A DNA stretch of 64,000 nucleotides from Puniceicoccaceae bacterium (GCA_040830765.1 JBFOMH010000007.1:1-64000); one strand, 5' to 3'; positions 1-64,000 are shown, counted from the stretch's first letter. Numbers and translations are program-made. Notes: generated from the letters alone by a model not told the origin.

Positions 1-3000
1 CGAGGCCAACTGTTCCACCACTGATCTGCAGCTCGACTGCGCTGATGACATCAACGGTACCGAGCAAGTCGTTCGGATCGTTGGTGCCGTTGGTCGCCAG
101 GGCCCAGTCCATGCGCGGGGTGAGTTCAGTGCTGCCATCGGAATCCGTAGCTGAATTCACTTTCAGATCGCCAGAGGCATAGAAGTCCAAACCGTTGACC
201 CCTATTAGCTGAGCAGTGCTCATACTAACATCTAGTCCGAGGTATGTATCCCCGCGGTTGTCTACAACAGGATCATCTACAGCGCCCGTAGCCATGACCA
301 TGTCCATGCTAACACCGTCCACTGCGAAACCGATTGTGCCATCAACAACATCATCCTTGGCAACATTGAGGGAGCCTCCCACACCGGCAAATACATTGGC
401 CGTGCCACTGACTGAGACGTATTCGGCATCGGTCAGGGTAGTTGTCCCGTCGGTCACCGTCGTTGAGCCGATCTTCAGGTCAAGCCCGCTGATGGCGGCG
501 ACAAAGACGCCCGGTCCGAGATCAACAGCCGCATTACCACTGACGCCCAGTTCGAGGCCACTTCCAATCGTGAAGGCCGGAATGATACCATTCGGGTCGT
601 TGGTCTCGTTGGTAGCGGTTGCCCAATCGACACGGACTGAAATGATGTTGCCCGATGTATCCTTGGCCAAGTTGAGCTTGAATGTGCCAGAGGCCCAGAA
701 ATCGAATCCGGTAATGCCCTGCAGGGATGCCTCGGCCAAGCTCGCTTCGAAGCCCAGATAACTGCGTTGGTCACCAGCGGTCACATCGGCAGGCCGGACG
801 AGGGCAAAGGATGCTGTTCCTCCGATGATGCTGAAGCCGATGGCATTCGTCAGGTCCAGAGCATCGTCAGAAATCGTGGTGGCATCATTCGTGGTGATGG
901 AAGCGCCCAATCCACCAAACAGGTTCAGGTTGCTTACAGAGGCCGTCAGGACAGAAGCGTTCTTGAGCGTGCCAGCAACATCCGCCTCAACAGGATCGGA
1001 AAGGGATCCGCCCGAGCCCGGAATGGAGGCATTACCTGTGACAACATCCATCACCGTGCTGGTGATTTCAAACGTGGCGGTCCCGACAACAAAACCGAAC
1101 AGGTCCAAGCTGGCATCTGCCGTGACCTTGGTAATCGGTGTTGAATAATTAAATACAATTGGCGTGGCCCCTGCCATCACGGTGTAGGAGCCATCTGCCC
1201 CACCCGCTCCATCGGCATCAATCAGGGTGAAGTCGACATAGGTGTCATCCGAGGCGTGGCCGTTGTAATCGAGTGTCAGGTCCTCAGCGAGCACGGTCAG
1301 ACCGGTCACGCCAGACAGGGATGCTGAACTGATGGTGCCCTGGACGGCATTCCAGGTTCGCGAGGTTGAACCATGCTCGATGATGACTACACCGAGACTG
1401 GAAATCGTTGTGGTGAATCCGACTTCGCTGTCGGATCCATAATTCGCCCCGACAAATATCGTCCCGCTTTCGGCCCCGATGGTTGTTACCGGCAGATCGC
1501 TCAAGACCTCGGGTGTGGTGCCATCGGTGACGGTGACCGAAGACAAGGTGTCCGTGGAAATATTGAAGTCACCCGACAGGTAGACAAATCCACCGAGATC
1601 AATTTCAAGGTTGGTCAGGCTGGCTCCGGCGGAGAAGCTCGTATTGGAGACCAGACTCAATGGATCCGATCCCACAGCAGCAACAAGTTCGTTGATGGTA
1701 ATGCGGTTGTCCGAGGGGGTTGGATCAGCCAGCTCGAAATTGAGGCTGGCATTAGCGGTGACATCCCCATTGACGATTCCGAAATTCAAGCCATTGGCTC
1801 CTGCTGTTGCGGTAAGCGAACTGAGGGTGAATTCAGCTGCTCCGCCAGCACTGACATCACGAAGGAAGATTGCGTCACCAGCATCGCCCGAAATCAGGTC
1901 GTCCAAATCAATGCCTACCGTAAAGAGCAGATTTCCGCTGGCTGTATAGCTGAAATCGCCGGCAAGGAGACCATTGAGCGCATCGAGACGGAAATCAAGT
2001 GCCTCCGTTCCCGATACGTCGTGGCTCAAATCCACCGTGTAGGTCAATTCAGCTGTGGAGATATCGAAATTAAACCCGAGGTCAGAAATGTCACTTCCAA
2101 GTCCCTCGGCAGTTCGATCGGCAAGGTCCTGGACACTGTTAAAGCTGGCTCCTCCACTTGGATTGGAAGGATCCGAATCCAGACCACCGAGGACACTGTT
2201 GTTAAAGCCGGAAGTCAGGTCAGTGAACGTATCCAGGGCTTGGTCGACGTAAGGAATTTCAACACCGAAGGCGTCTAGATAATCCCGCACCGTCTCTATC
2301 TTCTGCAGAAGCACATCCGGATCGATATTGAGGAACTTCATTAATTGTTCCCCGCCCGTGAAGGTAGGATTGGCCGTTACGGCGACACTGGAAATATCCG
2401 TGATATCAGCCCACTTCATGTCGACTTTGACGGTCCCCAAGTCAAAGGCCTGGGTGGGATCACCAGGGACAAATGGGGAAATCGTGAATGTCCCAGTCAG
2501 GAACAGGTCATTGGTATTGGGATCCCCGTCGGAGGCATTTGTTGGATTGCCGACGAGTGACAAATCAAACAGTCCCAGAGGATCGGTGAAAAAGTCCTGG
2601 ACCCGCAGTTGTGTATCTGAACCACCGCCTGTCGTAATATCCACCTCCAATGCCACGGCACTATCCACAGCAAGGTCGACCTCTGTCAGGGCGACGTTGA
2701 TAAAGCCAAAGCGACCGATGGCTTTCACATCATCCGAGACATCGACGACAATATTGCCCAGGCTGAGTTCAGGACCGGCAGAAGGATCGCCATCGCGGGT
2801 GCGGATGTAGAAGCCGTTTGGATCCACGCCAAACACCATATCCAGTGTCAGGTCTGCACTGACTTCTATGCCACCCGTGATATCAATATCACCAATACCG
2901 ACATCAAAGTCGAATTCCAGATCGGCCTGTCCACTCAAGGTCTTGATGATCTGGACATCCCACTCAAGGTAAGGGGATGGGTCGCCGCTGCCGTCCGTAA

Positions 3001-6000
3001 AGGTGACATTACCGGGCGTGCTATCGAGCCCATCGAGAGCATTGGCAAGATCGGCCCCTGTGCTAATCAAGCCCCCGATGTCAGAAATTCTGAAACTGCC
3101 CGGTCCGGACTCAATCAAGCGCTGGACAAGATTTTCGGTATTGCTGGTCTGGCTGGCCTGATCGATTTCCGGAACGCTCGGGGCGCGGGTCGGATCCCCG
3201 CGTGGAGCCCGTTCCTCGGGAACCGTGCCGCTCATGGCGTTTTCGAGAGAAGAACCAAAGACAGGAACCTTCTCATCCTTGATGCCGAGCAGCTCTCCGA
3301 GCCAGTAAAGCCCGATCTTGATGGAGTTCAAGGGATTGGACCAGCCGAGGAAGGCGGAATTGTCGAGAGTTTCAACATTGTTGTAGAGAAGCAGCTGGCG
3401 GGCGCCGTTCTCATCATAGACCGTGTAGTAGTCGTTCCCATCGATGGTGCCGCTGAATACATCGTCAATATCTTCTCCGAGAAGCACCGCAGAATCGGCT
3501 CCATCGCCACCATCATAAAAGATACCATCAGCAAAGGCTATCGCTCCATTGCTATGATCGAGCGTCAGGGTATCATCACCACCTCTCAGGAGGAATACCA
3601 TGCCCTTAACCCCGGCAACTGAGGAGGTGAAGACAGGAACCGAGGTGCTGAAGTTAAGGTCGAAGACTTTTACCTGGGTTGAATTCTCGGCACTGCGGAT
3701 TACCTTGAAATGGTCGGCCCCGGTTGTTCCCACAAACTGTGGAATAAATTCCCCAATTCCCTGCCGGTTCAGGTTGCTCATGGACCATGCTCCCCGTCCC
3801 ATCAGGGCGGCAAGAAGGATGTCAGGATCGGAAATTTGATTGTCCTTATCGACATCAATATAACGAAGGTCATTCACCGGTGAATTGGGCAGGTTGTCCC
3901 CGAAAGCTACCCACTCTGCGTCGCCGACATCATTGACGTTCTCAGGCTCAACGAGACGATAAACTCCAGCCGACGCACCAATCATCAGGATGTCCCCTGT
4001 GGGATGCGTAATATACTCAATCGTCCTCAGGTCGGTCGCCCGTCCACTGATACGATTCCACTCCGGTTCGGCAGCCGTGATGTCCGCTGTCTTGTAGACA
4101 TGTTTGTTATCAACGGCGTAAACCGTTTTCCAATTGTCCGGATCAACAACAATATCGAGGATTTTGTAGGCAGGATCGATGCTGACGGTCCGCCACTCCT
4201 GGGTGGCATCAACGCGATAGACAATGTCGTCATGGATACTGGCCATGATCAGGTCGGGCTTTTGCACGCCGCCTTCCATCCCACCATAGACCAGGGAGTT
4301 GACTTTCTTGTAGAAGAAGGGGTAGGAACCGTTGGCATTGCGATTCTCTTCGCCCTCGTAGACCCGCTCGACGGTTTCGAAGTAATCGTCAGTGGTGTAG
4401 ATACCAAACATGGCAATCAACAGCTTGCCGTCGACAAACCGGTTGGCAGCTACCGGAATGTGGGTGAAGCCTGTAAAGGCACTGTCCAGGTCATTGGTAA
4501 TGCCACTCAGTCGCACATCGCTTGATGACGATGTCAGGTTCGCCCGTTCACGATCACCAATTCGCGTCCCCGTGTCGTCATAGGTTTCCTTGAACACCCA
4601 ATTGAAATTATTCGACATGGAGAACCGGACAACGCGGTCATCGACGGTATCCGCATTGGTATCAATGGCAACGACCGTCTGCACTGCCCCGTCTCCACCA
4701 TGAATCTGGGTCCAGCCGGAGACCCGTTCATTGTAGTCATCGATTCCGTTCATTCCATCGTCATCGACTCCGTTGCTGGCGGTCAGGCTTTGAACAGAAG
4801 AACCATTGTCCTGTGTGCCGACCAAAATGACCTTGTTGACAGGATCGTAGTCAACCGAACTTGACTCGGTAACGCGAAGGTCGCCAACAATGGAAGTCCA
4901 TTCGCGGGTCGGGCCCGGTAGGTTGAGCGGATTGGTCAAGCGGTAGATCCCACCGTCATCGGCTTCGAGAAGGTTCCCGGCTGTATCAAAAGTAATGAAT
5001 CGGGAATCGGCATGAGGCGTCGTATTATTGACAGTGCTGCCGACGATTTGCTCCCAGGCACTCCCGGTGTAGCGGAAGACCCGGCCACCGCCACCTGACA
5101 ATCCAACTGAGTTATTGGTCCGGCTGGGCTGACGATCCCCACCGACATAGATGACGCTCGAATTGTTTGGATCAACGGCAAGGGAGAAGTGCAGGTCACC
5201 TTGCCCGCCAGGATGGAGTCCGGTCTCGGTCGCTGGACTGCCATCGGTGGAAGTCGGTATGTCGATTTCAAACCAGTTACTGCCGAAATCAGTCGACTTG
5301 AAGATATCATTCAGTCCGGTCCCGTTCTGACCATGGGTGTTGGGACCGACGATGCCGACATAGACCGTACCGTCAGCGGCAGAGACAGCTAGCTTCATGC
5401 GCTTCTTGTCTTCGAAGTAGTTATCGATCCCATCCCCGTCAGAATCCGATCCGGATGCGATGTTAACCGAATCCGGAGCCCCGCTGCTGGTGTTGATGGG
5501 AGACCAGGAGGTGCCTCCGTCATCAGACATAAAGACGCCCTGCTCGGGATTGACTGCGTAAAGCCGTACCGGTCGCACCGGAGCTGAGGTGCTTCCCGGA
5601 TCAATTGCCAGGTCCGTGTAGTGCCCTGCCGGGAGACCGATGCCGGCTGAACCGGAAATCTTGGTCAAGGTATAGCTGGTCAGGGTCGTAGTCGCTGCCA
5701 GGTTGTCGATTTCAATTTCCAGCCGGAAAACGCCACCACGGTCATCAACGACATCATTATTGTCCTGGTCGAGATCCAGTGTGGAGATGAAAATGACCTG
5801 TTTGCCGGCGTTGGTCAGTTTCGTGGTCAGGACTCGGGTAATCTTCAGATTGAGGAGCTCCGTCCGCCCCAGTTCCATCCACGAGTCACCCCCGTCTGTT
5901 GTCAGGAGCAATCCCCGGGGGGGCGTTCCGGTGTAGGATGAACTGGTGCGGCCCGTTCCCGCGATCAGGACAAGCTCATCGTTGGATGTCATTGCCGTGA

Positions 6001-7927
6001 CTTCGGCACCCGTGCTGTCCAGGGGACTCAATGAGAGGGTGCTGATTCCGAGGCTGCTGAAATCGTCAGTCAGGTTTTCCCAATTTGTGCCATCTCCGCG
6101 CCAGACACCGCCCCCGACGGTTCCCACATAAATGAGGTTCGCATCGAACGGATGCTGGGCAATGGCGTTGATGGCTCCCACCACCGGGCTGTAGAGGCTG
6201 GTGCTGCTAACCCCGGCAGGACCTTCTTCAGTCCAGGTCGGTATTCCGTCCTGGAGGAAGGGGAAACCGTTTTTCACATAATAGGCACTCCCTGTGAAGG
6301 CAGAGAAGTCAGCCGTTGTCGTGCTTTCTCCCCCGATAAATTCAATCCGACCGATATTGGTGATGTCGATGGATAGGGTACCGACGGTCACCAGTGAATC
6401 GGTTGCCGTGATATCGGCGTTACGGACAATCCGAAAAGTGTTGTTCCCGGTACCGCCATCTACGGTCCCCGAAACTTCTGCATCAACATTGAAATTGAAG
6501 AAGTCATTGGCGAGGCCTCCCGTCAGGTTTTCAATTTCCGTGAAAGAGAGATCAACATAGCCATCAATTTTCAGGACTCCGGTGCCCTCTTCGGTCATCA
6601 CCCATTCGGCGTCGGCAGGAATGGCTAATTCAAGTTCGTCGCCGGAACTCGGTACTGAGGAGAAAATGGAAGTGATGTCATTGTAGGTAATGTCATCCGC
6701 CGGATCATCCGCACCGGTCACGGTAACATCCGGGATGTTATTGCCGTTTGCATTGATGACGAGGAAGGTCAGGGGTCCCGTGTCGAGAATACCGTCAAGG
6801 ATTCCAGCCACCGCTGCGCTGAGGTTTGCTGTAACAGGGTCGGAGGAGGTGGCATTGATGTTTCCACTCAGGAAGTGGCGGACGCCCGCTGTCAGGGTTT
6901 CCTCCATCACCGCAAGACCAGAATCATGCCCGAGACCAAGTAGGTGACCTACCTCATGCACGGTGGCCGTGAGGAGGTCCATCTTCCCGTAGGCGTCACT
7001 TGAGGTATCGGCCATCCGGTACCCGTCAAGGTTAAGGATTCCGAACTCGGAGGACTCGCCCGGGGTGGTGTCAACAAACCAGCCATGACCGGCGGCCGTC
7101 GGGTCGATAAGGACCATCCCGTCCCGGGCTTCCCCGAGGATGCCGTCCGGGAGATCGGTGACGGTTGCGGTAAGGTTGTCGAGGACATCCGTCAGGCCGT
7201 TCGCAGCTGCGTAGGCCGACCAGGCCGAGATGGCTGCCGGGAGGATGCTGTCGAGGTCTTGCTGGGTCAGTGGTTCAACCTCTGCACCCGCATCGGCCGG
7301 ACCACTGGCATAAAGAAAATCGCCTGCCCCAAAATGGGTCTCAGGCGACTCGAATAGTGAGAAATTGGCGTAATCCGGTGTGGACACGTTGAAGCCGGAA
7401 CCGATGCTAAATTCGGACCCGGAAATGATGAATTCGGCTGTATCCCGCTGTTCAAGCAGGTCACCGCCCATCGGGGGTCCGTTTGCGGCATGCAGGGTGG
7501 TTACTAATTCCTGCGAAAGTGGGTCGTAACGGTCGACCAGTGCAGTGACCTGAAGGAGGCCTGCTGAGCTGTCAATTGACGGCCCGTGGAGACTGTAAAT
7601 AAGCGAAAATTCCTGTGCGGAAACGGCTGTTTCCTCGTTCCCCTCGACCTCAATTCCAGAACTGGTGACGGCCTCCATGGGGTCGGCTTCGGCCACCGAT
7701 TCCTGTCCCTGGAGGGCGGAATCCTCAACCCCGAAAAGGCCATCTTCGGCCACTTCTGCGGCCGCCGGGGAGGCGTCCATCTCGACAAAAATAGCATCAT
7801 TTTCCTGGTGCTGATGGAGGAGAGCCTCGGCTGCTTTGGCACCAACAATACCGTCGCCAGAGAGAAGGAGACGGGGCTCCAGACTCTCCAGTTCAAACTG
7901 GTTTTTACGTGGTGGGTGCGAGCTCAA
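1..7927 (-). CDS. Giant LEPR-XLL protein, at least 2642 aa, 3' end beyond the window. Leader, metzincin-like domain, BNR/Asp-box beta-propeller, then beta-rich stalk repeats
   Basis: Not in the ORF track. Manual translation from TTG at 7927 (in-frame TAA just upstream) gives MSSHPPRKNQFELESLEPRLLLSGDG. The same frame gives sensible protein at every spot checked: HEVGHLLGLGH at 6958-6926, Asp-box motifs at 5270-5914, and open reading at positions 2-160. The long + strand ORFs lie in the antisense shadow frame. Not every codon was checked for stops. Confidence 0.88.
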   Translation of the reverse strand, partial: MSSHPPRKNQFELESLEPRLLLSGDGIVGAKAAEALLHQHQENDAIFVEMDASPAAAEVAEDGLFGVEDSALQGQESVAEADPMEAVTSSGIEVEGNEETAVSAQEFSLIYSLHGPSIDSSAGLLQVTALVDRYDPLSQELVTTLHAANGPPMGGDLLEQRDTAEFIISGSEFSIGSGFNVSTPDYANFSLFESPETHFGAGDFLYASGPADAGAEVEPLTQQDLDSILPAAISAWSAYAAANGLTDVLDNLTATVTDLPDGILGEARDGMVLIDPTAAGHGWFVDTTPGESSEFGILNLDGYRMADTSSDAYGKMDLLTATVHEVGHLLGLGHDSGLAVMEETLTAGVRHFLSGNINATSSDPVTANLSAAVAGILDGILDTGPLTFLVINANGNNIPDVTVTGADDPADDITYNDITSIFSSVPSSGDELELAIPADAEWVMTEEGTGVLKIDGYVDLSFTEIENLTGGLANDFFNFNVDAEVSGTVDGGTGNNTFRIVRNADITATDSLVTVGTLSIDITNIGRIEFIGGESTTTADFSAFTGSAYYVKNGFPFLQDGIPTWTEEGPAGVSSTSLYSPVVGAINAIAQHPFDANLIYVGTVGGGVWRGDGTNWENLTDDFSSLGISTLSLSPLDSTGAEVTAMTSNDELVLIAGTGRTSSSYTGTPPRGLLLTTDGGDSWMELGRTELLNLKITRVLTTKLTNAGKQVIFISTLDLDQDNNDVVDDRGGVFRLEIEIDNLAATTTLTSYTLTKISGSAGIGLPAGHYTDLAIDPGSTSAPVRPVRLYAVNPEQGVFMSDDGGTSWSPINTSSGAPDSVNIASGSDSDGDGIDNYFEDKKRMKLAVSAADGTVYVGIVGPNTHGQNGTGLNDIFKSTDFGSNWFEIDIPTSTDGSPATETGLHPGGQGDLHFSLAVDPNNSSVIYVGGDRQPSRTNNSVGLSGGGGRVFRYTGSAWEQIVGSTVNNTTPHADSRFITFDTAGNLLEADDGGIYRLTNPLNLPGPTREWTSIVGDLRVTESSSVDYDPVNKVILVGTQDNGSSVQSLTASNGVDDDGMNGIDDYNERVSGWTQIHGGDGAVQTVVAIDTNADTVDDRVVRFSMSNNFNWVFKETYDDTGTRIGDRERANLTSSSSDVRLSGITNDLDSAFTGFTHIPVAANRFVDGKLLIAMFGIYTTDDYFETVERVYEGEENRNANGSYPFFYKKVNSLVYGGMEGGVQKPDLIMASIHDDIVYRVDATQEWRTVSIDPAYKILDIVVDPDNWKTVYAVDNKHVYKTADITAAEPEWNRISGRATDLRTIEYITHPTGDILMIGASAGVYRLVEPENVNDVGDAEWVAFGDNLPNSPVNDLRYIDVDKDNQISDPDILLAALMGRGAWSMSNLNRQGIGEFIPQFVGTTGADHFKVIRSAENSTQVKVFDLNFSTSVPVFTSSVAGVKGMVFLLRGGDDTLTLDHSNGAIAFADGIFYDGGDGADSAVLLGEDIDDVFSGTIDGNDYYTVYDENGARQLLLYNNVETLDNSAFLGWSNPLNSIKIGLYWLGELLGIKDEKVPVFGSSLENAMSGTVPEERAPRGDPTRAPSVPEIDQASQTSNTENLVQRLIESGPGSFRISDIGGLISTGADLANALDGLDSTPGNVTFTDGSGDPSPYLEWDVQIIKTLSGQADLEFDFDVGIGDIDITGGIEVSADLTLDMVFGVDPNGFYIRTRDGDPSAGPELSLGNIVVDVSDDVKAIGRFGFINVALTEVDLAVDSAVALEVDITTGGGSDTQLRVQDFFTDPLGLFDLSLVGNPTNASDGDPNTNDLFLTGTFTISPFVPGDPTQAFDLGTVKVDMKWADITDISSVAVTANPTFTGGEQLMKFLNIDPDVLLQKIETVRDYLDAFGVEIPYVDQALDTFTDLTSGFNNSVLGGLDSDPSNPSGGASFNSVQDLADRTAEGLGSDISDLGFNFDISTAELTYTVDLSHDVSGTEALDFRLDALNGLLAGDFSYTASGNLLFTVGIDLDDLISGDAGDAIFLRDVSAGGAAEFTLSSLTATAGANGLNFGIVNGDVTANASLNFELADPTPSDNRITINELVAAVGSDPLSLVSNTSFSAGASLTNLEIDLGGFVYLSGDFNISTDTLSSVTVTDGTTPEVLSDLPVTTIGAESGTIFVGANYGSDSEVGFTTTISSLGVVIIEHGSTSRTWNAVQGTISSASLSGVTGLTVLAEDLTLDYNGHASDDTYVDFTLIDADGAGGADGSYTVMAGATPIVFNYSTPITKVTADASLDLFGFVVGTATFEITSTVMDVVTGNASIPGSGGSLSDPVEADVAGTLKNASVLTASVSNLNLFGGLGASITTNDATTISDDALDLTNAIGFSIIGGTASFALVRPADVTAGDQRSYLGFEASLAEASLQGITGFDFWASGTFKLNLAKDTSGNIISVRVDWATATNETNDPNGIIPAFTIGSGLELGVSGNAAVDLGPGVFVAAISGLDLKIGSTTVTDGTTTLTDAEYVSVSGTANVFAGVGGSLNVAKDDVVDGTIGFAVDGVSMDMVMATGAVDDPVVDNRGDTYLGLDVSMSTAQLIGVNGLDFYASGDLKVNSATDSDGSTELTPRMDWALATNGTNDPNDLLGTVDVISAVELQISGGTVGL

Positions 7928-7977
7928 GAGAGGGGAAATGCAGCGAGATTAGTAGCTGGTATAACCTACCGGCCTAC

Positions 7978-7992
7978 TAGGGGTATCCCCTA
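7978..7992. promoter_or_regulatory. Inverted repeat TAGGGG-TAT-CCCCTA, candidate operator upstream of the first giant gene
   Basis: 6-bp perfect arms about 50 bp upstream of the 7927 start, in an AT-rich intergenic region. A related imperfect site TAGAGAATCTCCTA lies at 8038-8051. Confidence 0.35.
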
Positions 7993-8222
7993 TTTTCGAT
8001 ATGAGGTCAATCCAATAGGAAATGCCACCCAATCAATTAGAGAATCTCCTACCATGTAGCGCCAGCAGAAGTATACCTAATGGATATTCTTCCGTTTTCG
8101 TGAAGATCAGACTTCCAGTTTTCACAAATAAGAACAAATTTTATGTAAATATAAATCGTTTCAAACGAATGGAATCCGGAATTCCAGACCCTGGAATGAA
8201 CCGGGAAAGCCCTATTGAAATG

Positions 8223-11200
8223 CTAGTATAGGGAGTACAGATTATCCGCATCGACTGTGTCCGAAACCGGATTCAGGGGCTTGAACTCCACGAGCGACAT
8301 TACGGAATAATCACGGTTGATGAAGTTCAGCGGAGGGGCAAATGAAGTGACGGCTGAGGACAGTTGCGGGGGCCAGAAATTCCCTACCACAACAGGCTGT
8401 GGATCGGTGGTCTGGAGCTCAACGGTGTGGGCGGAAATGGTGTAGAATTCAGCGGGATGATGGATCGCGGGCTGGACATTGGAATCGCTGGAATGGGATT
8501 CCGAATCCGGCGCTACGAGATCATCTAGAACCGTAACAGGTTGTGAAACACTTTCATCGATAGGTGCGGGGGATGCCTCGGAGGCGTAGGCAAAATCATC
8601 CGTCTGGAAGGTCACTTCATCAAAGGCGACCTGGCCATGATTGGCAAGAATACCGAAGCTGCCATCCGTCACCAGCGCATTAAAGGCATGGCCCAGAATG
8701 AGCTGTTCATTCCACATCACACTGACCGTACTGCCCTTCAAAGTGACCTCAATATCCTGGGCACCCTTTCGCAAATCCCGATCGGCAAAGGCGGCATCAA
8801 CGAAGAATCCCTTGGCGGTACGGTGGCCGATCAGCACCTCACCGGAATCCGAGGAGACAACTACGAACTTGTAGTCCTCCAGCCCGTATTGGTCGAAGAC
8901 AAACCCACCCTCACCGTTGGCCGTTAAGGTTGCTGCCAGACGGATCAGGGAAGCCGGGGAGACGTCCAGCTGGATAAGGTCGATGGCGGCAACGTCGCCA
9001 CCGAGGGAGGCTGTCACGAAGCCGTTTTCGGTCACCCATGAACCACTAATTGGTTCAGCAAACAATCCGGATGAAACCGCCTCGAAGGTTTCCGTGAGGG
9101 TGAAGGTAACAGGCGGCCGGAGGCGCTGGACAATGACATTATCAATCATCGCCTTGGAGTTGTTGGCACCCAGACCGACCATGCCGTCCTTCAGCCCATG
9201 CGCGATCCCAAAGGCATCAATACGGAGTTCAAAGACATGGGAAAGGGAAACCTTGTTATCCACGGTGAGGGTTACGGTGGACCCGTTGAGCGCAAGGAAG
9301 ACATTATAATTAGTTCCGGCCTTGAGGGAACCGGGATAGACCGCCTGGACATCGACAATCCATTCAGTTTCCGTACGATGGCCTATTTCCAGCTTGCTGT
9401 TGGAGACGTTGATACCGGCAAACTTGAAATCTGTATCACTTTGATAATCAAAGACAATGTAGGCGTTGCTCTTGTAGCCCTTGATGGGCTTCACCGGGTT
9501 GAGCGAGGCCAGCATTTCAAAGTAGTTGGGGATGTATTCATCCACATGATAGACGCTCAAGGCATCCCCTCCCCTGAATTCAGGCTCGACCAGATAGGCG
9601 CCTTTCTCGACAGACCAGACTCCACTGTCGGCAAAGAATCCGTCGGATGAACCATCATTGAATCCGGCTGAGCGGAGGACGTCGCGCGGCCCGCCGGGGA
9701 TATTGCCAGCCTGCGGATCCGCCGGGGCCCCTGTCTGGTCCTGCCAGGCAAAGTCCTTTTGCAGGACCATTCCCAGCTCACCATGAGGCTCGCCGTTGCG
9801 GGACGGATTAGGATTATTTTTGGTCGGCTCAGGAATAATAGCTCCAATGGCATCGACATAGCGGGTCGGATCGGCTCCATCAGCGGCAGACAAGGCATAG
9901 AGGAATTCCGGCAGGAAGGGCTGCAGGGTGCGGCTGACGGAGGCCTGACCAAACGGTGCATAGGGCACGAGATAGCTGTTGTACTCCCCTACCCAGTCGA
10001 TGAGGCGGTCTCCGCCGGTATTGCCAATGAGGACATCACGCCCGGCCCCGCCATAGGCACGGTCCTCGTAGGTGGGATGGGTATCCGGTACCGTATTCAC
10101 CTTGGTGCCGTCATCATTGATATCGTGCTTGTCATCGGCGTTCAAGAGGTCATTGCCCCAACCGCCGTAGATGTTGTCACGACCGGTTCCACCGACAATC
10201 CAGTCGTTTCCGTTATCCCCGAAGATGGCGTCCTTGCCGTCGTCATAGACCTGCGGATAGGACTCGACCTGCTGGCCGGTGGGCTTTGGTACTTCACCTG
10301 CCGGCCGGGTCACGCCAAGGGAGGCAGCGGACTCATCAAAGTTGAGGAGGAACTCGACTCCGCCCCCGTCGTCGAGCTTGTAAAGCTCACCAGTCGCCGG
10401 ATCGAGGAGTATCTTGCGACGTGGATCGTATTCATCATAGAGGAAGAACTCGCCGGCCCGGAAGCGGTTGTTCAAGTGCTGCCCATCCTGGTCAACGGGA
10501 TTGAAAGCAAGGACGTTGCCGGCCTCCAGCACAGCCAGGCTAACCGTATCACCCGGATTGATGGGATTCGGCAGCTGGAATACGTTGTAGCCGAGGTTCA
10601 GGACGCCGTCGGGGTTTCCATCAAGATCAAAGGTCGGAACATAGGCATCCGGAAGGGCCCCGGCACCGGACATGGCATCGTCGCCCGAACCACCGTGCAG
10701 GAAGTCACTGCCAAGGCCACCGAAGATGATGTCGTCAGCGTAAGGAGTATTGGTATCGTCGTCGTGGAATTCGTCGTCCATGGCCATCCAGCCGTATTCA
10801 TAGCTAAACGGAACAAGGTCAGCGGTCTTCTTGAGCGCGCCTTCAAGATGAATTCTGGCAATCTGGATTTCACCCGGTGTGTAAATCAATTCTCCAAGCG
10901 CATCACCGTTGGAGTAGCGCGGGCTGGCATCCCTGTCGAGCAGGCCCGCGATCCCGTAAAGCGGTTCACCTTCGACACTGTTGCGGCTGGTCAGGAGGAG
11001 CCCATCGTCGCCAACAACTCCATCCTGTCCAGTGCCCCCGGCGATCCAATCGTTACCGTAGCCACCGACAATGTCATCGTCCTGTCCTTCACCATAGATG
11101 GCATCGCTGCCAGTCATTCCAAAGATATAGTCATCGCCAGCTTCACCATGGATGATGTCGGCAAGGCCGTTGTCAGCCACACCGTCAATAATAGCTGCAC

Positions 11201-14200
11201 CAGATGGCGTGTAATCCTGACCAAGGGTAGCGTAGTCGGCACCCCCAAGGGTGTAATCCAACTGTTCCATAGCACGCGGGATGATGCGGATTTCGCCACG
11301 GTCCTCGCTGCCTTCATCGGTTGTGAAGCTTTCGTCGTAATTATAAGTGCGGAATACATCGGGTGCCTGCGGGTCCGCGTTGGTTTCAACGATCCGGTAG
11401 ACGTTGGCATTATCGCCCATGATGAAGTCGGCATCATTGGCGTGCCCGGTCGGATCGGTCAGGATGACCTGTTCATCGTAGGTGGTCGCGATATCGTCAT
11501 ACCATGTCGCGTCACCGATATCGTTGTAATCGATGTCAACGCCTGCGCCGCCAAAGATGATGTCGGATCCATCAGGACGCATTTGCTCCGCCGTCAGGGT
11601 GAGCAAGGCGGCATTGACGCTATCGAGGCCGAAGAGGGCCGAACTGCCGCCAATCATGTCATCCTGGCCAAGGCCGCCGTACATGAGGTCGTTCCCTCCA
11701 TTGCCTTCCATGTAGTCGTCACCATCGGTCACCGCCTCGGGAATGTTGAAGTAAAGGGTCTCATCGGTGTCGGGAGTCTTGGTCGTGTCATCGACGACTT
11801 CCAGCTCGTGGCTGACGAACGGATCCCCTTCCTCATCGACTCCCACGTTCTGTATCGACTCAATCGCTCCGTCGCCCTGCATCAGGTCATCTCCGAGCTG
11901 TCCGTACATGATGTCGGCGCCCGGACCACCCGCCATGACGTCCTGACCATAGCGGCCGTTGGCGATTGCCTCGATGCCGTCATCGTGGTCGACCAGTTGG
12001 ACATCCCGGCCGGTGGACTGGTCTGGATCCAGCTGCTTGTCGCTGGTGATATTGGTTGTAATGGTATCCGGCCCGGTGGTGTAGAGCTGGTCACCAGTCA
12101 GGTCACGGAAGCGCGGGTTGGCGACATCTCCCCGGCGCCAGATAATGGTGTTGTCACCGGCCATGCTGTCATTGCCGGTTCCGCCATCCATGAGGTCATT
12201 CATCTTCAAGTCGCCATTGGAAGGATTCAGGCTCACGGTCACTTCAGGGATACCAGCGTTGGTTTCGCCCAATTCATCGTAGCCGCCGCCAATTCCCTGA
12301 TCGCCGGATACATTGTGGCCGCCGGTCATATCATCGTCATCACTACCTCCCCACATCCGGTCGTCTCCCTGTTGGCCGAGCATGATGTCATCCCCTTCTT
12401 CACCATGCATCACATCCCCTTCGCCTGCGTCGGCTTCTGCCGTATGAATGGCGAAGTAATTGCGGGCGTGGAAGACGTGGCCATCAACGAGTGCGGGAAC
12501 GAGTGCGGTGTCGGCGGGATCTTCGTACCAGCGGGCATACTGTGGATAGAGCCGGCCGTGGTCCCCGAACATGACGTCATTGTTCAGGGTCGCCACCGCA
12601 AAGAAGTCCACTTCGTCGGCGTCGTCTCCGTAAATGGTATCGAGGTCGGTTCCGCCAAAGATTAAGTCGCTTCCCTCATCGCCATAAATCCAATCGCGCC
12701 CGCCATTTCTGGGCTGCTCGGTGGTAACGAGATCCAAGGTGGTCAGGTCGGTGTCTGCCTCTGCTGGATCAAACTTGGCAAACAACTCTGGATTATTGGC
12801 ATCAATATCGATCCCGTAGATTTCATCGAGGCGCCCGGTTGAGAGCCATTCCCAGGAGCCGTTGTCCCCGAGGATGATGTCGTCGCCGTCATCAGCGGTA
12901 GTGGAGGCTGTTGGTGATGCTCGGTCACCATAGAGATAATCCCCTTCAACCCCGCCGGCAATGATGTCGCCACCGGCATTGCCGGAAATCGTATCGACGC
13001 CACCCGTATCGAGCGGATCATCGTCATCCTCGTCCGTGGTGACGATGGTCTTTACGGCCGCATCAAGGACCACTTTCAGGTCACCTCCGGAGGCGCTACC
13101 GACAGCAACCAGGAAGATGTCCGCATTGTCACCGATGAGGATATCGTCCATATCGGCCGAAGCAGCCGAGGCGTCATCGTCATCCCCGTAAATCGTGTCA
13201 TCCCCCGTTCCACCGATGGCGACATCCTCGCCCTTGTTGCCAGACATATCATCCGTGCCGCCCAAGCCATCCTCGAAGGATTGAATCAGGTCGAGGGTGG
13301 TCCGGTCCGTATCCGCTGCATAGGTGAAGTCCAAAAGGCCGTTGTCGCCGAGCATGATGTCATCGGCATCATCGGCAATTGTGGTGGAATCCGGTACCAC
13401 CCGATCCCCGTACATGAAGTCGGTTCCGCCATTGTTGACCCCACCCAGCATTATGTCCGCCTTGGCGTTGCCGGACATGGTGTCCGGACCACCGATTGCT
13501 TCGACCTCTGACAGCTCATCAAAGTCGGGATCGCCCTCGTCGATGTCGTCGATTGTGGCGATCAGGTCAACGGTCGTGGGATACTCGGAAGCCGCCACCT
13601 GGACATAAAGGCGTCCAAAATTGGTGATATCGTTGAGATAGGCGTCGGGGCTGTCGAAATCATAGGAGGGATCGTTGATGAGTTCGACCTTCCCGTTGTC
13701 ACCCAGCATGATGTCCTCGCCATCGAGCGATCCGTGCGAGGCCGTAGCATCATCCCCATACATGAGGTCCCCGGCTGTTCCGCCAATGAGGACGTCATCT
13801 CCCTGGTCCCCGGAAATCCAGTCTTCCCCACCGAGCCCGTCACGATAAGAGCGGATGAGATCAATCGTGTTCAGGTCGGGGATACCGGCACCAAGAGCCT
13901 CATCCAGCGAGAAGTCGATTTCCCCGTTATCACCAAGGATGATGTCCTGGCCGTCGCTGCCGAAGAGGACATCGACGCTGCCATTGACGCCACCAAAGAT
14001 GACATCGTTGTCGAGCTCGCCCTCTACATACTCGTGACCGCCGGTTACATCGTCTTCATCTGTGGTCCGGACCATTTCAAGGTGGCCGAAATTCGGCTCG
14101 TGAGTATCATCGGCGAAGAGCAATTCGCCGTTATCGCCAACAATGATATCGTTGTCACTGGCCTCTGGGTCCGTGGGACCGCGGAAGGCACCAAGAGCAT

Positions 14201-17200
14201 CCTCGAAGTTTGGTTCGGTAATATCAACAACCTTGCCATGGCCACCGAAGAGGTAATCGCTGCCACGTCCGCCCAGGATATAGTCCTGTCCGTTGTCCCC
14301 ATAAATGATGTCATCAAAGGGATGGCCATCGACATTGGCATCCACATCAACAGCCCCGATGATGGTCTCGATGGACCGGAAGCGGCGCTCGTTGAAGGTA
14401 ACCTTGCCGCCGTCCCCGATTATAACGTCCTCACTGATCGGCGTTACGTCCTCGGGAGCTGGTGTGTTGGCTACCGGGAGTCGCGGATCAACATCGCCGC
14501 CAAACAAGTCGTTGCCCCCGCCACCGAGCATGATGTCGTCGCCAGCATCGCCGGAGAGGATGTCGTCGCCGTCGCCATTGACCACATCGGTAATAATCAG
14601 GTCGAGGGTGCGAATGTCCTGGTCATGGAATTGTCCAACCAAAAGAGCGGCATTGCCGATTCCGATGGATACGACCGTCGGATCCAAGTCGGTGGCAAGC
14701 TTGGCAATCAATCCATCATCCCCGAACATGATATCATTGCTGCTCCCGCCGACCACGAGGTCGTCATCAACACCACCAAACAGGAGGTCAGGTTCGGTCT
14801 GCCCGAAGACCTGGTCGTCACCGGCATCGCCGAACATGACATCGGCACCGGTATCGCCCTTCATGACGTCATTGTCGCCATCCCCGTGCATGAAGTCGTT
14901 GCCGGAACCACCCGCCATGACATCGTCACCGTCGTTGCCGTAGAGAACATCGGCCTGGTCGCCGCCATAAATTGAATCGTTATTGGCCCCGCCGCTGATT
15001 TTGTCGAATCCCTTGCCGCCAAGGAGGATGTCGTCGCCGCCATTCCCCTCGATGGTATCATCGCCAGTACCCCCGAGGACAAGGTCGTTACCTCCATCCC
15101 CATGAATCTCGTCATTGCCACCCAGACCCAGGTTGGCTGCGCGAATCCTGTCCAGGACAGCATCCTCAACGGCGTCAATTCCAGCGCTGATAATGGCCGG
15201 TTCAACGTAGCTGCTGATGGGGACAGGCACATAGGCGGCAGGAAGCAAGCCGGCGACATCCACATGTTCGCCACTCATCGTGTAGGCGAAGCGTCCACCA
15301 TCCCCGAGGATGAGATCGATACCATCGCCACCGCGCAGGATATCACTTCCACCGGCACCGATGACGACGTCATCCCCTTTGCCGCCGTCCATATTATCGG
15401 CCCCGTCCGTTTCCTGGATACGGCTACTGATATAGGTGGTCGCAAAGCGCCCGTCGTCACCAAAGAGGATGTCGTATCCGCCATTGCCCCAGACCGTGTC
15501 GTTCCCTTCGTTGCCATAGATTACATCGTTAGCGGGACCGCCCTTCAGGGTGTCGTTGCCGAGACCACCGATGATGATGAAGCCTTCGGTGTCACTTGAA
15601 GCTGTCGTTCCATCAAAGACAATGGTGTCGTCGCCCACCCCACCAAACACATAACCGGTGATCTGGCTTCCGCCGTCACTGGTATCGGCGTCGAAATTCT
15701 TGAAAGTGATGGTGTCGTTGCCTTCCCCTCCGTAGGCGATGATTTCATGGACTCCCTCATATTCCTGTCCGGAGGTAACGCCCAGGTTGGAAGAGGAGAC
15801 TTTGACTTTCCCGTCACTCACATAGGTCACTGTGAAGTCCTCATTCCCATCGGAAGTATCACCATTGAGGCGGTCCTGGGCATTCGGTCCCATATTGAGG
15901 TAGAGCACACCGCCCTCTTCGGTTCCCAGGCGGGGCAAGCGTTCAAAATCAACCCCAAAGTCAAGAAGCGTGATCTCCGGAGTGATCGGGAATTCCTCCT
16001 CAATGCCAAGTAACGAGACCTCAAGGAAGGCAAAGAGTTCAAACGTCAGCTTACCGCCAACGTCGAAGGCGCCCAGGAGGCCATCCATCTCGATATTTCC
16101 GTAAATCTCACTGATGTGAACATGGCCGTCCGCCACCGAATCATTCCAATCAAAGGTAATGAGCGCATTAACGCCACCACCGACACCGCCACGGGCGATG
16201 ATCAGGTTCAGTTCCGCTGCTCCCACGAGGCCAAACTGGAAGATGATTTCCGGATCATCCGACGTGTCCGTTTCACCGTCGCTGAAGAAGAAGCCGTCGA
16301 GAATCAACGCCCCGTTACGGAAATCCGTCTGCGCCCAGCGCCGGATTCCATAGGTGTCGAATCCCACGGAATGCAAATCAAGGGTGAAGCTGAAATTGAT
16401 CTCAATCGACACGGCCAGCGGTCCCCACACGGGGAAGACCTGAAGGTATTCAAAGCCCACGCTGAGCGGCGGGAGTTCGTATTCGACAATCGTGGCATCC
16501 TGGTTGACGAACATCTTTATTATTTCGAGGGCACCGAGGCTGGGATCAAAGATCGGCATCGTCAGGCCATCGACCAGATTGCCCGTTCCCAGGTCGGTCA
16601 GGAAGGAGGAACCGGAGATGAGGGTACTGAATTGGGAGTCGATATTCAGCCCGGGAGTGGTCAACAGGAGTGCCTCCGCGCCAAGTGGATCCCCGGTGAG
16701 CGGATCGGGATTGAAGTAATTGCTCCCGGGTGTGCCAATATCAAACAGGGTCAGATCCCCGAGGATAAGCGTCGGGAGGCTGCCGAGTTGCCCGATTTCT
16801 CCAATCAGCTTAAGGATATCGGCAACGGCCTCGATAAAGCGCGTATCGACATCGTCACTCAACAGGCCCGCCAGGTCAATCAGGGTAAAGGGCTCGCCCG
16901 CAAGGTCGGAAAGGATGGGAATCTCGGCCGTCAGGATATCGATCACCGGCATGAAAGGTTCAATAAACTCGGCTATCTTCTGCAGAGGCTGGCCCAGAGC
17001 TTCCTGAACCGCGTAGAGGGCGTCGAACTCCATGCCATCGAGCTTGATCAACTGGATACCTGGTGTGACGGCATCACCCTCCAGGTCGTCGACATCGGTT
17101 GTCGGCAAGGCCCAGTCGAAGATGAAGTCACTTGTCATGACCGGTAGAATCGAAACCGTCTTGGTGATCAAGTGGAGGTTGGCGGCATAAGTGGCGCCAT

Positions 17201-20200
17201 CGAGCCGGTTACCGGTAAGGGTGGCTTCCGGATTGAGGCTGCCGATATCGGCAAAGCCGAGGCGAGCTTCCCCGGTAGTACCGTTCTTGACATCAACAGC
17301 AAAGACAAGGTCCGCCCCACTATTCCCGCCAGGATCTGTCACATCAAGCTTGAGGAATCCGAGTTCCCCGTCGAAGGGCCCTGTTCCGGGCAGCTCGATC
17401 TTTAAATCAAGGTCGACATCATCGGCATCCGAGACGTCGATGTAGGCCCCATTGCCGAAGTCCACCCCAAAGGTGATCTCGATGCTCCAGTCAAAGGTGA
17501 CCGTCAGGGGCGCTTCCATGTCAAAGAGCAGGTGGTCCGGCCCGATGTCAAAGTCGTCAAAGGTGAGGATTTGCGCCTGGGTGTCTGTGCGTCCCACCGT
17601 GAAAGTCCACTCGCGGTAGCGGTCCTCCGGAGGAACCGCCGGGCCAAGGTTGTTTGTCTGGACAGGCCCCGAAATGAGATAGGCGGAAAGCGGCCCGGTG
17701 AAGGCGGCTGTGATGAGGGACTGGATGATTGTGTCAGGATCGGGATCCACCGCGTTCTCAACCCCGTTCTTGATCGTCCGGGTAAGGGCCCGGCGGAAGT
17801 CCTCGATAAAGAGGATATCGGCCATTTGGTCGCCGATGAAGGGGAGATCAATACCAAGCACTTCCCCGGCCAGCTCGTCACTCAGGAGTTCCAGGTAGAG
17901 GTCAAGGGTGTCAATCGCCAGGAGGATGTTTTCAAAGGGATCATAGGGCACCACTTCTTCGGTAATGTCATCCACGATATCCCCGTAATCCGGCTCCGTG
18001 ACGGTCAGGCCAGCAATGCCCCCACTGGCCGCATACTCACCAATAAAGTCGTTCGGTCCTTCACCGCCATAGAACATGGGCAGGACGATTTCGATATCAT
18101 CGGCAAGGATTAACGGGGCAATCCAGTCACCGTAGGCGACTGTATCGAGAAGTTGGCGACCCGAGCCACCGAAATCAAGACCCGGCAGAATGAAGACAAA
18201 ACTGATCAAAACATCCCCGTCCTTGATGAACACCGACAAGGGGCCGACGTTGGAGCGGAAGACCAGACCGAGACCTTTCTGACCTCCGGGAATGTCATAT
18301 TCCTGGCCCTCTCCTATAACATCGATTCCGCCACCTATGTAAGAGGAATCGAGGAGATAAATCTGCGAGGGTGAATTCAGATCGGTAGCGGTCTCCAGAT
18401 GGACGGCCAGCGCTCCATAGACTTCCAGCACGCCGGCACTGGTAAGGTTGGGAGAGGTGGGACCTGTGACAATGTCCAGACCCAGCTTGGTGCTGACCTC
18501 ATTGAACAGGTTCATGCTCAGCAGCAATTCCGTGCTCCCGGTATCGTAATCCAGCTTGACGTAGTTGACAGGACCGCCACCGCCGTAGGGATCAACGCCG
18601 TCCGGAAGGCCGAAGGCTCCCCGCAAGGCCTGGGGAAGGTCCTGCAGGCGCAGCGCAGGCAGACCCAATTCAAATCCCTCGGGACCGATGGCAAACTCGG
18701 CTGCTGCGAGGACTTCCTCAATATTGGCGGCACCCCGTTCGAACGCACCCGTCAGGTCGAGCAACTGCCCGACGCTCCGGTTGATGGCCGGCAGAAGTTT
18801 GTTCAATTCCGTGAAACTGGTATTCACGTCAAGGACCACATTAAGGAGGCCGTTGACCAGCCGCCGCACGCTGTCGTAATCGTAATCATCGAGGAAGCGG
18901 AGGTCGCCCAGGGAATTCAAGACCAAGCCCCCGGTGGAGGGTTCCGTCGGGACATAAGGATTCCCGAAATCAACCAGGACAAAGGGGACGGTATAGGGTG
19001 CATCATCGAGGGCCTTGAAGTCACTGTCGAAGGCAAGGTCATCAAACCCCTCCTGGACCTGCACGACGAGGTTGAAGCTACCAAAGTTACCCTCGGGTTC
19101 CGGTATCCCGTTGACCTGGGCAACCGTTCCCGTGTCAGGTGCCACAATGACGTCATCATCCGAGAAGGTCCCTGTGACGTTGGACAGGAGCAGGTATCCG
19201 GTCGATCCGGAAGCGACAACCGTGGCAATGACGGCGATATCACCGGGATCCGCACCAATCAAAACATCTCCGGGGGTAAAATCGGTCGGTCCGAGCTCAT
19301 TGTCATAATCCAGCTTAAGCAATTTCTCAACTGTGGCCGGATAGAGGGTGAAGTCCTGCTTCATCAACTCTTCCAGGGTGATCTGGTTCTTGGGTCCGCC
19401 GGGATCGGCGAGGTCGGCCGAAATCTCAGCGGTCAAGCTCCCGTCGACATGAACATCCACCCCGACAATGCCATATAGTCCCGAACCGGGAACACCGGTC
19501 CCCGGGTTGACGGTAGCCATGGAGAGCCCGAGTTGCATTTCCGCATCCCTTACGAAGAAACGGCCATCCAGGCTGGTCAGGCCGATGTTACCGCCCTCGA
19601 TCACGTTGGGATTCCCCACAAGCTCGGTTTCCGCAGGTGGCGGAAGCAAATCCGGCTCAGTCAGGAACAAGCCAAGGCCCAGCAGGGCTTCGGATCCGTT
19701 GATGGTTGAGATCTGGAAGGCTTCAGTCCCCCCCGTGATATCCTTCAAGCGCAGCCCCGAGTGGAGGAAGTTGTAGGCCGCCTCGAAGCTGAACGGAGCA
19801 ATGGTGTTCAGGTAGCCGATAAGGTCCGCCATTGTCGGTCCCGGAACATCGTCGATGGATACCAGGTGTTCGACGCCATCCCGGGTCTGGATGATAAAGT
19901 CCGCCTTGATGGCCACATCGCTGACCTCGGCAGGATATACAACCGGGTAGCCCAATTGTTGCTGGGAATACTCATTATTGACTTTGATGGTGAAGTCGGT
20001 GGATGGATCCAAGGCCGCAATGACAATGCGGGAGGTATCGTAGAGACTTCCGTCAGGCGGTGTGGTGCTGTCGTAATCAGCAACGAGGACGGCATCAAGG
20101 CCGGCATCGGCAATGGCATCGTTCACTTGATTGACCAAGTCCTCAATCGACCAGTACTTCTGGAAACCGGGAAGCACTATCTCCACCTCAGGACCGGCGT

Positions 20201-23200
20201 TCACCTCGACCGAGAAAGCGACATCGAGTAGGAACGGATAAAGGTACTCCCGTTCCGCACCCCCTAGCGGGACTATGCGAGGCACATCAAACTCCCGCGG
20301 GAAGGTGACTGCCTTCACCTCCATGAAGTCGAGGCCATCCTCGCCATTGAGTTCATCAAAGGAAGTGGTGTCAAAAATGGCAAATCCGGGAGGAGAGAGA
20401 TCCACCCCCATGGTCATGGCCAAGCCAGTGCGGCCGGATATCGTCACGGAGACATCGGCAGCCGCAGCCGCGCTGTCAGGCGCGAGCTTGCTGAAGGGAT
20501 CCAGCGGAACATTGAATTCGAAGGGCACCAGCCCGTCCGCCGTGTCTTCATTGCGGTCATTGTCGGTGACGATATTGCGACCGTATCCTTCGAGGACGAG
20601 TTGATAGGTCAATTCATTGTTACCTGAATGATAGGCAGCCTGAACCAGTCCCGGCCCCAGAAGAAAATCCAGCCGGTCCGCGAGGGACTGTGCCGTGAAG
20701 AAGGTGGTCACGAGGGTCTTCGTGCCATCGATAGTGGTCAGTTTCATCAACCGGTTTGTCCCATCGGGTCCTTCAAGGCCGTCGACCCCGACATCAAACA
20801 CCAGCATGTCAATCAGGCCACCATAGCGTTCACCATCCCCGTCGGCGTAGTTGAAAAACTGCGACAGGGTAGCATCGGCAAAGGGAATCTGGTAATCGCG
20901 GAAAACTTCCGTCTGGGAAAGTTGCTGCAGGGCGGTGCCGAGGCTGGAGATAAGGCCAATCATGCTCTCGGCGTTGAGGATGCTGAAGTTGAGCAGCTCG
21001 CCAAAGTTGACCAGTCGGATTTCGTTACTGATGCCGCCCGGTCCCGGGACGGAGGATGCGGGAGAATCCTGGTCGGGAAGCCCGGGGTTGGGATCATACG
21101 TGAAGATCAGCCGGAATCTTCGTTCCACATCATCGTATTCTGCCTTGTCGGAGTTGAAGGGATCAAAATTCGCCACAAGACGCGCATCCGTCACCTGGAA
21201 ATTGTCGGGGGGACCAGTTGTGGCATCATCCAGTCCTGCATTAACCGTGACGGGCAGAAGGATTTGCACGTTGGAACTACCGCCCTTGCTGGCCTCGAAG
21301 AGTTCCGCGGCCGGTACCAGCAGTTCAGAGTAGGTAATGCCCGCGTCAAAGGTCAGCGTGCCGGAAATCTCCAGGACGTCGTCAGGCGCACCTCCTTGCA
21401 ACCAGATGGTGCCTCCCGAGTTGAGGGCATTGACACCAGACAGGCCCGCATAGTTGAGGGCGCGCTGCAAGTCGGCAACCATGTCATCCATGTCCTGGTT
21501 CTTCACCCGGACCTGGATGTCCCAGACCGAGTCGGAGGTGGCCTTGAGACGGACTTGACCACTGGATTCGACTGCCTCCACACCCGTTCCACTGATAGCG
21601 GTATTGATGGCGGCAATCAGTCCCAGAAGGTCACGCCCCTCCGCGGCGCTGATAACATATGTCGCAAAGGTACCAAGGTTGGTACGCATGTGGAAGACTG
21701 CCGTGTCGTCGGTATAAGCATCCCCGTCATCGAAGTCCGTGTCGCCGACCGTCCCACCGGTCAATTGCACCGTGACTGCCTTGGGCCCGATAAATCCAAG
21801 CCCGGATTCAGCATAGGTACTGTCGATGGACAGGAGCGTGATTCCGGCCACCGAGCTGTCACCGGAGATGTAGAGGTATCCACCGGATTGACCGGCGGTA
21901 ATATTGGTAAAGAGTGCCGCATCCAGGGCATCCTGCAGGTCCACGACTAATTTATCGGTGTCGCCAAGGTTATCGCCCGTACTTACCTTGGTAACATTGA
22001 CCTGGGCTTGATGAGAGGTCCCATCATCAAACCGTACCCGCAAGGTAAAGAGGGCATCTCCACCAAATTCATTGGAATTGGCGATCAGGTCGGCCTCGAG
22101 GTCATCCACCAGGCTGGCGGTCAGGCCTTCACTGAAGCCAATATCCGTTTCACTGGGATCCGCAAAGCGCAGGCTGACCACGCCCGGGACTTCACCGTTC
22201 TCCGAGAGGAGGAAGGTTACGTTGGAGCTGTATTCAAAGGTCGCGTTGCCGCTAATGGCATTGAGGGGCAAGACTGCGGAACTGATCGTCTCGTTACCCA
22301 TGCCAAGGGGATTGGTGGTCAGGGTCGGCCACAGCCCGAAGGAAAGGTGATTCACTCCGTCAATGACGGCGAAAACAAGGTGATCGATATCAGCGTCCGC
22401 GAGGGCCAAATTGATAGCAGCCTGCAGACCAGCCTTGTTTACATAATCACCCGCCGGGACCAGTACCGGAGTGGATTCTCCCAGGTTGCCGAGGCGAAGG
22501 AAGAACCCGACATCATGCTCAAGGTTCCAACTGGGGATGGCGCTGTTGCCGGTCACATATCCAGCGGTCTTCTCCAGTCCAAACTGGGCATCGGTAAATC
22601 CGAGCAGGTCGGGATCATTAGCGTCAATCAAGTCTGTCTCAACCGTAGCGTTGAAGTTCAGGCTGCCGCCGGTGACTTCAGTTCCGAGGAAGCCGACATG
22701 CATATGGAAATCAAGCGGGGAAACATTTGACTGAGCGGATACGGTCAGGGGATCAGCCCAGCGAATGAAGAAGTCCTCCGCATCAATGACGTCATCCGAG
22801 GTCTGCCCTCCCGTATGGATGCCGAACTCAAAGCGGAAGCCGAGGGTGGTCGTTACCGGGACCTTGACCTGCCCAGCGTTTTCCCATGTCCCGGTGAACG
22901 GGAACATCCGGAATGCATCCGCATCCAGGCCAAGATCAATTGGCATGTCCTGGGATACCGAAAGCTCGAAGCGCAGGACAAACGTCAGCTCGGCATCCGG
23001 ATCTTCGGTGGTATCACCAGTGTTTATATCGACGATATTGAAGTGAACCTCCGGACCGGAGGGATCAAAGAAGCTGGTCCGGAAATCGGTCAGGTGCCGG
23101 TCCAGTCCATTGTCAAAGATCCCGGATCCCTTCAGGAAGTCTACAATATCCCCGGTTGTGGCAGGATGGGAATTCAGGTAATCAACCAACGGAGTAAAGA

Positions 23201-24035
23201 GCCATGCGGTGAGGAACTCGACGGCATCCGTCCGATCGTCCCCATTGGTATCCAAAGCGTCCAGCACCTGTTCATCTTCATCCGAAGGATCGAAGAATGC
23301 ATCCGGATACATGGTACCGGTGAATCCATCCGCGTTGGTGTCGACAGGCAGGCTGAGCAGGTCCTTCACTGTGGGCGACTCAAATAACTTGATTCCCCCG
23401 GTGTCCTCTCCTGTCTGCAATAGAATCGGCATCCGGTCGCCGAGCAATTCTTCCCCATTGATGAATTGGCTGATTTGGTAACCCAGGACAGCGATCCCAT
23501 CCGCCAAACCCTCAGTTGCCGCGTCCGCAGGCACATCAACGGAGGTCTGTGAAACGGCGGCAAGATCAGCAGAATCCTTTTCAATCACTTGATAATAGGC
23601 AGACTCCAAAGAAGGCGGACCATTGCCAGCATGCAGTGTCGTCACAAGTTCACTGGGCCAGCGGGCAGAAAGGTCCACCGGTCCGGAGGTTAATAGAATT
23701 TCCCGGGAGGGATTGAAAAGTCTTGCTGAGAAAGCCCCATGGAGTTCCAGACCTTGTTCCACTTCGTCATTTGCTTCCGGCTCAATGCTGACTGAAGCGT
23801 CGACCCCAGGCAGCGCTTCGTCTTCGACATTGTCAAAGATGCCCTCACTTCGCTCGGAGCCTTCAGAATCCACAACAAACGATGTCTCGGCATAAGCAAC
23901 CTCAACGGACAAGGCTGTATCCTCCACAGGTCCATCGAACTCCGCCAGTATGCCCATTCCATCTGCGGATAGCAGCAGCCGAGGCTCCAAAGCCTCCAGC
24001 TTGCAAGGCCCCATGGACTGGTTGCGGCTTCCCAT
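8223..24035 (-). CDS. Giant LEPR-XLL protein (5270 aa) with many RTX/hemolysin-type Ca-binding repeats and C-terminal concanavalin A/LamG-like domains; putative adhesin or surface protein
   Basis: N-terminal LEALEPRLLLS. Dozens of GGxGxD nonapeptides (~10000-15750). Very acidic, Gly/Asp-rich. Two beta-sandwich-like C-terminal modules (~8600-9660). Confidence 0.9.
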   Translation of the reverse strand: MGSRNQSMGPCKLEALEPRLLLSADGMGILAEFDGPVEDTALSVEVAYAETSFVVDSEGSERSEGIFDNVEDEALPGVDASVSIEPEANDEVEQGLELHGAFSARLFNPSREILLTSGPVDLSARWPSELVTTLHAGNGPPSLESAYYQVIEKDSADLAAVSQTSVDVPADAATEGLADGIAVLGYQISQFINGEELLGDRMPILLQTGEDTGGIKLFESPTVKDLLSLPVDTNADGFTGTMYPDAFFDPSDEDEQVLDALDTNGDDRTDAVEFLTAWLFTPLVDYLNSHPATTGDIVDFLKGSGIFDNGLDRHLTDFRTSFFDPSGPEVHFNIVDINTGDTTEDPDAELTFVLRFELSVSQDMPIDLGLDADAFRMFPFTGTWENAGQVKVPVTTTLGFRFEFGIHTGGQTSDDVIDAEDFFIRWADPLTVSAQSNVSPLDFHMHVGFLGTEVTGGSLNFNATVETDLIDANDPDLLGFTDAQFGLEKTAGYVTGNSAIPSWNLEHDVGFFLRLGNLGESTPVLVPAGDYVNKAGLQAAINLALADADIDHLVFAVIDGVNHLSFGLWPTLTTNPLGMGNETISSAVLPLNAISGNATFEYSSNVTFLLSENGEVPGVVSLRFADPSETDIGFSEGLTASLVDDLEADLIANSNEFGGDALFTLRVRFDDGTSHQAQVNVTKVSTGDNLGDTDKLVVDLQDALDAALFTNITAGQSGGYLYISGDSSVAGITLLSIDSTYAESGLGFIGPKAVTVQLTGGTVGDTDFDDGDAYTDDTAVFHMRTNLGTFATYVISAAEGRDLLGLIAAINTAISGTGVEAVESSGQVRLKATSDSVWDIQVRVKNQDMDDMVADLQRALNYAGLSGVNALNSGGTIWLQGGAPDDVLEISGTLTFDAGITYSELLVPAAELFEASKGGSSNVQILLPVTVNAGLDDATTGPPDNFQVTDARLVANFDPFNSDKAEYDDVERRFRLIFTYDPNPGLPDQDSPASSVPGPGGISNEIRLVNFGELLNFSILNAESMIGLISSLGTALQQLSQTEVFRDYQIPFADATLSQFFNYADGDGERYGGLIDMLVFDVGVDGLEGPDGTNRLMKLTTIDGTKTLVTTFFTAQSLADRLDFLLGPGLVQAAYHSGNNELTYQLVLEGYGRNIVTDNDRNEDTADGLVPFEFNVPLDPFSKLAPDSAAAAADVSVTISGRTGLAMTMGVDLSPPGFAIFDTTSFDELNGEDGLDFMEVKAVTFPREFDVPRIVPLGGAEREYLYPFLLDVAFSVEVNAGPEVEIVLPGFQKYWSIEDLVNQVNDAIADAGLDAVLVADYDSTTPPDGSLYDTSRIVIAALDPSTDFTIKVNNEYSQQQLGYPVVYPAEVSDVAIKADFIIQTRDGVEHLVSIDDVPGPTMADLIGYLNTIAPFSFEAAYNFLHSGLRLKDITGGTEAFQISTINGSEALLGLGLFLTEPDLLPPPAETELVGNPNVIEGGNIGLTSLDGRFFVRDAEMQLGLSMATVNPGTGVPGSGLYGIVGVDVHVDGSLTAEISADLADPGGPKNQITLEELMKQDFTLYPATVEKLLKLDYDNELGPTDFTPGDVLIGADPGDIAVIATVVASGSTGYLLLSNVTGTFSDDDVIVAPDTGTVAQVNGIPEPEGNFGSFNLVVQVQEGFDDLAFDSDFKALDDAPYTVPFVLVDFGNPYVPTEPSTGGLVLNSLGDLRFLDDYDYDSVRRLVNGLLNVVLDVNTSFTELNKLLPAINRSVGQLLDLTGAFERGAANIEEVLAAAEFAIGPEGFELGLPALRLQDLPQALRGAFGLPDGVDPYGGGGPVNYVKLDYDTGSTELLLSMNLFNEVSTKLGLDIVTGPTSPNLTSAGVLEVYGALAVHLETATDLNSPSQIYLLDSSYIGGGIDVIGEGQEYDIPGGQKGLGLVFRSNVGPLSVFIKDGDVLISFVFILPGLDFGGSGRQLLDTVAYGDWIAPLILADDIEIVLPMFYGGEGPNDFIGEYAASGGIAGLTVTEPDYGDIVDDITEEVVPYDPFENILLAIDTLDLYLELLSDELAGEVLGIDLPFIGDQMADILFIEDFRRALTRTIKNGVENAVDPDPDTIIQSLITAAFTGPLSAYLISGPVQTNNLGPAVPPEDRYREWTFTVGRTDTQAQILTFDDFDIGPDHLLFDMEAPLTVTFDWSIEITFGVDFGNGAYIDVSDADDVDLDLKIELPGTGPFDGELGFLKLDVTDPGGNSGADLVFAVDVKNGTTGEARLGFADIGSLNPEATLTGNRLDGATYAANLHLITKTVSILPVMTSDFIFDWALPTTDVDDLEGDAVTPGIQLIKLDGMEFDALYAVQEALGQPLQKIAEFIEPFMPVIDILTAEIPILSDLAGEPFTLIDLAGLLSDDVDTRFIEAVADILKLIGEIGQLGSLPTLILGDLTLFDIGTPGSNYFNPDPLTGDPLGAEALLLTTPGLNIDSQFSTLISGSSFLTDLGTGNLVDGLTMPIFDPSLGALEIIKMFVNQDATIVEYELPPLSVGFEYLQVFPVWGPLAVSIEINFSFTLDLHSVGFDTYGIRRWAQTDFRNGALILDGFFFSDGETDTSDDPEIIFQFGLVGAAELNLIIARGGVGGGVNALITFDWNDSVADGHVHISEIYGNIEMDGLLGAFDVGGKLTFELFAFLEVSLLGIEEEFPITPEITLLDFGVDFERLPRLGTEEGGVLYLNMGPNAQDRLNGDTSDGNEDFTVTYVSDGKVKVSSSNLGVTSGQEYEGVHEIIAYGGEGNDTITFKNFDADTSDGGSQITGYVFGGVGDDTIVFDGTTASSDTEGFIIIGGLGNDTLKGGPANDVIYGNEGNDTVWGNGGYDILFGDDGRFATTYISSRIQETDGADNMDGGKGDDVVIGAGGSDILRGGDGIDLILGDGGRFAYTMSGEHVDVAGLLPAAYVPVPISSYVEPAIISAGIDAVEDAVLDRIRAANLGLGGNDEIHGDGGNDLVLGGTGDDTIEGNGGDDILLGGKGFDKISGGANNDSIYGGDQADVLYGNDGDDVMAGGSGNDFMHGDGDNDVMKGDTGADVMFGDAGDDQVFGQTEPDLLFGGVDDDLVVGGSSNDIMFGDDGLIAKLATDLDPTVVSIGIGNAALLVGQFHDQDIRTLDLIITDVVNGDGDDILSGDAGDDIMLGGGGNDLFGGDVDPRLPVANTPAPEDVTPISEDVIIGDGGKVTFNERRFRSIETIIGAVDVDANVDGHPFDDIIYGDNGQDYILGGRGSDYLFGGHGKVVDITEPNFEDALGAFRGPTDPEASDNDIIVGDNGELLFADDTHEPNFGHLEMVRTTDEDDVTGGHEYVEGELDNDVIFGGVNGSVDVLFGSDGQDIILGDNGEIDFSLDEALGAGIPDLNTIDLIRSYRDGLGGEDWISGDQGDDVLIGGTAGDLMYGDDATASHGSLDGEDIMLGDNGKVELINDPSYDFDSPDAYLNDITNFGRLYVQVAASEYPTTVDLIATIDDIDEGDPDFDELSEVEAIGGPDTMSGNAKADIMLGGVNNGGTDFMYGDRVVPDSTTIADDADDIMLGDNGLLDFTYAADTDRTTLDLIQSFEDGLGGTDDMSGNKGEDVAIGGTGDDTIYGDDDDASAASADMDDILIGDNADIFLVAVGSASGGDLKVVLDAAVKTIVTTDEDDDDPLDTGGVDTISGNAGGDIIAGGVEGDYLYGDRASPTASTTADDGDDIILGDNGSWEWLSTGRLDEIYGIDIDANNPELFAKFDPAEADTDLTTLDLVTTEQPRNGGRDWIYGDEGSDLIFGGTDLDTIYGDDADEVDFFAVATLNNDVMFGDHGRLYPQYARWYEDPADTALVPALVDGHVFHARNYFAIHTAEADAGEGDVMHGEEGDDIMLGQQGDDRMWGGSDDDDMTGGHNVSGDQGIGGGYDELGETNAGIPEVTVSLNPSNGDLKMNDLMDGGTGNDSMAGDNTIIWRRGDVANPRFRDLTGDQLYTTGPDTITTNITSDKQLDPDQSTGRDVQLVDHDDGIEAIANGRYGQDVMAGGPGADIMYGQLGDDLMQGDGAIESIQNVGVDEEGDPFVSHELEVVDDTTKTPDTDETLYFNIPEAVTDGDDYMEGNGGNDLMYGGLGQDDMIGGSSALFGLDSVNAALLTLTAEQMRPDGSDIIFGGAGVDIDYNDIGDATWYDDIATTYDEQVILTDPTGHANDADFIMGDNANVYRIVETNADPQAPDVFRTYNYDESFTTDEGSEDRGEIRIIPRAMEQLDYTLGGADYATLGQDYTPSGAAIIDGVADNGLADIIHGEAGDDYIFGMTGSDAIYGEGQDDDIVGGYGNDWIAGGTGQDGVVGDDGLLLTSRNSVEGEPLYGIAGLLDRDASPRYSNGDALGELIYTPGEIQIARIHLEGALKKTADLVPFSYEYGWMAMDDEFHDDDTNTPYADDIIFGGLGSDFLHGGSGDDAMSGAGALPDAYVPTFDLDGNPDGVLNLGYNVFQLPNPINPGDTVSLAVLEAGNVLAFNPVDQDGQHLNNRFRAGEFFLYDEYDPRRKILLDPATGELYKLDDGGGVEFLLNFDESAASLGVTRPAGEVPKPTGQQVESYPQVYDDGKDAIFGDNGNDWIVGGTGRDNIYGGWGNDLLNADDKHDINDDGTKVNTVPDTHPTYEDRAYGGAGRDVLIGNTGGDRLIDWVGEYNSYLVPYAPFGQASVSRTLQPFLPEFLYALSAADGADPTRYVDAIGAIIPEPTKNNPNPSRNGEPHGELGMVLQKDFAWQDQTGAPADPQAGNIPGGPRDVLRSAGFNDGSSDGFFADSGVWSVEKGAYLVEPEFRGGDALSVYHVDEYIPNYFEMLASLNPVKPIKGYKSNAYIVFDYQSDTDFKFAGINVSNSKLEIGHRTETEWIVDVQAVYPGSLKAGTNYNVFLALNGSTVTLTVDNKVSLSHVFELRIDAFGIAHGLKDGMVGLGANNSKAMIDNVIVQRLRPPVTFTLTETFEAVSSGLFAEPISGSWVTENGFVTASLGGDVAAIDLIQLDVSPASLIRLAATLTANGEGGFVFDQYGLEDYKFVVVSSDSGEVLIGHRTAKGFFVDAAFADRDLRKGAQDIEVTLKGSTVSVMWNEQLILGHAFNALVTDGSFGILANHGQVAFDEVTFQTDDFAYASEASPAPIDESVSQPVTVLDDLVAPDSESHSSDSNVQPAIHHPAEFYTISAHTVELQTTDPQPVVVGNFWPPQLSSAVTSFAPPLNFINRDYSVMSLVEFKPLNPVSDTVDADNLYSLY

Positions 24036-24120
24036 AATCGCAATTCCCTGCTGCCGGAATAGCGACCACTTTGCATGGGGGGCGGTGCAAATATGGTCTT
24101 GCGCCCGTTTGAGTAGAGAG

Positions 24121-24179
24121 AGGGAAAACCCTTACACCCAAATAAAGTATGGGTCAATATAATTTTACTTTAAAGTAAA
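24121..24179. promoter_or_regulatory. AT-rich promoter region with palindromes AGGGAAAACCCT (24121-24132) and TTTACTTTAAAGTAAA (24164-24179)
   Basis: Both inverted repeats are read directly in the 157-bp gap between the secA-like stop and the giant gene start. Confidence 0.35.
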
Positions 24180-24192
24180 TTAACCTTGCCGC

Positions 24193-26178
24193 TCAGACCA
24201 TGCTCTTCCCGGAAAACCCGGTCGCTTCATCGAGCCAGGTGTCCATTTTCATGACATTTTTCCGGGACAGGAAAGCGACCCGCTGGGCCTTCCACTGGAC
24301 AAATCCGTTAACAAAGCGACCGACCAGTCGGGCTCCTGGAATCCCTTTCTGCATACTCCAAGTGAACAGGGAAACCAGCCACTTGGGAGCAAAGCGGTGC
24401 AGTAATTCGTCCTCACAACTGACAAAGGCGATGGCGGATCCGGGATCTCCCTGACGTCCGGAACGTCCAAAAAGCTGCCGATCAATGCGTCCCGCCTCGT
24501 GGCGTTCGGTGGCGATAACATGGAGGCCTCCAAGCTCTGAAACACCCTCCCCGAGCTCGATATCGGTCCCGCGCCCGGCCATGTTGGTGGCGATGGTTAT
24601 GGTGCCGGGAGCCCCTGCGTTAGCGATGATCTTGGCTTCCTGACGGTCATTGAGGGCATTGAGCAGGTTGATCTTGAAACCCTCCGAATGGAGCCGCTTG
24701 GCAAGGACCTGGCTGGTGAAGATGTTCCGGGTCCCAACGAGGACCGGGCGGCCGGCCTGATGGCAGGCCTCAACCTCGCTGATGACCGCATCCAGCTTGG
24801 ACTCCAGGGTCCCGTACATCTGGTCCGTAAGGTGGCGCCGGACCACCGCACGGTTGGTCGGAATGCGGATGACCGGGAGATGATAGGTATACCAGAGCTC
24901 GGAAGCGGCCTCCCAGGCCGTCCCGGTCATGCCGGAAAGCTTGCTGTAGAGCCGGAAATAACGCTGGAAACTGAGCCGGGCCAGTGTCTGGTCGACCGGC
25001 GAGAGCGGTACCCCTTCCTTGGCCTCAATGGCCTGATGGAGACCATGGCGCCATTTGCGGTTGGGCATCATCCGACCGGTGAATTCATCAACGATAACCA
25101 CCTTGTTCTGCTGGACAACATACTGCTTCCCGCGCTTGAAAAACTCCTTTGCATTGAGGGTCTGCTCAACCAGCTCAAAGGGGCGTGAAGCCCCTCTCCA
25201 GCGTTCCGGGAGGAGGTCCAGTTTCGACTCCACAACCCGCCTGCCAGTGCTGGTCAGGGTCACTTCCTTGTAGCGGACATCCACCTTGTAATGCTCGTCC
25301 GGTTTCATCTGGTAAGCGATGTCCCAGACCACCTTGTAGACCTGATGGAGGAGGTTGTTGTCCGTAGGAGCAGAGATAATGAGGGGCGTTACGGCTTCAT
25401 CAATGAGGACACTGTCCGCCTCGTCGACAATCGCGGTGTGCATGCCGCGCATGACCAGGCCATCCGCGGCCTTGTAGGGGTGCAGATGCCGGTCCAGAAG
25501 GCGCTGGGTCGGATGTTGCTTGTCTCCGAGCTTGAGCCGGTCGCGGAGGAAGTCGGCCACAACCTCCTTACTGGTGGTGTAGGTCACGTCCTTGGCGTAG
25601 CCACGGGCCCGGTCTTCCGGTTGCAGGATACTGGTCACGAAGCCTACGGACACGCCGCAAAACCCATAGAGCTCTTCAAACCATTCCGCATCCCGCTTGG
25701 CGAGATAGTCATTGACCGTAATGATATGGCAAGGACGCCCGGTCCATCCGGCAAGGACGGCTGCCAGGGCGGCGGTCAGGGTCTTACCTTCCCCAGTTGC
25801 CATCTCGGCCAAATAGCCCTGGTGAAGGGCCAGCGCCCCCATGATCTGGACTGTAAAGGGGCGCATCCCGGTTACCCGCTGGGCAGCTTCACGGATGGCC
25901 GCCAAGGCATCCGGAATCGCCTCCTCGACATCCTTTCCGGCCCGCCTGAACTGCTCCTTGAACTCACCCAAGTGCTTCTGCAGGGCCTGGTCGGAAAGAA
26001 ACTTCCAGTCTTCCTCCTTGGAATCAACCAGTTCGGCTATCCGGCGCAAGTTGCGCTGAATGCCCCTGCGGCGCTGATAGCGACCGATGAGGGAATCAAC
26101 GAGGCGATCCAGCCCGGTGGGTGGTTCCTTGACCTGCGGTATCTGACAAGGCCGGTATTCCTGGACGATCGTGCTCAT
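24193..26178 (-). CDS. secA: Accessory SecA-like ATPase (SecA_DEAD, PPXD, NBD2); most of the scaffold, the wing and the C-terminal tail are missing
   Basis: Motifs EMATGEGKT, TVNDYLAKRD, IVDEADSVLIDEA, GLHQAIEAKEG, GMTGTA, ATNMAGRGTDI, RIDRQLFGRSGRQGDPG. Start placed at MSTIVQE (26178), which forms an ATGA overlap with the upstream gene; about 661 aa. Confidence 0.9.
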   Translation of the reverse strand: MSTIVQEYRPCQIPQVKEPPTGLDRLVDSLIGRYQRRRGIQRNLRRIAELVDSKEEDWKFLSDQALQKHLGEFKEQFRRAGKDVEEAIPDALAAIREAAQRVTGMRPFTVQIMGALALHQGYLAEMATGEGKTLTAALAAVLAGWTGRPCHIITVNDYLAKRDAEWFEELYGFCGVSVGFVTSILQPEDRARGYAKDVTYTTSKEVVADFLRDRLKLGDKQHPTQRLLDRHLHPYKAADGLVMRGMHTAIVDEADSVLIDEAVTPLIISAPTDNNLLHQVYKVVWDIAYQMKPDEHYKVDVRYKEVTLTSTGRRVVESKLDLLPERWRGASRPFELVEQTLNAKEFFKRGKQYVVQQNKVVIVDEFTGRMMPNRKWRHGLHQAIEAKEGVPLSPVDQTLARLSFQRYFRLYSKLSGMTGTAWEAASELWYTYHLPVIRIPTNRAVVRRHLTDQMYGTLESKLDAVISEVEACHQAGRPVLVGTRNIFTSQVLAKRLHSEGFKINLLNALNDRQEAKIIANAGAPGTITIATNMAGRGTDIELGEGVSELGGLHVIATERHEAGRIDRQLFGRSGRQGDPGSAIAFVSCEDELLHRFAPKWLVSLFTWSMQKGIPGARLVGRFVNGFVQWKAQRVAFLSRKNVMKMDTWLDEATGFSGKSMV

Positions 26179-28331
26179 ATCCCATATCGACGCTGGAGCA
26201 ACTGGCGGAGCTTGCGGATCCATTGCCGGAGCAAAGGTTCCCTTGGTAAATCATATCGGATGCGGCCACCTCTCCCATGGTAAACCGTCACCCCGTCGAG
26301 CTCGACAAACTGCGACCGCACCTCGAAAAACGGCTCCGATGCCCGAGTCCCGGACTGGTCCTGCAGGTCAACGGCGACCTCCCCTCCCCCGGCCCATCCA
26401 AGGGCAGGTGACGGCAGGTTCTGCCGGTCAGCTGGAATCACATGGTGGGAGGCAATGCCCAGGGTCTCGCCGGCCTGCCCGTAAATCTTCACCTCGGACT
26501 GCTGAATCTCGTTTGTGAAAAGGCGCGAGGCCTCATTCTGGGAAACGATCGAGGAAAAATAATAATTGGAATTGTCGATCAGCTGACCCAGCGCGAAACC
26601 CCGTTCAAGCCAGGATCCGACGTAGTCATCGATTTCCGGGGAAACCCAGACACCGGCGTGGGGGGCCCGGACGATCAGTGCATCGCGTGCCTCATAAAGG
26701 CGATCGAGGAGCTTTTGGGTGGCCTCGATCCGGCTTTCCAGGGCCTTGATATCGGCTGTTGATTCCCTCAGGGCCCGCCGGAGCATGGCATCCGTTCCAT
26801 CGAGTTGGGCCTGTGCGCCCTCAATCCGCAATTCCAGTTCCTTGTTGTAGAGCCTGATCAAGGGATCCCCGGCGACAACTTGCCCACCATCGGGAACAAA
26901 GACCTCAACCACCTCACCGGAAACATCCGGCGCCACGACGGAATAGGTTTCCGCCAGCATTACCCCCGGAGAGCGAAACCGGTTCGGGAAGGGAATCACA
27001 TCCAGGACCAGAACCAGCACCAGGATGAAGGACACCACTACGGAAATCGCCCGGAAGCGGGTCCGGTCCAGTTTGGGATCGCTGGCCAAATAGATGACCA
27101 ACTTGTAGAGCGGGACGATTATCCAGGCAAAGGCACAGACAACCGCCATGATCATACCAAGGATGAGGAAGCGGTCCGCCAGGAAAAAGAGGATCGTCGT
27201 GAAGATGATGATTTTGTAAATCCAGCTGGCGATGGCGAAGACGGTCAGCCAGACAGCTTCCTTGCGGGAACGGGCGGGACTGGTCGACTTCTTGTATCCG
27301 AAAGCATAATACTCGATGAAGTGCTTGATCAGGCCGGTCGAGCGCTGGTGCAGGTTGGGGATGTCGAGCAGGTCGGAAAGGATATAGTAGCCATCGAAAC
27401 GCAGGAGCGGATTGGCATTGAAAAGAACGGTTGAGACCGAGGCCACGAACATCATGTTGTAGGCCAGGCTGTGAATGGTCCCAGGCCCTGTCTTGACCCA
27501 GACAAAGGCCGCCAGGGCAGCCACGAACATCTCCACTATCATCCCTGAGGCCCCCACCAGGGCCCGTTGCCATCGACTGCGGAAGGACCACGAGGCAGTG
27601 GCGTCCATGTAGGGTATCGGTGTAAAGAGCAGGAACATGATCCCCATCGTATGCACCTCGCCGCCAAACCGGCGGCAGGCAAAGGCATGCCCGAACTCAT
27701 GCAGGGTCTTGATGATGACCAGTCCAAGGTAGAGGAAGAACAGGTTGTCCGGAGCAAGGATTCCCTCGGACTGGCTCCAGAGGTCCTCGAAGTTGTCGAT
27801 TACTACCTTCAGGGCCAGACCGACAACCACCAGCCAGACCAAGAGTCCGGCCCAACTGAAAACCGCTTTCCCGACCGGGAGGGCCCGCTTGAGAAAATTG
27901 TCCGGATCAAAAAGCGGGATCCGGGCAAACATGATGCTGCGAAAGAAGGCCTTCCGCTCCTTTTGCTTCCGCTTGGTGTAGCGGTCAAAGAGCCGGGCGC
28001 TGTCGGGTGCGAGGATGGACTGGAGGAGGTTGGCACCATACAACTGGGCCAGCAGACGGATCACCTCTTCCTGTCCGGGGGCATTCTCCGGGTCGGCGTC
28101 GAAACACTCGTGCCACACCGAGTCAACCGTCCGGTCAGGACTCAGGCGGGACAGGAATTCATAGGCTGGCGGGCGAACCCGGAAAAACTGGTTGTTGAAA
28201 ATATCCTGCAGCACGTACCAGCGTTCCCCCCGGAAAAACTGCCGGTGCACGCGTACATGCGGCCGCAGGCTGACGCGCTGCTGGGCAATCCTGAACCAGG
28301 ACTCACTGTAGGTGGAGGGTGTTTCGGCCAT
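26175..28331 (-). CDS. PqqD/RRE-like domain + M50 (site-2) membrane metalloprotease + HlyD-type membrane fusion domain
   Basis: HEFGH within a TM segment and NANPLLRFDG (M50 zinc ligands). N-terminal ~100 aa with a three-strand/three-helix RRE-like pattern. C-terminal lipoyl-like halves flanking a coiled coil. Confidence 0.85.
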   Translation of the reverse strand: MAETPSTYSESWFRIAQQRVSLRPHVRVHRQFFRGERWYVLQDIFNNQFFRVRPPAYEFLSRLSPDRTVDSVWHECFDADPENAPGQEEVIRLLAQLYGANLLQSILAPDSARLFDRYTKRKQKERKAFFRSIMFARIPLFDPDNFLKRALPVGKAVFSWAGLLVWLVVVGLALKVVIDNFEDLWSQSEGILAPDNLFFLYLGLVIIKTLHEFGHAFACRRFGGEVHTMGIMFLLFTPIPYMDATASWSFRSRWQRALVGASGMIVEMFVAALAAFVWVKTGPGTIHSLAYNMMFVASVSTVLFNANPLLRFDGYYILSDLLDIPNLHQRSTGLIKHFIEYYAFGYKKSTSPARSRKEAVWLTVFAIASWIYKIIIFTTILFFLADRFLILGMIMAVVCAFAWIIVPLYKLVIYLASDPKLDRTRFRAISVVVSFILVLVLVLDVIPFPNRFRSPGVMLAETYSVVAPDVSGEVVEVFVPDGGQVVAGDPLIRLYNKELELRIEGAQAQLDGTDAMLRRALRESTADIKALESRIEATQKLLDRLYEARDALIVRAPHAGVWVSPEIDDYVGSWLERGFALGQLIDNSNYYFSSIVSQNEASRLFTNEIQQSEVKIYGQAGETLGIASHHVIPADRQNLPSPALGWAGGGEVAVDLQDQSGTRASEPFFEVRSQFVELDGVTVYHGRGGRIRYDLPREPLLRQWIRKLRQLLQRRYGI

Positions 28332-28334
28332 GAT

Positions 28335-30197
28335 CTAGATCCAGAAGAAGAGGCGCAGGAAATCGATGGTGCGATGGAAGATGATCCAGAAGAAGCTGCG
28401 CCGTTCGCTTTCAATCTTGGAAATGCCGCCCATGCCGGGTCGCCACCACTCAGCCGGATCGACTTCCAACTGGCAACGGACCAGGAAGACATTTTCCGCC
28501 TCCTGGGTAGTTGCTACCGGCTCCACAAGGACTACCCGGGCCGGGAACTTTTCCTTTGGCTGGCTGGAAAAGGCAATTTTCACCGGGGCGTCCAGCCTCA
28601 CTTCATGAATGTCCCGCTGGTCCACCTTGGCCTCCACGTAGAGCCGGTCGAGGCGGGCAATCTTAAAGAGGACATCCCCCTTTCGGACCGGAGCACCGAG
28701 GCGGCGTTTGAGATCCCCTTCAATAACAAAGGCGTCAAAGGGGCTTTGAATGGAGGCTTGCGAAATATGGAACTGGACGGATTCCAGTCGCACCCGTGCC
28801 TGCTCCGCCTGGGCTGAGAAGATGCGCATCTCGGCCAGCTCATTGCGGGCCCGGGCCTTTTCCTCCTCACGCAGATAGCGTGTCAAATCGGCTGCCGAAG
28901 CTGCCTCTTCGAGAAGAAGGTCGCGCGTATCCAGACTGAGGAGTTGTTCGCCGGTGTCGAAGATATTGCCCACTTCGGCATCAACTTCGGAAATGTAGCC
29001 GTCAAAGGGAGCAGAAAGGTAGGCCACATTCTCGGTTCGCAAGAGGAAGGGCGCTTCCACCCGGTAGGTCATCCCCCCGAAAAACAGGACTGCAAGGGCA
29101 ATCGCACAACTGGCGGCAAGGACCTTGGTCCAGACTTTCTCGGGACCAATGACCTTGCCTAGAAATTCCCGGGTGGCCGTGGCCAGGCGGGCGCCGAACC
29201 AGCGGTCCCGTCGCTTGAGGTCATGCAGGCGCGGCGTTGCCAGGTCAGCGGTGATCCGAAGCAGCCGGATTTCCTCGTCGCGGAAAGGCTCGGTTGAGCG
29301 CTCAAGGGTAATCACTCCGATGGGCTCCCCTTCGTGGCGCATTGGTATCGAACAGATGAATTTCACGCCATGGTTGGCAGCGAACTTCTCGTGGTCGCGG
29401 GTGATCAGAGTCTCCCCTTCCAATGGCGGATAATAGATTTCCTCGTCCTGATCGTAGGCCTCCTCCATGGCGGATTCGAGCTCACTGACAACCTGCATTT
29501 TCTTCTCAAACTTGTCTGAATGGCTGATGGCCTTGGTACGGATGTAGCCGCGCTGTTCCCAACCCAGGCTGGCCCGGTCACACTTGTGCTGCCCGGCCAA
29601 CTCATTGACGAAAACCATCGCCATCTCGACGAACTTCTTCTTCCCGTCCATCATGACCACAAGGTCAATGACGGAGGCTGCCTGGGCCGCCGCCCCGGGG
29701 GCGCGGTTTGACGATTGATAATGCTGCACATCGGCCGGCAGGCAGTTGGCCAGCAAAAGGCGTTTCAATGCCTCGTCCACTTCCTCCGGTGATACACCGG
29801 ACAGGAGAAAAACAGCTGCCCATTGCTCGCTGGCACGGCCAGTCTCCAGCTGAATGGCCAGCGCTGCTTCCTTGGAGTCGCCTGCTGAGGAAGAGGAAAT
29901 TTCCCTCAAGGCCTGCCCATTTTCGGCAGCCGTATCACAAAGGACCTCGAGTCGATCAAAGAAGTGGTTCAATCCTTCCCCACTGAGGTTTGCCGGTGAG
30001 GCCACAACCTTGCGCCAGCCCGTTCCCTCGTTCTTTCGCTTGCGCACAACGAGACCGAACCGGGCCATGCCAATCGTCACAAGGGCATCGATATAGGTTT
30101 GCCAGAAAACTGCCGGAGGACCGGAAAAACGCCTTAGTGAAGCCAGCTGTTCAAGGGCATCCCGGAAGGTGCCGGATTGTTCGTGTTCACTGGACAT
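28335..30197 (-). CDS. GAF domain-containing HlyD-family periplasmic adaptor (membrane fusion protein)
   Basis: GAF-like segment ICSIPMRHEGEPIGVITLERSTEPFRDEE, a single TM helix, then SAPFDGYI...coiled coil...SPFDAFVIEG and WRPGMGG. Confidence 0.85.
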   Translation of the reverse strand: MSSEHEQSGTFRDALEQLASLRRFSGPPAVFWQTYIDALVTIGMARFGLVVRKRKNEGTGWRKVVASPANLSGEGLNHFFDRLEVLCDTAAENGQALREISSSSAGDSKEAALAIQLETGRASEQWAAVFLLSGVSPEEVDEALKRLLLANCLPADVQHYQSSNRAPGAAAQAASVIDLVVMMDGKKKFVEMAMVFVNELAGQHKCDRASLGWEQRGYIRTKAISHSDKFEKKMQVVSELESAMEEAYDQDEEIYYPPLEGETLITRDHEKFAANHGVKFICSIPMRHEGEPIGVITLERSTEPFRDEEIRLLRITADLATPRLHDLKRRDRWFGARLATATREFLGKVIGPEKVWTKVLAASCAIALAVLFFGGMTYRVEAPFLLRTENVAYLSAPFDGYISEVDAEVGNIFDTGEQLLSLDTRDLLLEEAASAADLTRYLREEEKARARNELAEMRIFSAQAEQARVRLESVQFHISQASIQSPFDAFVIEGDLKRRLGAPVRKGDVLFKIARLDRLYVEAKVDQRDIHEVRLDAPVKIAFSSQPKEKFPARVVLVEPVATTQEAENVFLVRCQLEVDPAEWWRPGMGGISKIESERRSFFWIIFHRTIDFLRLFFWI

Positions 30198-30199
30198 GA

Positions 30200-30955
30200 T
30201 TAATCCTCCAGGCTGAGTTTGAGGAAGCCGCCCTCACCGGGACGCACGGCTCCACCGGGATTGGCAAAGATGGCCTTTATCCGCAGCAGGCCGCTGGCGG
30301 AGTCAACAACCGGGGAGATGAAGACAATCTCCCCGTTCATGCTGGAATTACCTGATGCTTGACCCAATTCGGAGATAAATCCCACCGTGTCTCCCATCGA
30401 CAATCGGCTGGCCAGAGCGGGATCGATATTGGCCACACAGTAGAATTGGCGTGTATCGACGATACGCATCAGGATTTGCGGAGGCTCGCAATATTCACCC
30501 ACCTCTATTGGCAGGCGGGTAACCGTTCCCGTAAACGGTGCCCGGAGTCGCTTCTTTTCCAGCGAGTCCTTGGCCAGGTCCAGTTCGATGACCGAGATCT
30601 GGTAATCACTGCGGGCCTCATCAACCTCCTCCATGGAAATCGAACTGGTTTTCTCCAGCAGCATTTCCGATCGCTCGAGGGTGGCCTTGAGGTTGGCTAC
30701 GAGCACTTCCCGTCGCTTGATATCCAACTCCTCGGCGATGGAGTCCAGCTCGACAATGACTGTTCCCTTCTCCACGAAACTGCCTTCACCGTGCCGGATG
30801 GCACTGACAGTGCCCGGTAGAGTGGATGTCATTTCCACGTCCGCTACCGCTTCTGTCAGGCAGCGGATCGTTTTTGCTTCAAGCGTGCTAACGAATGTGG
30901 CTGCCGTCAAAACGACGAGGGAGAGGCTTCTTTTCAGGTTCCGTTGAGATATCAT
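30200..30955 (-). CDS. Efflux RND/HlyD-type periplasmic adaptor subunit
   Basis: Signal-like N-terminus, then GTVSAIRHGEGSFVEKG, coiled coil, LRAPFTGTV, ISPVVDSASG, VRPG. Confidence 0.88.
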   Translation of the reverse strand: MISQRNLKRSLSLVVLTAATFVSTLEAKTIRCLTEAVADVEMTSTLPGTVSAIRHGEGSFVEKGTVIVELDSIAEELDIKRREVLVANLKATLERSEMLLEKTSSISMEEVDEARSDYQISVIELDLAKDSLEKKRLRAPFTGTVTRLPIEVGEYCEPPQILMRIVDTRQFYCVANIDPALASRLSMGDTVGFISELGQASGNSSMNGEIVFISPVVDSASGLLRIKAIFANPGGAVRPGEGGFLKLSLED

Positions 30956-32759
30956 AATTGTCTTCTTCCTGGTAGGGCTTGCGGTAGGATTTTACGGGCA
31001 GGGAATCCCAATCGACTCCGAGCCACGGTGTAGTGAAAGTGTCCTCCTGAAAGGCCACCGGGGCCTCCGCAGGGAGGCGGTCAAAGTCCGCCAGGCGGTA
31101 GTCCATGGCCGGGGTTTGCCGGTCTCCATTCCGGGCCCAGTAAGCGGTTCGCTCCTCGAGCTCCGCATAGTCCACCTCAAGGTTGCGCAGTTGCAGGATG
31201 CTTCCCGAAATCAATTGCAGTTCAAGGAGGGACCGCTGGTAATCGATTTCACTTTGCAACTGCTCCAAGCGGGCGGCAAAGAGCTCCTGCTCGGCCTCCA
31301 GTACGCTCCGGGCATCCATCCGGCCAATGTCCCGGCTTTGCATGCGGGTATCGAGAAGGCTGATCCGGAAATCAACCACCGATTCCATGCTTCGGGCGGT
31401 CGTGAAATTGGCATCGATTCGCTGTGCAGCCGTGTCACAGCCAACCTGGACCTGGGTAAAGAGACTGGCTTCCGTCCGCTCCGCCCGCATCAACCGCAAA
31501 TTGGCGGCGCGCTTTTCGTTGACGCCACGAACGTCACCCCAAAGCGGCACCCGGACAACGACGCCGACCGACCAGAGGGGAAAGTCATAGCTTTTGAGAT
31601 CCTCCCAGGATTCCTCCCACCAGCGGCCAAATCCGGATGAGCCCATGTCGGCCTTGAGGTTGACCTCGGGAAGCCGCTGGTTCTTCGCGTAACCAAGGCG
31701 GATTCGCTCCTGCTCAGTCTGGATTTTAGCCTTTAACAAATCAGGATTCATCGAGGAGGCGGTGAGCTTAATTTCATCGTAGACACTTTCGACCTCCTTC
31801 GATTCCGGAGAGTCGGTCACGATATAACCGACCTGATACTCCCGCGGAACGCCACCAAAATACGAGGCCAGGTTGTTCATCGCGTTCACCTGTTTCTGGA
31901 AGGACTCCCGTTCGCGCGAACGGCGCAGGGCCAGCCCCGCTTCCGCCTCAAGGACATCGAGCTTGGCACCCCGACCGGCATCAAAACTGGCCCGGCTGTC
32001 TTCAAGGATGGTTGCTGAGAGCGCTACCGATTCCCGACTCAGCTTCAGTTCTTCCTGTGCATAATACAAATCCCAGTAGGCCAGTTCCGCCTCGGCGACA
32101 ACCGTCATCAACTCGCGACGATAGTCCTGGAAAGCGATCTCTGATTGGCGCGCAGCCATCCGCAGGGAGGCCAGGTTGGAGGCAAAGCCAAATCCCTTTA
32201 GGAGCGGTTGCTCGACCGTCAGTCCCCAGCGGGTCTGGTAGCCCTCTTGCGGATTGTCACTCGTGATCGGTGCATTCCGGTAAATATCATCCCCGAAAAC
32301 ACCGAGTTGCACCCGGGTGCCAAGGGGTGTCCTCACCTCCACCGCGGAACTCAGGCGCCAGGTGTTTTCCTCGTAGATGTCAGGATAAAAGTCCCTGTCC
32401 TCATTCCCGTTGATGGTATTCTGGACCCAGTTGGTGATACGGGTTTCCGGATCCGTGTTCGGTTGCCTCCGGTCAACGAACTCTGCACTGGAAACAAGGG
32501 CCGGCTCGAAGGCACCCATTTCCGCGCTTCGCTGCCGCCGCGCGGCATGAAAGCCCAACAGGCGGGCCTGCACGGACTCATTATAGTCGACCACGCGCTG
32601 CATGTATTCTTCCAGCGACAAGTGGTCATTCGTACCATACCGCGGTTCCAAGGACATCCGCTGCTCCTCCATTGTCGAAGCAGAAAGGGTGATGTTGGAA
32701 ACTAACAGGCAAAGCAGGACGGGGCCTATACCCCATACAGGACACAGAAAACACCTCAT
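30888..32759 (-). CDS. tolC: TolC-family outer membrane channel
   Basis: Signal peptide and two OEP-like repeats (LTVEQPLLKGFG, AELAYWDL, LDVLEAEA, RLPEVNL, VLEAEQEL). Confidence 0.88.
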   Translation of the reverse strand: MRCFLCPVWGIGPVLLCLLVSNITLSASTMEEQRMSLEPRYGTNDHLSLEEYMQRVVDYNESVQARLLGFHAARRQRSAEMGAFEPALVSSAEFVDRRQPNTDPETRITNWVQNTINGNEDRDFYPDIYEENTWRLSSAVEVRTPLGTRVQLGVFGDDIYRNAPITSDNPQEGYQTRWGLTVEQPLLKGFGFASNLASLRMAARQSEIAFQDYRRELMTVVAEAELAYWDLYYAQEELKLSRESVALSATILEDSRASFDAGRGAKLDVLEAEAGLALRRSRERESFQKQVNAMNNLASYFGGVPREYQVGYIVTDSPESKEVESVYDEIKLTASSMNPDLLKAKIQTEQERIRLGYAKNQRLPEVNLKADMGSSGFGRWWEESWEDLKSYDFPLWSVGVVVRVPLWGDVRGVNEKRAANLRLMRAERTEASLFTQVQVGCDTAAQRIDANFTTARSMESVVDFRISLLDTRMQSRDIGRMDARSVLEAEQELFAARLEQLQSEIDYQRSLLELQLISGSILQLRNLEVDYAELEERTAYWARNGDRQTPAMDYRLADFDRLPAEAPVAFQEDTFTTPWLGVDWDSLPVKSYRKPYQEEDNYDISTEPEKKPLPRRFDGSHIR

Positions 32760-32899
32760 TTAAGCATTCAAGACGATACCGGGAATCGAATCAAGAACGA
32801 AGTGAGGCCATTACCAGCAGGCATCATACACGCCATTAGCAGTCTTAAAATGGAGATTTCAGCTGCTATTCAGGTAAAAATCAGTCCTTAACCCGTGTT

Positions 32900-33400
32900 T
32901 TACGGCCCGTACGGCGAGTAGGTAACCGGATACTCCGGGATACTCACATGGTAATGGCCTTCCAGGAATGTGGCGATATCCATCAGCTGGCCGGTTGTCA
33001 TGGCCTCTGAATAGTCCGGCATCAGGGACTTACCGTCCGGCATATCATACAGTTGCAGGACATCCGGCCGGATACTTTCCGAAGGATGAATGATCGCGGT
33101 AATCAATTCACCGTAGGTCTTGACCCGGTATACTTGCCCACCGAGGGGTACAACCAGTCCGTCTTCGTAGGGCTCCACGCTAAACGAGTCGATACCCGCC
33201 ACAGTATGACATTGGGCACAGCGCAGTTCATTAAAGGCCTGGAGTCCCTTACCAGCATCGCCAGCGGGAATCCTGAAACCCGGCTCATTGGCGATCGTCT
33301 GCCAGATGACAACAATATTAATGAACACCGATAGAATCAGGAGAACCCCCAACACGACGGTTGCGCTGGTCGTTCTGTTATCTTTTTTCGTCATTTCCAT
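32900..33400 (-). CDS. Membrane-anchored monoheme cytochrome c
   Basis: TM helix, GDAGKG...CAQCH, distal SLMP ligand motif. Start placed at MEMTKK (33400) behind a GGAGGT Shine-Dalgarno. Confidence 0.8.
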   Translation of the reverse strand: MEMTKKDNRTTSATVVLGVLLILSVFINIVVIWQTIANEPGFRIPAGDAGKGLQAFNELRCAQCHTVAGIDSFSVEPYEDGLVVPLGGQVYRVKTYGELITAIIHPSESIRPDVLQLYDMPDGKSLMPDYSEAMTTGQLMDIATFLEGHYHVSIPEYPVTYSPYGP

Positions 33401-33607
33401 ACCCACCTCCATTCTATTCATAAGAAATTCATCCGGAATTGGCAAGAATGAAGCAGTCGGCGAAATTTGTTCCGGAATGGATTATAAGCTTGCCAGCGGC
33501 CTTGGATTAGCGAGTGTCCTGCGCTTCATCGCGGGAACATCCCGCAGGGGAGACCGGTCATGGCCATGTTCTGGTAGCCTGCTTTTAAAACCGGTCGAGA
33601 AAACCAC

Positions 33608-34927
33608 ATGTCATCCATTACGTTTGCGGACCTGCCCTTGGCAGAGTCCCTCCATCGCGCCTTGCGCGAACAGAATTACACCACGCCGACTCCGATCCAG
33701 GAGCAGTCGATTCCACCGCAACTGGAAGGACGGGACCTCATTGGCTGTGCCCAGACAGGCACTGGCAAGACAGCGGCCTTCGCCCTGCCCATCCTGCATC
33801 ACATAGCCGAGCGGCCCAAGGGCCTGAAACGGGGTAAGGCACGGACCTTGGTCCTGACCCCGACCCGCGAGCTGGCGGTCCAGGTGGGCAAGAGCTTCAC
33901 GACCTACGGCAGAAACATGCGGATTCGGCATGCCCTTGTCTACGGAGGCGTCAGCCAGCACCCCCAGACCCGTTCCCTGCAAAAGGGCGTGGATATCCTG
34001 GTGGCTACACCCGGACGCTTGATGGACTTGATGGAGCAGGGACACATTGACCTGAGCGCTGTTGAGTTTCTCGTCCTTGATGAAGTCGACCGCATGCTCG
34101 ATATGGGGTTTGTCCATGATGTCCGCCGGATCGTCTCCTCGATCCCGCAGGAGCGCCAGACTGCGCTCTTCACGGCTACCCTGACTAAAGACGTCGAGAA
34201 AATCGCCGCGGCCTTCGTCAAGGAACCGGTACGGGTGACCGTTTCCCCGGAAAAGCCGGTTGTCGAAAACATCGACCAGGAGGTTTGTTTCATCCGTCCG
34301 GAAAACAAAATCCCCCTCCTGCAGGCCTACCTTCGTGGCCAGGCTGACCGGAAAGGCAATCATTCAACTATTATCTTCTGCCGCACCAAATATGGAACGG
34401 AGAAGCTCTCCAAGCAGTTGAACCGCCATGGCTTCAATTCCGACGCCATCCACGGGGACAAGTCGCAGGGTGCCCGCCAGCGGGCCCTGAACAACTTCCG
34501 TTCCGGCAAGCTCCCCATCCTCGTGGCTACGGATGTTGCCGCCCGGGGAATCGACGTCCGGACCATTTCCCTGGTCATCAACTTTGATCTGCCCGAAGCG
34601 CCGGACAGCTATGTCCACCGTATCGGCCGGACCGCCCGGGCTGAAGCACACGGTAATGCCGTCAGCTTTTGTACCGCCAAGGATGTCGGCCTGCTGGCAG
34701 CCATCGAAAAGTACATCGGCCTCAAGATTGAGGTGGATACCCACCACCCGTTCCATGACGCGGCAACTGCCGATCGCTCCACCCACCATAGCAAGCGGCC
34801 CCACCGTAAACAGGGATTCAACAAACAACGCCGCTATGGCAAACGGCGCCCGCAAAACGACAATCCCTTCAAGGGCAATTTTCGCAAGCGGAAGCGGGAG
34901 GGCTCGACACGGGGTGGCAAGCGTTAA
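33608..34927 (+). CDS. rhlE: DEAD-box RNA helicase (RhlE-like)
   Basis: Q-motif, AQTGTGKT, PTRELA, TPGRL, DEVD, TAT, HRIGRTAR, and a basic C-terminal tail. Confidence 0.92.
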   Translation: MSSITFADLPLAESLHRALREQNYTTPTPIQEQSIPPQLEGRDLIGCAQTGTGKTAAFALPILHHIAERPKGLKRGKARTLVLTPTRELAVQVGKSFTTYGRNMRIRHALVYGGVSQHPQTRSLQKGVDILVATPGRLMDLMEQGHIDLSAVEFLVLDEVDRMLDMGFVHDVRRIVSSIPQERQTALFTATLTKDVEKIAAAFVKEPVRVTVSPEKPVVENIDQEVCFIRPENKIPLLQAYLRGQADRKGNHSTIIFCRTKYGTEKLSKQLNRHGFNSDAIHGDKSQGARQRALNNFRSGKLPILVATDVAARGIDVRTISLVINFDLPEAPDSYVHRIGRTARAEAHGNAVSFCTAKDVGLLAAIEKYIGLKIEVDTHHPFHDAATADRSTHHSKRPHRKQGFNKQRRYGKRRPQNDNPFKGNFRKRKREGSTRGGKR

Positions 34928-34990
34928 GCTACCGTTGTTCGGTAAGAAAAGGGATTGTGATTTTCATGGGGCCGACTTTTTATCGGCCTC

Positions 34991-36955
34991 ATGCACCAGA
35001 CAGTCTCTTACCCCAAACGTCTCCTTGCAATTGGCATTGGAATTTTTGCCTTCCTGCTGAATGCCTCAGCCGACATTTCCGTCCCCACCCTCTTTTCCGA
35101 CCACATGGTCCTACAGCGGGACAAGCCGATCAAGGTCTGGGGTTGGGGTGAACCGGGAGAAGCGGTAAATGTCCGGATCAGTGACGCTGAGGCCGGTGCA
35201 TTGACTGGCAGGGATGGCCGCTGGATGGTCGAACTCCCTCCCCTGAAAGCGGGTGGGCCCCATACGTTGCTTATTGAAGGCACCAACACGATCACCCTCA
35301 AGGATGTCCTCATCGGGGAAGTCTGGATTGCCTCCGGGCAATCCAACATGCAATGGACATCGGGACGGTCCACCAATGCCGACCTCCATCGGCTTATCGC
35401 CACGACATCGTCGGGTATTCGTTTTAACAAGGTCCGCAACCTCGGCAGCCAGGTGCCGCAGGAAACGACAGACAATGACTGGGTCGTGGCCTCGCCTGGT
35501 AGTGTCGATGACAACACCGCCGTCGGCTACGCCTTTGCCAAAACCCTCCATGCTGTTCTGGGTGTCCCGGTGGGGATCATCGACACCGCCTGGGGTGCTT
35601 CCACTTGCGAGGCATGGGTCGACCGTGCGCTTACCGCTTCCGACCCTCAGCTGAAAAATATTCATGAGGATTGGCTGGCAAAGGAAGCCACTTATGATCA
35701 CGAGGCGGACATGGCGGCTTATGAAGTCAAGCTGGCTGAATGGGAGGTTCATCAAACAGGACCAAAACCACGCAAGCCCCATGACGAAATGGTCTGCCAG
35801 CATCGCCCGGGCAATCTCTGGAACGCCCGCACCCTGCCGGTGGCACCCTACACGATTCGGGGGGTTATCTGGTACCAGGGGGAAGGGAATGCCCAGTCCG
35901 TCGACCGGGCGGTGCAATACCATCACCTTTTCAGCACCATGATTGGGGAATGGCGCCAGCTCTGGGAGGAGGAATTCCCCTTCTACTTTGTCCAGTTGGC
36001 GGATTACCGGAAGGAATCTGTCTTTGCACCCAATGAGCCCTGGCCCTTCCTCCGGGAATCGCAGGCACGGACCATGGAGACAGTTCCCAATACCGGCCAG
36101 GCCGTTATCATCGACATCGGTGAAGGCAAGGACATCCACCCGCAGGAGAAGGAAGAGGTTGGCCGCCGTCTCGCCCGCTGGGCACTGAACAAGGATTACG
36201 GCTACACCGGACTGGCCCACCGCGCCCCGGAATTCAAGTCATGGACGCAGGAGGGAGACACCGTTGTCGTGGATTTCAACTACACGGGTAAAGGCCTGCG
36301 TCCTTTCGACACCCACTCTGTACATGGCTTCGTCGTCCGTTCGGAAGACGCACAGTGGCATGTCGTCGAGGGCAAGGTGGCCAGGAAGCACTCGGTTGAG
36401 CTGAAGTTGCCAATGGCCCTGACCGTCACCGCGGTCCGTTATGCCTGGGCTAATAACCCGGTCTGCAACCTGTTCAGCCTTGACGGGCTGCCCGTTACTC
36501 CATTCAGAACCGACACGGAGAATACAGTCATGGAAGATAACTTCAGCGCATCCATCCTCTACGATATCGACCGCGCCTTCAGCGCCCGGGCCCGGGAAGT
36601 GGGCACGGCCCAGGCGTTCATGGAATTTGCCGCCGAGGACGCGGTCATGTACCGCGACGGATCCGAGCCGATCATGGGCAGGAAGGCCATTGGACAGGTT
36701 CTTTCCGGTGACAATGGATCCCTGGTTTGGGAACCGGTGGCTGGCGACATCGCTGCCAGCGGTGATCTCGGCTACACCCGCGGCAAGTTTGTCTACAACA
36801 CCGCCCCGGGGCCGGATGGCCAACCACCACTGGGTCCCTTCAAGGGCTATTACACTTCCATCTGGAAAAAGCAAACGGATGGTTCCTGGAAGTGGGTTTA
36901 CGACGGGGGAATCATTACGGAAAAACCGGCCCCTCCAGAGGAGGCAACAGAGTAA
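34991..36955 (+). CDS. Sialate O-acetylesterase-family (SASA/SGNH) esterase fused to a C-terminal NTF2/SnoaL-like (DUF4440-like) domain
   Basis: Signal peptide, FSDHMVLQR, GEVWIASGQSNM, WYQGE, DIHP, VRYAW...PFRTD; then SGDLGYTRG...YTSIWKKQTDGSWK. Confidence 0.85.
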   Translation: MHQTVSYPKRLLAIGIGIFAFLLNASADISVPTLFSDHMVLQRDKPIKVWGWGEPGEAVNVRISDAEAGALTGRDGRWMVELPPLKAGGPHTLLIEGTNTITLKDVLIGEVWIASGQSNMQWTSGRSTNADLHRLIATTSSGIRFNKVRNLGSQVPQETTDNDWVVASPGSVDDNTAVGYAFAKTLHAVLGVPVGIIDTAWGASTCEAWVDRALTASDPQLKNIHEDWLAKEATYDHEADMAAYEVKLAEWEVHQTGPKPRKPHDEMVCQHRPGNLWNARTLPVAPYTIRGVIWYQGEGNAQSVDRAVQYHHLFSTMIGEWRQLWEEEFPFYFVQLADYRKESVFAPNEPWPFLRESQARTMETVPNTGQAVIIDIGEGKDIHPQEKEEVGRRLARWALNKDYGYTGLAHRAPEFKSWTQEGDTVVVDFNYTGKGLRPFDTHSVHGFVVRSEDAQWHVVEGKVARKHSVELKLPMALTVTAVRYAWANNPVCNLFSLDGLPVTPFRTDTENTVMEDNFSASILYDIDRAFSARAREVGTAQAFMEFAAEDAVMYRDGSEPIMGRKAIGQVLSGDNGSLVWEPVAGDIAASGDLGYTRGKFVYNTAPGPDGQPPLGPFKGYYTSIWKKQTDGSWKWVYDGGIITEKPAPPEEATE

Positions 36956-36958
36956 GCA

Positions 36959-37612
36959 ATGGGATCCCGCGACCTGCATCCGACATCCGGCTATTCCCCA
37001 GCGGAGGAATGGGCCAATACCATTACCCATGGGATTGGTGCCGTCCTGAGCCTCGTCGGGCTGGTCGTGGCTGTCGTCTTCGCCTCCTTGAATGCGAATG
37101 CCTACCTGATCACCGCCTGCGCCATCTACGGCTCCTCGCTGCTGGTGTTGCACCTGTCATCGACCCTCTACCATGCGGCCCGCGATCTGAAGTGGAAACG
37201 CCGCTTCCTGGCGGCTGACCATGCCTCGATTTACCTCCTCATCGCCGGGACCTATACCCCGTTTTGTCTCGGTCCGATGCGCGGACCTGTCGGCTGGACC
37301 TTGTTTGGTATCATCTGGGCACTGGCCATTGTCGGGATCTACAAGGAAATCCTCCGGCCCAAACGCGGAACCAGTGTCTCGGCGACCATTTACCTCATCA
37401 TGGGTTGGTTGGTCATCGGGTTCCTGTATCCACTTATTACCTCGATTTCCACCCATGGCCTGATCATGCTGCTTATTGGAGGAAGCCTCTATTCCATTGG
37501 CGTTGTCTTCTATAAATGGCATTCCCTGAAGTATCATCATGCCATCTGGCACCTCTTTGTCATCGGTGGTGCGGCCTGCCAGTTCGTCGCTGTCATGGGA
37601 TTAATCACCTGA
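36959..37612 (+). CDS. Hemolysin III / PAQR-family membrane protein (TrhA/YqfA-like)
   Basis: EEWANTITHG, SSTLYH, DHASIYLLIAGTYTPF, HAIWHLFV; about seven TM helices. Confidence 0.92.
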   Translation: MGSRDLHPTSGYSPAEEWANTITHGIGAVLSLVGLVVAVVFASLNANAYLITACAIYGSSLLVLHLSSTLYHAARDLKWKRRFLAADHASIYLLIAGTYTPFCLGPMRGPVGWTLFGIIWALAIVGIYKEILRPKRGTSVSATIYLIMGWLVIGFLYPLITSISTHGLIMLLIGGSLYSIGVVFYKWHSLKYHHAIWHLFVIGGAACQFVAVMGLIT

Positions 37613-37820
37613 CCTTCACAACTCGTCCCACCTCACCGGATGCCAGTCCTTTCCATGGCCGGAATTGACATAAGGGATTCAACGTGATTTAACGGCCAGT
37701 GGCCATGAAGCCCCGCTACAGCTCTTGGGGCCCCCGTTTGGCAGGCAAGGGTGTGCCGTACACCCCAACCCGCTTCCGGCAATGCTATGTCCACCCGGAA
37801 GCAACATGGAAACTTGTCCC

Positions 37821-40800
37821 ATGAAAACGATGCGTCTCGTCTACTCGCTTACCCTGTCCGGTCTCATTCTTTGCCCGCAGACTGTGCTGGCTATTGACTA
37901 CACCTGGAATGGCGGCACCGGCGACTGGAGCAGTGCCGGAAAATGGACGCCATCTGGCGTTCCCGCCGATGGAGATTCAGCAACCGTCAACAGCGGAACC
38001 GTTACCCTCTCCGGTACCGAGACTGTCGGCATCCTCAATCTGCAGGGTGGCTCACTGACTGGTCCGGGTTCCCTGACCATGACGAATGCCTTCAACTGGA
38101 GCGTGGCCACCATCATGGACTTCAGCGGCATCCTCATTCTTGCCCATGGCGCGACGGCAACGCTGGACGGCACGGGTAACCATGACATCCGCAACGGCAC
38201 CATCCAGCTCGAGGGCGATTTGAACCATGTCGGCCCGGGTCACTTACACTTCCACTACGGAGCCGGCATGGATATCCGTAAGACAGGAGTGGTGGATATC
38301 CAGGGTGACCTGGCCTGGAGCCATTATTATGGCAATGCGGCACCCATCACCAACGCTGGCCGCATCAAGAAGACATCCGGTACCGGACAATTCACCTTCT
38401 CCAGTATCACGCCTACCAACACCGAGGATGGTCGAATTGAGGTCCACAGCGGAACCCTGGTTTTTAATAATGGTGTCAACGGCAGCGGCGTCCTCAATGC
38501 ATCGAGTGGAGCGGTCCTGCACTCCCCCAACTCCTGCAGCCTGACCAATGTGGACTTGTCCGGGTTCGGCATCAAGCGCTTCAGCGCAGGCAACCTCACC
38601 CTGGCCGGTGATTGCAGCGGTCACAATGTCGAGCTCGCCGGGGCCAAGCTTCTCGGCAGCCATACACTCAGTGGCAGCTGGAATTGGATCAGCGGGTTGA
38701 TTGATGGTACGCCCGAGGACACAACCACCATCGCCGACACCGCCACCTTGACTGTCACCGGTGAAGGCGATCATGAAATTCGCAACCGCTCCCTGGTCAT
38801 CAATGGCATCCTCAATCACGAGGGGCCAGGTCGCCTGCATCTCAACTACGGTCCGACGGTCCAAGTCAGCCTGGGCGGCGTAATCAATATCCAGGGCGAT
38901 CTTGAATGGGCCCATTCATGGGGGGATGCCGGGACGATAGTCAATGACGGGACGATTTCCAAGAACGCCGGCGATGGCATCGCTGTCATCAGTAACAATA
39001 TCATCACCAACCACAACCTGCTCGAACTGACCAGCGGATCCCTGACCCTCAACGGGGTCACTTTCAACAACATAGGAACAACCCGGATCGACACCGGAAC
39101 ACTTTCCTTTAGTGGCAACGGGACCAGTCCCGGGGAATGGATCCTCGCAGAGGGAGCACTGCTCACCTTCACCGGCGGCAGTCCGATCATCGGGGAAGTT
39201 GCCTCCTTCACTGGTCTCGGTAACGTGAAAATTGCCGGGGCCACCGTTGCCTTCAATGGCCCGGTCAGGGTGCCCCGCCTGGAGTTGTCCACCGGTACCA
39301 TAGCCGGATCGGGCGTGCTGTCCGTGACCAAGGCCTTCGGGTGGACCCGTAACTCAATGGTCAATGGTGCCCTCTCCATTGTCATTGAGAATGGTGCCGT
39401 TGGAACCATCTCGGGCGACGGCGACCACGACTTCCGGACCGGCAACCTGATCGTCGAGGGAACGCTTGAGCACCACGGACCCGGCAATCTGGTTTTTAAT
39501 TACGGGGCGACCGTGGATATCGCCATCGGTGGCGTGGTCGACATCATGGGCGACTACGCCTGGGGCTATAACTGGGGAGACGCGCCCGTCATGACCAACG
39601 CTGGAACCTTCGTTAAAAGCGCTGGCTCAGGTGACACCACCATCCAGAACGTCAGACCCACCAATACCCCCGATGGGACCTTTCAGGCTTTGTCCGGCAC
39701 CCTTGTGCTTAAAAGCGGCCTCAATGGCGGCGGCACCTTGGATGCGTCCGTGGGCGCGCTCATCACTATCCCGGCGTCTTCCAGCCTGACCAGCCTTACC
39801 CTGTCGGGCGAAGGCATCAAGCGTTTCACCGGCGGTGACCTCATCCTCGCCGGCGACTGCACGGGCAACAAAGTCGAACTGGCCGGGACCCGGCTGCTTG
39901 GCAGCCATACACTGAGGGGAAACTGGAAGTGGATCAGCGGCATGATTGAAGGTCAGGACGAAACCACCACCATCGCCAGTGGTGCTGTCTTTTCGGTTGC
40001 TGGAGAGGGCGACCACGACTTGCGTTACCGCACGGTCCTGATTGAGGGCTTTCTCAATCATGACGGTCCCGGACGACTCCACCTTAACTATGGTCCAACG
40101 GTCCAGACAACCCTCGATGGCGTCATTAATATCCTCGGCGATCTGGAATGGCCACATTCATGGGGCGATGCGGGAACCATCATCAATGGCGGGACAATCT
40201 CCAAGAGCCTTGGGGATGGCATTGCAGTCATCAGCAACAACATCCTGACCAACAACAACCTGATTGAGCTGACCAGCGGCTCGCTGACCCTGAATGGTGT
40301 CACGTTCACGAACAACGGCCAGGCCCGGATTGACGCCGGCACCCTCTCCTTCAGCGGGAACGGCACCAGCACCGGTCAATGGACGACCGCTGAGGGGACC
40401 CGTGTCAATTTCACCGGCGGCAGTCCGGTCATCGGTTCAGGCTCCACCTTCACTGGCCTCGGGGAATGGAAAGTCGCCGGAGCAACTGTCTACTTTGATG
40501 GAACGGTCAGTGTACCCAGGCTGGAGTTGAACTCCGGCAAGATTGCCGGATCAGGGATGCTCAGCGTGACCAAGGCCTTCGGCTGGACAAATGACTCCTT
40601 TGTTGATGGCACCCTCTCCATCATCATTGAAGACGGGGCCATTGGTACGATTTCAGGGGAAGGCAACCACGACTTCCGGGTTGGCAATCTCACTGTCCGG
40701 GGAACACTGGAGCACCACGGACCGGGGCAGCTCCTGTTCAATTACGGGGCGACCGTGGACAACCACGGGGTTGTGGACATCAAAGGCGACTTTACCTGGG

Positions 40801-42371
40801 GCTATCACTGGGGCGATGCACCTACCGTGACCAACGCCGGTATCTTCGTTAAGAGTTCCGGTTCCGAAACGGCCACGGTTCATAATATCAAGCCCACTAA
40901 CACGCCCGAAGGGACCTTTGAGGTCTTGTCTGGCACCCTTGCCCTCAACAGCGGCCTGAACGGTGGGGGTATCCTTCAGGCTGCCGAGGGTGGCTTGTTA
41001 CACATCCCCACCACCTCCAACCTCACCAATGTCAACCTCCCCGGAAACGGCATCAAGCGCTTCTCTGGAGGCAACCTTACCCTCGCCGGCTATTGCAGCG
41101 GTAATAATGTGGAGCTCGCCGGAGCCAAGCTCTTCGGGAGCCACACCCTCAGGGGCCATTGGTACTGGATCAGTGGCATAATCGAGGGAACAACAGAGGA
41201 TACCACCACGATTGCCCCCGGGGCCGTCCTATCGGCCACAGGGGACGGCGACCACGACATCCGTAACCGGACCCTGAGTGTCGAAGGCACCCTCAACCAC
41301 GACGGTCCCGGTCGACTCCATCTCAACTACGGCACAAATCTCCGGACCGTCCCGGGCGGGACCATCAACATCCAGGACGATCTCGTCTGGCAGTATTCAT
41401 GGGGCAATGCCCCGGCCATCTCCAATGAAGGCACTATCGCCAAGACTGGCGGTGAGGGCGAAGTGGTCTTTAATAGTCCCCGGCCAGTTAATAAATCCAC
41501 CGGCCGCATCGAGTCGCACAGTGGAACCATCCGCTTCCCGGGTGGAGTAACCGAAGGTGGCACCTTCCATGCCGCAGAGGGCGCGCAGATCCTTATCGAG
41601 AACAGCTCCAGCCTTACGGATGTCCGCTTCAGCGGTCCAGGTATCCAGTTGCTCACGGGCGGTGATGTTACCCTTTCCGGCGACTGCCATTCGGAGAACC
41701 TGGAAATCCACGGGGCCGACATCCTCGGCACCCACACCCTCCATGGCACATGGCACTGGCGGACAGGGGAGTTCAGGGGTCCCGGTACCACCACCCTCGC
41801 CCCCTATGCCTACCTGCGCCTTATTGGCGACACCGACCACATCCTCCGCGGTCGAGACTTAACCAATACAGGCTTCATCTGGCATGAGGGGATGGGCCGC
41901 CTTGTCCTCGCCGACAACGCCAGCCTGAGCAACGCCCCGACGGGTGCCTGTGTCCTTGCCAGTGATTCCTCATGGACAAACGCTGAGGGGCAGGAAGCCA
42001 CCTTTATCAACAACGGGGTGATCTACAAAATCGGCCAGACAGGGGCCAGCTGGTTCGACCTCGATTTCCAGAACAACGGCGCTCTCGTTTCCTACATGGG
42101 CTGGTTTGTCGTCGAGGACTGGGTCTGGCACGCCGAGCAAGGCTGGATTTACTGCATCATGGTCGACGACAGAAGTTTGTATTACTATGATGCCGGTGTC
42201 GATTGCTGGGCCTGGACCGGCCCGGAGTACTATGCGTGGATTTACTGGTTTTGGCCCATCGAGAGGTGGAGCTACTGCGTCTGGGCCGTCCCGGGGGAAC
42301 GGTGGTTCTGGATCTATCCCGAGGATATCCACAAGCCGGAAGAGGAAATGATGCCCCAGCCGTCCCTATGA
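37821..42371 (+). CDS. Secreted Gly/Thr-rich beta-solenoid-like repeat protein with a Trp-rich C-terminal domain
   Basis: Signal peptide MKTMRLVYSLTLSGLILCPQTVLA (start moved from 37725), WNGGTGDWS...WTPSGVP cap, seven ~195-218-aa repeats, and a W/Y-rich tail. Confidence 0.82.
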   Translation: MKTMRLVYSLTLSGLILCPQTVLAIDYTWNGGTGDWSSAGKWTPSGVPADGDSATVNSGTVTLSGTETVGILNLQGGSLTGPGSLTMTNAFNWSVATIMDFSGILILAHGATATLDGTGNHDIRNGTIQLEGDLNHVGPGHLHFHYGAGMDIRKTGVVDIQGDLAWSHYYGNAAPITNAGRIKKTSGTGQFTFSSITPTNTEDGRIEVHSGTLVFNNGVNGSGVLNASSGAVLHSPNSCSLTNVDLSGFGIKRFSAGNLTLAGDCSGHNVELAGAKLLGSHTLSGSWNWISGLIDGTPEDTTTIADTATLTVTGEGDHEIRNRSLVINGILNHEGPGRLHLNYGPTVQVSLGGVINIQGDLEWAHSWGDAGTIVNDGTISKNAGDGIAVISNNIITNHNLLELTSGSLTLNGVTFNNIGTTRIDTGTLSFSGNGTSPGEWILAEGALLTFTGGSPIIGEVASFTGLGNVKIAGATVAFNGPVRVPRLELSTGTIAGSGVLSVTKAFGWTRNSMVNGALSIVIENGAVGTISGDGDHDFRTGNLIVEGTLEHHGPGNLVFNYGATVDIAIGGVVDIMGDYAWGYNWGDAPVMTNAGTFVKSAGSGDTTIQNVRPTNTPDGTFQALSGTLVLKSGLNGGGTLDASVGALITIPASSSLTSLTLSGEGIKRFTGGDLILAGDCTGNKVELAGTRLLGSHTLRGNWKWISGMIEGQDETTTIASGAVFSVAGEGDHDLRYRTVLIEGFLNHDGPGRLHLNYGPTVQTTLDGVINILGDLEWPHSWGDAGTIINGGTISKSLGDGIAVISNNILTNNNLIELTSGSLTLNGVTFTNNGQARIDAGTLSFSGNGTSTGQWTTAEGTRVNFTGGSPVIGSGSTFTGLGEWKVAGATVYFDGTVSVPRLELNSGKIAGSGMLSVTKAFGWTNDSFVDGTLSIIIEDGAIGTISGEGNHDFRVGNLTVRGTLEHHGPGQLLFNYGATVDNHGVVDIKGDFTWGYHWGDAPTVTNAGIFVKSSGSETATVHNIKPTNTPEGTFEVLSGTLALNSGLNGGGILQAAEGGLLHIPTTSNLTNVNLPGNGIKRFSGGNLTLAGYCSGNNVELAGAKLFGSHTLRGHWYWISGIIEGTTEDTTTIAPGAVLSATGDGDHDIRNRTLSVEGTLNHDGPGRLHLNYGTNLRTVPGGTINIQDDLVWQYSWGNAPAISNEGTIAKTGGEGEVVFNSPRPVNKSTGRIESHSGTIRFPGGVTEGGTFHAAEGAQILIENSSSLTDVRFSGPGIQLLTGGDVTLSGDCHSENLEIHGADILGTHTLHGTWHWRTGEFRGPGTTTLAPYAYLRLIGDTDHILRGRDLTNTGFIWHEGMGRLVLADNASLSNAPTGACVLASDSSWTNAEGQEATFINNGVIYKIGQTGASWFDLDFQNNGALVSYMGWFVVEDWVWHAEQGWIYCIMVDDRSLYYYDAGVDCWAWTGPEYYAWIYWFWPIERWSYCVWAVPGERWFWIYPEDIHKPEEEMMPQPSL

Positions 42372-44540
42372 ATCCTCTTCAGCGGCCCGTTGCTCATCCT
42401 TTCCGGATTCCTCCTCCTTGAGCCGTTGAAGTTCCAGCGGGTGTTCGGATTGCATTTCCTCCTCAGACATCATGCCAGTCAGCCAGGACAGGTTCATTGG
42501 GTAGACGTCGGGATTGAAGATGACAAAGTAGAAGTGCCACACGATAATCGCCAGGGTCGCCAAAACCGCCTCGTAGAAGTGGATCGTCCGGCTGATATCA
42601 AAGCCCAGCTTGGTCAGCAGCCCGATGGTCGTGTTCTCGTACCAGAGCAGGAAACCGGTTACCGACATCAGGATGCTTCCCCAGATCAGCGCCCAGTACT
42701 CCGTCTTCTCAATATAGCTGAAGCGGGCAAAGCGGGGCCGCTCCTTCGAGAGACCGAGATTGTAGCGCAGGATCATCTTCATGTCGGTGAGATCCTTCCA
42801 CCTTGGAAGAATGTCATGGAACACCTGTCGCCCGCGCTCGGTGAAGGCAATATAGCCTATGTGCCACACCCCACTGAGGCACATCACGACTCCGGCAATC
42901 CGGTGGACCAAGCCTCTTAACTCGAAGAGATGACCATTGAGCTCACGCAATGCCTCCACCCACCAGGCCTCCGGGTAGCGCAGCATGAAGCCGGTTATGC
43001 AGAGGATGATGAAACTCAGGGCAAGGGTGCCGTGTTGCAGCCGCTCATTGACAGTCAGGCGCAGATAGAGACGATGGGGTTGCCCGTCCGGGAGTTGTCG
43101 ATGCGGCTTTCCCTGGTAAGTCGCCTTCAGGCGTACCTTTTGGAAGAAATCAAGACCATTGTGAAGGGTCATCCCACCAATGATCAGGCAGATGCCCCAG
43201 ATGTAGATGGTGGCGATCCAGTAGAGCACCGGCTCCTCCGAATGGGTATCCAAACTGACGTGTACCTTCCCCCGGGCAAAGCGCTCATTGGCCCCCTCAT
43301 GGCAATGGCCGCAGGTCTCGGCCAGGTTGTTGGGATGGACCCATGATTCCGGATCATCACAGGCCCGGACATCATGATAGGCGTGGCAACTGGCACAATT
43401 GACCGCCTCCACTGCACCCCCGCGGGTGGCCAGGCCGTGGAAACTGTCCTCGAAGGTCTCCAAGCGGTCCGCCTCCAGTCCGTAACGCTCGGCAAGGCGC
43501 ACCGATCCATGGCACTCCCCGCAGACCTGCTCCGCCATGTTGGCCGGGGCAATCGGCGCTTTGGGATCCGTGTGGTGCATGATGTTGTGCTCCCCATGGC
43601 AATCCGTACAGACCGGGGCATCGAGGTAGCCTTTGGCCAGGACCGTGGCATGGATGGAGTGCAGATAGTCTTCCGCCGCCTTGGGGTGACATTGGGCACA
43701 CTGGGATACCACCCGTCCCCGGCTCACAGCGGATTCCACATCGGAGGCCCGTCCAACCGAATGACTGTCATGGCAATTGATGCAGGTTGGCGCGCTTTCA
43801 TTTCCCTCAAACAGGGCCTTTCCGTGGACACTGCGTTCATAGGACGTGATGAACGGCGTCCCGTAGAGAGTCTGGCCGGAAACTTCCGGATTCTCGACAT
43901 GACAGCTGACACAGAAATCCGCCAGCATTGCCTTGTGATGGGCAAGATCCAGTTTCTGGGCCTCCACCACCAGGTCGGATGTATGGCAGTCAAGGCAGGT
44001 CGGGGCAGTCTCTACTCCCTCTTCAAGCGCTCGGGCATGTGCGCAATGGAGGTACTTAATCGATTGTTCCTCATGGCAAATCCCGCAGCGGCTGGTCTGC
44101 CGGGCATTGGCAAAGGGATAATCCGGATGGTCACTGCCAAGGATCTGATGAGAGCCATGGCAGCCGGTACATCTCAGGCGCTCCGTCAAAATGGTTTCCT
44201 CGTCCAGATCGTCGAAGCCCTCGTGAAACAAATGGTTCCCGGCGAGGTCATCGTGACAGTCCAAGCAGCCGACAACCGCCGGGACGATTGGATCCGCGTG
44301 CGGCAGGTCGTCCTCGTCTAACCCGGCGTGGCAGTCGCCGCAGTCGAATCCCTCATGGGGAGTTCCTTCGAAATGCGAATCCGTCACATACAAGGATACT
44401 TCCTGCCCTCCACGCTCCATGGTCATGGACCCATCGTCATGGCAGTCCAGGCAGCTCTCCGCACCGGCCGGGATTCCCATCATCACCGTCATCAGGAAAG
44501 CCGTGCAGCTTGCCCTCAATTCCAAGAAGCGCTTTCTCAT
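42366..44540 (-). CDS. Multiheme cytochrome c (13 CxxCH) fused to a membrane cytochrome b domain; CbcL-like
   Basis: 13 CxxCH counted. The C-terminal FdnI/HydC-like domain has ERLQH, LVHRIAG, RFSYIEKTEYWA, TIHFYEA, WHFY. Confidence 0.9.
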   Translation of the reverse strand: MRKRFLELRASCTAFLMTVMMGIPAGAESCLDCHDDGSMTMERGGQEVSLYVTDSHFEGTPHEGFDCGDCHAGLDEDDLPHADPIVPAVVGCLDCHDDLAGNHLFHEGFDDLDEETILTERLRCTGCHGSHQILGSDHPDYPFANARQTSRCGICHEEQSIKYLHCAHARALEEGVETAPTCLDCHTSDLVVEAQKLDLAHHKAMLADFCVSCHVENPEVSGQTLYGTPFITSYERSVHGKALFEGNESAPTCINCHDSHSVGRASDVESAVSRGRVVSQCAQCHPKAAEDYLHSIHATVLAKGYLDAPVCTDCHGEHNIMHHTDPKAPIAPANMAEQVCGECHGSVRLAERYGLEADRLETFEDSFHGLATRGGAVEAVNCASCHAYHDVRACDDPESWVHPNNLAETCGHCHEGANERFARGKVHVSLDTHSEEPVLYWIATIYIWGICLIIGGMTLHNGLDFFQKVRLKATYQGKPHRQLPDGQPHRLYLRLTVNERLQHGTLALSFIILCITGFMLRYPEAWWVEALRELNGHLFELRGLVHRIAGVVMCLSGVWHIGYIAFTERGRQVFHDILPRWKDLTDMKMILRYNLGLSKERPRFARFSYIEKTEYWALIWGSILMSVTGFLLWYENTTIGLLTKLGFDISRTIHFYEAVLATLAIIVWHFYFVIFNPDVYPMNLSWLTGMMSEEEMQSEHPLELQRLKEEESGKDEQRAAEEDS

Positions 44541-44612
44541 TTCCCTCCTCTTTTCCTATAAGCAGCTCTAAATCTGTTTCAGCATAAAAAAAGCAAATGT
44601 TATAGACAATCA

Positions 44613-44622
44613 TATAATTATA
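44613..44622. promoter_or_regulatory. Palindromic TATAATTATA: overlapping -10 boxes for the two divergent cytochrome genes
   Basis: Gives a perfect TATAAT on both strands near the middle of the 153-bp intergenic region. Confidence 0.45.
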
Positions 44623-44693
44623 CCCAATACTCGATTTCTCGAAGGCCGGAAAAACCAGCTCAATTCAACCCGGTCGTTCAGCAACAAAACCCC

Positions 44694-46799
44694 ATGAAAA
44701 CCGTAAGCCGCCTACTGACGTTGGCCCTGGTTCTTGCCCAGCCCAGCTTCGCTGACGAATCGCTCTCCAATGAGAGCTGCCTCGATTGCCACAATGATCC
44801 CGGCTGGACCGAGATGCGCAAGGGCAAGGAGGTCTCCATGCATGTCGATCCGGAGGTCTTTGCCAACTCCCTGCACGGGGACTTTGACTGCATCGACTGC
44901 CACGTCGATATCGAGGAAGTTCCGCATGCGGACAAACTGGAATATGCTTCCTGTGCAGATTGTCATGATGATGTGCAGGATGAGTACGAGCACAGCATCC
45001 ACGGGGCCATGAAGGTCATGGGCAACGGCGATGCTGCCAGCTGTGGGGACTGCCACGGCTACCATGATATCCAGCCCGTCGATTCAATCGACTCCCCTGT
45101 CTTCAAGATGAACTTGGCCCGGATGTGTGCCAAGTGCCATGACAACCCGGGTATCACCGAGGAATACCGCATGCGGGTACCGGAAGCTGGTAGTCACTAT
45201 GCGGAAAGTATCCATGGCAAGGCCCTCATGCAGTACGGGCTCATCGTTGCTCCCTCCTGCAACGATTGCCATGGGGTCCACAACATCCGGAGGGCTGTGG
45301 ATGAGAATTCCATGGTCCACCACACAAACATTGATGAAACCTGTGGGCAATGTCACGTCGGCGTGGCTGAGGAATACGCCAAGAGCGTCCATGGCCAGCA
45401 CCTCGATGATGAGGGGAAGATGGTTGCGGTCTGTAACGACTGCCACACGGCCCACGATATTGAAATTCCCGGCTCGGCCCATTTCAAGGCCACCAGTGAT
45501 GAAAAATGCGGAGCCTGCCATGCTGACCGGTTGCACAATTACCACGAGACCTACCACGGCAAGGCCATGGTCCTCGGCGAGGCCAACAAGGCCCCGGAAG
45601 TCGCAGCCTGCTATGACTGCCACGGCCACCACAATATCCTTCCAGAAGAGAATCCAGAATCCTGGTTGTCGGAAGAGAACATCCTTGCGACCTGTGCCAA
45701 GTGCCATGAAGGGGCCAATGCCAACTTTTCCGGCTATGTCCCGCATGCCGACCATACCGACAAGGAAAACTATCCCTGGCTCTACTATTCTTTCGTCTTC
45801 ATGACGACTCTCCTCATCAGCGTCTTCATCTTCTTCGGGATCCATACCTTCTTCTGGCTTTTTCGTTCGGCCTACCTCTTCTTCCATGATTCGAAAACCT
45901 TCCATGAGGCCCGCTTCAAGGTGAAAGATGACGGTGAATGGTACACCCGCTTTGTCCCCTTCGAGCGCTTCCTCCACTTCCTCGTCGTGACCAGCTTCCT
46001 GCTCCTGGTCGTTACTGGAATGCCGCTTAAGTTCTACTACACGGACTGGGCCCAGGCCCTGTTCACCATGATGGGTGGTGTTGATGTGGCCCGCTCTCTG
46101 CACCACTTCGGGGCTATCATCACATTCCTCTACTTCGGGCTGCACCTCGGGGACCGGTTGATTGCCATCATCCGCAACTGGAAGGTCATCCTGGATCCCG
46201 AATCCAAACGCCCCAGCTGGAAGCGCATGATGAACATCGCCTTTGGACCGGACTCGATGATGCCCAGCAAGCAGGACTGGCAGGACTTCATCGCCCACCA
46301 GAAGTGGTTCTTTGGCAAGGGCGAAAAGCCGCAGTTCGACCGCTGGACTTACTGGGAAAAGTTTGACTACCTGGCCGTCTTCTGGGGGGTCGCGATCATT
46401 GGCCTATCCGGCATGATCATGTGGTTCCCAATTTTCTTCTCCACTTTCCTCCCCGGCTGGGCCATTAATGTCGCCCTGATTGTCCACTCCGACGAGGCCC
46501 TCCTGGCAGCCGGCTTCATCTTTACCTTCCACTTCTTCAACACCCACTTCCGACTGGAAAAACTGCCCATGGACACGGTCATCTTCTCCGGGCGCATCTC
46601 CAAGGCGGAAATGCTCCACGAGCGCAAGCGCTGGTACGACCGATTGGTCGCCGAGGGTCGACTCGAGGAACACCGCGTCCGCGACGAATGGGAACGTTGG
46701 AAGCGCATCGCCAAGGCCTTCGGATACGGCTTCTTCGGACTCGGGATCATCCTCCTCCTGATGATTATTTACGCCATGGCCGTGCGGTTGCTGCATTAA
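44694..46799 (+). CDS. Multiheme cytochrome c (11 CxxCH) fused to a membrane cytochrome b domain; CbcL-like
   Basis: Signal peptide and 11 CxxCH counted; ERFLH, SLHH, FDRWTYWEKFDYLAVFWG, IVHSDEALLA, FHFFNTH. Confidence 0.92.
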   Translation: MKTVSRLLTLALVLAQPSFADESLSNESCLDCHNDPGWTEMRKGKEVSMHVDPEVFANSLHGDFDCIDCHVDIEEVPHADKLEYASCADCHDDVQDEYEHSIHGAMKVMGNGDAASCGDCHGYHDIQPVDSIDSPVFKMNLARMCAKCHDNPGITEEYRMRVPEAGSHYAESIHGKALMQYGLIVAPSCNDCHGVHNIRRAVDENSMVHHTNIDETCGQCHVGVAEEYAKSVHGQHLDDEGKMVAVCNDCHTAHDIEIPGSAHFKATSDEKCGACHADRLHNYHETYHGKAMVLGEANKAPEVAACYDCHGHHNILPEENPESWLSEENILATCAKCHEGANANFSGYVPHADHTDKENYPWLYYSFVFMTTLLISVFIFFGIHTFFWLFRSAYLFFHDSKTFHEARFKVKDDGEWYTRFVPFERFLHFLVVTSFLLLVVTGMPLKFYYTDWAQALFTMMGGVDVARSLHHFGAIITFLYFGLHLGDRLIAIIRNWKVILDPESKRPSWKRMMNIAFGPDSMMPSKQDWQDFIAHQKWFFGKGEKPQFDRWTYWEKFDYLAVFWGVAIIGLSGMIMWFPIFFSTFLPGWAINVALIVHSDEALLAAGFIFTFHFFNTHFRLEKLPMDTVIFSGRISKAEMLHERKRWYDRLVAEGRLEEHRVRDEWERWKRIAKAFGYGFFGLGIILLLMIIYAMAVRLLH

Positions 46800-46800
46800 T

Positions 46801-47134
46801 TCCCCGCGTAAATCATTCGTTCCCCGCGTAAATCATTCGTTCCCCGCGTTGAAACGCGGGTCTGATCTCCCGCCATCCCGACGGGATGGCATTACCAATA
46901 GGCCCTGGTTTTAACCAGGGCTAGGTGTGGCATTGAATCATTCGTTCCCCGCGTTGAAACGCGGGTCTGACCTCCGCCATCCCGACGGGATGGCAATATC
47001 AATAAGCCCTGGTTTTAACCGGGGCTGGGACGGGCCGCGATACACCATTCGTTCCCCGCGTTGAAACGCGGGTCTGATCTCCCGCCATCCCGACGGGATG
47101 GCATTACCAATAGGCCCTGGTTTTAACCAGGGCT
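46801..47134. repeat. REP/BIME-like array: three ~88-bp units of three hairpins each, preceded by two 20-bp tandem partial copies
   Basis: Units at 46834-46922, 46939-47026 and 47046-47134. Hairpins CCCGCGTTGAAACGCGGG, GCCATCCCGACGGGATGGC, GCCCTGGTTTTAACCAGGGC. Linkers of 16 and 19 bp. Confidence 0.85.
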
Positions 47135-47168
47135 TGCCATCGAATCCTCCCGAGACTAACTCGGATGC

Positions 47169-49088
47169 ATGAATCACTTATCCTTCATGTCTGCCAACTT
47201 TGTCGCCCGGGAGCTGGGGTACAACATGCCGGAGGGCTGGTTGCAAGGAGATGCCGCTACCCAGGCCCACTTCTCGCCCCTGAATACATTTGAGGAGCGC
47301 TTTGATGCCCTGCTGGGCGAGATTGTCGACCTTGGATTCGAGGCGATCGATCTCTGGACGGGCCACCTCAACTGGAAGTGGGCCACGCCAGCTCATTTGG
47401 ATACCGCCAAAGGACTATTGGACAAGCATGGCCTGCGGGTGGTCAGCTACGCCGGTGGATTCGGTGAAACGCCTGCTGAGTTTGAGGCGGCCTGCCTTAT
47501 TTGCCGCAAACTGGGAATCCCCATCCTGGGAGGGGGCACAAGCCTTCTGGAAAGTGACCGCGATGCGGCGGTGGCCATCCTCCGCAAACACGGGGTGATC
47601 TTTGCTCTAGAGAACCATCCGGAGGCCAATGCGGAGGAAGTGCTGGCCAAGCTGGGTGATGGCGACGAGGACGTCATCGGGGTCGCTGTCGACACGGGCT
47701 GGTTCGCCACCCAGGAAGCCGATGTATTCAAGGAGTTGCAGGCTTTGGGGAACCGTATCCGGCATGTCCACCTGAAGGACGTGCTCGCCAAGCGAACTGA
47801 GAAGACCGGTTATTTTTTCAAGGATATGGGACATGAGACCTGCGAGCTGGGCAAGGGTATTGTCCCCGTCAAGGAGTGTATCCAATATCTGGTGACACAA
47901 GGTTACCGGGGAGCTATTGCCATCGAGCACGAACCGGAAGATTTCGATCCCCGGGATGACTGCCGGAAGTCACTGGAAAGCGTCAAGGGCTGGTTCGTGG
48001 AGGCCACCACCGCCATTACACCGAAGGATCCAGTGGGCGTGGCCATTGTCGGCTGTGGCAACATTGCCGACCGCTATGCGGCCCAGATCAACTCCTACCC
48101 GCACGTCAAGCTGCTGGGAACCCAGGACATCGATCGCTCCCGGGCGGAAAAGCTGGCTACCGATTTTAGTGGGAAGGTCTATGATTCGATTGAGGAGCTG
48201 CTCGCCGACGATGCAGTGGAGGTCGTCGTCAACCTGACCATCCACCATGTCCATGAAGCGATTATCCGCCAGTGCCTTGAGGCGGGAAAGCATGTCCACA
48301 CGGAAAAGCCCCTCGCCCTTAACAGCGAGGCGGCATGGGGCCTGGTTGAGCTGGCGGACCAGCTCGGCCTGCGGCTTAGCAGTGCCCCTACCACCTGGCT
48401 TGGGGAGGCCCAGCAGGCGGTCTGGCGGAAGATAAAGGAAGGCGCAATCGGCCAGCCCCGTATTGCCTATGCAGAGGTCAACTGGGGTCGTATTGAGTCG
48501 TGGCATCCCAACCCAGGACCGTTCTATGCTGTCGGTCCGGTATTTGATGTCGCAGTGTATCCCCTTACCCTGCTGACGGCGTTTTTCGGCCCGGTCAAGC
48601 GGGTCATTGCCGGCGGGGGGGTCCTCTATCCGGACCGCCTTACCAAGGAGGGCAAGCCGTTTACCGTCGAGTCACCAGACTGGACAGCTGCTGTGGTCGA
48701 GTTTGCCTCTGGCATGACGGCCCGGGTCACTGCCAGCTTTTACGTCACCGGGACCACAACCCAGTCCGGAATGGAGATTCACGGGGACAACGGGATGGTC
48801 CGCATGGACCGCTGGGATGTCTTTGAATCACCAGCTTACGTGGCCAGCAAGGAGACCGGCGACCAGACCTGGAAACTTGTGCCCGACAGTTATCCCGCTC
48901 CGGGAATTGAGTTTGCCCGCGGGCTTTCCGATCTCGCCCACGCCATCCGGGAAAATCGGCCCCACCTGACAACAGGGGCGCATGCCGCCCATGTTGTAGA
49001 AATTGCCGAGGCAATCCTCACCAGTATCCGGGAGTCACGCCCGGTCGAAGTCGACGCTACTCGTTTTCGGCCAGCTGAACTTGCTTGA
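47169..49088 (+). CDS. Fusion of a sugar-phosphate isomerase/epimerase (IolE/AP-endonuclease-like TIM barrel) and a Gfo/Idh/MocA oxidoreductase
   Basis: N-terminal half: LENH, VDTGW, HVHLKD, IEHE. C-terminal half: IVGCGNIA, GKHVHTEKP, GPVFDVAVY. Confidence 0.88.
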   Translation: MNHLSFMSANFVARELGYNMPEGWLQGDAATQAHFSPLNTFEERFDALLGEIVDLGFEAIDLWTGHLNWKWATPAHLDTAKGLLDKHGLRVVSYAGGFGETPAEFEAACLICRKLGIPILGGGTSLLESDRDAAVAILRKHGVIFALENHPEANAEEVLAKLGDGDEDVIGVAVDTGWFATQEADVFKELQALGNRIRHVHLKDVLAKRTEKTGYFFKDMGHETCELGKGIVPVKECIQYLVTQGYRGAIAIEHEPEDFDPRDDCRKSLESVKGWFVEATTAITPKDPVGVAIVGCGNIADRYAAQINSYPHVKLLGTQDIDRSRAEKLATDFSGKVYDSIEELLADDAVEVVVNLTIHHVHEAIIRQCLEAGKHVHTEKPLALNSEAAWGLVELADQLGLRLSSAPTTWLGEAQQAVWRKIKEGAIGQPRIAYAEVNWGRIESWHPNPGPFYAVGPVFDVAVYPLTLLTAFFGPVKRVIAGGGVLYPDRLTKEGKPFTVESPDWTAAVVEFASGMTARVTASFYVTGTTTQSGMEIHGDNGMVRMDRWDVFESPAYVASKETGDQTWKLVPDSYPAPGIEFARGLSDLAHAIRENRPHLTTGAHAAHVVEIAEAILTSIRESRPVEVDATRFRPAELA

Positions 49089-50043
49089 ACGGTCGCGAGG
49101 TTGCCTTGTCCGCTGTCGGAAAATCGTCCGGAATGGGCTGGGTCACTTTGCCAGTGGCCACCCATTCCACCCCGCGCAGGAGGGTTGTCTGGAAGCCCAC
49201 TCCCTCAAAGGAATAGTCCTCGTGGCCGAGGGTCGTATGGAAGATTCGGCCCTCGCCATACTCGAGGACCATCAGCATCGGCTCATGGCGGCCGGTTCCC
49301 TTCAGCTCAGGTGAAGAATAAGCGGAGGCAATGATGGTCATGTTCTCCGCCGGCCCACGCAGGCGGTCGTAGCACTCGTCCTGGGTATGCAGCCACTGCT
49401 TGGGCATGCCTTCCGTAATCGGATGCGGCTCCCGCAACATAATGAGGATTTCATGCTGTGGCCCGTGGCTGCCGCCACGGCCGGGAGAAACGTCCCGGAC
49501 CAATTCCCCGGCCTCGTTGTAATAGACATAGGGTCCGTCCTCCTCGTTGCGCCCACCCCAGCCACCAAGGCCGATCATGCGGTTGAATTCCTTCCAATCC
49601 GGCCAGGAGTTGTTGGCCGCATGGACGACAACAAATCCACCCCCGCCGGATACAAAAGCCTCCAATGCGGCCTGTGTTTCCTCCGGCCAGGGAGCAGCCT
49701 TCCAGCCAAAGTTGGAGATCACCACATCATAGTCATCGAAAGCCGGGAGATAGTGCGGATCCGTCTTGGGCTCGGGCATTGGGAAATACTCCAGGCCATC
49801 GCCCAGCGGGTACTGCTCCGACCACTTCTCACCCCGCCAGGTGAAACGGGTCCGCTGTATCTCCACAGTGAACTTCCCCGTCTCTTCCAAGTACTGCTTC
49901 ATCATCATCGTCGACTTCGGCCACACCGTGTGGTTGTTCTGCCCGTCGACAATGAGGACGCGGATGGGACCTGTCTCTGCATCACAAGCACTGAGTAGCA
50001 TCGTCAGGGGAAGGAAAATAAGAAACATGCTGAGTCGCGTCAT
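49057..50043 (-). CDS. ThuA-like (class I GATase-like fold) lipoprotein
   Basis: Lipobox LSAC after MTRLSMFL (start 50043); VLIVDGQNNH, GGGFVVVHAA, HPITEG, DECY, GRIFHTTLGH. Confidence 0.85.
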   Translation of the reverse strand: MTRLSMFLIFLPLTMLLSACDAETGPIRVLIVDGQNNHTVWPKSTMMMKQYLEETGKFTVEIQRTRFTWRGEKWSEQYPLGDGLEYFPMPEPKTDPHYLPAFDDYDVVISNFGWKAAPWPEETQAALEAFVSGGGGFVVVHAANNSWPDWKEFNRMIGLGGWGGRNEEDGPYVYYNEAGELVRDVSPGRGGSHGPQHEILIMLREPHPITEGMPKQWLHTQDECYDRLRGPAENMTIIASAYSSPELKGTGRHEPMLMVLEYGEGRIFHTTLGHEDYSFEGVGFQTTLLRGVEWVATGKVTQPIPDDFPTADKATSRPFKQVQLAENE

Positions 50044-50152
50044 GAAGTCTGACTTTAGACACCCGTCAGAATGAATCAATATCGGACTTGGAATTGTAAC
50101 GGGTCCATTTATTAACTTGCTCTTATACCGTTATGCTGTAATTTTATGCGTT

Positions 50153-50395
50153 ATGAAAAAGGTCTCGATAATGGAGGCTCAGCATAACCTCTCCAAGGTC
50201 CTGCAAAAGGTGGAGGAAGGTCAGGCCGTGTATGTCACCCGCCGCAAGAAAGTGGTGGCGAAAATTGTCCCCCCCACCAGCGAAGAGCCAGTGAAATTTC
50301 CGGACTTCGCAGGGCGCGCGCGTCGCACATGGGGTGGAAAGTGGTCCGGTACTGCCTCCTCCGATCTCCTTGATGAATCCCGGGGCAACCGATGA
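50153..50395 (+). CDS. vapB: Phd/YefM-family antitoxin
   Basis: MKKVSIMEAQHNLSKVLQKVEEGQAVYVTRRKKVVAKIVP; ATGA overlap with the PIN gene. Confidence 0.85.
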   Translation: MKKVSIMEAQHNLSKVLQKVEEGQAVYVTRRKKVVAKIVPPTSEEPVKFPDFAGRARRTWGGKWSGTASSDLLDESRGNR

Positions 50396-50832
50396 AGGCC
50401 TATTACGACACAGGTGTCATCCTGAAGCTATACACCACCGAGTCGGAATCCGCTGCCGTCAGGCGGTTCGTCAAGGCAAGGAAGGAGCCCCTTTACCTGA
50501 ATTCCCTCCACCGGACAGAGTGCGTCTCAGCCTTTCGGCTCAAGGCCTTTCGCGGGGAATGCGGCGAGGAGGCTTCCACAAATGCGATTGCTGACCTGGA
50601 GGATGATATTGCCAGTGGCATGATCCAGCTTGTCGGTATAGACTGGGACGCTGCCTGGAGCCTCAGTCGCGCAATGGCGGATGCCCATGCTGCAACAACC
50701 GGATGCCGGACCCTCGATACCCTGCACGTGGCCTGTGCCCGCTCGCTTGGCATTCGCGAGCTGATAAGCTCCGACAAAAGACAGAGGAAGCTGGCAAGGG
50801 CCATTGGCATGCGGGTCACCGAACCGCGCTAG
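50392..50832 (+). CDS. vapC: VapC-family PIN-domain toxin
   Basis: YYDTGVILK, conserved Glu, RTLDTLHVACA, SSDKRQ. Confidence 0.88.
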   Translation: MKAYYDTGVILKLYTTESESAAVRRFVKARKEPLYLNSLHRTECVSAFRLKAFRGECGEEASTNAIADLEDDIASGMIQLVGIDWDAAWSLSRAMADAHAATTGCRTLDTLHVACARSLGIRELISSDKRQRKLARAIGMRVTEPR

Positions 50833-50906
50833 GAGAACTTTACCATCACAGCGCAGACCCGGGTTGAAATTTTCCGGGTAAAGGAGCGGTCCGCTCGGGA
50901 GGAAAA

Positions 50907-52316
50907 TCACCCGTAAACTATCGGATCGAACTGCTTCTCGATCTGGAGACGAAAGTTGTCCACGGAATCAATGACATCCATAGCCTTCAACTGGTAGGCG
51001 GCATTGCCAATGATGGCGGCCTCTGTCGGGATGGCGCAGACCTGGCGGCCACTGCGTTCAGAGATGGCGCGGCAGAGATTGGTATTCTTGGCCCCTCCCC
51101 CGATGATGACGATACGCTTGAAGGACTTGCCGAGGGAACTCTCGAAATTGTTCATCGACTCGGCAATGCTCTGGGCAATCGATTCGGCGGCCAGCTTGAG
51201 GTAGCCAGGGAGCGTCTGCGGCTTGTCATACCCGAAGTCAGCCAGCTGCTTGTCGACCGCGACCTGCATGTCCTTCGGGTTGAAGAGGGCCTCGTCGGTA
51301 GTGTCGAGAACATAGTCCGGTCGCGGAATTTTCGCTACCGCTTCATCCAGCTGCATCCACTCCTCGGCGCTGGACGGCTTGGCCTGGAAGCTCTCGAGGA
51401 GCTTTTCCACCAGCCAGAGGCCGAGGAGGATTTTTGTTGGCCGGAAGGCACCGTTACCGCAACGTTCGTGGGAGATGCCCTGGGAGAGCCCCTTGTCGAC
51501 CGGGAAGGGCTTGTCGGAGAAGCAGCCTGCGAGGCACCATGTGCCGGTGCTGACAATGAAGTCGTCGTCCGTTACCCCAGGCGCGCCTTCAAAGGCACAG
51601 GAAGTGTCGTGCCCGGGAACGAGGGAGACCGCGAGTCCGGAAAGGCCGCGTTCGCCGGTGATGTTACCCAATCGCTTGCCTGCCGTTGCGGGACCGTAAA
51701 ACCATGATTCCGGGATGCCCAGTTCATCCATCAGGCCGTTGGCGAACGTGCACCCATCAAGGGCCAGCAACTGGGAGGTACTGGCGATGGATACCTCGTT
51801 CAGCATGGAGCCGCTGAGCAGGTAGTTGACATAATCCGGCAGCCACAGACACCGTTTGACGGCCTCCCGCAAGGAGGGCATCGCCTGCAGGGTCTCCATT
51901 AACTGGAAGGTCGTGTTGTAGACAACCACGGGAATCCCGGTATGTTCATACATGTGCCGCGCCTGCTCGGAATTCGGTTCCGGCAGGATCGGCCGTGTCC
52001 GTTCATCGCGGTAAGAATAAATCGGATGAGCCAGCCGGCCGTCCTCGAGGACCAGGGCACAATCAACGCCCCAAAAATCGACTCCGCAGGAGGCAAGGCT
52101 CTTTACCTCGCGTCGTGCGGCCTGCAATCCCTGGACAATTTCCCGGAATAGACTGCCCGGTTGCCAGTAGTAGTGGTTGCCCAGCTTTTCAAAGCCGTGG
52201 GAAAATCGATGGGTCTCGGTGAGGTCGAGACGGGAACCGTCCCAGCGGACAAGAAACACGCGCCCGCTGGTGGCGCCCATATCGACAGCGGCAACAGTGG
52301 TCGGTGTAGCTGTCAT
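50907..52316 (-). CDS. rhaB: Rhamnulokinase / L-fuculokinase (FGGY family)
   Basis: AVDMGATSGR, GVDFWGVD, YSYRDERT, GHDTSCA, STGTW, IIGGG. Confidence 0.85.
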   Translation of the reverse strand: MTATPTTVAAVDMGATSGRVFLVRWDGSRLDLTETHRFSHGFEKLGNHYYWQPGSLFREIVQGLQAARREVKSLASCGVDFWGVDCALVLEDGRLAHPIYSYRDERTRPILPEPNSEQARHMYEHTGIPVVVYNTTFQLMETLQAMPSLREAVKRCLWLPDYVNYLLSGSMLNEVSIASTSQLLALDGCTFANGLMDELGIPESWFYGPATAGKRLGNITGERGLSGLAVSLVPGHDTSCAFEGAPGVTDDDFIVSTGTWCLAGCFSDKPFPVDKGLSQGISHERCGNGAFRPTKILLGLWLVEKLLESFQAKPSSAEEWMQLDEAVAKIPRPDYVLDTTDEALFNPKDMQVAVDKQLADFGYDKPQTLPGYLKLAAESIAQSIAESMNNFESSLGKSFKRIVIIGGGAKNTNLCRAISERSGRQVCAIPTEAAIIGNAAYQLKAMDVIDSVDNFRLQIEKQFDPIVYG

Positions 52317-52322
52317 GGTGCC

Positions 52323-53318
52323 TTAGATTGAAAGGCCCAATTGACCAAACGCAACGCTGCGTTCCTCAACCAGCTCGGCATTGGAAGCGGCAATCTTCTC
52401 CTTGGCGTAGTCCGTCAGCTTGACACCTTCGACAACCCGCCAGTTGCCGACGGCATCCACTCGTATCGGCATGGAAGTAATGATGCCCTCGGGTGTTCCG
52501 TATTCACCTTTGGATATGACGCAGACGCTGTGGAAGCCACCCCGGGTGGGGTTGTTGAGATCGCGTACCGTGTCCACGACGGCATAGGCGGCGGAGGCGG
52601 CCGAGGAGGCCCCGCGGGCCTGGATAATCGCCGCGCCCCGCTTGCCGACAGTCGGGACAAAGGTTTCCTTGAGCCAGTCTTCGTCGGTGATGACCGCCGT
52701 GGCTGGCTGGCGGCCGATCTTGGCATTATAAAAATCCGGCCACATTGTCGGGCTGTGATTACCCCAGACGCAGAGCTCGGTCACTTCCTTGACGGGGACC
52801 CCGGCCTTCTGGGCCAGCTGTGTCTTGGCCCGGTTCTCGTCCAGTCGGGTCATGGCGAAGAATTGCTCATTAGGGATGTCCGGAGCGCTCTTCATGGCGA
52901 TGAGGCAATTGGTGTTGCAGGGATTGCCAACCACCAGGACCCGGCAACTGCTCTTGGCGTTGTCATTGATAGCCTTCCCCTGGCCGACAAAAATCTTCCC
53001 GTTGATGCCGAGCAGGTCGGCGCGCTCCATGCCCGCCTTGCGCGGCACAGAACCCACCAGCAGCGCCCAGTCGCAGTCCTTGAACCCGACATTGAGATCG
53101 GACGTCTGGACAATCTCCTCCAGCAGCGGAAAAGCACAATCGTCCAGTTCCATAGCCACACCCTTGAGGGCGTCGAGGGCCGGCTCGATCTCGATCAGGT
53201 TCAGGGCCACCGGTTGGTCCGGGCCGAACATTTGGCCGGAGGCAATCCGGAACAGGAGGGCATATCCAATGTTACCGGCAGCTCCGGTAACGGCGACGCG
53301 TATCGCTTCTTTTTTCAT
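52323..53318 (-). CDS. mdh: Malate dehydrogenase (cytosolic/MDH type 2 clade)
   Basis: [56 protein letters not shown]. Confidence 0.9.
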
Positions 53319-53337
53319 CTCAGTTGCTTAATAATGG

Positions 53338-54429
53338 TTAGCGCTTCAATTCGTTCATGATCATGTCGGTGATCTGCTGGACAACAGCCTCGTCAACATC
53401 ACCTGCGGGAGCCGGTTCCGTGGAGCAGCTGCAGGTACCCGGCTGCGGGTTCGAGTGCACGGTATGCTCCCCGATGTCGCACAGCTCGCATTCCTTCAGC
53501 TCATCCAGGCGGTAGTCCGGCATGCCCAGCTTCTTGCGCAGCTCAATCAGCTCCTTCAGCTTGTCGGTGCCGTATTGCTTGGGTCCGCCAATTTGCATGG
53601 CCACGGTGACCGTCTGGCAGAAAGCGTCGGTATTTTCCATCTTCCAATAGGCATCCTCGACATCCTTGCCCCAGCAGATGACTCCGTGGTTCTGCATCAG
53701 GATGGACTGGTGCTTCTTGGCCAGCGCGCCGACTTCCCTCGCGTTCTCCGGCGTGCCGGGGGTCTGGTAGCTGGCGAGGCCGATTTCACCAAGGAAGACT
53801 TCCGGCTCTGGAATGAGGCAAGAGGGTGGCGTCACCCCGGCGACCGCGAAGGCTGTTGCATGGACCGGGTGGGCGTGGACACAGGACTTGGCCTTAGGCT
53901 CATTCTTCATGATGCCAAGGTGGGTGTTGACCTCGGAAGTCCGCGGCCGGGTTCCGGCAACCTGGTTGCCGTCGAGGTCCACCAGGCAAAGGTCGTCCGG
54001 GGTCATGAAACCCTTGGAAATCAGGGTCGGTGTGCAGAGAACGAGGTTGTCCCCTACCCGCACGGTGATGTTACCGCCGTTACCGTCGACGTACCCCTTG
54101 TCCCAGATACGCTTGCCGATGTGGCAGATGCGTTCCTTGAGGGCCTGGATTTCCGGGGAATAAAAGAACTTCTCCAGCTCGGCTGCCGTCTTGGGATCCC
54201 CACCGGGCTTCCAGTTGTACTCCGCATCCGGCAGCACCGGCGTGTGGATCTTCACCGAGGAACTGCTACCGCTCGACGCCTGCGGGGCTGCCGTTCCCGG
54301 CTTCACCTTGTGCTTGCGGAGGATATCCCGGGCCATCGGCGTGAACTTGGCATCCGCCGGAAGGGTCTTCAGGCAGGTGCCCTGGGCAATCATCTTTTCA
54401 AGATCTTTAGCTGTGTAGAATTTGCTCAT
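53338..54429 (-). CDS. BMC-associated class II aldolase (fuculose/rhamnulose-1-phosphate aldolase, PVM type)
   Basis: GNGGNIT, TSEVNTH, VHAHP, MQNHG; C-terminal encapsulation-peptide-like helix. Confidence 0.88.
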   Translation of the reverse strand: MSKFYTAKDLEKMIAQGTCLKTLPADAKFTPMARDILRKHKVKPGTAAPQASSGSSSSVKIHTPVLPDAEYNWKPGGDPKTAAELEKFFYSPEIQALKERICHIGKRIWDKGYVDGNGGNITVRVGDNLVLCTPTLISKGFMTPDDLCLVDLDGNQVAGTRPRTSEVNTHLGIMKNEPKAKSCVHAHPVHATAFAVAGVTPPSCLIPEPEVFLGEIGLASYQTPGTPENAREVGALAKKHQSILMQNHGVICWGKDVEDAYWKMENTDAFCQTVTVAMQIGGPKQYGTDKLKELIELRKKLGMPDYRLDELKECELCDIGEHTVHSNPQPGTCSCSTEPAPAGDVDEAVVQQITDMIMNELKR

Positions 54430-54438
54430 GTTTCAAAA

Positions 54439-54732
54439 TTACGGGGTTTGAAATTTGTAGGTATCCACCAGGGCCACGTTGATGGCGTCCAGCGGGATCG
54501 GAAAATCAAAGGGTTGGGTCGCTTCCGTGCCCTCCACATAAAGGATGACGTCGCCATCTCCAGCACCGAGGTTGTCATAGACAACGGGAGTCCAGCCATC
54601 GGCCACTCCGTCGGGATTCTTCCCGGACAACTCGTCCGGCCCCATCGGTGCCAGCACCAACCAGCGCGCCCCCTTGAACTGGGGAGCCGCATGACTCAGC
54701 GTGACCTTGCCTATGACGCGTCCGGGTTTCAT
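54439..54732 (-). CDS. BMC pentamer (EutN/CcmL family)
   Basis: MKPGRVIGKV...VYDNLGAGDGD...PLDAINVALVD; ATG start at 54732. Confidence 0.88.
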   Translation of the reverse strand: MKPGRVIGKVTLSHAAPQFKGARWLVLAPMGPDELSGKNPDGVADGWTPVVYDNLGAGDGDVILYVEGTEATQPFDFPIPLDAINVALVDTYKFQTP

Positions 54733-54733
54733 C

Positions 54734-54988
54734 TCAGTCAACTAATCCGAGGACCTGGTTGCGGATCGGTGAGTGGTCGTCATGCACCGTCCCCTGCGAC
54801 CATTGGCCATCCGTGGTGATAAAGACCCGCGTGTGTCGCCCGGCCCCAAAGGGATCAATGGCTGCAACCGGGTGGCCGGTCGCTTCGCCATTCTCGTCCA
54901 CGGGTGTGCAAAGGACAATCTTCTGTCCCTTCAGGCTCGGGTGAGCTACCGTGGCTGTGGCGTGGCCGTCTACGCGGGCGAGTATCAT
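54734..54988 (-). CDS. BMC pentamer (EutN/CcmL family)
   Basis: MILARVDG...HPSLKGQK...AIDPFGAG...VLGLVD. Confidence 0.88.
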   Translation of the reverse strand: MILARVDGHATATVAHPSLKGQKIVLCTPVDENGEATGHPVAAIDPFGAGRHTRVFITTDGQWSQGTVHDDHSPIRNQVLGLVD

Positions 54989-54997
54989 GCGGTTGGG

Positions 54998-56443
54998 TTA
55001 AATGATGTTCAGCTGGTCCACCAGGGTGCAGCGGCGGAAGCGGGTGAATGTCCGGGGCGTGGTAATGCCCTCGCCCGTGGTGGTGGCAATGGAAAAGCTG
55101 ATATAGCCTTCGCCGCCAAGTCCCAGTCCTGCCACGCAGGGACCGTTCTTGACGAACAAGGTGGTGTCCATCTCCCGGCCCATTGAGGTCATCCGGCTGA
55201 CGTTCATGGTGTGAATCATCGCCGAGTGCTTGTATCCATGTTCCGATACCTTGGCCATCTGAACCGCAGCATCAAAGTTTGGCGCGCGGACAATCGGCAG
55301 GAGCGGCATCATCTGTTCCTCGACAACGAAGAGGTCGTTCTCGTCCGTCTCGGCGATGAGCATTTCCGTCTTGGGATTGATATTCAATCCGGCAATGGCC
55401 GCCAGCTTGGAGGCATCCGCACCGACATAGGCCCGGTTCAGGACAGCGTGCGAGCAACCGCCCCCGCCATCCTTGATATCAAAGACTTCCTTCTTGATGG
55501 CTTCCAGTTGGGTCTTGTTGAGGAGGACCGCACCAGCCCGTTGCATGGAGTCGATGAGTGCCTTGTAGCAATCACCGGAGGCAAAGACCTGCTTCTCCCC
55601 AATGCAGAGAAGGTTGTTGTCGTAGCCGCCACCGAGGATGATGTCGCGGGCCACCTTGTTCATGTCCAGCGCCTTGCAGTCATCCACCACAACGGGCGGA
55701 TTGCCGGGGCCGGCGCAGATGGCGCGCTTGCCGGTTTTCATCGCCGCATCGACGACCGCCGGACCGCCGGTGATGCAGAGCAGGGCCACTTCGGGAGCGG
55801 CACACAGCTCGTTGAAGGAATCCAGGGTTGGCTTCTCGACGGTGCAAATCAGGTTGCTGATTCCGAGTTCCGCCTTGATGGCCTCGTTGAACTCATGCAC
55901 CGCCATCGCTGCGCAGGCCGCTCCGCCCGGGTGCGGGTTGATGACCACCGCGTTGCCGGCCGCCACCATGTTGACAACGTTACCGGCAATCGTCGGGACC
56001 GAATGGGTCACCGGGGTAATGGCGCCGATCACGCCCCAAGGGGCGGATTCGTCCATCGTGATGCCGGCGTCGCCACTCATGCCATGCGGGGCAAGGTATT
56101 CCGTCCCGAGGACATTGCGGATGCCCTGCAGCTTCTCGATCTTGTGATCAAGGCGGCCAATCTTTGTCTCTTCAAACTCGACCGTGCCCCAGCGAACCGC
56201 GTTGTCGGCACACATCTGCTTGACGATCTCCACCACCTTGGCTCTGCCGGCCCAGCCTTTTTGCTTCAGCTGCTCAAAGCCACCATGGGCTGCCTTTGCG
56301 GCCGATGCGGCGTCATCAAAGACGCCATGACGGCCCGGCTTGGATTGTATCGATGGTGTCACCACAGTCGCGTTGGCGGACTGCAGCTTGCCCAGCACTT
56401 CTGTAACAACGCTGCGGATGTCTGCTTCACTCAGCTGACTCAT
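54998..56443 (-). CDS. BMC CoA-acylating aldehyde dehydrogenase (EutE/PduP family)
   Basis: PWGVIGAITPVTH, TGGPAVV, AGPGNPP, DNNLLCIGEK, EQMMP, TTGEGIT; N-terminal encapsulation peptide. Confidence 0.92.
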   Translation of the reverse strand: MSQLSEADIRSVVTEVLGKLQSANATVVTPSIQSKPGRHGVFDDAASAAKAAHGGFEQLKQKGWAGRAKVVEIVKQMCADNAVRWGTVEFEETKIGRLDHKIEKLQGIRNVLGTEYLAPHGMSGDAGITMDESAPWGVIGAITPVTHSVPTIAGNVVNMVAAGNAVVINPHPGGAACAAMAVHEFNEAIKAELGISNLICTVEKPTLDSFNELCAAPEVALLCITGGPAVVDAAMKTGKRAICAGPGNPPVVVDDCKALDMNKVARDIILGGGYDNNLLCIGEKQVFASGDCYKALIDSMQRAGAVLLNKTQLEAIKKEVFDIKDGGGGCSHAVLNRAYVGADASKLAAIAGLNINPKTEMLIAETDENDLFVVEEQMMPLLPIVRAPNFDAAVQMAKVSEHGYKHSAMIHTMNVSRMTSMGREMDTTLFVKNGPCVAGLGLGGEGYISFSIATTTGEGITTPRTFTRFRRCTLVDQLNII

Positions 56444-56462
56444 TTTCGGCTACTCCTGTATC

Positions 56463-56777
56463 TTAACTGTTACTCGCCTCGTAGGTCTTCTTGCCCAGGA
56501 TGCTCACGTTGTCGACAATGCCGACAATGGCCGCGTCCACCGGGACGGACTTGAGCCCGTCGGCTTGGCGGGCCGAGCTGCCCTGGGCGAACATGACCAG
56601 TTCCCCCTCGCCTGCACCCAGTGTGTCAATCGCCACGATGGTGTTGCTACCGGGTTTGAATTGGCTCGGGTTGTCCGGGTCCGCCAGCATTGGACGGACC
56701 ATGAGGAGCTTGCGCCCCCGCATGCTGTCGTCCTTCTTCGTCGAGACGACGGAGCCTATGACTTTACCCAAGTACAT
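56463..56777 (-). CDS. eutN: BMC pentamer (EutN/CcmL family)
   Basis: MYLGKVIGSVVSTKKD, VAIDTLGAGEGE, GSSAR, PVDAAIVGIVD. Confidence 0.92.
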   Translation of the reverse strand: MYLGKVIGSVVSTKKDDSMRGRKLLMVRPMLADPDNPSQFKPGSNTIVAIDTLGAGEGELVMFAQGSSARQADGLKSVPVDAAIVGIVDNVSILGKKTYEASNS

Positions 56778-56782
56778 CGGTC

Positions 56783-57079
56783 CTACTTTTTGGCGGTTTT
56801 CTTCTTGGCCGGTACGACGGCGGCGATGTCATCGTGCGGACGCGCGATAACGTGGGCGCTGATGACTTCACCGAGGTTGCCGGCTGCTTCAGCCCCCGCC
56901 TCGATGGCGGCCTTGACCGCGGCAACGTCGCCGGTGATGGTCGCGCTGACGAGCGCGCTGCCAATCCCCTTCATGGGACCGGCCAGCTGCACGTTGGCGG
57001 CCTTCAGCATCGCGTCGGTGCCCTGGACGAGGGCGGTGAGTCCTTTTGTTTCCAATATTCCAATTGCTTGTTTAGCCAT
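56783..57079 (-). CDS. BMC hexamer shell protein (BMC-H)
   Basis: AIGILETKG, DAMLKAANV, GDVAAVKAA, HVIARPH. Confidence 0.92.
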   Translation of the reverse strand: MAKQAIGILETKGLTALVQGTDAMLKAANVQLAGPMKGIGSALVSATITGDVAAVKAAIEAGAEAAGNLGEVISAHVIARPHDDIAAVVPAKKKTAKK

Positions 57080-57120
57080 GATTATATGTGTTTAAATTTT
57101 TGTAGTGATTCGTTATTACA

Positions 57121-58302
57121 TTAGTTCTGAATAAGGCGGCTGACCTCCCGGGCGATGACGAGTTCTTCGTTCGCCGGAATGACGGCCACCTTGATGGTGG
57201 AGTCGGCTGTGTTGATGAAGCCCTCCTTGCCGCGGACGGTGGACCGGTTGGCCTCGTCGTCGATACGGACCCCGAGGTCCTCCAGTCCGGCACAGACGCT
57301 GGCCCGGAGTTCAGGATTGTTTTCCCCGATACCGGCGGTGAAGGCGATTACCTCCAGGCCGCCCATCTTGAGGAAGAAGGAACCCGTCCAGTGGCGTATG
57401 CTGTCGATGAGCACGTCAATGGCGAGGTTGGCATCCGGATTGTCGTCATTCGCTGCGGCGAGGATGTCCCGCAGGTCATTGCTGATCCCGGACAACCCCA
57501 GCAGGCCGCTTTCCTTGGTCAACTGGCGCTCGGCTTCCTCGATGGAAAGTCCCAGCAACTTGCTGACATAGGGAACCGCCATCGAGTCGAGGTCGCCCAC
57601 CCGGTTGTTCTGGGGCAGGCCGCTCTGCGGACTGAATCCCATGCTGGTACCGATGGCGACGCCGTTCTTGATGCCGGTAACCGAACTGCTTCCTCCCAGA
57701 TGGCAGGAAATGGCCCGCAAAGGCGCTCCCGTGAACGGACTCGGCCCGTCAAGATAGAGCCGGCGAGTGCGTTCGGCAACGTCTTCGCGGTCCAGCAATT
57801 CGGCGGTCCGTTCAGCGATGAACTTGTGACTGGCCCCGTGGAATCCATAACGCTGGATGCCCAGTTCCCGCCATGCCTTCGGGATGGCGTAGGTCCGGGC
57901 CGCTTCCGGAATCCACTGGTAGAAGGCGGTCTCGAATAGAGCCACCCGTGGCACCTCGGGAAGCATCCGCTGGAAACAGCGAATTCCCTCGGCATAGGCC
58001 GGATTGTGGGCCGGAGCCACTTCGGCAAAGCCTTCCAGCGCCGCGAGAACGCGGTCATCCGCCGGAACGCAACCACTGAGGTCCTTGCCCAAAACCGTCT
58101 TGAAACCAACGGCGGCCAACTCCTTTCCAGAGCTGATGATGCCGTCGCCAACCAGGTTCTCCAGCATCTCCTCGATGCAGGGACTGTACTCGGTCACACG
58201 CTCATAGCCGCCCTCGGCGAGCAACTCCGCAGAGGAATCGCCCATCTCGAAGAGACGGTACTTGAACGAGGTCGAGCCCAGGTTGGCGACGAGTATCTTC
58301 AT
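57121..58302 (-). CDS. ackA: Acetate/propionate kinase
   Basis: MKILVANLGSTSFK (start 58302), PAHNP, FETAF, RYGFHGASH, CHLGG, FTAGIGEN, ANEELVIA. Confidence 0.9.
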   Translation of the reverse strand: MKILVANLGSTSFKYRLFEMGDSSAELLAEGGYERVTEYSPCIEEMLENLVGDGIISSGKELAAVGFKTVLGKDLSGCVPADDRVLAALEGFAEVAPAHNPAYAEGIRCFQRMLPEVPRVALFETAFYQWIPEAARTYAIPKAWRELGIQRYGFHGASHKFIAERTAELLDREDVAERTRRLYLDGPSPFTGAPLRAISCHLGGSSSVTGIKNGVAIGTSMGFSPQSGLPQNNRVGDLDSMAVPYVSKLLGLSIEEAERQLTKESGLLGLSGISNDLRDILAAANDDNPDANLAIDVLIDSIRHWTGSFFLKMGGLEVIAFTAGIGENNPELRASVCAGLEDLGVRIDDEANRSTVRGKEGFINTADSTIKVAVIPANEELVIAREVSRLIQN

Positions 58303-58303
58303 C

Positions 58304-58582
58304 CTAGCCAATCCATTTACCGAGGACACCAAGGTCGTCGTGCGGACGCGGGATGACCTGCACCGCAATGACTTCGCCGATCTGCCCGGCTGCTTCCGCA
58401 CCGGCTTCGACGCCCGCCTTGACGGCCGCAACATCACCGGTGAAAAAGCCGGTCACGAGGCCGCTGCCGACCTTTTCCCAGCCGGTCATGGTGACATCAG
58501 CCGCCTTCAGGGCAGCGTCACTGGCCTCCATGAGGGTCACCAGTCCTTTACATTCAATAAGTCCTATAGCTTGTTTTGCCAT
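58304..58582 (-). CDS. BMC hexamer shell protein (BMC-H)
   Basis: AIGLIECKG, KVGSG, GDVAAVKA, VIPRPH. Confidence 0.92.
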   Translation of the reverse strand: MAKQAIGLIECKGLVTLMEASDAALKAADVTMTGWEKVGSGLVTGFFTGDVAAVKAGVEAGAEAAGQIGEVIAVQVIPRPHDDLGVLGKWIG

Positions 58583-58606
58583 GATTGTAATCTCCCTTTC
58601 CTGGGT

Positions 58607-58870
58607 TTAGAAGAACTTCAGCAGGTCCTCATGCGGACGTGCCATGACGTGGGCGGCCACCAGCTCGCCAACACGGTTGGCTGCTTCGGCCCCAGCCTCG
58701 ACGGCCGCCTTGACACTACCGACATCGCCTTTGACGAAGACGGTCAGCATTCCGGCACCGATCGGGACTTGCTTCACAAGGCTGACATTCGCCGCCTTGA
58801 CCATGGCGTCACTGGCCTCAATGGATCCAGTGAGCCCCTTTGTTTCGATCAATCCAATGGATTCGCTCAT
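58607..58870 (-). CDS. BMC hexamer shell protein (BMC-H)
   Basis: [34 protein letters not shown]. Confidence 0.92.
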
Positions 58871-58911
58871 TTTATTATTTGGGTTGTTGTTATCGTGTTA
58901 ATTTGTGGAAA

Positions 58912-59592
58912 CTACTTGACCAGTTCGCAGGGCACATCCGGGCCGAAGCCACAGCAATTCCCCTCGTCTGTGTCGATGTGTACCTCCAGCTTGAAGGATG
59001 GATCCACGCGGACAAAAATGCGGTCGAAGGTGACACCCAGGTCACCCCCGACCTTCAGCTTCATGAAACTCTTGTTCTCCACCCCGTAGTGGGCAGCGTC
59101 TTCCGGCGCCATGTGGACGTGCGGTGCCGCCCGGATGACCCCGTCTTCCATCTTCAGGAATCCGGCCGGCCCCATCAGCATGCAGCCCGGCGTCCCCTTG
59201 ATGTCGCCGGAGTTGCGGATGGGAATGTTGAATCCGAGGGAAATGGCATCGGTGTAGGCCAGCTCAACCTGGTTGATATCCCGGCACGGTCCGAGGATGC
59301 GCAAATTGGAAATGACCCGGCTACGCGGGCCGATCAGAGTCACGGCCTCCTCCGCGGCATACTGTCCCTCCTGGTAAAGCCACTTTTTGGGAGTCAATTG
59401 ATGCCCCTTGCCAAACAACGTCTCCACCGCTTCCTGGGTCAGGTGACAATGGCGCGCACTGATATTGACCACCAGGGGATTCGGGCCCGCTGCCTGTTTG
59501 GCCGGTTGTGGGCCCGCTTGCCGACGCAGGCTTTGACGCACAAGTTGCTCAATATGAGCACGATCCAGAGGCAGTGTATTTGGGGAAGACAT
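58912..59592 (-). CDS. pduL: PduL-family phosphate acyltransferase
   Basis: ISARHCHL, LRILGPCR, RAAPHVHM, HIDTDEGN; N-terminal encapsulation-peptide-like helix. Confidence 0.92.
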   Translation of the reverse strand: MSSPNTLPLDRAHIEQLVRQSLRRQAGPQPAKQAAGPNPLVVNISARHCHLTQEAVETLFGKGHQLTPKKWLYQEGQYAAEEAVTLIGPRSRVISNLRILGPCRDINQVELAYTDAISLGFNIPIRNSGDIKGTPGCMLMGPAGFLKMEDGVIRAAPHVHMAPEDAAHYGVENKSFMKLKVGGDLGVTFDRIFVRVDPSFKLEVHIDTDEGNCCGFGPDVPCELVK

Positions 59593-59689
59593 TTGGAAAA
59601 TCTTTATTTGACCCCTATTTCCGCGTTTAATTCCAAATTAGTCAACATTTTCTTGCCATAATTCACAGAATTTCCCAAATTTTCCAACA
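59593..59689. promoter_or_regulatory. Divergent promoter region between the BMC operon and deoR-lutABC
   Basis: AT-rich 97-bp gap with repeated TTCC(C)AA words in both orientations, which are candidate DeoR operators. Confidence 0.45.
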
Positions 59690-60469
59690 ATGCTAGCCCA
59701 AGAGCGCCAACAACGCATCCTTACCCTCCTCGAGGAGCGCGGCACCGTCCGCACGATTGACCTCGCGGAGGAGTTTGCGGTTACCGATGAGACAATCCGG
59801 CGCGACCTGCAATCCCTTGAGGAGAACCGCCAGTTGACCCGTATTCATGGCGGGGCCAGCACCGTCAGCGGCCGGCCCAAGCTTCAGTCCTTCACCGAGC
59901 GGCGCACCCTCGAGATCGGAAAGAAGCAGCTCATCGCCAAGGCGGCTATCGACTTAATTGAACCGGGCCAGACCTACGCTTTTGACAGCAGCACAACGGC
60001 CTTTGAGCTGGTTTCCATCCTGCCCGACCTCCCCTTCCGGGTCGTCACCAATGCCTATGCTGTCCTCGATCACCTGATCCGGATGGAGAATGTCGACCTT
60101 GTCTCGACCGGCGGGCGCTACGATCCCAAGACCCAGACCTTCATCGGTGGGGACAGCCACACCGCCCTGCGGCGTTACCAGGTACACACCGCCTTCATCT
60201 CCTGTATCGGACTGGATGTTGGACGCGGCGCCAGTGAGGGATTTGAACAGCAGGCGATATTCAAGGAAATCCTCGTCCAGATCGCCCAGCAGGTGGTCCT
60301 CCTCGTCGACTCATCCAAACTGGGCCATCACTCCGAATACTACTTTGCGGGATTGCACAACCTTTCCATGGTTATTACGGATAATGAAGCGGACCCTGCC
60401 ATTGTTGACCAATTGCGCAACCTCGGCTGCATTGTCCGGATAGCTGAGCCACTTGAAGAAAACAAATGA
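59690..60469 (+). CDS. DeoR/GlpR-family transcriptional regulator (PVM locus regulator)
   Basis: ERQQRIL...VTDETIRRDL...RIHGGA helix-turn-helix; DSSTT, VVTN, DSSK. Confidence 0.93.
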   Translation: MLAQERQQRILTLLEERGTVRTIDLAEEFAVTDETIRRDLQSLEENRQLTRIHGGASTVSGRPKLQSFTERRTLEIGKKQLIAKAAIDLIEPGQTYAFDSSTTAFELVSILPDLPFRVVTNAYAVLDHLIRMENVDLVSTGGRYDPKTQTFIGGDSHTALRRYQVHTAFISCIGLDVGRGASEGFEQQAIFKEILVQIAQQVVLLVDSSKLGHHSEYYFAGLHNLSMVITDNEADPAIVDQLRNLGCIVRIAEPLEENK

Positions 60470-61239
60470 GCCTTCTCCATACGCCTCCAAACCGGGTCGC
60501 CGGCAAATCGGTCCAGATGATGACCACCTGCCTCTGCGATGCCTTTTACGCTGACGTGGCCCGTGCCACCGTCGAGGTCCTCGATTACCTCGGCTGCGAT
60601 ATCGAGCTCCCCGACGGCCAGACCTGTTGCGGCCAACCCGCTTTCAACGCCGGTGACTGGGATGCCTCCCGCAAGGTCGTGCGGCACACCGTCAAGACCT
60701 TCCCTGGCGACAAGCCGGTCATTGTCCCCTCCGGCTCCTGTGCCGCGATGATCTTCCACGGTGCCCTCCTGGCATTTGAAAAGGAAGAAGACTTGCCGGA
60801 AGTAAAAATCCTCAGCGAACGGACCTGGGAACTGGTCGATTACATTGTCAATGGACTCGGAATCAATGAGTGGCCGGGCAAGTTCGAGGCCAAGGTCACT
60901 GTTCACCGCAGCTGCCACTTGCGCGGCTCCAATAGCGGGGACGCCATCATGGAACTCTTGGGATCCATCGAGGGGCTGACGCTCCTGCCGATTGACGAGG
61001 TCGAGCAATGCTGCGGCTTCGGAGGGACCTTTGCAGTGTCCTTCCCCAACGTCTCCCGCGAGATGGGGCAACTCAAGGTTGAGAACCTCACAGAACCGGG
61101 TCCGGACGTGGTGGCTGCCGCCGACATGGGCTGCATGATGCACTTCGGAGGCATGATGGAAAAGCAAGGCATCCAGACCACGCGCCTTCATGTTGCCCAA
61201 ATTCTCCGCGACTCACTCAAAAACGCCGGATTGCTATGA
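60466..61239 (+). CDS. lutA: Lactate utilization protein A (CCG-domain Fe-S protein)
   Basis: QTCCGQPAFNAG, PSGSC, HRSCH, CCGFGGTF, DMGCMMH. Confidence 0.9.
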   Translation: MSLLHTPPNRVAGKSVQMMTTCLCDAFYADVARATVEVLDYLGCDIELPDGQTCCGQPAFNAGDWDASRKVVRHTVKTFPGDKPVIVPSGSCAAMIFHGALLAFEKEEDLPEVKILSERTWELVDYIVNGLGINEWPGKFEAKVTVHRSCHLRGSNSGDAIMELLGSIEGLTLLPIDEVEQCCGFGGTFAVSFPNVSREMGQLKVENLTEPGPDVVAAADMGCMMHFGGMMEKQGIQTTRLHVAQILRDSLKNAGLL

Positions 61240-62639
61240 AGTCCCTGCAAGAAATTGATGTAACCGCGCGCGACCTCAATGACGAGGTCCAGAAGTCCAC
61301 TTATCTCGCCTCCAAGGCCAAGACCGAGAAACGCCTCGCCATCCTCGAGAACGATTACCCGGATCCCGACAAGCTGAGGGAGACCGCAGGACTCATCAAG
61401 CAGCACACCTTGGAGCACCTCGACAAGTACCTTGCCCAGGCTGAAGCCAGCCTGACTGATGCTGGCGCCCAGGTTCACTTTGCCGTCGATGCGGACGGCG
61501 CGAACGCCCGAGTCCTGCAAATCATGCAGGAGAACGGGGCCAAACGGATGGTCAAGAGCAAGAGCATGGTCACCGAGGAAACCCACCTCCTGCCCTACCT
61601 CGAGCAGAACGGCATGGAGGTCGTCGAGACCGACCTAGGTGAATTCATTGTCCAGATCGACGGCGACCATCCCTCCCATATCGTCACCCCGATCATCCAC
61701 AAGAACCGGCGCGACATCGCCAAGAGCTTTGAGCGCGAGGGACTTGGTGACTACAATGACGATCCGGAGACCATTACCCGCCGCGCCCGGGCCCACTTGC
61801 GCCAGAAGTACCTTGATGCGGACGTCGGGCTGACCGGGGGCAACTTTGTCTCCGCCGAGTCCGGTCGCGTGGTCATTGTCACCAACGAGGGTAATGCCCG
61901 TTTTTCTGTAGCGGCGAATCGAATACACATCGCCATGATTGGGATTGAGAAGATCGTCCCCAGCGACCGCGACCTTTCCCTTTACCTGAATCTCCTCGCC
62001 CGTTCCTCCACCGGACAGCAATTCACGGTCTACAACCAGTTCATCAACGGGCCCCGCAGCGAGAACCAGCCGCACGGCCCGGAGCAATTTCACGTCATCT
62101 TTATCGACAACCGGCGCACGGAGGTCCTGGCCAGCGAGTGCCGGGAGATTCTCCGCTGCATCCGCTGTGGTGCCTGTCTCAATGTCTGTCCGGTCTTCCG
62201 GCAGGCCGGTGGACATGCTTACCGCAGCGTCTATCCGGGACCGGTCGGAGCGGTCCTCAGTCCCCTCCTCGCAGGGAACCGCTACCCGGAGCTGGCTGAC
62301 CTGCCCAAGGCCTCCAGCCTGTGTGGGGCCTGCAACGAGGTTTGTCCGGTCAATATTCCCATCCCCGATCTGCTTCTCCGCCTTCGCGACAAGGCCAAGA
62401 AGGAAAAGGCCTCCAAGGCAATGAAGGGTACCCCGGCCCTAGGGCTCTGGGCCACCCTTTGTTCGCAGCCGGCGATGTGGAAGACGGCCCTGACGATGGG
62501 ACACACCATGAACTACATTCCCACGGAGATGATCCCCCACCCGTCGGCCCGGGCATGGCAGCATGCCCGCAAGCTGCCCAAGTTCCAGGGCGGCGAGTTC
62601 CGCAAGTGGTTCAAGCACCGTGAACTGACCAGCAAGTAA
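61236..62639 (+). CDS. lutB: Lactate utilization protein B (LUD domain + two 4Fe-4S motifs)
   Basis: KSKSMVTEE, ETDLGE, PSHIVTP, TNEGN, CIRCGACLNVCP, SSLCGACNEVCP. Confidence 0.92.
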   Translation: MKSLQEIDVTARDLNDEVQKSTYLASKAKTEKRLAILENDYPDPDKLRETAGLIKQHTLEHLDKYLAQAEASLTDAGAQVHFAVDADGANARVLQIMQENGAKRMVKSKSMVTEETHLLPYLEQNGMEVVETDLGEFIVQIDGDHPSHIVTPIIHKNRRDIAKSFEREGLGDYNDDPETITRRARAHLRQKYLDADVGLTGGNFVSAESGRVVIVTNEGNARFSVAANRIHIAMIGIEKIVPSDRDLSLYLNLLARSSTGQQFTVYNQFINGPRSENQPHGPEQFHVIFIDNRRTEVLASECREILRCIRCGACLNVCPVFRQAGGHAYRSVYPGPVGAVLSPLLAGNRYPELADLPKASSLCGACNEVCPVNIPIPDLLLRLRDKAKKEKASKAMKGTPALGLWATLCSQPAMWKTALTMGHTMNYIPTEMIPHPSARAWQHARKLPKFQGGEFRKWFKHRELTSK

Positions 62640-62649
62640 GGATTTAATC

Positions 62650-63255
62650 ATGAGCAACGACAGGGAAACCATTTTCTCCTCCATCCAAAAAGCGCTTGAG
62701 CCCCTGCCGGAACGGACCGCGTATCCCGATTGGGATGATGACATGGTCATTCCCAGGTCCCTCCCGGAGACCAACACCGCCAAGGAGCTCTTTGCCCAAA
62801 TACTGGTCGCCGCCAGCGGAAAGTATTTCGACGCTGTCACCGAGCTGATCGAGTTCATGATCCAGGAAGGCCATACCTTCGGGTACTGCGACCCAAGCCT
62901 CGCTCACCACCTTGAGAAACAGGAAGGTATCAGCTTCGATACCGAATACGACATGGCCAAGGTCGACGATTACCAGTTTGGCATCACCCGCGCCAGCGCC
63001 GCCATTGCCGAGACCGGCACCCTTATGCTCAGCGACAGCGACACTTCCGCCCGCCTCGGTGCCCTTGCCCCGTGGCTGCACATCGCTGTTGTCCTGGAAG
63101 AGGATATCGTCCCCACCGTCCTCGATGCCATTCACCGCTTCGGCGATGATCCCAACATCATCTTTGCCACCGGTCCCTCCAAGACCGCTGACGTAGAGGG
63201 CATCCTTATTGAAGGCGTCCACGGTCCGGGAATCCAGGTGGCCTTGGTCATCTAA
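62650..63255 (+). CDS. lutC: Lactate utilization protein C (LUD domain)
   Basis: AIAETGTL, TGPSKTADVE, GVHGP. Confidence 0.9.
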   Translation: MSNDRETIFSSIQKALEPLPERTAYPDWDDDMVIPRSLPETNTAKELFAQILVAASGKYFDAVTELIEFMIQEGHTFGYCDPSLAHHLEKQEGISFDTEYDMAKVDDYQFGITRASAAIAETGTLMLSDSDTSARLGALAPWLHIAVVLEEDIVPTVLDAIHRFGDDPNIIFATGPSKTADVEGILIEGVHGPGIQVALVI

Positions 63256-63343
63256 CTGGTGCACCTACAATCGCCACTCCAGGCTTGAATCCTGCAGAAA
63301 GCGTTGTTCCTTTCCCGTTTGATCCAAACCAAGAACATTCATA

Positions 63344-63865
63344 ATGAGCAATCAAGGTCTCACTGATTATAACATCCTGGCAAGGGAGGACGGTTCCACA
63401 TCCTATGTGGTTGTTGGCATGCAACGGGTTTTCCAGCACATCATGAAGTCGGAGGAGTTCGAGCAACGGTTCGAATCACTTGACCATGTGGTCAATGCCA
63501 TCATGGAAACTGTCGATGATACCCGGAACCCAAGAGTGCACAGCACCTTACTGGCCTACACCAGGAATGAAGATAGCTCGGCAAAAACAGAAAGTCGGCA
63601 TCTTGAAAAGAAAGTGTCCCGCAAGGAGGTTTTCGAGCATTTGCCAGAAGTCCTTAGAAGTTATATCCACGAGAGACTGCCCGGTTCCAATGTGACCACG
63701 ATTTTGGAAAACGGTAACCTGGTCGGATACCGGACAATCAATCAGGAACTACCTTACCTTGTTTCGGTTCTGCAGATTGCCGTCTCGGCAAGGAAACGGG
63801 GCAAGACATTTGATGCTGTCCTCCATCGGACCATGAGGGATGCCGAGCCCCCCATTTCCTATTGA
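63344..63865 (+). CDS. Hypothetical protein (173 aa)
   Basis: ATG-started ORF filling the gap after lutC, visibly more AT-rich than its neighbours; no motif recognised. Confidence 0.55.
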   Translation: MSNQGLTDYNILAREDGSTSYVVVGMQRVFQHIMKSEEFEQRFESLDHVVNAIMETVDDTRNPRVHSTLLAYTRNEDSSAKTESRHLEKKVSRKEVFEHLPEVLRSYIHERLPGSNVTTILENGNLVGYRTINQELPYLVSVLQIAVSARKRGKTFDAVLHRTMRDAEPPISY

Positions 63866-63875
63866 CCCCGCTTAG

Positions 63876-63995
63876 GTTCCCCGCGTTGAAACGCGGGCCT
63901 CACCTCTCCCGTCCCGTCGGGACGGGAATATCCATAAACCCGGGTTTTAACCCGGGGCCACCAATGCCGGTTACATCCCGTCCCATCGGGACGGG
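63876..63995. repeat. Diverged copy of the three-hairpin REP-like element, possibly continuing past the window
   Basis: GTTCCCCGCGTTGAAACGCGGG (63876-63897), CCCGTCCCGTCGGGACGGG (63908-63926), CCCGGGTTTTAACCCGGG (63939-63956), CCCGTCCCATCGGGACGGG (63977-63995). Confidence 0.8.
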
Positions 63996-64000
63996 TTGAT

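Follow-up and report, generated by a model that had tools for sequence, protein, structure and literature searches.

Few bacterial proteins are as large as the LEPR-XLL giants, and the route by which they are exported is uncharacterised. In the window, namely the whole 64-kb stretch of DNA that was analysed, two minus-strand ORFs (2..7927 and 8223..24035) encode such giants, and the locus raises the question of what is conserved in the last of the three sequence blocks, hereafter block 3, that their N-terminal leaders share. The sequence-only reading had proposed that this block may be a Pro-ending arrest motif that pauses translation until SecA pulls on the leader, with a cleavage or retention signal as the alternative, and its overall interpretation of the shared leader is partly supported by our analysis.

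2..7927, minus strand: giant A, 2642+ aa, TTG start, extending past the window edge
7472-7927, minus strand: leader of giant A, with a metalloprotease-like HExxH region after it
7838..7897, minus strand: LEPR-XLL box of giant A (NF012209), 28.8 bits against a cut-off of 17
7712..7741, minus strand: block 2 of giant A, GLFGVEDSAL, aa 63-72; all six leaders of this genome keep its F and D
7472..7525, minus strand: full block 3 of giant A, aa 135-152, DPLSQELVTTLHAANGPP, E 1.2e-9 to model A2
8223..24035, minus strand: giant B, 5270 aa, RTX repeats
23613-24035, minus strand: leader of giant B
23940..23999, minus strand: LEPR-XLL box of giant B (NF012209), 28.4 bits against a cut-off of 17
23811..23843, minus strand: block 2 of giant B, GIFDNVEDEAL, aa 65-75; its F and D likewise kept in all six leaders
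23613..23666, minus strand: full block 3 of giant B, aa 124-141, ARWPSELVTTLHAGNGPP, E 1.2e-8 to model A2

All three blocks described as common to both giants (LEPR-XLL, "(G)[IL]F..ED" and ELVTTLHA[AG]NGPP) were found, and the coordinates agree with those of the sequence-only reading. Block 1 reads LESLEPRLLLSGDG in giant A vs LEALEPRLLLSADG in giant B and is located at the extreme N-terminus (first residue 11-13); both proteins pass the cut-off of LEPR-8K (NF012209), a family of very large proteins with the box at the N-terminus, and scored 32.6 and 33.3 bits in a genome-wide scan. The NF012209 model, however, spans only the 24-residue LEPR box and leaves blocks 2 and 3 outside. The core of block 3 is ELVTTLHAANGPP in giant A (aa 140-152, nt 7510-7472) and ELVTTLHAGNGPP in giant B (aa 129-141, nt 23651-23613), and while 12 of the 13 residues are the same, only 3 of the 13 codons and 27 of the 39 bases are, just as had been claimed for a block that differs mostly by synonymous codons. 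When the first 400 residues of the two giants were compared with BLASTP, a single alignment was obtained (12-152 vs 12-141, 34% identity, E 5e-10), which stops precisely at Pro-Pro with no match beyond. Furthermore, all of the six LEPR-XLL giants in this genome possess the three blocks (6/6).

The proposed layout of a targeting box, an acidic spacer and a Pro-ending motif is indeed seen in the leaders. Each consists of a basic N-terminus carrying the LEPRLLLS box, an acidic, disordered spacer of ~100 residues that includes the small "[LI]F..ED" box, and block 3, straight after which the variable cargo begins. Spacers from different leaders share a median of 21% identity in pairwise comparison and cannot be aligned, and the cargo domains that come after block 3 vary between proteins. 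Since block 3 is conserved as a protein despite differing codons and recurs in a large family, the suggestion that selection acts on the peptide itself is borne out.

The 13-residue core stood up to a family-wide comparison, but the conserved block proved to be longer, extending over ~18 residues from a capping box through a helix to Pro-Pro. Its consensus in 121 unique instances is [DNS][SPT][MLI]xxxLVx[TS]LxAA[NQ][GAPS]PP. With positions counted from the last proline, Leu at -11 occurs in 102 instances, Val/Thr at -10 in 116, Thr/Ser at -8 in 115 and Leu at -7 in 119; Ala at -5 and Ala at -4 are each found in 91, so that the Ala-Ala pair is not invariant. Position -3 is either Asn (109) or Gln (12) and no other residue, position -2 is Gly (85), Ala (27), Pro (7) or Ser (2), and Pro-Pro is present in 121/121. 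The last proline carries 4.3 bits of information, against 1.3 at +1 and less than 1 beyond, with a preference for small residues at +1 (Ala 44, Ser 15, Gly 12, Val 12), and twelve positions of the block hold 3-4.3 bits although the spacers cannot be aligned. Conserved aliphatic or small residues fall on one side of a helix, opposite to the variable polar positions -13, -12, -9 and -6. By the general rules of helix capping, Ser/Thr at -16 and Asp/Glu at -13 read as a putative N-capping box ([ST]xx[DE]), and Asn-Gly or Asn-Pro as the C-cap; block 3 of giant A is thus a predicted capped amphipathic helix followed by N-G-P-P. An AF2 model (52-row alignment) depicts the leader as disordered, with a mean pLDDT of 58, and a helix at 126-134 of giant B, which is block 3, at low confidence. 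Blocks 2 and 3 had no match in Pfam or NCBIfam, and literature searches on the motif, on LEPR and on giant/SecA/HlyD/TolC/M50 systems turned up neither block.

We found the extended LEPR-XLL export leader, which has block 3 as its third and final box, only in Verrucomicrobiota-type sequences. When a 22-column model of the block was run on 301 genomes of the window's phylum, 15 of them were matched, and all of the matches at E <= 4.6e-4 (22/22) were inside LEPR ORFs; in each of two other phyla, both with LEPR proteins, 0/301 genomes were matched. A degenerate DNA pattern blind to LEPR was also scanned over metagenome contigs and matched in frame 42 times. In 38 cases 100 or more residues of the ORF precede the match, which makes it evaluable, and 36 of these 38 lie 117-250 residues past a LEPR/LEPK box in the same ORF. 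The distance from the LEPR box to Pro-Pro has a median of 144, a minimum of 113 and an interquartile range of 133-156 (n=87), and a minimum of 117 and a median of 149 in the metagenome set (n=35). This three-box disordered export leader occurs on giant secreted proteins of Verrucomicrobia. The motif recurs in other LEPR-XLL members but is optional: among sampled LEPR leaders of the phylum, 30/69 carry block 3 and 39/69 do not, and some of the latter have the same cargo type and come from genomes with the export cassette described next.

24193..26223, minus strand: shortened SecA-like ATPase, 676 aa, the second SecA of the genome
26175..28331, minus strand: peptidase M50-HlyD adaptor fusion, 718 aa, HExxH at residue 211
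28335..30197, minus strand: GAF-HlyD adaptor, 620 aa
30200..30955, minus strand: third, short HlyD-type adaptor, 251 aa
30888..32759, minus strand: TolC-family outer-membrane channel, 623 aa

The five cassette genes and both giants form a single same-strand array, in which the SecA-like ATPase gene adjoins the giants, in support of the SecA-type motor invoked by the sequence-only reading; the housekeeping SecA is encoded on another contig (C18). A locus of this kind, the 'secondary SecA_DEAD / M50 / HlyD / GAF' locus, was described by Kamneva, Poudel and Ward in 2015 (PMC4452313), and the window cassette corresponds to it with its SecA_DEAD protein, M50-HlyD, GAF-HlyD, HlyD and OEP/TolC; that description names neither a cargo nor a leader. 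In a 300-genome sample, an M50-HlyD orthologue (E <= 3.6e-129) was found in 21/22 genomes with LEPR proteins vs 3/278 without, and in the fetched loci M50-HlyD was beside the SecA-like gene in 20/20, with GAF-HlyD present in 19/20 and TolC in 16/20. From this co-occurrence and synteny, LEPR giants are putative substrates of the SecA-like/M50-HlyD/TolC cassette. The M50-HlyD fusion has a cytoplasmic N-domain of ~145 aa, for which a Pfam search gave nothing but noise at E <= 5, and TM-like segments between ~150 and ~450; among known families, its M50 domain most resembles the RiPP leader-processing metalloproteases (daptide_HExxH, E 8e-50, under the family cut-off). No match to ABC-transporter or C39 families was found among the five cassette genes.

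We favour, with a probability of about 40%, the reading that block 3 serves as a recognition helix, amphipathic and self-capped, at the point where the leader gives way to the cargo. The block would form a short stand-alone amphipathic helix with a hydrophobic face at -15, -11, -8, -7 and -4; its start would be fixed by its own N-cap, and its end would be set by the Asn-Gly C-cap and then Pro-Pro, which may add a brief translation pause. Such a pre-formed helix would dock on a component of the cassette (the SecA-like ATPase, M50-HlyD, GAF-HlyD or TolC) or on a lineage-specific helper, and docking would mark the end of the leader for positioning or processing of the giant cargo. The placement of block 3 at the leader-cargo junction is supported by the alignment that ends at Pro-Pro and by the varied cargo. 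The helix-type conservation, the tie to LEPR leaders, the association of LEPR giants with the cassette and the likeness of its M50 domain to leader-processing proteases also speak for this reading; the binding itself, its partner and any cleavage are what we infer. A complex prediction of M50-HlyD 1-455 (21-row alignment) with giant B 105-161 (52-row alignment) and Zn gave a score of 0.00 and a mark of 0.32, both uncontrolled, and counts neither for nor against docking.

Several observations nonetheless count against the docking helix. Block 3 is missing in 39 of the 69 LEPR leaders sampled in the phylum and was not found in 301 genomes of each of two other phyla, so that LEPR export in general cannot depend on it; the cassette works without it, and a partner would need a surface specific to the lineage. 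One cassette in this genome serves leaders with three different endings, NGPP, QGPP and PRAPP. Helix capping alone would not demand that both prolines be strictly invariant. Some RAPP/RGPP-type leaders, moreover, retain x-P-P but show a weak helix pattern, which fits better with a role at the ribosome, and a bias to rare codons at the first proline (see below) is not predicted by a purely protein-level role. If block 3 is indeed a docking or processing mark, it would show where the mature protein starts and serve as a bait for the component that reads the leader. For study of the export route, the block offers a sharply bounded handle, 18 residues that can be mutated and whose invariant Pro-Pro falls just where the leader ends. 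Whether mark or pause site, it makes it possible to place the border between leader and cargo in hundreds of giant genes from metagenomes.

A programmed pause or arrest of elongation acting in cis at Pro-Pro is a possible but less probable explanation. Pro-Pro would then occupy the P and A sites with LVxTLxAA[NQ]x in the upper exit tunnel, and the ribosome would stall ~145 codons into an ORF of 5,000-15,000 codons, when the LEPR box and the spacer are already outside; the stall would last until the SecA-like machine engages and pulls the leader, so that export precedes folding of the cargo. That LVxTLxAA[NQ][GAPS]PP is a new class of cis-arrest sequence within giant-ORF leaders, held until the LEPR leader is captured, seems to us an equally tentative proposal, in which export of a megadalton protein would be co-translational via a TolC-linked duct. 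The RAPP/RGPP leaders would be the same device with a known strong core, and Asn/Gln-x-Pro-Pro with the helix a weaker, context-dependent one. As a pause site, block 3 would be the first case of an arrest module that is part of the substrate itself and couples translation to export, and it would extend arrest cores beyond Arg-x-Pro-Pro.

This pause is consistent with the presence of Pro-Pro in every instance (121/121) and with conservation that stops at the would-be A-site proline. Position -2 is limited to Gly, Ala, Pro and Ser, the same set as x in the RxPP stall motifs, which came from a random-library screen cited in PMC12992588, and HGPP is likewise reported to stall (PMC10951233). PRAPP replaces the end of block 3 in two paralogues in this genome (contigs C8 and C19) and in one relative of less than 50% identity, and a distant LEPR relative has ARGPP 115 residues past its LEPR box. 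According to PMC12992588, bacterial proteomes avoid no tetrapeptides more than RAPP and RGPP; a crude ORF set of this genome likewise contains 5 RAPP against 16.5 expected and 3 RGPP against 16.3, and 2 of the 5 RAPP are in LEPR leaders. The distance from the LEPR box to Pro-Pro, with its floor of 113 and narrow spread, also matches the 100-200-residue scale of the signal-bearing RAPP/RGPP proteins treated in PMC12992588. RAPP in protein P0014 was rejected as a replacement of block 3, since ARAPP and the canonical NGPP are both present and RAPP is hence an extra, and RGPP in L035 was rejected as block 3 on account of its position within a folded domain.

Codon usage points in the same direction. 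The first proline is encoded by the commonest Pro codon of its ORF in 21/74 leaders vs 35.7 expected (p 6.6e-4), a p-value that is optimistic, as are the others given here, because the leader sequences are related; the bias had the same direction in both data sets (p 0.005 and 0.07), and none was found in other Pro-Pro dipeptides (n=40) or in single leader prolines (n=522). In a robust test based on the commonest codon and GC3, the first proline alone survived, but position +4 was equally deviant, without explanation. Initial codon statistics (z of -3 to -4.7 at -11, -10, -2, -1 and 0) were inflated by small backgrounds and pseudocounts, and rare codons at -11/-10 as a mark of a trailing ribosome were dropped, with only the first proline passing the robust test.

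Known arrest peptides are both like and unlike block 3. In SecM, ApdA, ApdP and ApcA a targeting element at the N-terminus precedes a spacer of 100-150 residues and an x-small-Pro-Pro end (PMC12992588, PMC10951233), and in RAPP/RAGP arrest peptides, whose core the two paralogues noted above carry, conservation ends at the last proline as well. Their Arg is indispensable, however: in ApcA, ApdA and ApdP the Arg of RAP is irreplaceable by any of 19 residues, and it is required in SecM also (PMC12992588), whereas that position is Asn or Gln in all 121 canonical instances (109 and 12) and Asn in both N-G-P-P proteins of the window. Those peptides are small ORFs located upstream of a regulated gene with the motif near the C-terminus, not leaders of giant ORFs, while block 3 is at residues 129-152 of giants encoded downstream of the SecA-like gene; the Sec-type signal is replaced here by the LEPR box, which is analogous but not the same. 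The G/A-P-P in block 3 does resemble EF-P-dependent XPPX sites in having two consecutive prolines, but EF-P relieves ordinary XPP pauses, which are normally short in its presence, and GPP stalling is milder than that of PPP (PMC13602936); this genome encodes EF-P and retains PPP in ValS. Furthermore, sensing in the tunnel needs no amphipathic, capped-helix pattern, and the clean pattern observed points to a protein partner. Optionality in the phylum and the lack of matches in two others (301 genomes each) argue against the pause as they do against the docking helix.

It is improbable, in our estimate, that block 3 is a stopper or handle at the far end of a ruler or tether that holds the giant on the cell surface, with the LEPR box bound at the inner membrane and the acidic spacer of ~100 residues threading the adaptor-TolC duct. 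The minimum spacing of 113 residues with little spread and the disordered, acidic, unalignable spacers would suit this role, and from the dimensions of a TolC-plus-adaptor duct we estimate that ~90 extended residues are enough to span it; long spacers lacking block 3, nonetheless, exist in the same phylum, and TolC-type proteins vary among genomes whereas block 3 is constant.

Similarly low is the probability that block 3 is a cleavage site, where M50 or another protease would cut in or beside AANGPP, or where Asn/Gln cyclisation would cut the chain. The junction position, the M50 protease encoded in the operon and the small residues preferred at +1 are in favour, and conservation ends at Pro-Pro as it does at GG in double-glycine leaders, which likewise combine an amphipathic helix bearing hydrophobic positions and a small-residue pair at the cargo boundary with a C39 protease built into the exporter. 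Double-glycine (PCAT) leaders, however, end in GG/GA/GS and are served by a C39 ABC exporter, whereas block 3 ends in N-[GAPS]-P-P, belongs to an optional motif in a leader of ~150 residues and is accompanied by M50 with no ABC transporter. Most proteases disfavour Pro-Pro adjoining the scissile bond, Ala-Ala varies, and Asn/Gln at -3 is missing in RAPP-type leaders. No box other than the LEPR box is shared by every LEPR protein, and the cargo of many relatives starts 20-40 residues after it; a universal M50 site is therefore likelier at the LEPR box. The retention module of LapA, a giant RTX-type adhesin with a TolC-linked exporter and a LapG (TAAG) site, is alike in its cargo, its exporter and an N-terminal element with Ala-Ala, but LapG-type cleavage was rejected: Ala at -5 and at -4 is not invariant (91/121 each), and Peptidase_C93 (PF06035) was not found in this genome (96.9% complete). 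The export signal here is N-terminal.

Lastly, it is very improbable that block 3 is a passive linker or helix stop that nothing reads specifically. The disorder of the rest of the leader and the optional motif might point to this, but twelve positions are held at 3-4.3 bits amid unalignable spacers while codons are freely swapped.

The window encodes two LEPR-XLL proteins, both of which exceed the cut-off (17) of the NCBIfam LEPR-XLL model, at 28.8 and 28.4 bits:

2..7927, minus strand: giant A, TTG start, 2642 aa up to the window edge, which truncates it
8223..24035, minus strand: giant B, 5270 aa

The sequence-only reading had noticed three blocks shared by the N-termini of the two giants, namely the LEPR-XLL box (block 1), an "[LI]F..ED" box (block 2) and a box ending in Pro-Pro (block 3), and all three were indeed found in both proteins, correctly placed; block 3 is longer than first described, about 18 residues. 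When the first 400 residues of giants A and B were compared by BLASTP, a single alignment was obtained (residues 12-152 against 12-141; 34% identity, E 5e-10), which stops exactly at the Pro-Pro of block 3. Also, the 13-residue core of block 3 had been described as nearly identical in protein with most codons differing, and this holds: 12 of the 13 residues are identical, with identical codons in just 3 of 13. A terminator-like hairpin (8191-8172, minus strand) lies in the 295-base gap between the giant B stop and the giant A TTG start (window 7928-8222), so that each giant may be transcribed as a unit of its own.

In the whole assembly (3.99 Mb, 40 contigs), LEPR-XLL giants number six, their open frames ranging from 2649 to 15,026 aa, and the three blocks are present in all of them. 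Block 3 reads ELVTTLHA[AG]NGPP in three of the six and NLLLTLKAGQGPP in one. In the other two, which are paralogues encoded on C8 and C19, it ends in ...LQPRAPP and ...LMPRAPP, with PRAPP outside the window at G000:C8:17332-17343 and G000:C19:150563-150574 (G000 being the window's genome). A 15,024-aa LEPR giant (G000:C5:130171-175242, minus strand, outside the window) has the Pro-Pro of block 3 at residue 140 and the next Pro-Pro only at residue 10,941, with a total of 8 where its own composition predicts 13.8. Directly upstream of the C19 giant and on the same strand, furthermore, we noticed an 18,661-aa open frame with no cysteine, truncated where the contig ends (G000:C19:151240-207222, minus strand, outside the window).

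When 1.84 billion representatives were searched with a profile built from the six leaders, i.e., the N-terminal parts up to block 3, 179 proteins matched at E <= 1e-3, and among those that extend far enough to cover the site, most have the motif. Position-wise conservation was taken from 121 unique instances in a pool of 285 unique LEPR N-termini, which mixes profile-found and LEPR-anchored sequences. Here and below, counts by regular expression miss variants, seven of which were listed.

Table. Residues of block 3 in 121 unique instances (last Pro = 0).
-17: D/N/S
-16: S/P/T
-15: M/L/I
-12: Q/E
-11: L 102/121
-10: V/T 116/121
-8: T/S 115/121
-7: L 119/121
-5: A 91/121
-4: A 91/121
-3: N 109/121, Q 12/121
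-2: G 85, A 27, P 7, S 2 (of 121)
-1: P 121/121
0: P 121/121

Over these instances, the information content is 4.3 bits at the last Pro but falls to 1.3 at +1 and to less than 1 bit beyond. In one leader (L073, G150:C65), the helix is followed by N-S-P-G in place of N-x-P-P, the sole case seen with the second Pro lost. A 254-aa metagenomic fragment (P0014) has ARAPP about 113 residues past its LEPR box and, some 35 residues further on, also a canonical ...EILHAANGPP.

On a helical wheel, the conserved aliphatic or small residues of block 3 (-15, -11, -8, -7 and -4) fall on one face and the variable polar residues (-13, -12, -9 and -6) on the opposite one. By general helix-capping rules, an N-capping box can be read in S/T at -16 together with D/E at -13, and a C-cap in Asn-Gly (or Asn-Pro) and the Pro that comes next. 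AF2 with a 52-row alignment gave a disordered leader (mean pLDDT 58) with a short helix of low confidence at 126-134, namely block 3 of giant B. Counted from the LEPR box, the last Pro lies 113 to 252 residues downstream (n=87; quartiles 133 and 156, median 144) and, in the metagenome set, 117 to 250 (n=35; quartiles 137 and 178, median 149). The sequence separating the boxes is acidic and cannot be aligned between leaders (median pairwise identity 21%).

Block 3 is tied to LEPR leaders. When its 22-column alignment model (A2) was searched against 301 genomes of the window's phylum, 15 genomes gave matches, and all 22 matches at E <= 4.6e-4 were in LEPR-type ORFs, a few hundred bases past the LEPR box; of three weaker matches, one is a degenerate variant within a LEPR ORF and the other two are probably noise. 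The same model matched nothing in two other phyla, with 301 genomes searched in each: that of a Phycisphaerales MAG and that of a gammaproteobacterial MAG. In metagenomes, a degenerate DNA pattern for LVxTLxAANGPP, with the third codon base free throughout, found 43 contigs with 42 in-frame matches (4 cut by contig ends), and 36 of the 38 evaluable matches have an upstream LEPR box in the same ORF (one being a LEPK variant). The other two (L178 and L192) fall at the C-terminal end of one sensor histidine kinase (...TFVMTLPAANGPP) and look like a chance match rather than block 3 outside LEPR leaders.

Block 3 was found in 12 of 38 confirmed LEPR loci of the genome collection by regular expression and in one more (L039) by eye. 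By record title, these 13 loci are all in Verrucomicrobiota-type lineages, the closest being an Oceanipulchritudo MAG, and none of the confirmed loci from Proteobacteria, Planctomycetota or Pyrinomonadaceae has it. Given that, in other phyla, only about 20-40 residues separate the LEPR box from relatives of the C8 cargo domain, the spacer together with block 3 looks like an extension particular to the lineage. The motif had been expected in other family members, which the 121 instances bear out across the family but the phylum itself does so only in part: in the unbiased sample, LEPR-anchored and motif-blind (73 loci, 4 unreadable, hence 69 unique leaders), the strict regular expression found block 3 in 30 leaders and not in 39, three of which are variants by eye (QGPP with a shifted helix, NSPG and PGAPP). 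Also, the same cargo type occurs behind leaders with and without block 3 in cassette-bearing genomes. Block 3 is therefore optional even inside the window's phylum.

Five same-strand genes upstream of the giants form a putative export cassette, which is the locus described, without the cargo, by Kamneva et al. 2015 (PMC4452313):

upstream of the giants, minus strand: TolC-family protein
30200-30955, minus strand: HlyD-type adaptor, third and short, 251 aa, between TolC and GAF-HlyD
upstream of the giants, minus strand: GAF-HlyD adaptor
upstream of the giants, minus strand: peptidase M50 (HExxH) fused to HlyD
upstream of the giants, minus strand: SecA-like ATPase, shortened

The TolC ORF runs 68 bases into the start of the 251-aa adaptor. 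Just upstream of the TolC gene is a 181-aa ORF (32900-33445, minus strand) with one hydrophobic segment and a CAQCH motif (CxxCH, haem-c-type), for which a Pfam search gave no match. In the phylum sample, a full-length M50-HlyD orthologue (E <= 3.6e-129) was present in 21 of 22 genomes with LEPR vs 3 of 278 without; M50-HlyD and SecA-like genes were adjacent in 20/20 fetched loci, accompanied by GAF-HlyD in 19 and TolC in 16. The window's genome has one cassette, and the same cassette must therefore serve NGPP, QGPP and PRAPP leaders.

We tentatively prefer, with a probability of about 0.4, the reading that block 3 would be a pre-formed recognition helix marking the leader-cargo junction, either for the export apparatus or for a lineage-specific helper, because of its capped amphipathic helix, its junction position, its exclusive LEPR tie and the protease in the operon. 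The cargo after block 3 varies and includes metalloprotease-like, lipase-like and 'GNSPG' beta-repeat regions.

The cis-acting translational pause proposed in the sequence-only reading is somewhat less probable, but we keep it alive because of the invariant Pro-Pro, the G/A/P/S at -2, a Pro-codon bias and the variants with RAPP or RGPP, in some of which the helix is weak; the two readings are not mutually exclusive. According to PMC12992588, RAPP and RGPP are versatile arrest cores that resist EF-P, and RxPP tolerates G, A, S or P as x. The paper also reports that bacterial proteomes avoid these tetrapeptides more than any other, and that they are concentrated towards the C-terminus in proteins of 100-200 residues with localisation signals. 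In block 3, position -2 holds exactly those four residues, and the spacing from the targeting box is on the same scale. HGPP is also reported as a staller in PMC10951233. In a crude set of 2879 ORFs of the genome, RAPP occurs 5 times vs 16.5 expected and RGPP 3 times vs 16.3, and despite this depletion two of the five RAPP occupy the block 3 position in two giants; PRAPP is kept in a relative less than 50% identical, and ARGPP occurs 115 residues past the LEPR box in another LEPR protein. Furthermore, the first Pro codon is the commonest Pro codon of its ORF in 21 of 74 leaders vs 35.7 expected (p 6.6e-4), with GC3 37 vs 52.7 expected (p 1.5e-4), in the same direction in genomes (p 0.005) and metagenomes (p 0.07), and controls (other Pro-Pro dipeptides and single leader prolines) had no such bias. 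This position is, however, the only one to pass the robust codon test, on sequences related to one another, and codon +4 deviates equally, without explanation. Canonical block 3, moreover, has Asn or Gln where ApcA, ApdA, ApdP and SecM need an Arg irreplaceable by any residue (PMC12992588). EF-P relieves XPPX pauses, GPP being a milder staller than PPP, according to PMC13602936, and the genome encodes EF-P and keeps PPP in ValS; the optional nature of the motif also argues against a pause. Codon +4 after Pro-Pro also tends to be a locally rare, A/T-ending one (the commonest codon in 24 of 76 leaders vs 38.1 expected, p 0.0012), and the residue is not conserved.

That block 3 is the cleavage site proper seems improbable, since a universal M50 site would more likely lie next to the LEPR box, the only box common to all members. 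LapG-type processing was rejected, with Ala at -5 and -4 in the proportions tabulated and no Peptidase_C93 gene found in the genome. A role as tether or ruler is similarly improbable.
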